A DNA stretch of 64,000 nucleotides from Balanoglossus misakiensis (Eukaryota > Animalia > Hemichordata): contig CM082593.2 of the NCBI GenBank assembly GCA_040954595.2, forward strand, positions 1,002,901 through 1,066,900. Direction: 5' to 3'. Position numbers and translations under genes: made by a program. Of the stretch, positions 1 to 64,000 are shown one piece after another (the first letter of the stretch is position 1; each line of letters begins with the position of its first letter). The notes under the pieces are model-generated. The model ran no database searches and had not been told where the DNA came from. It saw only the letters and a program-made list of their open reading frames with translations.

Positions 1-913
1 AGTAATTATTCAGCAAATAAAATGGACCTCATGTTTTATAGGTTCCCTTTTCAATGGGAATCTTTGCCTTGTGCAAGCTGTTTGACTGAACCGAGAATTT
101 CTAATAAGCTTTCTCATACTTACAAAAGAATAAACATATATATTTCTGCTAAGGGAAACATAAATACTATCACATCAAAGAATGGTCTCTCGAACTGTTA
201 AAATAACCTTTACTACCCCTATTTTCCTGTATAATGGTCCAACCCTTGTTGAACAAAATGCGACTGGACCAGAGTTTAGTGATGGGAGCGTTGATAGCCA
301 AGATGTTTGATTATACCACTAAGACATCAAACATCAACCACCTCTTAACAATAACAAAAATACACTGGTGGGTATCACCACGGTTACTAGTCTTGCGATG
401 AGTCTAGTATAGCGCCCCATATGATTGGAAGTCATTTCTTTTGTTTTCGGTCACATGAACAGCAAGCACCTTTAATTAAAATACATGCACAAGTTCTCAA
501 CATGTTTATAGTCGTACCATTGTCACTGTATACAAACAAAGAGGTCAAACAAATCCACAAAATCCAAGAGAGTTTCTTGTACCCCTTTAAAATGAAGCTG
601 GCCTATTTCCATTGCCACATTTTCCCTCTTTCTACAGACATTCAAACATACATACACAAACACTCTTCAAAACCCCAGAAGACAGCCCAAATAAATGATA
701 AAATGTGTCCTCTTTTGGCAAGTTTTTTTGTTTTTGTCTTTTTTTGCTGAATTTCGAAACACAAGGATTAAACAGTGTTAACAAGTTTGGCATGTATGAA
801 CACAAAACACTTGTGCAATTCTTATTTTTATTTTGAAGGTTTATATTTTGACGTGACAGTTGTGAGTCCCACTCAGTCTCATCGTTGTCATGGTGATTTG
901 TCTTCTTCAGTTT

Positions 914-8817
<7,904 letters not shown>

Positions 8818-10369
8818 CTTTCCAGCAATAAGCTCATTACCATAATGCATTCAGTTAAGGTCAGCTGATGGAACATTCCATTGTGTGAAAAGATTACGAC
8901 GGGGTGCGTTACAGAGTGTAGTTCAGGCGAGAAAAAATACATTGGGCCAAACTTAGCAGGAATAAAATCTTCAGAAACCATTTCTTATTGATTTACAATA
9001 ACATTAGATACATACGTAGGCACTTACCATCCATAATTAGTTGTGAAATTCACATGGGTGGAAACTAACACCTATTGCGAAATGGACCTGGTTTTGTTGA
9101 TCGGTTTTCAGTTATATGCTAATCACATGTTGTTCACATGGCCTGATTAGGGCTACGGACGGACGCCGTGAATCATTCTATGAGTTCAGCTGCAGCATTT
9201 ACTTTATTACCTCATGCAAGAGACTCGCGGTGATGTCAGACTAAACTGTCGAGTATGATTATTCAAATTGAAGCGTTTTGCTAATTTTTTCCATTGGCAA
9301 GACAAAATTAAACCACGTTGAATGTACGTGTCAGTTTCCACTTGTCACTGTGTTTGTTTCATCTTCATTCAGTCAAATAATTCTTTCTTCATTAGTTTTA
9401 TCTGTAAACAAATTAAATGGATTAATATGGTAAATATTTCGATGGAAAACAAAAGCTTTAATACAATTACCAACATAAAAAAATAATGCGAGAAGTAGAG
9501 GTTGAAAACTTCGGCCCAACGAAAACCCGAAAGAAAGAAACCAAACTTGCAAAGGTGATGGCGCTCTCACACCTGAACAATTATTTTATGTATACATCAT
9601 CATCATGGTAAATTAGGATCGTAGAGTTAAAAAGATGAGAGGGCGAATTTTGAAAATTTTATCTCGGTAAGAATATGATGCTGCGTCTATTTTTGCATAC
9701 ATATGTGTAGTCAATTCGTGACTACGACAAAACCTATTTATCTGAAGACAAGAGTATGCAGAGCAGTAGCTCTAGATTTTTACAAATACAAGGTAAAAAT
9801 TTGTGTGACGTCTGCGCAGTTGCTGCCCCTACGATATATGCGATATTATAATAGTTTGCCAATTATGTTGTTGATCGTGATTTTATTTGTCCTTTTTTGT
9901 ACAATATTCTGATTTTTAACGTTCCCTGAATTACAGTTCAATTTCACTGAACATGGCCTTGGGCGCTTTTAACCCAGTATATCGAGAAGTGATTCCGAGT
10001 CCTTTAATATGTAAATCACTATCGGCATTCATTGCGAATCAAATCTGTGTACGTTCTTTCTACACAAGTCGACGTAAATATGTGATCTACAGTGTATGTC
10101 TGTGAGCGGAATAATTTATCGGCACCGAAAGCGTTCTTGTAGTGAAAGGGACTTGGGTTGCTATTTGGACAATAGAGGGGTGACGCTTAGGTGACCCTCT
10201 TAAGAAATGTAGTCCCACAAAGGTTTATTTTTTGCGATCCATCTTCCGTGTGTGACTCATTTAGGTGAACACTCGCGTGTAAGTCAACACCACAACCAAC
10301 TCAACATGGCTGACAGCCATACTTAGTGGCAAATCTAAACATTTCAGTTGACTCCGTTTTTCACTGACA

Positions 10370-19865
<9,496 letters not shown>

Positions 19866-22800
19866 TTTGTATTTTTAAAGCGCGGTCAAAATTGCGTGAT
19901 ATTTTAACAGCATTGTGTTAAACAGTGTGTTTAACTTATTTTGTGTTCTAATTCTGGATTGCGAATTTTGGTTGGATGAAAAGACTTCAGTTGTAATGAG
20001 CACGATTTCTGGCGATATATTTGGCGGCCAAGATCTCAGAAATGAGAACACGCTTTAGTCATTGAATTGGGCTCGACTGAACGCCTCTGGCAAATGTGAT
20101 TTATCTTTGAACTTTTATATATCAAAAAGGGAAATTTCGCGAATCCCTAACTCGACATTTACAAGTGATCTGTTTTCATTATCGTATATACATGTACCGT
20201 CTAATTTGATCATTCTGATCGTACGTCCATTCCAACACCTCAAGGTGCTTCCGTCACAATAATGTAAATATAAGTGTGTTTTATAAATACGACATTTCCA
20301 ATGATTTCTTTGATGTCATACGTATGAGATAGTAATTTTACATTTACATAGTTACACTTTTCTCCCTCCAAATTGATATTTTCTATACTAGTATATGTAT
20401 TCAGAAAAACAAGTTTGTAATATATTTATATTAAAATATTATAAAGTTTCTCATATTTTCTTTTTCATTTTGTTTGAATGGAGTCGTTTAGGGTTAATTG
20501 GTGTGAGCATGAGTATTTTTTTTTTAATGTGTAAACAATCATTAACATAACAATTAATAATTGACTTGAAGATTTAACTGTCGAAGTCCAAAGTTTTGTG
20601 ACATCAATATCTGTTTCACAGACTCGACAAACAGGAAAATCTGGATACATTAGCTTCCTTGTGTGAATATTGAAGCTATAATTAAATTCATGCAACGCTA
20701 TACTTCTTTAAAACCGCTAGGTTTTAAATGACACGTTATCACATTTCCTTTGCGGAGAATTTTGCTAAACCTTTCCGAAAAATTAATTGATAAAAGTGAC
20801 TGAAAGAAGGCTGACAAGACTTCACTAAATGGGAGATTCTAGCGGCATCCTTTTAGAATCTGAGCATAGTCTGCACGATTCATCGCTATTGTATTAACAG
20901 AAAATGCCATCATAAAAGGGGGTATATGTTAAGCTGTTTTTATGTAAGGCAGATCTTCAGCTGGATATATGACGTTCAGGCCTAGGGGATATTGCAACTA
21001 TGTGTATCATTTTCTTTCGACGTCTTTCAATATTTATCCTATCATTATTTTCGTGATGATCATGCTTTGCTTGTTTCTAAAGGTTAATATTTCTTCAGGA
21101 AAGTCTTTTCTTCGAAGCGGAAATGAAGATATTTTGCTCGACGAATATTCAAGTCACTGATCAGGTCTAATACTGGTTTTTGAAAAGTTCCGAACTCTCA
21201 AAGCCGACTATTACTTCAACGTTGCTTCAGGCAGTTTCAATCAGCTAAGAGTCAGGAAAAAAGTTTCGAAAATACGTGCACGTGGGAGGAATGTCCTCTT
21301 ATATTTGATTTTGTCTTCTGTTTTGGCCCCGAAGAGACGTGAAATACTCGCCGTTTCTCCTCCAAGAATTCTCAACATTTCACTAATTGTTCTAATTACT
21401 GCGAAACCAGAAGCGGAGCCGGAATACGGGTCTGTATGAGACGGTCGTGTCATTTTGGAAGAACGGTGAACGGTAAGATATCGTGTTTCATGTGAGCGTG
21501 CGTTACAGAGTCAGTGTCACTTGTTTTTCATGATCAGTATTTTGTGCTCAATACAACAAAGTCGCCGCGATCATTAGTAATATGTCAGTATACATGTAAG
21601 TTCAACTATACAACACTCCTGTGAACGAGGTCGAGTATGCGTGTTTTCATCGACAGAACATGAAACCATCTCTAACTTGGTTATCAAGTAAAGAGGAAGT
21701 GAGATATACCCGAGATTTGGTTCTCATTGTTCTGTATCTATAGAAATGTGGTGACTCTAAATGGAACTTTTCAGAGCGAGTTGGTCAGATGACATCGGAG
21801 GTAGCAGTGAAACACTCGGCACTCTTAGTGAAAGACGATCTGTGAAACTCTGAATGGGGTACTGCATCACGAAACTCTGAGAGGGTAAACCTTTTGTAAG
21901 GAAATGCGACTCTGGTTACTATATGTAAATCGTGTCGGACCTACATCAAAATCAAGCAAGGTGATAATACACCCTTAAGTTAGTGAATGAAATTTAGCTG
22001 TGAGCCAGTATGCATAAAAATGGCAATAGTACAAAGCATGTTGCTTTCTTGAAATTCCCAGTACAATCCTGTGGGATTGGTCAAATATGACATTCTCATT
22101 AGGCACGTACATCCCTGATACAGTTTCTCACATTGGAACTTCTCTGAAAGTTTACAAAAAAGTTCAATTCTCTCTGAATACTCCACTACCTTCAGGTATA
22201 TCTACATCGCGTGTGTCGTGATTTGGAGGAAGCTATTTATTCCACCTTCCCTTTAAAATTACCGAACCCCTCCCTGAGCTCATGCTTTTAGCGATGTCTT
22301 TATTCGCAATTATCCGGTAATGGGAAAAGTGCTCCCGATACCCAAGACGATCTTCTTTATGGCATAAAATACAATCAGTGTTGGCAAATAAGATTGTCAG
22401 GTTTTGCATTCTTTATACATTTATGTTCAGAGATTGACGAGTTTGGCTCAGATTCAAAAGAATCTATCACTATTTTATGCGATTTTCTTTATGCTTGTTC
22501 CTCTTGTGTGCATAATTATGCAAATCAAGATAAGCTCCCGCAAATCAGCAATCGCCTGTCAGTCAGGATTTCCTAATAAGGGGCAATCACCTGACGCAAG
22601 CATGGAAAGTTTTGACTGATTTGCATTTTTGCTAATGGCATAGAAATGTCAAAAAGCACGTGACCGCCCCTCCGAAGTGCGCATGAATAACTTGGAAAAG
22701 GTCTAAGTATTCCTATCTCAAACTTTTGGCTCCAGGCTTCGAAAAGAAGCAATGGTTGACATTTACGTTTACCGTGAAGCACTTTGACAGTCGTGACTTC

Positions 22801-24067
22801 GTGCTTGGTATTTCTAAACTATATCAGCGGCGATGCAAGGAACTATACTTCCGCACAAAGATCACACTATATCTTCTTTCATAGCTTTTTAACAGTTGGT
22901 GTTTGGCACATTTGCTGATCAATTGACCCATCTTTGCAGAATTGGTGTGTCAGGTAAATTAAATGTCAAGAACTTGCATTGAATACGCCTTGAAACTTCA
23001 AATAAAAGATGCTAAGCTATCCCCAACGCGTAAGCTGATGTTTATCAACTAAATCTTGTTCCTAAGAAATTGACAGATATATTAATCCTCTTTGCGTATC
23101 ACTTTCTTGGTGTTTCGCCTGTCCTTCTGCTGCTTCTTCCGTTCTTACTAGTTCATCGTTACAGCGTTGGAAAATCTTCATGCCACAGCCGGGCAGTTAG
23201 CGGCGCTGTTGGCGCTCTACAGGCCAACCCACTTGCGTGACACTTGTTCAGAGAATGCACATTTGCATAATAGCTATGCAATGAGCTTTGACTGCTACTG
23301 TATATAACCGAAGTGGCATCGTTAACTGAGACAGTTGTTCCGGAGTTGCGGGAAGGCACTTGAATTTCTTTTCCCTGGTTTTCCTCGATAGGGGTTCCGG
23401 CAGACGACACTTTCGATATCGAGATACACACTTGTGCTTGGAGTCTGGTCTCCCATGTCAATAAGGTAGGCGATCGAGCGTTTTTCTTTCCATCCACGAC
23501 ACTGTCAAAACCAGGTGCCCCCTTCTCCTCCTCCAATCCTGAAACTATGCGTTGTAGATTATATAGACCCGTTGTTGTTGTTGTTGTTGAGTACGTTGTT
23601 ATTTTCCTCGCTTTCTTCATTGATAACAGTAACTTTCAAATTGCTCTGACGTCTTTTGGTCGCTTCCCTCTCTTTGTCATGAACGACAAGAACGGATAGT
23701 AAAAGTTTACAATGATTCAATGTAACTGTATGATGCTTACATGCGAATTGTAAAAACACAAAGATGTTGAGAAACCTTTATTTTGGCCTAGAAATAGCTA
23801 AATAAAGAGCAATATCCGAGATTGTGCTCTATAAAGAGGTAACATACACTGGGATGGTAGTGACAGACACTTGCTGTGACCAACAATGTCCAGGGATCGA
23901 AGCGTCGAGTTTTGCACATGCCCGAGTTGTGGAGAATGCCAAACATGTGTCAAAGAAGCCCTACATCTTGTTATTAATGTTACGCTCACTGCGTTGTGTC
24001 CTCAGAGTTGTCTGTCTACCACACCACTGACTGAGCGAGCCAAGCTTCCGCCGGGACAGCAGTCATC

Positions 24068-25207
24068 ATGGACGATTACGACAGTGGCTTATTGGACGAC
24101 TACTCGCTCACCTATCCGTGGAACGGCAGCATCGAGGATTTACTGCGAGCTCTGAATCTGACATCGATTGAAGATTTTCTCTCCAAGTATGATTACGGGG
24201 ACATGATCCCTCCCGTCGTGCACCAGTTATCCAAGTCCGCCAGAATCTGCTTGGTGATCTGCTACGTGCTGATTTTCTGCCTGGGGTTGGTCGGCAACCT
24301 TCTGGTCATCATCGTTGTTGCTGCCAACAAACCCATGCAGACTGTCACGAATGTCTTCATCGTCTCGCTGGCCGTGTCAGATATCATGATATCGCTGTTA
24401 TCCGTGCCTTTTACTCTGGTGGAAGCCATCACAGCCGGTTGGGTGATGGGTCTCTTCATGTGCAAACTGGTCAACTTCATAACTGTGTTGTCGTTGATCT
24501 CCAGTGTGCTCACACTATCCTGTATCGCAGTTGACCGATACAACGCTATCTGTCAGCCCTTGAAGTCTCGCATCATCCACACCACGACAAGGGCCACCAA
24601 GCTGCTCTGTTTCGTCTGGGGGGCCTCGGTCGTGATGGCGTGCCCGCTCTTGTTCGTCTTCGAGCTGCAAGTTCTAAACGACGTGCGCAACGACCACGTG
24701 TACACGCTCTGCACCGAGATGTGGCATTATCCTCAACAGAAAATGGCGTTCACGTTCTTTCTGGTGGGTGCTACATATCTCGTTCCGCTGGGCTTAATGC
24801 TTGTTCTCTACATTAGAATCTGTCATCATCTGTGGGTGAGAAATCCAATCGGACCCACAGACCTGCAACAGCTGAACGCCGGCTCCACCATTAAATACAA
24901 GAAGAAGGCGACAAAAATGCTCGTTTTGGTGGTTGTACTCTTTTTCGTCTGCTGGACACCATATCACGTGGTTACGGTGAGACGAGAGTTTCCCAGTTTG
25001 CATGACAACGAGAAGAACAGACTTTTAGTCGCTTGTATAACACTCTTAGCGCTTTTTAATAGTTGCCTTAACCCTATGGTGTACGCCTTTCTTAATGGAA
25101 ATTTTAAACAGAGTTTTATATCCACTTTAAAGTGTAGAAGAACCAAAGTTTCTCCAGTCAACACGACACAGACACAGAACGTTCCACTTTCTGGCAGTAA
25201 TATCTAG
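24068..25207 (+). CDS. Rhodopsin-class neuropeptide GPCR, QRFP/RFamide-receptor-like, intronless CDS (379 aa)
   Basis: Seven hydrophobic helices with GN, TVTNVFIVSLAVSD, DRY, CWTPY and NSCLNPMVYAFLN. Segments such as CTEMW...QQKMAFT, HLWVR and KKKATKM resemble vertebrate QRFPR as recalled. Confidence 0.9.
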   Translation: MDDYDSGLLDDYSLTYPWNGSIEDLLRALNLTSIEDFLSKYDYGDMIPPVVHQLSKSARICLVICYVLIFCLGLVGNLLVIIVVAANKPMQTVTNVFIVSLAVSDIMISLLSVPFTLVEAITAGWVMGLFMCKLVNFITVLSLISSVLTLSCIAVDRYNAICQPLKSRIIHTTTRATKLLCFVWGASVVMACPLLFVFELQVLNDVRNDHVYTLCTEMWHYPQQKMAFTFFLVGATYLVPLGLMLVLYIRICHHLWVRNPIGPTDLQQLNAGSTIKYKKKATKMLVLVVVLFFVCWTPYHVVTVRREFPSLHDNEKNRLLVACITLLALFNSCLNPMVYAFLNGNFKQSFISTLKCRRTKVSPVNTTQTQNVPLSGSNI

Positions 25208-28200
25208 AAATTCAAGTGGTATTTCCTGTCGTTTTCGCGAATAGAATTCAAAATGATTGCCGATGGGCAGGAGATTAACTTGAAAGGGAATCCCTCTGTT
25301 GTATAGGTAACATTAATGTATTTACGTGACGAGATTATTTCACTATTTTTAAATGTACAATGTTGGCGTGTATTAAGGTGAATAGAATGGTTATTATACG
25401 TCTGTGTGACTAATGCCTGTCTCTGTAGTCTTTAATAGTAAACACATTGGGTTTTATTTGGGATGTGTTTTTTTCTGGATAGTGCATGGCTACAGAAGAA
25501 ACTGCAGTATGGTGCGTAATTTCAGAGATTTTAGCGACAGTATCCCATGCTCGCGATGTATTCAAGTTGCCCCGAGATCGACAGAGCCAAACAACACGGA
25601 ATGATACACCAACAGTTGGTATTAGACGTTAACATGATCTATGTTCACTCTTATTTTAATAGGGCTATAACTTTGTCAACAAAAGTCGATATCCGGATAT
25701 AAAACCACAAACAGAAATTCTTCGCAATTTGAGTTCCCTGGGGAACATAATGATAATACTCTCCATTTCTCTCAAAGTTATCTTGTTGGATATTTGAAAC
25801 GTTATGTTTTGCTTACACAGTGGTCATGAGACTGGCAAAAGGGAAAATTACGATTTGCGTCTGAAATTACACATAGATAAAACTCTGAACTGAGGAATTC
25901 TTATAAGATAAAGGTGACACACAGCTACTTAGAATTCATCACTAGTCTTTCAGTTACTAGCAGTTCAGAAACAATCAGAGAAAAATCTGTTTTAACAATT
26001 GTACAGATGGCGGTTAGGAACCTCGGGTATCGTTTCCATAGAAACGAGTCAGTTTCAATGGGGAATTCAGATGTCTTTAAGAGAAAACGGAATTATTACC
26101 CTCAAATAATGTGACATTTATTGACATTACGTGTTCTCATCAGACGCAATAAATTATTAAGTTGCAACGCAATAATACCTTCTAAGATGACAACGAAACC
26201 CATGGCGAAATCTTGTAAGATTTACGTGCGCGACTATCGTTTTAAGGTAGCCGTAGATTTATTTCATCAGATGGTCAGGAATTCGATGAAGGGGGAAAAC
26301 AAAACAACTTTTACGAGCATCGTCGTAAAATGTCGACCGAATATAATAAAAAGATGATTTGAACGTCTCGTTTTTCTGCGTTTCGAGAGATATCGGATAA
26401 ACGAATATGCCGTAATATTTATCCCTTTCCCTGTCGGTCGTTATCAATACTATTTTATCGTTCCACAGCATAGCAGCATAGTTGTTGAATACTTAGTACT
26501 TCTCTTAACACGTGACAGACAAGCCTTGGGTGCTTTCATCCTCCACCTGATGTCGACTAGTGCCAAGTCTGAGATGAACTTGACCTACTTCTAAACTATT
26601 TATGCTTATGTGTACAGAGTGCCTCGGATCAATTACTTAAAGGAGAAACGTATGGTTTATCACTATCAAAAATGTTAAGTATTCCCATCTGTTTTTCACA
26701 TTACATGGTCAATTTCTGCTTCAAGTACCTGCGATGACGTTTGTTTCACATAACCCACAACCATCCACTCTCATCAAGTTCCAATCAGTTGGTTCTTCAC
26801 TGTGTAGATGTAACTGTGACCTTGTCAACGTCACCTTGATATTTGAAGAATTTTTGTCGGTCGACCAACAGGGATAAGATCACGTATTCACATACACTGT
26901 CGCAGTTAGGGACCATCGCATACTGTCGCATAACTTAGACAAAGTTTTCCCCTGTTAAGATCAAACATACTCTACCCAGTCGCAACGAAACTTAACTTGC
27001 CAGGAATTGTTGCTGTCGATTGCACAATAAAACACAACTTTTGCCAGAGTTCTCGATAGAACATGCATGTGCCAAATTCGTCCAAAGTGAAGAAGGTCAC
27101 CAATTCAACTTCAGCCAACCCCCAAAACGAAAAACCCCAAACAATTGCAATAATCGAGGCGGTCCCTTAGTAATCCGTGACTGAAGAACTAGAAAAAAAT
27201 GCCTTGAACTAATTTTACGCGGCTTTCTTGACTAGACACGTACAAGAAATTGTTGCCTCAAGCAACGTGTGAAATATAACCGGCAACCATTTTAAAACAT
27301 TAACATTGGCTGTTACAGAGTTTCAATCAACTTGATGGATTTACAATTCCACAAAAGAACCCACTGTGGCCCAGTGTCAGCATTGAAAATAATAAATCAC
27401 AAATATCCAGACAGTTTGGTAAAGCTGAATACCATGTGTTCCAACACTAAGGGGCCAAACAAGAGATTTTCCAGACAGAAACAAACAGACAATTTTAAGC
27501 GACAGTGGCTTTAAACAGATCAGTGTGTCTGGGAACGCAAGAAACGCAAATTTGTCTTTTGGACAGAACCAGATACAACACGCCGCTCCTGAAGTGTTGA
27601 ATGAACGTGCTTGAAGCAGCGTACCAAAATAGTCCCATGTCAGTATAAACATTGAAAAAAGTTCTGTTTCTTAGTCTCTGGGGATTGTTTCTTCACGTCT
27701 CGTCGGAAAAGATTAGATATGATGTCGTAGAAACATCAACGCCGTGGTGATCTGTCATGCCACGAAAGTTATCACGTTACATCTAATCACAACCCGCTCC
27801 CCCCCGAGAGTGACCTGAGTTGACCTGAAACTCTAGCCTGACCCCCACATCTGTCGCTGTCAGGGTGAATTATCGCGAAATCGTCTCCAACTCTGATGTT
27901 ATCTTTTCGAGCAAATTCTTTGTTTGTTCATAATTTCAAAGCTGCTGGTTGACCGAGCGCTTGATTCGCAAACCCTGCCGTTTCTGGTGGATACTAAATC
28001 AAAATCGGAATACCGACCGCTGTTAGAAGTTTTATTTATCAAGGTTGACTACGAGGAGAAAATTCACAACTGTGATGGGAATCTCTCTGGCCAGGAGGGG
28101 GTATTTTCTCGATATCGTCACCTTCACCTCGGGGTTGTATGTCAGACAGTGGATGGAATAGTCATTAAATTATTGATAGACAATTAATAAGTCGTGTTTC

Positions 28201-31200
28201 TCAGTGATTTAGTAAATGTAGCAGTCAAAAATAACTTTGCTTGTCAGAAAAAAATTGCAAAAAACAATCGGGGTTGTTTACTTTCTCTTTGGTTCTCGTT
28301 GCTATGCATCCGGGTTGCTAGGTGTGGCTAGCTTGAAGATGTAGAAGGGTACTATATTTTCATGGTGTTGCAGTACCATGCCATGACACTCATCGGCACT
28401 CTTATTCATTCCGTGAGCATTCGGATTTTATCGTTTGTAATCTACTGTTATCAACAACCTGCGCATAAAACATCGACTACAAAGACACAATTTAATCCGA
28501 TCATTCAAAAAGCAGTACTTAGTATTCGAAGCAAGAAAGCTTCAATCCTACAATACAAGGACTTGTGTCAAGGGAAGGGACGGGATGCCTCTTTTCAGAA
28601 AATAACAAGAAAGTTTACTTTACAGTGTGTTTATTAATAGATGCTCAATCAGCAGTTGATATATACAGTTTGTTGGCAGAGAGGCCATTAAATCTCAGCC
28701 GGTGGTAGTGTTGAAGTGAGCAGCGTAAATTGTATATTTCACGCATTACATGAACGGTGTCTGTTTTCATCTGAGAATCTGCGTGTGATAATTCCCAGTG
28801 TTACAGGGGGTGTCACAGTTAAGGGGGTGCGTGAGCAACTTCCCACGGTTTTCGTGGTGTGGTGTGGTGTGGTGTTGTGAAGTCTAACACAAAGATCACA
28901 ATCTTCAAGTTGAAGAACGATAACTGCAATGGAATGTGATTATCGGTTTATATATAGGAACGTTAATCAAACGGTGACCACCACTGGCACTCACGCAGTT
29001 GTCAGAATCGATTTCGCGGTCACTAACAAAGTCACAGCAGGTCTGGATACAGGGTATAAAGTATGTGGAAATAGCAAATCGGTTTAAAGCCTGTGGTTTC
29101 ACGGACGTGTCAAACCTTGTTTGTGGCACAGTTAATCAATATGGTAGCAAATTGTTTATAGATTGGCCATCCCTTCTAATATCACTCATCACAAAACTGT
29201 GTACACGGGAAAAACTCAACACGGTAGGGGAGTCTTGCACGGATGTTTTGCTGCAAACACGTCAGAAGAATCAACCTTTGACCCTTGGTTATAAGGTGCT
29301 ACGCAACACCGTACTTCCTGTCACTTTTCTCAAAATAAATGAGGCGCGGGTGTCGCTTGCAGCGCGCAGGCGCGAATTCTTTCCCGCAGTCTTCCATAGT
29401 TTTAATCAAAAGTGACCTTTGCACGACATTCTCTCCTAGACTTCCTCTACTATCGTTGTCTGAAGTTGATTTAACAGGCGTAGGCACCAATGTTTAATGG
29501 AATATTGAATGAGCAAATAGGCGCAAACGTAAATCTTTTCTGCCATGTGGCTGGCCGATATTTTTGGTTTCCAAAAGCGGAAACATTTAAGTTTTATGCA
29601 GAACCTCAGATAACTCCATTGTTTTACGACGGGAAGTGGTCGAAGAACGCGTCAATATATTTTTACTTTCATTTTGTCTGGTGTTTTATGACACTTAGTT
29701 TACTTTAAACCGACCTACTGTTCGTGATACGATATCTATTTTTCCAAAATTGTTGGAAGTCAAGTCTTGAATACTGAATTCTTAAAATAGCTCGCATTAT
29801 AGTGGGGATCCATGCACGATAAATACAAGACTGAAATGAATTCATCATGGATACCCACCCCTCAGCAAAATAAACACATCGATTACAGTAACTAGCTCTA
29901 TTTTGCAAGCTTCACGTTGCCACAAGCGAAGGGAGATATCGAAGTGTCCCCAAATAACCTGCCCCATGCTGGGACACTGATAACGACCCAAACTTGAAAT
30001 AGCATTTAAGTGTTTCTTCTCAGCATGGGTCGCACAATAAGCGTTTCTGACTTAGCGGGAGCCGACAGATTTATTTGCAGACTTCCCTTCCGCGGTCGTT
30101 GCTATGGGACACGAGGTGAGTCCTTCGCTTATATCTGCATGAAGCCTGTGGTTAAACGTTTACATACAACAAATTCAGAATTTACAATGTTTGAAAATGA
30201 CATTTTATAATGTGTCGATAAGCTGGTCGTCAACTTTACTATTGTGCATCAACATTCTTTCCCTGGACAGTGTTAAATGGGTCAAATTTGAAGCGTCTTG
30301 CGCTTGGCAAATTCAGATGCCTAAAATATTTTTGATCTGGGGTCGTAGAAAAGAAACCTCAACGCATCGTTTTAGTCTGCACTTCAAGTATTTATCGACA
30401 GTTGTAATCACTGCAAACAAAATTTTATACGAGAGAAAATGGATAGCAATCAATTGAACAAAAAACACAGCAAATGTGTTGAGCTACTGTGTACAGCTCG
30501 ATGCTATGGTTGAATTCATGGTTGAATATTATTTTTGTATGTATAGTCAATTACTCGTTTGTCTACTGATCGACTTAAGACTATCATCTTAATTGCGAAA
30601 TCTCCTGCCGGTTGTACTCCGTGAGAGATTTTCTAGAAGAGCAAAGAGCGGGCTCCATGTCATTCCCGAGTGTCTCCTGTGCGTTTAACGGATCACTAGG
30701 GAATCTTAAATGTGTCAGTGCTCCGAACACAACGACGTGTACGTTGATTTATATCTTTTCGTGACGAGCTGCGTGTATTCTGTTGGCAAAGCCCGGCGCA
30801 GTGTGTCGCTCAGGTCATCACAACGTAATTGGCATGTCTTTATAGAATACTAAGATAATTGCTTTTATAATGGTATTGTGTAATGGCATGAGGAGGAAAA
30901 CACATGAATTGGTATGAAGTACTCTGCTATTGGCGCGATGCCCACACTGAAAGCTCATTATCCGAGAAGACTTTCGTTTCGTTATAACTTTCGACCGTCC
31001 AAATCACTTCATCTGTCATTTTATATTTCACTTGTACCATACACAGTAGCTCAAAAAGTTTTCTTTCGGTACGTTGTCAAATGGTAACAATTGCTCGAGT
31101 TTTGACTGGACCATTGGTTATCTATTAGCTTTGCTGTCGATCCCTAACTCATATAGGCTGTATCAATGTCTATGGCTGTATATACTTCGCCCCCTAAGTT

Positions 31201-34200
31201 TCCTAAAGCCTGCTAGGAGTTTTTTGTGTTGATGTAATCGTTGCCTGGCCAACGTCTCTCCATTTCATTGAAAAAAAAGCCTGATTTGTAGTCTCTCTGT
31301 TCTCTGCTGAAATCCACAGAGTCATCAAGTCTACGTTAGATGACAGTCCGACCATCGGGCATCTTGTTGGATCGCATTATGAGATCGCAAGAAGATTGCA
31401 TAATCACACCCTGTGGTGTGTTGTTGCTCTGAATCATGGGAAGTCTTGTCCGTATTTTAAGTCTCATGGGAAAATCTTTAGCGCACGGAGTGGCAATCTT
31501 TAACTGGTCCAAACTCAGTTACGAACCGATGGTTTAGCTTCTTTTTATCGTCATCGTTCGTGCATATTAAAGAAAGCCTACCAGACTGGATGGTTTGGCA
31601 AACCCGTACCCGAACCGAATATGAATTGGATTTCGGCGTCTGAGACGACGAATAAGGCTTAAGGTAACAACAGCATCGGCGAACATTTGAAATTCAGAGT
31701 CTGAACTAGGGATGATTCAAGATCTCATGCCTTTTCTCGAGTGATCGACTACTCAGCCAGGGCAACACAGACACTGGGAAAGGAAGTACTCTTCAAACTA
31801 AACGAGTCTCGATAAGCAACCATCCAGCATCATAAAGTAGCGATAGTGATCAGTTTAATAAAGCGTGGGTTGCAGATTACGGCGTTTTGCAATTGGCGGG
31901 TCACTGTGCTATTCTACTGCATTTGCTCGCATGAATGGAATACATCAAAACCGTCACAGACAACATAAAATTCTTACTACAATCATTAGGATACGTTTTT
32001 CGTTTATGCCCAGTTTGTTTGCCATCGTTATTTTAGGTTCTTCTAGTTCGCATGATTACAAAGCAACTCTCTTATTTAGTCTATCCGTTGACCTCCTAGT
32101 GGGAACTAAAAAGGAAATTGCACTTTCAAATGTTACTGCCATTTTATCAAAGACGGGAAAATAATTAAACTTTTTGTTATTCAGATTGGGATTTATCAAT
32201 GCGATTAATGAAATCTTAATTGAGTTAGTTTTGCCTTTTCTTAGGTAGTTGACCTCAAACCTAAACCTAAACAAGTAAGACATGATTATACTGCAGCCAT
32301 TCTGAAATAATTTATTTTAAGAAAACAAACTTTGAATCATAAATGGGAAGGTCATATGTATTAAGACTTGTATAATAGAGAAGAGAGGAGCCCCTGAATT
32401 AAGAGCTGGAAAATGATGCCATCTGCTACACAACAACGTACTATTATTGTCCATAATCCCACGTATCCCTCCAGCTTAATGTGTCAGCTTAAAAGCTTGT
32501 AACCATGGTAGTCAGAGATGCCACCATTTCACATGAACTGAAAACGACATCCCTCCGATCACGTTTACTGCGATGAAAATTCTACAAGCCAGATCTTGAA
32601 CGGGGTATTTCAACTCTTAATTTCAATCGCTGCTTGTTTGAAAAATCAACACCTACAGAACAGGTGTGAAACGAGTAGAATTGCAAAAACGTTTCATTAA
32701 ATTAGAATAATTCGAATTCCAACGTAATTGGTAAAATAGTTTTGATGCAGTCATTAAAAGTCAGTGTTCGTTCAACAGTGACTGACTTTTGAAAACTTTG
32801 GAGAATTTTCTTGAAGAATTCTTTAGATCGCCCCGGCCAGCAAATGATTAGTCACAAAGTGACTGAATTTCATCAGTTCGTCATATTCACGTAACTCAAC
32901 GCCCAACAAGGCAGTAACGAGTGGAGACTTTTGACGGACTTCGAAATCGATTAACCTTTGTTCCTAAGTATGCCTGGGAAGAGACGACTTCCACGCCAAG
33001 AATCTTTGTGTAGTGGCTACCGTCTTACTTGTTTACTGCATTCCGCAATACGAGACGTGCGATATTGTTCGCGGGAAAACAAAGTTGTAATCAAGCATTA
33101 CGACTTTTCTTCTGGGCGGGGCGACGACCTCGAAGCTCTGTTGATACCTACATAATTAATGCCCTATTCATCAAATCTTTATTATTCATTTGGCAGCCAT
33201 TCTTTCCACAACTTTCAAGCAAATTGTCACGGTTGTATCTGCGATCAATTGACCATTTTGCGAACTCCACGTGACCCCGCGAGATCTCGCGTGGTTAGGC
33301 TGTTTATGTTTATACTAAACAACACATGGCCTACAGTGTTAAACGGCTAACAACCCATTACTACGGTATTTCACAAAGGGTAACATTTGGCCCTAAACAT
33401 GGCGGTAAAATTTTCAAATAAGGTTAGGGTGAACTGCTTACAGAGAAGTCCAGTATTACTGAGATATAGCTATAGACATACTGTAAAATATTCATCACGT
33501 ATCAAGAAGACCATTCAGGTATGCTGTAAATACATGCCTGTTATGATTGTAACATAAGCTGGCGCCGCATCATCGACAAGAATTTGTCATTGAGCACCGG
33601 AAAACTAACCTGGCTAAAATTAATATTTAAGGGTGGCTACCTACTGTGACGCATTCTCAAGATATCCGCCATCGTTTACTCCTGTAGAGAAGCTCGGTAC
33701 CCCTTGCAGCGGCGGTCCATCAATTCAATCGAACATTATCGGGGATATCAAAAACCAACAGATGCTCTTATTAATTTAAAACTTCATCCCATAAACGAGC
33801 TAATGACGACAAAGCTGTGTCGTTTTTCATCGTTATCTAAAGTCGTCCAGAAAATATCAAAGTTGAATTGTCAGCACGTGATCTTTTGGGGGGAATGACT
33901 GAGTTCGAGGAGGGAGTCACACCGTGACTGATGAGTTGATTGTCTTGACGAGTCAGCGACGAGGTGAGAGCCCAGTTGTATTCTCACACTCTAACGATGG
34001 AAACACCACGATATGGTACCCATTTTTCCCGAGGGATTGAAGTTACAGTGTACAAGTAAATGAAACCACTTACACTCCAAATTGACATTTCAAATGCTGT
34101 TTAGGCAACGACGTTTGAATCTGGTGAGCACGAATCATGTTAACAGGCAACACATGTTTTAGAACTCAACCCTACCGACGAAAGAGATTTTATAGATTTC

Positions 34201-35553
34201 ATTCGGCTATTTAAAACCATTGCATTCGACTGGGTACCTACGTGCCTTTATAAGCGCAACTTTTTGACGACTCTTTTGGTAACTATAATCAGTAAACAGT
34301 ACATCTTAGAATAACCAGAAAGATCAGGCTAATCACTCCACCTTAACAACATCCGCTGGTCATCTCAAATATTCCCCCAGGGCATATAATCCTCTATCTC
34401 GTATATTAGTGCGATTGTAGCTTAATTTTAAAGTCCAGTGCAGAAGGATTATACGAGATGTCCCGGAGAGAGGGAAATAATGACATATTCCTTAAAATGG
34501 ACTCTCTTTTCTCTCTGTCACAAACAAGAGCTCCGTTATTATTTGGAGATACATATATCCCTGTGGGCTGATGTGAGGTTAATTCTCAAGGTGACTCTTG
34601 GCCAAAGGTGTTATGGAAGTCGACCTATTTAATGCAGAAGAGATTTTTTTTCCATGGAAACTACATCACTTGCTCTGTCTTCACTTCGCTTTGTTTTGTT
34701 CTTCTCTTCCCTATTTTGCTACGACCACTGCTAATGCGCACGTATACACGCACTACAAGAGTTGAACTTTTTAGAAGGATGAAGTCTCAAACGCGCTATG
34801 GTTCATACATACTATAGTACATTAGCGCTATGGCTTTGCAATACATACGTCATGGAATAAATATATAACATAATCCCCATTTCATGACAGTTTTTAGAAT
34901 TAAAAAGAAATAGGCCTAACCGAGAATTCCTCCCAATAATTCATTTCATTCCGTTATCCCGTCTATAAATAGCATTCTTCTTTATTCGCCGTCGATGCAG
35001 AGGATAATGGAAATGGTGGGAAGAGCACTTTCCACGAATAATCTCTCTTAACCTCGGGTTTACAAACCCACTTTCCTACCTATATCGTCATCATGACGTC
35101 ATTTTTTATCGGATGAAAACAGTAACGTTTCAGAATCTACATCCTAATCCAGTGCACCTCGTCATAACAGGTTAGTTCTTGAAATCGACACGATTGTCTT
35201 GCGCCACCAACGGCAAATCGTGACAATTCTTTCCCAGTAAATGTAGACGCGAGTTATATACTAATAATTGAATTTCCTAAAATTTTCATTCATTCATTCA
35301 CTCATTCATTCATTCAAATTATGTTAGTAAGGCCTTAAAAGTACTTACCTAAACTGTGGTACGAGTTATGGTTATTGGATTCCGGGTTGTCACCTGTTTT
35401 GGTTTGTAGGTTCGACGATTGGATCGATCCGGCGTCTCTCAGTGAAAGACTTGCAGTTTTATCATTTTTTTACTCAGGTTAAGAAGGCAAAACGCATCTG
35501 AAAGAAAAAGAAAGTTGATTTCAAAATCAGACTGCAGAAAAGGTGAATGGGCG

Positions 35554-35579
35554 TGACGTCAGTGGATAACGCATGCGCA
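35554..35579 (+). promoter_or_regulatory. CRE + NRF1-like promoter module upstream of the SLC35A gene
   Basis: TGACGTCA at 35554-35561 and CGCATGCGCA at 35570-35579, followed about 90 bp later by a strong donor ACAG|gtaggt. Confidence 0.45.
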
Positions 35580-37150
35580 AAATTCATTACATCCTGTATT
35601 TGTGAAACCGACCGGCTTCATGTAGCCTTTCACGTTGTCTGTCGAGGGAAGCATATAATTTTAAACAGGTAGGTATGTCTTCGTGCAATCGTTTTCTTCT
35701 GAAACTTACTGCCATAGATAGAGTCAATGGAAGCCTAAGTTCGACTGGGGAGGCCCTAATTCTTGTCAAAACCTGTTTAGACCGTGTTATTCACAATTCA
35801 TGCCCGGCGATCGAAGTCACCTATTGAATGGTGCCGGTGCATTGACGTCTGTGTGCTGTGAGAACATCGTAATCTCTGTCAGTGTCATGTCAGTTTAGTG
35901 TAAACATTCGGAGGGTTTCGGACATGTCATACGAGCATTAGTCACCGAAACTAGAAATCTGAATCCCCACCGCCTTGTCATTTGAAAGCAGAATTGATCT
36001 GATCGACGGTATGTACAGGTACAACACCCTGCATTCATTTGTGAAATCGCCGTTGTGGTATGTCCGTTTCATTGATCGATCCTTATGGCAATACTGCATG
36101 GCTTGGCGGGATCGTGGCTGGACGGACCAGCTAGCTCCGCCGTCACTGACAGCCGATATCATGACTACATTGACAACGTGGTCGTAAAATCCTTCAGGAA
36201 ATATGGTGAGGTGTGACAGCCTGCGCGAAGTTTCAAGGTCCATGTGTCTTTCCATTTCGAAAGTGACACCATGAACCCAGCCGAGTCTCATTAAAATGCA
36301 TTTACATTAAATTAAAGCTTGTGTTCAGTAATTGTACTAACTACAGTGAGCGTTGTGGCGGACGTGACTGGTCGATGGCCGCTGTGTGAGAATGTCTTTG
36401 TTTTGAGGCAAATTGAAAAGAACGAAATCAAGTATGAGCATGAACTTATTACAATGTGTTGTGTGGTGTCCCACAGGACTGTACCACACTATCCGTTTAT
36501 TTATTTATTCACGTTGTCCCCAAAACAACTAGCCTACATGTATGTCAGTAGTTGAAGGGCAAAGGTATGACAAAGCTTTGGAGTTTACATTACATGTGAG
36601 GATTATGTGCAATATTGAAAATGATTATTGCTGATTTCAGTTTGTGCCGATTTCACTATTTTGATGAATTAATTTGCATGAAAAATGTAGCTTTATGCCA
36701 TGATCATGCGTGCCTCATTCAGTCCTTGCCCAAAGGTTGGCATGTTTATTCACGAGAGGTTTAGTGAATCAGATTTAATATTCATTGAAAAAGTAATGAA
36801 GCTAATCTCACCACCATAATCCTGACAGTTTAATATTTATGGGACAAAATTCACAGAAAATAAACTATGTAATGAAGCATTGCACCACAGTTTTGTTTAA
36901 CAGAGACTTACACACAACTCAATGTTTACACATTAGTTTTTATATTTTGTTCATTTCAGTAACATCACCACTGGACTTGACTGCTCTGAAACAGACTCTT
37001 TGAGTTTGGTATGCAAAGAATTTGAGAAGACTGGTGGATGTAGCGCATCCTAGGAGACTTGGGTGTTGGAAGTCAGACAGAAACATTTGACTGATTACAA
37101 CCAAGAGGCGAGAGTTATGCGTAAGAAGTGGTGAGCGTGGAAAGAGGAAA

Positions 37151-38427
37151 ATGTCTGTCATAAGAAAGGAAGAGAACGGCCATTCCGTTGTCATCCAAGA
37201 TGAGCCGAGCGGAAGCGGAGAGTCCAGTCTGGAGCAAAGAGGTAGCAGACTACGGAATTCGCTACTATGCGTTGGTTTGATCACGATGGAACTTGCGAAG
37301 CAGATTGCTGCATACAGTAGCAACCAGTTCAATGGAGGACGGTACCCAATACATGTGTCAACAATTGTCGCTTTGATAGAATTCTTGAAGCTCCTCATCT
37401 GTGTCTATCTTTTTACTCCCAAGAGAGAACTCACTTCAATTAAGTTGTCATGGAAATTTGCAGTCCCTGCTCTCATCTATGGCACTGCAAACAATTTGTT
37501 CCTCTTCGCTTTGAATTTCACTCCACCGCCATTATGGAACGCCCTGATACAGTCGCGTGTGATTATGGTAGCTGTTGTCTATGGCATCGTCTTCAAGAAA
37601 GGTACCACACTCCTGAGGGCGCTAGCCATGTTCATTCTGCTCTTGGGAATAGCCCTGGCTGCACTTTCTGGATCAACTCCAGGCCTGTCCGTGCAAGAAC
37701 CTGTGATGCGGATTCTCATCCGTGCAGCTGTATTGAGTCTGGTCACCACTTTGCTGTCAACAGTAGCATCTGTGTATTTAGAGGTGAGTTATAAGTGGGT
37801 GGCTTTATTTATTGCTACCAGTTGCACAGTTCTTTTCTGATTAGCCAACACAGGGCTAACAACAGTTTTGCACTGAGTTAGCCCCAAGCTGACCCATTTT
37901 GAAACGGGGTCCTAATCTGTATCTACAGAGCTGCATGATGATGATGATATGTATCCATTATTTCACCACAGCACCTGTTGAAGAACACCGGTGGGACATT
38001 CCTGGAACACCAAATCCAGCTGTACCTCTTTGGCACTGCAATGACCAGCGTGTGGTCACTCTACATCACCAGGGGTCACCCGTTTGCCGTCTACGGCCGC
38101 TTTAACATCGGCCGTGGTCTGCTTGTCGTTGTCACGGTGATTCTGTGCAGTGTGAGTGCCCTCTTAGTTCCGGCCATCGTCAAGAAGATTGACAACATCT
38201 CCAAGCTGTATTCTTCCATTGTGGCTATTTTATTGACATCTTTCCTCTGTGCCTGGCTCTTCCCGAAGACATTCCAGCTGACTCTGTTGTTCTTCGCAGC
38301 TGTCTTGATCATCTTTTTAACCCTGCTTATGTACGAGCGCGTCAAGCCCAAGGAGACATCTTCCGAAAAAGCCATTTCCTTGAGTTCAGGTGACACACTC
38401 ACATTAGATGCTGAAAAACTGTTGTGA
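37151..38427 (+). CDS. SLC35A-family nucleotide-sugar transporter (2 coding exons, ~362 aa)
   Basis: Exons 37151-37783 and 37972-38427 join at phase 0. The protein is multi-pass and carries the SLC35A motifs EFLKLLIC, FAVPALIYGTANNL, ASVYLE, IQLYLFG and IVKKIDNISK. Confidence 0.88.
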
Positions 38428-41355
38428 AATAGTGTGGACAGATGCACACATATCTCAGGTGAAAACTGATCCCAAAGTCTCCAATTCAGTGTTTAGACAT
38501 AACCCTTTCACCACCATGGTTCAGCCCTAACCCATTGTTTTCTAAGGTAAGGTTGGACCTCTAAAGACGGAACTGGGGGTGAAAGGGTAAAGCAAACACT
38601 CAATGAAAGAAAAACAGGCCAGTAGCAGTTACTGCAGTGCAGGCAAACATGGTGTCCACACAACCAAAGCACATGTTGCCAACATGACATCACATGGTAT
38701 GTTTGTTTGCATAGCTGTTCATTCTTTCTTCCACTTCTTAGGCCAGTATGGGTGGGGAGGATGGGGGGAAGGTACAGTGACAGAACATGTTGTTTCTAGT
38801 TACATTTTAAACTATGACCTATGACATCATAGAGAACTTACCTCTGAACAGGGTTAATCTCCAAGGCTGAAGTCCTGGCTGAATATCTGTACATTATTTT
38901 TAATTTCTTTTCTGCTTTCCAGAGCTCTTTCAGTGTCCTCATTTTATGGTGGAAGCTTGATTTGTTTTCTGTTATCAAGATGAAACAGTAGATTATCATA
39001 TCTGATGTCTTTAATACCGAACTATTATGTTTTCAATAAACTCAAAGCTTGATCCTATTTGCATATTAATTATCAAATCAATTTTGAAGACTTCCTACCT
39101 CAAGTGATTATAACTATACCATTTTTCAGTCAATATTTTGATTGTTAGGTATGATATAAATATCTTCTGTACATGTATTTTTTAAATTTATTTATGGCAC
39201 AAATAAACTGCCGACATATATTTCTGTAGTCACACAGAAAATTAATTGATGTACATGTATAGTGCTGTAACTATTTTGGTATTAAGTTGGTCATCAAAAA
39301 TCTTTACACAGTAGATCCTCTGCAAACCTTTGGTATAATGATTAGAGAACTCTCTTAGCATCTTCAACAATAACAAGTCAACCCTCATTTTTGTGAAATG
39401 TTACATAATATGTCTACACAAAGTAATATGCATTAGCCAAAATGCTTATAAATGTTTATGTCAGGCAATTTTGCAGTATGTGGTGTACCAGTAAATTGTG
39501 TTACTTTGTGAATATGATTGTCCGACCCGGTTTATCAGTATTGAAGGCCGATGAGCCTATTCATCAGTTCAGTTTGAGAATATCCCATTGTGAGACCATT
39601 TTTAGGTCTTTAAATATGACTAATGAAGTTGTTATGCAAATCAGATAATTTACATGCACATTATAATCCACACGTTCACAGTGAAATGCTTTTTTGCACA
39701 ATGAATTTATAACTTTGTCATGGCTGATTCTGTTTTCCAAGTTGATGTTTTTGTAAGCTTTTTGATTAGACCAAGAGAGAAATGTGTTCTTCTGATATCA
39801 TACTTTCAAACTGGGCAGGTAGATCAGAAACAATTTTATTTTACGGATTTTTAATGTTCCTGTAGTTTGTTTTGCATGCTTCCAAAATATAGCTGTTAAA
39901 AAATGACTGAAGATGTCGGAGAAACACAGTTGATCTCAAAGACATTGATGAAGTTATGCATTTTCTCGCTGTTTTTGCAACAGGTTGCTTGTATGTGTTG
40001 TGTCAAATATTGAATTATTGGAAACACTGTTGAGTTTGCCAATAAATGTTCAAGTTTAAAATAATCAGCTTGGTATGCTCACTTGACATCGCGAAAGAAG
40101 TGTCAGCATAAGGCTGCCCTACTGTCTGGGCCCCTAACACGTGTATAGTAATGGCGAGCAATGTGCGTGTTGGCTGACCTCCTGGATCCGAGCGGGCCAT
40201 ATCCCTGCTCCAGAAACCATAGATGGACTTCCTCGCCACACCAGTTAAGCTAATGGTTTTCTGACACTTAAGCACGCTACTTTTAACCATATACTTGCAT
40301 TTTAAAGAAGGATATTGCCGCTTACTCACCTAAACATCTGAACTAGAAATCAACGAAAGTGCAGACGGACGAACTCTAGAGGGCGCTGGAAAAGCGCGCC
40401 CTCTGCGACTAAAAATTGGAAAGGTCGTACAAGACCAGTGCATTTTGCACCAAATATTCAAGAAAAATTGTTAAGGCCAAAAGGTCGTGGACATCACTAT
40501 CTACGTGTCAGTTTATAACTGTGTGATGGTACCGTACAGTATATAGTTCATCAGCCACAGCCCATCTGCCACGCTTTGATGACCTCTGCTCCTTCACCGA
40601 CTGTAGCTATTAAAACTTTGAGTTAGTTTCGGGTCAGTCCTGTTGCCTGCCAACATAACTATGTAAACTCTGTCTGTTCCTCTTATCTGAAAGGGTACGA
40701 TTGGATTAAATTTCTCGAGGGAATTGATTCGAAGCAGACGTCATTCGTCCCTTGCACCCATCGCTTTAATTGAACACAAGGGTCACTGCGTTTAATCATG
40801 AATACATAATTATATGTTGGTAATTTTAGCAGGTATTTTGCCCGATGTATGGCATGTTAATGATTAAACACCTTTACTGCAGTATTGGCTTTACCTATCA
40901 ACATGCACGTAGCACTCCGACGCCCACGAGCGTGTTAAACCTCTTCAGGCAGAACCAAGTAAATAGACTTTTCTGTGGAATTCAAAATCAAAAGTGAAAG
41001 CTCCATGGCATGTATTCGCAGTGTAAATGCCAACATAAATTTATCATAAATTGTCAAATAATAGTTAACGAATCATTTGGGACAGGCTAAAGTGAAAAAT
41101 AAAACAACAATAAAAAGTTGACCTTTAATCTACTAGTATTCAAAAAGGCTATTTTTACTTGTTCAAAACATGTTGACAGTTTGGCAGTTATAGTACACTA
41201 CTGTACAGACAATATATAGGGGTCATTTCAAGTGTTGGCATATTTTGCATATGAAAAGATCCTGCATTGATTAAGATACCCATAATGCACATGCAGAAAA
41301 AAATCAATTTTGAACATGTATTTCGATCACTGGATGAAAGTAGGCGAGACGGTCT

Positions 41356-44300
41356 TCACACACCCATTAACTCATAATCACCACCGCGTTTGTTAAAGTT
41401 GTCGTCACTTCGTCGGAAATCCTCTTCGTTTTTTCTCCTCTTTTGGGCCCCACTTCCAGCCGCAACATCACGAGGAACGTTTTCATTGTTCAAATGTTCC
41501 CTGTCTTGTTCTTCTTCGGCGTCTCCATCCCTCCCTTCAGATCCCGGCAGCAAAGGCACATTCTCGTACGACAGTTGATTGCTAACCTGGACAGGACCGT
41601 GGAGAACGTGACCATGTGACTGTTCAAGGCGCGGCTCCAGTCGAGTACTTCTCGGTGGCAAGGGCTCCTGCAGCAGTTCATAAGGACTCTCTTCTTCCTT
41701 CCTTCCATCACGGTCAACATCATCAACGTTTATGTATGACGCAGATGTATCATCTTGGTAACTGGCATCTTGTGGCAATTGGCACCATGCTTCTTCAGTA
41801 TATCCTCGTCCTACAGTAATGTCTGGAATGATTGGTTGAGGCTGTGACATATATTCTAGTGAAATAAAAAATTAAATAAATTAATAAATAAACAAACAAA
41901 CAAACAAACAAACAAACAAACAAACAAACAAACAAACTGTTAGTGTAAAAAGGTCATATGTAACACCATCTTTGAGTGCAAACTACATTACACGTATGCA
42001 CGCACAACAGAAATATTTGCATATTTACCTCTCGTGACATCTGTTCTTATAGCCTGTGATGAGCACGCAACATCTGGTAAATTTTCGTAATCCAAATTGT
42101 TTTCTTCTGCTGAATGTGGGTGAAATGAAACGTACAATCTAATTGATATATTTAGCAGCAACAAATGAACCTTATGTTTTATAAATATCTAGCATAATAA
42201 GCCCTAATATATGTGGCAATATATATATGCTCATATTGCATAGGTCTTTGCCCAGGCTGGGTAGAGAATTAAATAAGCATAAATACCATTCATTTGTCTC
42301 TCTTTATTGTGTCTTTTTGGAGTTGCGTAAATTGCCTGATTAACAACCACAACCATATCCCTTCGCCGGGTTTCATTCTCATCCGGGTCACTGGGAAATG
42401 TTACTGGAACAACTGGAACACAAAATTTAGAAGCAGTCTAGTGTGATGTATCGCGATGCAGTGTTACCTTTGCCAACGTTGGTCAAAGAGCTTAATTCAG
42501 ACACAGATATAGCGTACTGTACTGAATATATTAAATATTTTTAGGAAGACGGAAATTCATTCACTGAACGGGAAACAAACACTGAGATATACAAAATATG
42601 AAAGTTTACTTACTCGTTTCTACAGAATCATCAATGACATCATACCTTAAATCATAAATCACGAGAAAAATGTGTTGATATATTATGTAATATGCAAATT
42701 TGGAATGATGATAATCTGCATAGCTGGTTTGATTGTGGTATTCTTGGTGAATTTTCCAACGGATATATTGGGAGTTTCACATGCTGCATAGCAACAGCTT
42801 ATGTCTTTTTAAACGGAATGTTCAAATTTTGGGTTGTTTCCCTACCTTAGTCTTGGATTCTTAAACTTATTTTCTGGGGATAAAAAAGAAAAGCATTGTA
42901 TATTAAAGGAATTATAGGATAGTTAGAAAGACGAGTGTTTATCGTTCTCCACTGTCAGACCCACGACTAACAAATGATGCTGTTTTCTCGAAACAACACC
43001 ACAAAATCGAGTGAAGGCAATAAATCGCGAAACCTTAGGAACGCGTCTCTCTCCTCCCGCTTATATTTTTGGAACTTACTTTTTTTCTTCCTTGCAATAT
43101 AACACAAAGCGAGCGTCAATATGGAGACTGCCAGAGCCAAACCCGCCATAGCAATGGCCGCTATTTTGAAACCATGACCATCAACCGTCGCAACTGCTGA
43201 GGGAGGCGATGGTGATGATGATGATGATATGTTGTCTGTGAAATGAAAAAAAAGAGGGAAACGTATTTTAATCAGGTGACACCAAGGACATTTTTTTAAT
43301 TACGGAGAACTGTAGTTGATTTAACCCCGAAGGCTACATTATACATGGCCAGAAAGTATCCTAAAAGCTGACTGGATTATGAAATGTGTCTTGACATTTC
43401 AGACAGTCTAGCTAAAAATCACGGGCAACATTCATCCAACTCAGCTGACAATATAATACATGTAATGCCAAATAAGTACACTACTGACCCAATGTGCTTT
43501 CTGTAACTGCAGGACTCTTAGTTTCTCCAAACACGTTTTTGCTTATCACTGTAATGTTGTATGTAGTGAGGGGCTTCAAGTCCTGGATGACGATCTCCGT
43601 CTCTTCAGTGGGCGTGGTCGTGTGTCTGACACCTGTAGATACGTCGATGTATTCGACGTAAAATGTCTGACGTTCTCCTCCGTCGAAGCCCGGTTGCCAA
43701 GACACAATGAAAGTAACGACTTGTGCTATGATGTTGACCTGTGTTACTCTGTCCGGTCGGGCTGCAAGAGAAATAAGCGTGGCAAGATTGAAAGGGTTTT
43801 GTTTGCAGTACAGTCTTTTGCCATTTCTCCGTACCTCCATCCAACTGTACCTTACAGTCTACAGCTATCCCAAAACTCAGAAACAACACTCATATTATAC
43901 TCACATTTTCCTTTAAGATTGACCTTAAACTTGACCTCTCCCATATGGTTACCGGCCTGGCATGTGTAGTATCCATGGTGATCCATGGTAATATTATTAA
44001 TGGTCAATGTACTTGTGACGATTGTGCCATAAGTGTTCTCTGCAATACTTCCTGTGTCTATCGTCGTAATGTTTTCGCGAGTTGGATAATACCAGTCTAT
44101 TTTCGGGGGCGGGTTACCGTCGACCTTGCATGTCAAAACTGCAAGTTCACCCTCATCTGCTGCCACTGTGCCGTGTTGTGAAGGGTTTAAAATAAATGGA
44201 GCATCTGAAATTGAAAATGTATGGAACCTATGATGCTGGTGGTTTTGGCCAATTATAAGAATGCCGGGCAGTTTCTGTGTGCATTCCTGCTCTGGTTTTG

Positions 44301-47300
44301 CGCGGACATCGTATATACATGCAGACAGTGTTCTCTTATATGTTGTGGCCACATGAAATATACTTACAGTGGACGTTCAATTTCAACTTGGCATCAGATA
44401 CATTGCCGAGGTATTTCGGATTAACCGCTTCACAACGCACCGTGACACCATGGTGACGAGAGGTCAAGTTCAACGACAGGTGTTGCGTGGTGATTCTACC
44501 ATTGAAACTACCGGTGGAATATCTCTTCTGACTGAGAGAAGATGTCATTTCTTCGCTTTCCAGATACCAACGTAAATCAGATGCTGGGTTACTGCTGCAT
44601 GATGTACAGGTCAGCTCCAAGATTGTATGTGCCTCCATGTACTCCGCATGATGTTTGCTTTGGATTTGCATTCGGGTTTTACAGTCACCCGGATACCTCG
44701 GAACTAACAGGGGAAGTAAGCAGAATGTGAATCTTAATAATTTATTTTACTGTTTGGTTGCTTCCATTTCAAGACCACAGAGAATTTTGGCAAAGAATAA
44801 CGAAAATGCATTGTAGAATTTGTACAAGGAGTCTCTTTGCCATGAAATGATAAGTTTTCAGTAATGGGATTCTACAGCGGCTAAGCCTGGTGTCACGGGA
44901 TGGACGGCACATCATCACAGTGCCACTATAGTGTCCACACAGTCACATATCCATAGAGAACTATGTCAGCCACTATACAGAACATCTGTAGCCATACTTA
45001 CAATACACTGTGATTGGAATTTCGATTGAGTTAACGCCAGGCCTTCCAATAAACTTCGAATTCGTTGTAACACACTTGAAGAATGCGCCATTGTCCTCTG
45101 GATTGGAGACTATACTCAGCGTTTGTTCTGCAATAACACCGTTGTATTCACCACCTGTTTCGCTGTTAACGACACTGCCACGCCGAACGTCAATTGGTGA
45201 GCCATTCATGAACCATGATATGGTCGCTACGGGGTTGCTACTGCTCGTTGTGCAGGTCAGGTTGAGCACACCGCCAGACTTCACAGGATCACCGGCAGAT
45301 ATACTGACCCTTTCTGCTTGGACTGAACAAAGCGGTATCCATAATTAGCTTACCAACCATCGAGCCTTGGTTAGAAATTTCAGTTGACTACAACATAAGA
45401 GTCAAATTGTTATGCGCGATGACCAACTGTTTCCACATTAAAACGTTTGATTCCATACATACTTCCTGGTCGACACACCACCTGGCAATGATCCCGTTTT
45501 ACAACCAATGATGATAACTGTTTAATATTCATGCCTACACCTGGACTGAAATCATTAGTATTATTACTATTTTTATTCTGTACTTACAGTAAATGTCGAT
45601 GAAAGTGCTGTTGTTTCCATGTCCCTTCCCACCGATGTCGTCACAGAATTCGTTCTCAGCTCTGCAAGTGTAGACACCAGACTGCTCTCTATCGATTCTG
45701 TGTACGATCAATGTTTGGCCAGATGTTGTTTCTCCAGTCGGGTGAATCCATTCCACGTGACTCACAGCTGGAACTGCATCTACGTTGCACTCTATGCTTA
45801 CGTCATCTCCCTCCTTGGCCTGCCTCACCACTGGTGCACTAACCACTGGATCGTCTGAATGAAAGGTATTCGAACAAAAAGAACCAATATTACTTATAAA
45901 GGGAACACTCCGACTAATATAAGATAACGTGTGTACGTTAACAAGTTCAGAAATGACATCTAGCATATTGCTACTCATCGATCGTATTGGTAATTGTTAT
46001 TTTACTCATCCAATGCTCCAACCACAACCTTCAACCACAACAACCCGAATAATAAACAAAGTTAGATGAGTTCAGTAAAATTTTACACTTACATTGTATT
46101 TCCACAGATGTTTGGCCAATATTCACACCCCGATCACCATTAAAGAATTCGTTACTCACTTCGCACTCAAATAATTCTGGATTTGTGTTTCCTGGATGTA
46201 CATTATCTACCATCAGCGGGTTTGGTCGAGTTGCATCAATTTCACCTGATCTTTTCCATTTTATTAATATTTCTGTAGCCGGTATACCAGGTGTATATGA
46301 GCAGCTTACATGTAGAGTGCTGCCTTTCTTTACACACACTCTTTCGGGAACTCTGGCTGTTGGTGGATCTGGAAATGTTATAAAAGAATAAAATATACAC
46401 ACTTGTTGTTTATTTTATATTGATGGAAAATTTCAATTTGCATACATGTACAGAAACGTGTTTCATCAAAGCATGGTCCTTCCTGTGTGGAAGGATCCTG
46501 ATCAAAGCGAGGCTCTGACCTCAAGGTTTTCCTCATGGCGCCAGTGTCATTTTTTCAAGGTGATTTCGTTGACATTTAGCATATATAGGTAAATCTCCAA
46601 GTTTACATACATTGTACAATAGGCTTTATGTCATCCGGACAGGTCAGTGGTGTTGTTATACTATGGTGGGTCAGTTTACAAGTGAAAGAAGCTCCAGCAT
46701 CTGTTCTGTGTATTGTCTTCCTAAAGGTCAGCGGATTCTCTCCAAGTATTGACGTGTCTTCTCCGTTTTCAGTCCAAACTAACTGACCTGGTGGCGATGC
46801 TTTCGCTGCAATGCTACACCTCATCTCGAAATCGCCCCCTTCAATGATTTCATTGTTGGGACCAAGTCCGGAAACAACTTCACACTTAGGTCCAGAATCT
46901 GAATTGAAGAAATAACGTGAAGTTTATGAAATGTTTACTCGTAAACATTTGTCGAGGGGGGCAATGTTTCTTGATTTCTACAGGCGGTGATTTGCGGAAA
47001 TGATGTCACAGAAATGTTAGTAACACTGTGATAGAACGATACACTGTATTTTGATAGGGCAAAAAGTCGAAATGGGCAAAAATTACAGCTGATGTCTAGA
47101 ATATTTACTCCCTGCATACCAAGTACGATGACTTCGGTGACTTCTCCGTCCGAATCTTCCGAATGATTACACAACCATTCTCCCCCATCGGTCTCAGATA
47201 CTGCTGTGATGACAAGGTTAGCTTCACCATGATCAAAATCACCAGAAACGGTGCAACAATCATCGTAGGATTTCCCATTTAAGGTAACCAGGTGAAACTC

Positions 47301-47752
47301 CCCTCCATGTTTATATCTGGACCAATCAGGTGGCGTATCAGCATTCAATTTACAGTATAGTGTTACAGCATCACCAACCATGGCTATAGTGTTATCTGGT
47401 CTGACTTCCAAGTTTGGAGTTATTCCATTCGCTGTTGACAGTAACAAATGAAAAAAAATGTCTTTACACAAACGGTGCCATGTGCACATTATTGTTTGAA
47501 ACATCTTATCTCTGAAGCATTTTGCAAAGTATAGGTACTAACGATGCAATACTCTTATTTGCATGATTCGACAAATTGAACTTCATGTACATCTAATAAC
47601 CCATTTTGCGCATTTCCTTTCATTTTGCATTTAAATAGTTTCACTGATTATAATGGCAAAACAAAATATATTATAACGGAATTACCTGTATGAGAGTTAA
47701 GTCCAGTGGTCACGAAAATTGCGATTATTAAAACCAGTGAATGACGAACCAT
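41356..47752 (-). CDS. Nephrin-like type I Ig-superfamily receptor: signal peptide, 7 Ig, FN3, TM, ~255-aa tyrosine-motif tail (15 exons, ~1120 aa)
   Basis: Exons 47752-47686 (signal MVRHSLVLIIAIFVTTG), 47431-47120, 46898-46611, 46368-46093, 45854-45588, 45322-45002, 44703-44368, 44204-43905, 43761-43489 (FN3, WQPGFDGG), 43235-43080 (TM), 42873-42846, 42645-42614, 42412-42287, 42109-42029 and 41855-41356. One domain per phase-1 exon. CTxxSSNP C2-set signatures resemble the nephrin/kirre family. Confidence 0.88.
41864..41937. repeat. (AAAT)n-(AAAC)n microsatellite forming the pyrimidine tract of the last Ig-receptor intron
   Basis: About 12 AAAC units preceded by AAAT units. Confidence 0.9.
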
Positions 47753-48045
47753 ATCGAAAGCACGTTAAATAACCTCAACTCAAATAACCTTTTGAACGCC
47801 GTGTAAGATATCAACCTGTTAAAGTCAAAAGAAAAGTCACTAGCAATATGAACGTTTGTTCAAAGAAAATTTTAAATAACGTAAATGTAATAATGCAAAC
47901 GGACAGACAGGAATGGCAACATGGTGTGTTTTTATTCTAACATTTCCAGGCGATTGTACACTATGTTCAGAAAAAAGTCACTGACCCATGGCATTTCAGG
48001 TGGGAGTATTTTGCTATCGAAACTCTTAGTCACCACTCACACGAG

Positions 48046-48101
48046 GAAAATGAAAGATAATTGTGTATAGTAGTTTCCGTGTGACTCATAGGAATTTCCC
48101 C
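48046..48101. promoter_or_regulatory. IRF + AP-1 + kB composite element
   Basis: GAAAATGAAA at 48046-48055, TGACTCA at 48082-48088 and GGAATTTCCCC at 48091-48101, about 300 bp upstream of the Ig-receptor ATG. Confidence 0.55.
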
Positions 48102-49272
48102 GAAGGTAAGTGTGATACTCAGCTTCCCAACAGACAAATACTTGTCTTTGGCTTCACGGAATGACTTCAGACTGGTTTGTGACCGGTCATTTTAAGTACG
48201 ATCACTCTACAAATGACCGTGATAGAAGTAATTTCATCGTGTGAGGTTAGCGAAGCATCTATACGGAATGAAACATTCATTCAGGTCATGCCATGATTTC
48301 AATGATGATTTTATAATTTCAGGAAATGCAATTTTGAGTATTGTTTGTGATATTTATAAGGAAGTAAGTCCGTTTTTGTGTGACCAAGAGTATGCATAAT
48401 GGTGGACTGATGAATGGTTGATCGATATAACACGACAAGCTATCTTCCGCTGCTTGCGTACGTTACAAGTTTCGTGTATTTTTTTACTAAACTGGGTTGA
48501 ATTTCTATCGAGGGTCGTACAATTTTCTTAATGTCTAAAGTACAGCGATAACTATTATCTTCCGTTTCGTCTAAACAACATGCAGGCACAGGGTGCCTGT
48601 CCTACCGTATCGACGACCAGTGTTTTGGTGGTACAGAGAAAGATGGACTTCGGCCCCGTCGTTTCGAGTACCTAATGAGAGCTACCTGAATGAAATACAG
48701 TAAAATAGTATGTAGGTTTACCTTTACAACGGCCTGTTGGTCACTGTATCCGATACAACGAAACGCGATTTCAATTCGGATGAGAAATTGTTAGAAGTTA
48801 AACAACACTTGTTCCCGAAACCGGAAAAGGCACTCAAAGCAGCCAACAGTGTCTGTATGACGTCATCAGAGATAAGCACAGGTTTCGGGAGTTGTACATA
48901 CAAACCAACCCGGTAGTTTCAAAAGCTATTCACTGCAGGTCACCGCCTTTCAACTTTGCAGGGACCATATCAGTCTGCTGTGTCAACATAATTGACATAA
49001 AGGGGGAGGGTCGTTTGAACTGCACATATGCAAACTTTGTTGACTTGCCAACCAATGTAACTTGGAAATATGATAAAAAGTAACGACGCCTTTAGTGACG
49101 AGTCGTGAATATATAGTATTGTGTTAATAAAGAAATTTATGAACTAAAAGAGCTTGCTATTTATTTACAATTTTTTGGCATAACATTATTTTACTTTCGC
49201 TTTTCTATAAGTGAAATACTGCAAACTTTAAGTTTTATTACGCGACTGTCTAAGTTTATCTGCTATCAAATC

Positions 49273-49731
49273 GAAAGCGAAAGAAAAACTATTCTAGTAG
49301 GTATGAATCATCATGGACATCCCATTAGCTGGGTGACCTTTAACCTCTTTTCTCGGTAATACAGGTACTGCAAACAGGCTATGGTTTTGTCTCTTCTCCT
49401 GAGCTAATTCACAATCAACAGGCCATATACCCCAAGCTTTACTGTGTGTGGCTACGCTACCACCGAACTTTATTACAACAATAGTAATAACAATTGAACT
49501 CATACAAGGCAGCTCATAAAATGCATCAAGACCCCGCCCTAAAAAACAGAGCTTAAAAAACCTCTTAGAGGGAAAATCCTCTGAAAAAGCGTTAGGTCTC
49601 ACAGCCAAAACAGAAAAGAAAAGAAATAACAATTTTAACGGACCAGAAGGCGACTCGACTGGCCGGTGGTAGCGCGTAGACTGACCTGATTACCCCACCT
49701 ACATGTACTTGATATTCATACTCCTATAAAC
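49273..49731 (+). promoter_or_regulatory. Probable promoter of the Ig-pseudokinase gene (IRF site, kB site, TATA)
   Basis: GAAAGCGAAA at 49273-49282, GGGAAAATCC at 49570-49579 and TATAAA near 49725, about 105 bp before ATG 49831. Confidence 0.5.
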
Positions 49732-49830
49732 AGCGCCCTCACGAAACAACAAAACATTTATTTCTCTCTATACGTTGTACCTTGAGAAATTACATTTTGC
49801 ATCAGGGAGCTCACCAACAGAGTGCTATAG

Positions 49831-52800
49831 ATGACTTTTCTCACGTCGAGTATTGCTTGGATCATTTGTAGCTTTGTTTGTAACGTGTTTTGCAGTGATA
49901 CGGTTGGTGAGTGGATATTGAAAATGACAATTTGGCGCATTTAGGTCAATGTATGACTTTGTAAATATATGCATTTGTGTTCCGTTTGTGTGCTGGGTGT
50001 TCTTTGTATTACTTGACAAGATTAATTAACGTGTTTTAATTTGAAATTGCTCGACTAGGTACTTTATTTGCTTGAGTAAGGTGATTCATCGCAATGACAT
50101 ATGAACTGTGCATAAGGTAAAAACTGCATTTAGCAATCTGGGTCATTTCGTGTTCGGCATACAGTTAGTGAATTGCAATGGCGGACAGCCTCGCGCTGTT
50201 AATAGTGATAAGCCTAACCAACGGAAACATTTAAACGACCAAGCCTTTCTGAGAATTGCTCTATATGTGTTTGTGGGAAATTTGCTGATACGTTGGTATC
50301 ATAATGGTGGGCGTAACTGGTCAAAATCAGCGTCCTTCGCTTTCCTTCGGTTTCCTTCAGTTTCCTTCGTTTTAGTCTCACCCTCATTAACTAACAGTAA
50401 TAATTCACTTGTTCCGGTTTGTTTTTCAGCAAACTTGATGCGTGCAGGTTATTTATTAGATCCGTAAAGGACCTATATTTGTTTCTAAATTTCGGGGTGA
50501 CCTCAGACTATAGGCCCTACGTTTTGATAGATAAATATAGACATGGCATTTGCCTAATTTGTCTTTGCGTTGTTCACAAAAGCCTTATGTGATTCTATAA
50601 GACAATATCTTTACATAGCTTAGTCGGTACTAAGACGTTTTAAAGTTTATGACGTAGCATTCTAACCATGAGCATAGTCATTTGACATCTGGTATTGTTT
50701 TGCTTTAAGGCAAACCTTCGTGGGAATACGGACCAGACGATACACGAGGTATAGAAAGAAGGAATGTCACGTTTAAGTGTAAACTAAATCTGTATCCAAA
50801 CAGCACACTGCCGCTTTGGTACCAACTTCTTCCCGGAGACAAATACATTCGTCTCTCTCAAGGACCCAGTTCTAACATCGATCGTTTCATAATCACCGGT
50901 AACCACGATATCGGAGAATACAACTTGTTAATCACAAATATAAAGTTGCAAGATTCTGAGAGTATCTGGCAATGTTCGCATATAGAAGCCGTTCCACAAT
51001 ACAAGAGAGCAAAGCTGTCAGTAATCGGTAAGCATGGTTGTTAGTCAATCTATCTGATTAAAATCAGATGTAGGGAACGGCGACGTATTTTACTTATCCA
51101 GTACGGTATTCTTATGCTGTCATCTCACACGAGTACTCGTGTACTATACTCCTTGGTATATCCAATGAACTATTTTGGGCCAAATTCACCAATCAATGAT
51201 CTCACCAGTGACGTTATTTTGTATTTTCTTTCCTGCAGTACCAGCTGATGTGCCAGAAATTCAGATAATAAATGCCACAGAAGGTTCTAATTACAAGTAT
51301 AACATTTCTTGCAAAGTATCAAGAGCTAAACCAAAGGCTGAACTCTTATGGTCGACCCGCGACGCACGAGATTTCATTGAATCGTCTGGAGAAAATAACG
51401 ATACGACGCATCAGACATTGAGCAGTGTCACGGTCTTACACACTTGCGATTCCTATCAACATCAGATAAATATTTCTTGTCGTACTCAACAAGATCATTT
51501 CAATGAAAGCAGGGAATCATGGACCATCATCCCAAAGTACTGCGCCATTTCTGAAGGTATGACTAATCTCAAGGCCATTTTCATTACCCCTATGTGACTT
51601 TTACATCCTGGCATTTTATTGGTATGTGTATTTCGAGTTGAAACTCTAGAACAAAATAACATTGAAGTTTATGTTACAAAGGAGTGAATGTTTTATTTAA
51701 ACGTCGAACGATTTGTGACGTCATTCCAACAAAACAGCTGGGTGTAAGGTTACTCAGGGGTCATGAAAGTGGCATAATTTAACTGAATAGCCAAGTCCCA
51801 GATGTTCAAAATGAATTCGTCCAATGTTGTTCTTCCATTTTGCTAGACCTCGTGGGCACTTTATGTAAAGCATGTTACCTAACAACTCGCGTATGTCACG
51901 CGAAAGGAATGAGTCAGGTGCACGGTCACGGGGCTCGTAACTTGTGAGATTATGTCCAATTATGACAACTGGCAATCTGACATGTATTCTCGTTTCATTT
52001 TCACAGGCAGTTGTATAATCGTTTTCCTGACCACAATTATGTTTTGTGTTGGTGTTACTCTAATCGTTACGACTACGTAGTAAGTAGGCCTACTTAAATT
52101 TCTTTAGCCTCCACCGTGAGACAGTCTTGCTAATGTTTGTATGTCTGTGTGTGTGTGTGTGTGTCTGTGTGTTTGTTTGTCTGTCTGTCTGTCTGTCTGT
52201 CTGACATTATCACGAACCAAATCGGGTGGAATGTATAAACAACAAACTGCAATTTTCAATATTTAATGAACTTCTATGGTAACAGATCTAGATGTGTTCC
52301 CGATATTACTACACCGAAATTAATGAAACTCAACTTTAACTAATAATATTTTATTACCTTTTCCAAGGTTATAAAATGTCATATTAGTTAAAGTTGCATC
52401 TTCTATCTCATGGTACACAGGAATTGAAGGTTTACCAGGCAAAGACTCGTACATAGCCGACGTTGTCCTGTTCAACTTTGAACAGCAGAATGAGGAGACC
52501 AGTATATGGCCGAAGATTGAGCACTTTTCATAATCTCTACATCTATGTCATTATCATAGCCTCTCCATATATATGCGTAACGAAATCTGATTCGAACTAA
52601 CCATTTTCCGATAGATAGGCGGTTTATATATGGAGGACATTCTCGATCGGTACAAAAGACAACCAATACTTGGCCACTTGTGTTAAACTGCACTAAAGTT
52701 ACATATACATATATGCACCTATTCCCGTTTCATACAAAGCTTGATTGCATTATTTGGCAACCAACCCGTACTAAAGTAATTACCAAGTTTCGTGAGGGCA

Positions 52801-55800
52801 ATGCGTGGAAAATCAATTGTCGCGTTCAGCAATGCAGATTTATCTAGATAGAGAACGTTGAAATTGTCTGTCTTTTGTGACCAGGTTGCATATATATTTG
52901 TTTTTTTAGTAGAAAATTAATAAAGTTTCGTTTAAATGTTTAACTAATAAGCGAACTACGCCTATACTAGTACGTGTCTTTTGTGTTCCTATTTGTTCTC
53001 CGACTCTATTTTTGGGGAAAGTTAGACAGTCATTTTCATTCATGTACCTCACTATCACCATCTCCGGAAGATTTAAAATGTTACTCGAAACAAACACATG
53101 TAATCATATTTTACGTTGACAATGGTGGCGCTGTCATCAACGTGCGGCGCGGAAAATAGAACGAAAGGCCTTCTTGGGGTCGTGGGGGTATGCGTAATCC
53201 GGAAAAACCCACTTCACATAATACTAGGTACTTCAAAGTATTGAAACTTCCAGGTAACGTATCTCAATAGAGTTTTGACGAAAGTTTGTCAGCAATTGTC
53301 TGTGCCAGAACAGGCGTGGTGATAAGAAGGCATCGTGGCATGACGGGAAGTCTGGAAAATCAGATATCGAAACGAAGTAATGTTGCTAGTGGAGACAACT
53401 GCAACACAGCCTACTGTCATATCCGTAAGACAATCGAAGACAGAAGCAAGATTTCGCTTTTAAAGTTTCACGATGAAGGAGGGTTACAACTCAACTGGAA
53501 ACCATGATTCAAGCCCCACCTTGAAGCAACAAACAAATCGTACGTATGCGCCATTTCAGAGAATTGTATCAGCGTAAAATCTGCACGGTGAATGCTTTTT
53601 CGACGCGGTTTGAGGTATCACGACAGTGAAAATCATAACATTACATTGAGCTTTTACTTCATCTGAAAACTGGCTTAAAAGTTTTTTTTTTGTACTTTAA
53701 TGTGGCAACGTATAGTAAATCTTGCAGTTTTGACTTTGGTTTGTAAAAAATGAGAACGGTCGAAGTCACCAAAATCTGAGATGATATCTAATCTTCATTG
53801 ATTGATTGATTGACTGGTTGGTTGATTGATTTTATACGAACGTGCAACTATGGAAAAATACTCTCTTATCACCTCCAACTTCCATACATGTCTTCATTCA
53901 TATGTTATTGCAGTTTTCTATGTAGGAGAGCCGAACTACGTCGTTTTATTTACCTGCGTTGGTGGCGGCGCAGTTCTCACCTTACTGCTGGGCACGCTGG
54001 TATTGATCGCCCAAAGACGACAGCGGGCGCCGTTGCCGCGTAAGTATCCTTGCAAATCCATATTCATGTTCACATCATAGACACTGGGTCTATGGTTGCA
54101 AGTTCTGTAAACAAGGTGAACACGACATTTCCTGGAATTAATACACCTTAAAATGAGTCAAACAAAGTCGTCGGTTTCGGCAACACTTATGTCTGTTCCA
54201 AAATAACTTAATTTCAGGGAAATGTTTTCCTAATGCCGTTACTTTACGATTCTATTGTCTATGTTTTCCAATGAACTCAAAACACATAAATATACATGTT
54301 TCTACACGTTCCCATTTCCTTTGACCAAGATTCGAAAGAAGGTGTATGATTGTCGTTTGATGGCGCTCTCATTAGTTTCCTAAGAACTGATTGCTCCCTC
54401 AGTTCTCGTTGATAAATTTACACTTTTGTTATGAAGTATTTATATCATGATAATCAGTTAGCAGTAAGATGAAGATGGAAAGCAATTTGTAATTTGATTA
54501 TTATAGCAGAGCAACAGACAGAAGACATATACGAAAATATGTTGGAAATGGGTATTCGTCATAATGTGATCCATGCTGAAGGTAACGATGCTGGTGACGA
54601 AGGCAGCGACGACGGGTCCAGGGACGACGACGGAGTTGACGAAGACGTGTACGATGACGCTGCGAGTACAGACATGTTACAGACACGTGTAAGAATTGAA
54701 AAATAACTTCGATCATATTCATACGTCCAGTCTATAATTATGTAACCAAACAGTTGCTTTTAGTTTTCAGCAATTTCGTGTTGGTTATTTTACTTGAATT
54801 AACAGGATCCCTCTATCACGTGAGTGATTTTAACTGTTTTTCAAACGTGCTATTTTACAAACAGGAATTGGGTTCGGAGGGACGCTACACTGAACCAGAC
54901 CCTCGGGCTATCTGTAACCATGAATATGTGCGACCGGGGCTAAGAGTTTATGAGGTTGGACGTGATCGAGTTCACATTTCGGGCACTATACACGATGGAA
55001 GATTTTGCCAAATTCACGTTGGCGAGGCTTGGTTTGTTGGTGGTATGGACGGAACAACCAAAGTTGCTATTAAGATTCCAAAAGGTAACTTTCAACCGCG
55101 TACGTCGAGCCATTTTCCCTGCGGGGATTCATAATCTAGCCATACAAATTGGCCACCACAACGTGTTCATGTTGCTATAAAGTAATCAAATCGCTTTTCA
55201 CTCAGTGTCATTATATTTTGTTTGACTTTAATACACAGAGGTTGAAGATTCTGTCACTCAATATGGTAGGATACGTCGTGAAATTGAATTGGTGAAATCA
55301 CTGTCTTCAAATGAGAATATCACAACGTTCCTGGGATGTTGCACACAATTAGGTATTTGATAAGAATCTTGATGTTCGTTGATTTGTATGTCGGTTACCC
55401 AGGATTTTTGGTTCATGAACTTATTTATCAAAATACTTTAAAAAATATTTTTTACACAGACCCAGCGTACTTGATAATGGAGTATGCGTCATACGGGAAT
55501 CTCAAGACGTTTCTGACTGAAAACTGGGCGAGATACGGACCAAGTGACAATGAGGGTGACTCGAAGAGATTGCGATTGTCATTTGCTGTTGACATTGCAA
55601 ATGGGATGAAGTATCTAGCTACAAAGGGGGTAAGCTGATATTTCATTATGATATCAATAACTGATTCTAAGTGGTAAGATTCCACCGACTTTGACAGATT
55701 ATGACCTTAAACGTAATTCTTGTGTATATTTATTTCTCTACAGATAGTCTACAGAGCCCTTGCTGCCAAACGCGTGCTCGTTTGCGACAGTAAACTATGC

Positions 55801-56943
55801 AAGATTTCCAATTTTTCCTACGCCAGCGGTGTAATTGACGAGACAAAGGCGTTCAACAGGACATCGCAGGTATAACTCATATACCAGTATACCTTTTATT
55901 TTGGTGGGGCTATGCAACCAGCAACTAAGGTAACCGTTTGGCAATACAGATGACAACAGGAATTCATTTTCTCTTATCTCTTTGACTGGGTGAACATCAA
56001 AGTTTGATGAAAACTGGGAAATGGCAAAATAGAAAATGGAAATTCTAATGAGACTTGCAATTTATTTTTAATAAGGGTGGGCTTCCGTGTCCCTGGCTTG
56101 CCCTGGAAACTTTAACACATGGTACTTTCAACACGAAGACAGACATCTGGTCATTCGGTGTTGTATTATGGGAAATTGAATCCGGAGGTAAAATTTTATA
56201 TTTTATTTTAAGCTACAAAGAAACGTTATATAACTTTCTGTGATTAGAGTTTTTGTTGGTAGAGTTTTGAAAATACAAGTACGTCAGGTTTGTTTGAATA
56301 CGACTGATTTCCTTGGAAACTGACTATTTGCCAATGTAAGATTAACAAGTAAAAACCCTATGTGGGCCAAGTAAATATGTAGTAATATTTTGCCTGTGTG
56401 CAGGATGTGATCCTTACAGTGAGCTGGACAACAGTGATCTCATAATGAAATTAAGAAGAGGCCACAGGTTGTCGAAACCAGACTGTTGCGAAGATAGGCT
56501 GTGAGTACAATTGCCGAGTTAAAGTTTGAAAAGTGACGCATTGATCAAAGGCAGCAAGACAGTCTGCCTTTTCTCTTACTGATATCGGAATTACGGCATC
56601 TGCATTCATGATGATAGCACTGGGTGAAAGTTCTGATCTTCCACTCACACAATGCGTAATCGTGTTTTATTTAGATACAACCTGACACAGTCCTGCTGGG
56701 CGAAAAAACCTCGCGACCGACCAACATTTTCAAACCTCTTGGACAGGTTGAAAGAGCTCAGAGATTACAGTGACGTAAGTTTTACTCTACAAAATAATGT
56801 CCTCTCTTTCTCTCCCCCGGGCCCTCTCTTTCTCTCTCACTCCAGTCAATTTCGTTCGTGTGTCATGTCACCGTGTATTCATTTGAAAATAACACAAGTC
56901 TGTTTCTTTCCAGGAAACAGTCCCATTGCAAACGTTTGACTGA
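49831..56943 (+). CDS. Receptor tyrosine pseudokinase with two Ig domains (13 exons, ~658 aa)
   Basis: Exons 49831-49906 (signal), 50710-51027 (Ig V, absent from the ORF track), 51239-51556, 53926-54039 (TM), 54507-54688, 54865-55084, 55239-55352, 55460-55629, 55744-55869, 56076-56187, 56404-56500, 56675-56774 and 56914-56943 are phase-consistent with no stops. Tyrosine kinase fold motifs: VAIK, LIMEYASYGNL, DIANGMKYL, WLALE, TDIWSFGVVLWEI, CW...RPTF. Confidence 0.88.
52007..52080 (+). CDS. Alternative terminal hydrophobic exon of the Ig-pseudokinase gene (tailless ~261-aa isoform)
   Basis: Acceptor tttcattttcacag in phase 1 after Ig exon 2. Encodes GSCIIVFLTTIMFCVGVTLIVTTT followed by TAG TAA. 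Confidence 0.6.
52100..52380 (-). mobile_element. Microsatellite-bearing interspersed element fragment(s), DINE/HINE-like
   Basis: Compound (GT)n/(GTTT)n/(GTCT)n tract at 52133-52203 and a short hairpin TTACCTT..AAGGTT near 52354-52370. Confidence 0.35.
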
Positions 56944-57410
56944 CGTGAGAATTCTGCCGCTGCCTTCGCAAGAGAATCAACGATAGCATCCCACAGACAA
57001 CACATACATGTAGATGCATAAACAATAAATAAACTCTACCTGTTTTCCAACCACATTACACGTTCAACTTCACATAAACTCCGTAGTCTGTCTCCGTAGT
57101 TTAACACGTCACCGCAAATGCTGACACGACACTCGGTTCCAACTTGACGACGTCGTATGCTGGCCATATATTGCTCTGGTCCTCTGCTCCTAGCTGGGCC
57201 GGGGCTGTGCAACGGGTAAGGTCGAGCACCCAGACTAAATTGAGAGTCGCTCTCGCCGGAAGCCACAGCCATGTGAGCGATACGCGAGAACAACTCTGCG
57301 TGGAGATTGATGGGAATACGTTATCAGAGGTGCGGACAAACATCATAGGGTCAAGCACGGTCAATTGTCTGGCGTCTCTGCCTTGCACACCTGTTCCAAG
57401 AGTGCAGAGC

Positions 57411-57494
57411 GTAATTGACCAATCACAAGTGCTGAGGTCTACCTGTCTCATTTGTGCGGAAAGTAATTGACCAATCAGAATTGTCGGGGTCTAC
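57411..57494. repeat. 52-bp-period tandem duplication containing two CCAAT boxes
   Basis: GTAATTGACCAATCA...GGTCTAC occurs at 57411 and at 57463. Confidence 0.7.
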
Positions 57495-58004
57495 ATTAAT
57501 TGCAAAACAGAGAGGATAAACTCGATTGCCTCCGTGTCGGTTTGAAGGCACTGAATATCGCCATCTTTGACTTTGTTACCTGGAAACCGTAGTATGCAGT
57601 GTTATATTTAGACTGGTCTTGTTTTTTTCAGCTGGACTGAGAAAGACTTTATGTGTGATACTTTTCCACTGTTCTATCTTTGTATTAATACGAAAACTAT
57701 CATACACCAAGACTCGTATGATGTTATTGAAATAAAACATACTTTTATTATGAAACAAAACCAACTAATACAACCGTTTTGTCTAGGCAAATATCTATGT
57801 CATCGTCCAGGTCAATTTTAGGCCCCTCATTGGTGTGCGGGGAGCTTATTGCAACCTCCTGCACGACCTTGGAATATTATCTTGTCAGACAAAGTAGGTT
57901 CGGGTGCATACCTGTGTAGAAGACGAATGCTAAGTAGGACAACAAGCTACGTACTCGCCTGGTATGTTGCCATGGGGACTAGTATAGCGGATGAAAATTC
58001 ATTT

Positions 58005-59456
58005 TTACAAACTGTAAGAGGTCATGATAGCGGCAAGTTGAAACAAACCCTTTTTCAGTGCAACGATTGTCAGGCTATGCGAACCGGGTGAAAGTCTACT
58101 CGATATGCGTTGTGTCAGAGTGACGCCAAAGCTCCATTTTCCATTGACGACAACCGTGGACATCTTGTCTCCGTCGAGATAAACTTGAGCTTTGCCACAT
58201 TTTGGACAGCCAAACGTTGCGATGGAAACCGTGCATCTGAAATTTTCATACGGTTCATTGGTGAAACGAAAAGTAATAGAATTGTCTGTCTTGTCGCTCT
58301 TCCAAAACTGCTTTACATCTGTTCTATTTGGGTCTGCTTTCCCGTCAGGTGTCCAAAGCGTCCATCCACGTACAGCGACTGGTTGCAGATTCCCTAGGCT
58401 TTTGCGTTTAGTGGTCAACGCGGTCCAGCAATTTGGTCGATAAATCACGGCAGTCTTGAACAGAGGTTTAGGGATCCTATCCCTTTGTGGGTAACTCTGC
58501 TCTGCTCTTTCTGAAAGCACATTGTTGATCGATTTGGTCAGATTCCCGAGAACGCTCCTGAAAAGTTCACAAATAAAGATCCCCATCATTTTATGAGCTT
58601 TTGGATTAGGGTGGTTGTCTTTGGTACTTACGGTTAGATCAGTGATTTTGAATTTGGGGCTTTGAACTTGAGGACATACCGCATCAGGCATACTTATTGA
58701 CGGGATGTTATAATATTCGCTCAGGGGCACGCTTGCTACTTTCTCGTTGTTAATGCACGATTTCTTCTTCATTTGTTGTCCGTGTAAAAAGTTCACATAA
58801 ATGAGTTGTGGCTTTTTGGGAAGATCGATAATTATCCGAGTGAAATCTTCTTGAGCCCACGGTCCGACTTTCTTCATGAAATCATTAGCTGCGAATTCCC
58901 ACAGAACAATGTCCAGTTCTTCAATTTTTAAATGAGAACCAAAACAGTATGCATAATATCTGCTGTCCGTGGCACCGATTGCGGCGTTGTGGAGCATCAC
59001 GGGAATGTTCAAAACAGCTTGAATGGTTTCAGAGAATACATTTGCATAGGTGAATTTTCGGGCCGAAATCGAACCACCTGCTACGCCAACATGCAGAGTT
59101 CTGTTTGACGTCATAGCTTCGACTAGGATGCGCTGTAAATCGGACGTTGAAGTCATGTGCTTTAGTGCTTTCGTCACCATGATTGGGGTAACACCAAGCT
59201 TCGTCTTCTCTCGCGATATTTTTCTGTCAATATTCTTCATTGCTGTTTGAAGCCGATGTAACATGTCTGTCCAATTTCTCGACTCGACAGGCGGTGTACC
59301 ATTATTGTGTGCATGCGCATATCGCATTACCAGTGTTGGGTCTCTGTACGGTCTTCCCGAGGAAAAGTAACCGATGTAGACAGCATACAGAAATATTGCA
59401 AACACAAACACATACTTGAGTCCACTCCAGGTTACAGTTCTATTGGGTCCTGTCAT
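58005..59456 (-). CDS. Type II membrane SGNH/GDSL hydrolase-fold protein with C-terminal beta-rich domain, single coding exon (483 aa)
   Basis: N-terminal TM YVFVFAIFLYAVYIGYF. SGNH blocks: I VAGGSIS, II NAAIGAT, III WEFAAND, V KDNHPN. Confidence 0.82.
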   Translation of the reverse strand: MTGPNRTVTWSGLKYVFVFAIFLYAVYIGYFSSGRPYRDPTLVMRYAHAHNNGTPPVESRNWTDMLHRLQTAMKNIDRKISREKTKLGVTPIMVTKALKHMTSTSDLQRILVEAMTSNRTLHVGVAGGSISARKFTYANVFSETIQAVLNIPVMLHNAAIGATDSRYYAYCFGSHLKIEELDIVLWEFAANDFMKKVGPWAQEDFTRIIIDLPKKPQLIYVNFLHGQQMKKKSCINNEKVASVPLSEYYNIPSISMPDAVCPQVQSPKFKITDLTVSTKDNHPNPKAHKMMGIFICELFRSVLGNLTKSINNVLSERAEQSYPQRDRIPKPLFKTAVIYRPNCWTALTTKRKSLGNLQPVAVRGWTLWTPDGKADPNRTDVKQFWKSDKTDNSITFRFTNEPYENFRCTVSIATFGCPKCGKAQVYLDGDKMSTVVVNGKWSFGVTLTQRISSRLSPGSHSLTIVALKKGLFQLAAIMTSYSL

Positions 59457-61093
59457 TCCGCAAGCTTACTTTGGTACCTGTTCAATGGAAAATGGTTGAG
59501 TTTGGAATACAAGTTCTGATCTACCGTCTGCATATGCTGAGGACAGATAATATGCTAACGTCACCAATTCAAAGTAATGTAAATTTTATGAATTACAAGG
59601 TGCCCACGCCCAGAAGTTTACTACAGCAGCCGAACAAAAGTTGTTTGCGTTTTCAATTGATCACTTGTTGTCTCTTTTGGAAGCCCGTGTGACTGTGACG
59701 ATTATTGTGAATACACTTCTACAATGCTATTCCCATTTCAAAGTCACTGACACCTGGTTTCCAGGGGTCATTTCTGCCTTCCATTATATATCTGTGCCTT
59801 CTGATCCCTTTTCACACTGTGTTAGCTGTCAACGGACTATACTTCATTTGCTTTCGAGTATAAGAGACCCTTCTCAAGACTGACAAATGCTCAAATGCAG
59901 TTGAAGTGGAACACACACCTAGAAATCTCCCAAATACGCTATTATGTGAATCATGACCACGATAATTACACTTTAATACTGGTAATATAATTACGGCATA
60001 GCCTATATTAGTCTGATATAATGGTTAAATGTTCTCCAGCGCATTCAAGGATAATTGCTTAAACAATACATCGACAATGAACGAGCCTTTCCTCAGATAA
60101 AGGGAATTTTCTCAATATTTTTTTTCATCCAGGTTGCATTTCATGTGACCATGACAACGGGATCGTCAGGGTGACCGGCCTCTTTCATGAGCTAAAAGTA
60201 TCCAAGCGATCGACGAAGCTTGCTCAATATGGAATGTGATAGCTCGATCCTTAAAATTTTCAATTTCCTACCACTGTCTAATTTTCAGGCATATTTGGCT
60301 ACCGTCCTCCGCACGGCTTGGCCATCTCGTTCTGGGTAGGCCAACAGTCTGTCTATTGGTCACAGTCTCCCTAGTATTTCAGGAACTCCCCCCCCCTTCC
60401 GAAATAAACATACCTTGTTCAGCAGAGATGACCATCCTAAAGACAGGTCTGCAAACAGCCAATACTCTGCGCCTTACACGACGGGTATTGCTCAAATTCT
60501 TGTGTGCCCAGAAATGTTGAGCGCCATCTTTCCTTATTATGCGCAAAAGACATGTCACGTTCGTTTATTACGCCACACACACTGAGCCACTTAACATGAT
60601 CTGTGACGTCGAAGGCCGTATTCCTATCTGATTAACGCAAGAGACGACCAATCATCTGCGCAACGTAGCCGTGTTTTCAAAGGAGCAATTTTCTCAAAAA
60701 TGTAGGCCTATTGGTTTTGATATATGTGTAGGGGGCCTACCCATCGATCATTTTTTCTATAGCTAAGACTGCTTTGTTCCGTTTAATTCGATCGCGTACT
60801 GGTAAAGCACTCAAAATAAACTAAAGTTATTATATGCGGCCTATCTGCTAATGTCTACGACTATAACAAATATCAAATTCTTTACTTTTCCTGGTTTATG
60901 GGTAAATAATACGTTTAATGGTCACATGTCAAACTTTAATTTATAACTTATAAGCATGTTTTTGAATTACCCTGCCTGTTCATGTCTGGTAAGTTTTTCG
61001 AGAGCGAAAATCCGGTCTATAAGAGCTCGATTGGGGATGCCAGCGTGACGCACAAAAATGTTGCCTGTTGATTGATTAAATAAAACAGGACAG

Positions 61094-61285
61094 TGAAATT
61101 CCCTACGCGTCAATGCAGGGCTGAGACTGGAATGACTTTCCCTACAAAACATCAAACAATGTTGATGACATCACCGTAACCCAATCATAATGGAAGAAAC
61201 ATGTCACATGGTCATCATGTGTACGTACTCCACCTACGGCAACGCAACGCTATTTGGGGAAACCCCGCCCCTTTTGGAAATCCCC
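61094..61285. promoter_or_regulatory. kB-site cluster upstream of the NF-kB gene
   Basis: GGGGAAACCCC at 61256-61266, GGAAATCCCC (rc GGGGATTTCC) at 61276-61285 and near-consensus TGAAATTCCC at 61094-61103. They lie just upstream of a probable non-coding first exon ending at donor AAAG|gtgaga near 61422. Confidence 0.7.
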
Positions 61286-63105
61286 AAGAGCTAAAAATAG
61301 AACAGTTCATAGAAGCTGGGATTGTCGATATAGAAAATAACGAATTTCACGTCGTTTCGGCTCGATTCCGTACACAAGAAGATACAGGACGCTGAAGAAG
61401 GTGATAAAATACATATAGAAAAGGTGAGAATGTCGAAATCTCTTCAGAATGAGTGCAAAACGTTGTTGATCTACAGGATATTGTCGAAAACTTGAACGTT
61501 TCATGTATCGTCATGATCATCAGATGTGGTAGTTCCCACTAAAAATGGCGCTGGTGTTGTGTGTACGTTTACATATGCGTCGATCTGAGACGTACACAGT
61601 TAATGGCTGCAATATTCTGTCACGTTTATGTATGGTCTTGCCCTAACCGCCTGTTTTCAGCTCTAGTGTTTATCGTTCACTCGGTAGCTTGTGACTTTGC
61701 GACTCGATATGACCTCAGTGTTTATACTCTCACAGTCACAGTCTTAGGGAAAATGGACATCCATCATGATCGCTCAGCTAAATGTTATGCTAAATATGGC
61801 AAGACCCTAAACACAGTCCTTCCAATGTCCCCAGCTCAACTTGGATGAGTAAAGCCATGATCAGTCAAGTTTCCAAAGTTTATACGTAACCATGGTAACA
61901 GAGGCTCCTATTAAAGACCTTTGTATGGTTCCATATCAATGGTTTGCAATTACATGTGGAATGTTTTTGAGACATCCAATGACCCAGTTTTTGCATCATA
62001 ACATGAACTACTGACCTGTGTTGCAGATGAGAATTTTTGATCATTTTCTGATATATCTATATATATGGTGGGGTCACTATTAATTAAGTGTATATGTTTT
62101 TTTTTTTGCATTCTGGTTCCTCTCACCAGATATTGAATGAATGAATAAAGCATAACTGTTTACTTCCTCTGTTTAAACAGTTTGATGCATCAACTTTTTG
62201 AATATTTGAAACATACATGTACACTGTGCAAGGTACAAGATGTAAGATATTATTAATCCTACATGGTGTGCATGCACAGGGTGGGGCCTTTTGACCAACT
62301 TAATGTTTGAAGATTTGTTTATGAATCCTGTAAAATACAAGTCAATTTACTGCACAACTCTGTAACCTTTGACCACAATTCTCTTCACACACATGGGGCC
62401 AACCGTACCATTGAGTAATGGGGATTGAAGCTTTTACAGGTTATGGTAGAACTGTTGCACCAAAAGGCGATATATATGTATACACAAATTGCTTAAAAAA
62501 CTCAACTTGTGTGGAATGTATTATTCAGGAAAAGTTAAAGGAGGATATTATAGTATGTGGTCTGATATGGCAGGTATTAGTCAGTGCTTTAAAATAAGTT
62601 TAGTTTTTCAATTGTTGGTTTTGTATGCAGTACACCATTCTCTTTAGCATAACTTGCAAATTACATATATGTAAGAATATTTAGGAATTTCATGCAAAAA
62701 TATTTAGACATTTAATTGTATTTTTGTCATAAAATAATGGATCCCCTTCATGGTAATCCCACATGACTTGTCCAGTGCATTGTGGGATAGGGACTCCCCA
62801 GAACTGAATTCCGAAAATAGAAACAAGTGTGATTACATCATTGTGAACTGGACCTTGAATATAAACACTTCTGACTGATTGATCTGAAAAGGTCATCATC
62901 AGCTTCTTCCAAGGTTTGTTCACTTTGCTGTATGATTATCAAAGATTTGTAGTGTTTATTTGTATTGTTGATTGCAGACTGACTTTGAACGCATCAGTAC
63001 TTGGCTTGGGGCCAAATCGTGACCTGGAATAGATTGAAAGGTGTGAACTTTATACCCAGTGTGGTTTATTTCCTGTTCCTGTTGTTAAACTTGTAATCTG
63101 TGGGT

Positions 63106-63873
63106 ATGTCCGAGGAACAGACAGACTCCATAGAGATCCCGGTGGATATGATGAATGAAATGATCGCCAACGGTGACCTGGTCGCCGCGACTACCGACAT
63201 CAGTATGCTGGAGACGATGACACAATCAAACGATCGTGAGGACATGCCGTATCTGCAAATTATCACACAACCTAAATCGGTAAGTGTTGTCTGTCACTGT
63301 CAGTAGAGGAACTTGTAAAACAACAAGTTCTGTGTTTCTGTTGATTCTCTCTGGAGATGCCAGTGGAAACTGGAACTCACATCACAAATGCTGTTGTTCA
63401 ATACTCTAAATCTTTGTCAGGACATATGTTTATTTGTGTCATGATACAATTAAACTAATTTATTAGAAATCAAGGACACCTTTTATTAAGTGCGCACAGA
63501 TCTCATAGTGACCTAAATACGTTTAGTGTTGGGGGAATAATGGACGATTGGCCAGAGTACCGGCTGCAGAGGTCATGAACCAGGAAACACCTTGGTTGCA
63601 GCGTTTTCATATGGATGCTTGATTTTGTGTTGTTGTGGCATACCGTTACTGTCAATATTCATGTAAAAAATAGAATTTTGAGGAACCATCAACAGAAATT
63701 TACTGTCTTGGACTTTTCTGATTTGTTAAACTATACAACTTGTAATACTTGTTCTGATGTTTCTTATCTTTCAGAGAGGATTCCGATTTCGTTATGGCTG
63801 TGAGGGTGGTTCCCATGGAGGGTTGCCAGGCGCTGACAGTGAACGAGGGAGAAGAACCTATCCATCAGTTGAG
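63106..63873 (+). CDS. NFKB1: NF-kappaB p105/p100-class (NFKB1/2 pro-ortholog), first two coding exons; gene continues beyond the window
   Basis: Exons 63106-63279 and 63775-63873 give [11 protein letters not shown]|[19 protein letters not shown], the Rel homology DNA-recognition loop. SHGGLPG is diagnostic of the p50/p52 class. Confidence 0.93.
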
Positions 63874-64000
63874 GTTGGTTGTTTAACTCTTTCAATGCCA
63901 TGGTTCAGTCCAAACCTTTTGTTTTCTATGGTGAAGTTGGACCTCTATAGAAGGAACTGGGGGTGAAAGGGTTCAGGACTGCATTGAGTTGAGACCCACT

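Follow-up and report, generated by a model that had tools for sequence, protein, structure and literature searches.

Head-to-head immunoglobulin receptor genes in the acorn worm Balanoglossus misakiensis: members of a family with differing tails and a candidate receptor/co-receptor pair

The window analysed here, 64,000 bases of contig CM082593.2 from the hemichordate Balanoglossus misakiensis, contains two receptor genes of the immunoglobulin (Ig) superfamily in head-to-head orientation. The start codons of gene A (minus strand, 47752) and gene B (plus strand, 49831) are 2,078 bases apart, which bears out the original prediction of two genes that diverge from a 2.1-kb spacer (47753-49830), and in each gene the exons are bounded by canonical splice sites and together read as an open frame. 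The spacer holds a high-copy repeat at 49346-49807, just upstream of the ATG of gene B; this repeat is replaceable, as contigs from both DNA runs of the sequenced sample have 77 letters in its place. Three runs of one sample cover the stretch. One of them, X3, is recorded as DNA with a question mark, while we read it as RNA since its contigs skip introns exactly. It provides 13 joints: in gene A four with a clean intron, two imperfect ones and one with an insertion in the 3' untranslated part, in gene B five among the kinase exons plus 52079/52368. Both genes, including the short ending of gene B, are spliced in this bulk run of one sample. Given that X3 is such a bulk run, expression of A and B in the same cell is not deducible from it.

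Gene A (47752-41356) consists of 15 exons whose open frame spans 1,120 residues and encodes, in this order, a signal peptide, a V domain, six more Ig domains, a fibronectin III (FN3) domain, one transmembrane segment and a tail of 259 residues. The exon for the signal peptide (47686-47752) is joined in X3 to the V exon (47120-47431, joint 47431/47686), whose domain, hereafter VA, matches Pfam Ig_3/V-set and has an extra Cys-Cys. Six phase-1 Ig exons with open frame follow between 46898 and 43905, namely 46898-46611, 46368-46093, 45854-45588, 45322-45002, 44703-44368 and 44204-43905. They match the Pfam families Ig, C2-set_2 and I-set, the second of them weakly (E 0.18), and X3 contains the joints 45854/46093 and, toward the FN3 exon (43489-43761, Pfam fn3 E 3.6e-9), 43761/43905. 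The transmembrane exon (43080-43235) encodes an uncharged hydrophobic stretch and then basic residues. The tail is spread over the exons 42873-42846, 42645-42614, 42412-42287, 42109-42029 and 41855-41356; the third of these was revealed by the X3 joint 42109/42287, while its acceptor is inferred. A non-catalytic tail with multiple tyrosines had been predicted, and it was indeed found: the tail comprises 10 Tyr and four matches to the ITIM consensus, compared to a mean of 0.36 matches in shuffled tails, of which only 0.015% of 20,000 reached at least four. Gene A is thus predicted to encode an inhibitory receptor.

Gene B (plus strand, 49831-56943) is the short partner and has two candidate endings. 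The long form was modelled with 13 exons that encode 662 residues: after the signal peptide come a V domain, a C2-set_2-like Ig domain, a transmembrane segment, an acidic juxtamembrane stretch and finally a tyrosine-kinase fold. The signal peptide (49831-49906) was called from the sequence, the V exon (50710-51027, domain VB) gave a model with a pLDDT of 95.1, and the second Ig exon (51239-51556) matches Pfam C2-set_2 with E 3.8e-4. The short ending (52007-52924) starts with a hydrophobic exon (52007-52079) in phase with the second Ig exon. Splicing from 52079 to 52368 (GT..AG) creates a stop codon right after the hydrophobic stretch; the contig covers the 3' untranslated part to 52915 and ends at an AATAAA at 52919. 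For the long ending, a second transmembrane exon (53914-54039) is open and likewise in phase with 51239-51556, to which its link is predicted; it is followed by an acidic, Tyr-bearing juxtamembrane exon (54507-54688), which is open too, and by eight exons for the kinase (54865-56943, Pfam PK_Tyr_Ser-Thr), five of whose joints are of the GT..AG type. Each form has one hydrophobic segment, neither transmembrane stretch contains Lys or Arg, and no ITAM was detected in the juxtamembrane part. In X3 neither transmembrane exon is joined to 51239-51556; consequently, both links are predicted from phase. Since X3 has no cover at 53348-55099, it is neutral on the existence of the long form. In-frame ATGs are present upstream of the second transmembrane exon, and the kinase exons might belong to a gene of their own. 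Among the models of Ptychodera, there are also transmembrane segments with dead kinases that have no ectodomain (P0101).

The pseudokinase that had been proposed as the ending of gene B stands as a dead kinase fold, while its link to the V exon is a prediction from splice phase and the spliced tail-less ending had been overlooked. The kinase keeps VAIK, yet YRA replaces HRD, Arg replaces the Asn of the catalytic loop and NFS replaces DFG, from which we predict that it is inactive. This loss is shared: neither the Asp of HRD nor that of DFG is present in any of the 13 related kinase rows from acorn worms. In a quick tree, with PTK7, ROR and RYK outside it, a branch with SH-aLRT 97 separated 14 dead kinase rows, among them gene B, from 11 HRD kinases. 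The other rows of this clade come from Ptychodera and Glandiceps, and its signature is HRY/H/NF.

The two V domains are related. VA and VB share 30 of 91 residues (33%, E 2e-12), and the alignment claimed originally is visible across all five motifs (PDxT, VTxxCKLN, PxW, GxxDxGExNLxIT and WxCxH). VB scores 107 against VA, whereas none of the seven other Ig exons in the two genes exceeds 31 with it. Both domains keep the core Cys, Trp and Cys, and both carry, again as predicted, a Trp instead of Tyr two residues before the F-strand Cys. This residue is rare elsewhere: among fetched proteins it occupies the position in 4 of 466 D-x-[GA]-x-?-x-C motifs outside the family described below, compared to 15 of 35 inside. 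However, a V domain common specifically to A and B, as the original prediction had it, did not hold up. A tree of 37 V-like domains, which included database relatives and took the place of a genome-wide tree of V exons, placed VA as sister to the Ptychodera protein P0004 (XP_070543851) with support 99/99; VB, a long branch, fell unresolved near short proteins and three Ptychodera rows of the Tyr type. Forcing VA and VB together was rejected (AU p 0.032), and by score VB ranks 18th of 36 for VA and VA 11th of 36 for VB. At the DNA level no likeness between the two V exons was detected (local score 17). Recent gene conversion between them was considered and rejected. Some of the likeness goes further back: Kirrel1 also contains GxxxxGxYNLxI, the modelled VB has a Kirrel/Neph D1-like fold, and its best matches in solved structures include the first domains (D1) of Kirrel3, Neph1, Duf and SYG-1, with antibody V domains scoring nearly as high in the fold search. 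The rest of the ectodomains differs; in total A has seven Ig domains plus FN3 and B has two Ig domains. Judged from these comparisons, the Trp-type V domain is a mark of a family and not of the A/B pair.

This family became apparent from a database search with VA, which gave 93 proteins. The ten close matches examined first and ten more were all gene models of Ptychodera flava or Glandiceps talaboti. Its marks, carried by VA and VB as well, are the Trp before the F-strand Cys, PxW on strand C and GExNL. The family node has a support of 88/69 with three Tyr-type rows inside, and the Glandiceps protein P0013 (XP_077985743) has Tyr too; a single clade is not established. In the gene models of Ptychodera and Glandiceps, members end in a tyrosine tail, in a dead kinase of the one clade or in no tail. 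For example, the ectodomain of A after the V exon is 37% identical over 690 residues to that of P0013, which has a tyrosine tail and shares YELLQEP and YENV with the tail of A, while P0119 of Ptychodera, 36% identical to the A ectodomain over 695 residues, ends in a dead kinase. P0042 from the same species likewise combines an A-like ectodomain after the V exon with a dead-kinase end. On the other side, P0002, P0011 and P0016 stop 0-3 residues after a hydrophobic stretch, as the short form of B does, and P0050, P0021 and P0028 after 14-30 residues. The three best relatives of VB (P0050, P0011 and P0002) are short proteins with a short tail or none, while most of those of VA are either long receptors or a piece of such a receptor, which suggests that the V domains fall into two classes, of long and of short proteins. 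Related ectodomains with different tails had been postulated for A and B; by sequence comparison such tail swapping is real across the acorn-worm family, but not for these two genes specifically, and the gene that carries the ectodomain of A on a dead kinase is of the P0119 type rather than gene B.

Identity between acorn worms is low (34-49%), and family members lie on common contigs with near accession numbers in both Ptychodera and Glandiceps. In the window no further family exons were found: all 70 tblastn matches of eight relatives fall within 41.3-57 kb. Neither the spacer nor 51556-53914 gave a family match or a hidden FN3 exon, and a Pfam search of the 78-codon frame at 53271-53507 gave no match. 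A word-seeded search with VB for longer proteins yielded nothing among 39 candidates, and a profile search of 7,996 candidates of 511-2000 residues added one member (P0136); as both are otherwise weak negatives, a restriction of the family to acorn worms is not established. Searching solved structures with P0013 returned generic Ig/FN3 proteins, with no nephrin-type entry among 17. Our literature search, with subscription papers and the supplements of hemichordate genome papers outside its scope, found no paper on the Trp-V family.

Sequence variation in the one sample was compared along both genes. One contig of 728 bases, which covers VB, departs from the window at six places; another of 743 bases, which takes in exon 3 of A and some of VA, departs at two. 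Among the best-supported differences listed, the last exon of A has 10 changed and five silent codons and the sixth Ig exon six changed and two silent ones; none of the 15 tail codons with differences counted in A alters a Tyr. In this sample the V tips were not visibly more variable than other exons, which speaks mildly against a role as allorecognition determinant. Interaction of the ectodomains had been proposed as a check by multimer modelling, and VA was modelled together with VB. Solved pairs reached our binding mark in 51 of 78 cases and mismatched pairs in 2 of 108. VA with VB scored 0.38 (runs 0.38, 0.54 and 0.38; best control 0.15), where passing scores of at most 0.60 include only 5 of the 78 solved pairs and all four passing mismatches of 180. 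At least 48% of contacts agree between runs, and the partners have a pLDDT of at least 86. The models thus give weak support to binding of VA and VB, while the score may reflect memory of solved Kirrel dimers.

How can this arrangement be explained? We tentatively favour, with slightly more doubt than confidence, that A and B form a receptor plus co-receptor cassette of the acorn-worm immunoglobulin family. A co-receptor is the better option compared to a pair for the same ligand, and most likely it would involve the tail-less form of B. Such a cassette builds on observed anatomy, splicing, family membership and loss of catalytic motifs. Its co-regulation, binding, signalling and immune role are inferred from these, and would proceed as follows. 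The two genes would share a divergent promoter, and their V tips would pair as the first domains of Kirrel and nephrin do. The pair would bind a cell-surface ligand. The tail of A would be phosphorylated by Src-type kinases and an SHP-type phosphatase would be recruited. The dead kinase of B, together with the preceding acidic Tyr motifs (YENM, YxxP), would act as a docking scaffold without catalysis, and a second signalling arm would be present or absent depending on which ending B takes. Splicing of both genes and of the short B ending in one run, ITIM matches far above those of shuffled tails, Tyr motifs kept in the Glandiceps relative, the unaltered Tyr among the changed tail codons, the long and short V classes, the return of the A ectodomain with other tails in P0119 and P0013, the Kirrel-like fold of VB and the head-to-head precedents of Botryllus FF/FcoR and nephrin/Neph3 (both discussed below) all speak for the cassette. 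On the other hand, its relatives lie in clusters, where any orientation can arise by chance, its V tips are unlike allorecognition determinants in variability, a replaceable repeat lies near the ATG of B and the kinase half is possibly separate.

Some of these points would suit genes that each act alone: A and B could be separate members of the expanding acorn-worm family whose head-to-head position goes back to a local duplication with inversion. The V domains are not sisters and have no DNA-level likeness, the family clusters on common contigs in two species and modelled binding is weak. However, the long/short split of the V classes and the divergent spacing of 2 kb fit a unit, and we regard independent members as somewhat unlikely. 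Unlikely, and slightly more so, is a derived adhesion module of the nephrin/Kirrel type, in which the Tyr motifs would bind adaptors without an immune role; if true, cell sorting, a filtration junction or nerve wiring would be the role of these genes. Nephrin/Kirrel-type adhesion genes are single-copy, however, unlike a multigene, poorly conserved and tail-swapping family such as the one found here, with its 34-49% identity between acorn worms. Furthermore, the Trp of VA and VB is absent from nephrin/Kirrel-like outgroup domains, and domain numbers do not fit, as nephrin has eight Ig domains plus FN3 and Kirrel five Ig domains (PMC8294545), compared to seven in A and two in B. Nevertheless, the layout of A (Ig, C2-set_2, FN3, Tyr tail) is nephrin-like, the best solved relatives of VB are of the Kirrel type, human nephrin (NPHS1) and Neph3 (KIRREL2) are head-to-head, 5 kb apart (PMC2736951), and a table in PMC8294545 gives nephrin and Kirrel near-adjacent accession numbers in three invertebrates.

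Finally, A and the kinase form of B might be a classic paired receptor with the same ligand and opposite signals, which was the original idea of a pair of the KIR/LILR/SIRP type. The Trp-type V domain in both, their splicing in one run and an ITIM tail opposed to a Tyr-bearing dead-kinase tail would fit. We nevertheless consider this quite improbable and the idea was not borne out, since the 33% identity is confined to the V domain of otherwise different ectodomains, 17 and 10 rows among 36 are closer, B has neither an ITAM nor a charge in its transmembrane stretches, and the genes that truly repeat the ectodomain of A are of the P0119 type, with none in the window.

In our opinion, the main find is the family with its dead-kinase tails, while a special pairing of A and B is plausible. 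Vertebrates, Botryllus and Hydractinia have receptor families in which inhibitory tails are balanced by activating ones, while our literature searches found none in hemichordates. The family would fill this gap at the deuterostome base and would point to nephrin/Kirrel-type domains as raw material. One might speculate, although we think it somewhat improbable, that acorn worms built their own germline recognition system from such domains, with heterodimers of ITIM receptor and short partner encoded head-to-head, dead kinases in place of ITAM adaptors and a gene B that switches endings; its last exons would then decide between a silent tail-less and a dead-kinase form. The cassette offers a concrete testable pair, with two small V domains and one gene with two endings. 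For the dead-kinase clade as interchangeable receptor tails, no parallel was found in the portions of the literature compared.

The receptor tyrosine pseudokinases PTK7, ROR and RYK have a kinase fold without catalytic motifs and serve as scaffold or co-receptor. The long form of gene B resembles them in its Ig ectodomain with such a fold, but the dead kinases described here form a clade with Ptychodera and Glandiceps rows and the signature HRY/H/NF. Hydractinia Alr shares V and I Ig domains, an FN3-like domain, ITIM/ITAM tails and the status of an invertebrate gene family. However, many Alr domains are without core disulfide and Trp, Alr1/2 are highly polymorphic and Alr tails include no kinase (bioRxiv 10.1101/2022.03.04.482883), whereas VA and VB keep the core Cys, Trp and Cys. 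As in the vertebrate paired receptors KIR, LILR, SIRP, PILR and Siglec-11/16 (PMC5701461), ITIM, short-tailed and other endings occur on related ectodomains. Yet the ectodomains of KIR, LILR, SIRP and PILR are very similar and the activating member uses a charged transmembrane residue with an ITAM adaptor (PMC3533184), while A and B share one domain only and B has neither feature.

With nephrin/Neph3, SYG-2/SYG-1 and Sns/Kirre, the locus has in common the head-to-head order of a long and a short Ig receptor and a Kirrel-like first domain, and gene A also the layout of nephrin. It differs in the number of Ig domains, the F-strand Trp, the tail-less and dead-kinase endings and its membership in a multigene family. 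The fester family (FF) and fester co-receptor (FcoR) of Botryllus schlosseri, with an established role in allorecognition, are head-to-head Ig-superfamily genes with N-terminal V-type domains, a short-tailed member and one with Tyr motifs (ITIM), and mixing of ectodomains and tails across the family (PMC12582321). According to the same source, FF has Ig and Sushi domains with three transmembrane segments, and FcoR Ig, Sushi and two Ig domains. FF and FcoR also vary in copy number as gene pairs and have a high allelic diversity; for A and B, one sample was compared, with V exons not visibly more variable than the others. In contrast, A and B have one transmembrane segment, an FN3 domain in A, a dead kinase in B and no Sushi among the Pfam matches of their ten ectodomain exons. 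Nevertheless, A and B combine, as FF and FcoR do, a short-tailed gene with a Tyr-motif gene in head-to-head orientation, a likeness in layout.

The predicted dead kinase of gene B (49831-56943, plus strand) has its best-scoring matches in the Ptychodera gene models P0101 and P0102, which lie together with a third related model, P0103, on one 1.69-Mb contig. All three models have tandem dead kinase folds and lack an ectodomain, with two whole folds in P0101, and one plus a part of another in both P0102 and P0103.

Around the two genes, repeats and sample differences were found as well. A high-copy repeat (49346-49807), which lies shortly upstream of the ATG of gene B, is replaced in the sequenced sample. 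Within the second intron of gene B lies another repeat, short and of very high copy number (51050-51095). In the 3' untranslated part of gene A, positions 41228-41254 are represented by 417 different letters in the sequenced sample, in a DNA run as well as in the spliced run, which is read as RNA from its intron-exact joints. Contigs of the spliced run also cover 57005-57545, possibly as the 3' untranslated part either of gene B or of its neighbour at 58005-59465. The latter is a single open frame of 486 codons on the minus strand with an N-terminal hydrophobic stretch; it presumably carries SGNH-hydrolase-like motifs, and a Pfam search at E 0.5 gave zero matches.

Elsewhere in the window, further candidate genes were noted among the open frames. 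On the plus strand, we take the exons at 13311-19332 to encode a type II membrane protein in which several CUB-like domains are combined with an LDLa-like repeat and a serine-protease-like part, the intronless frame at 24035-25207 a seven-transmembrane receptor of neuropeptide type, and the frames at 37091-38427 a nucleotide-sugar-transporter-like protein. The minus-strand coiled-coil exons at 1772-2545 and 8521-8850 presumably resemble CCDC6.

As far as the table entries of one published study go (PMC8294545), the accession numbers of the nephrin and Kirrel orthologues are near-adjacent in Capitella, Lingula and Acanthaster. This near-adjacency hints at an old linkage of nephrin and Kirrel, a possible ancestor of cassettes such as the head-to-head pair of genes A and B.
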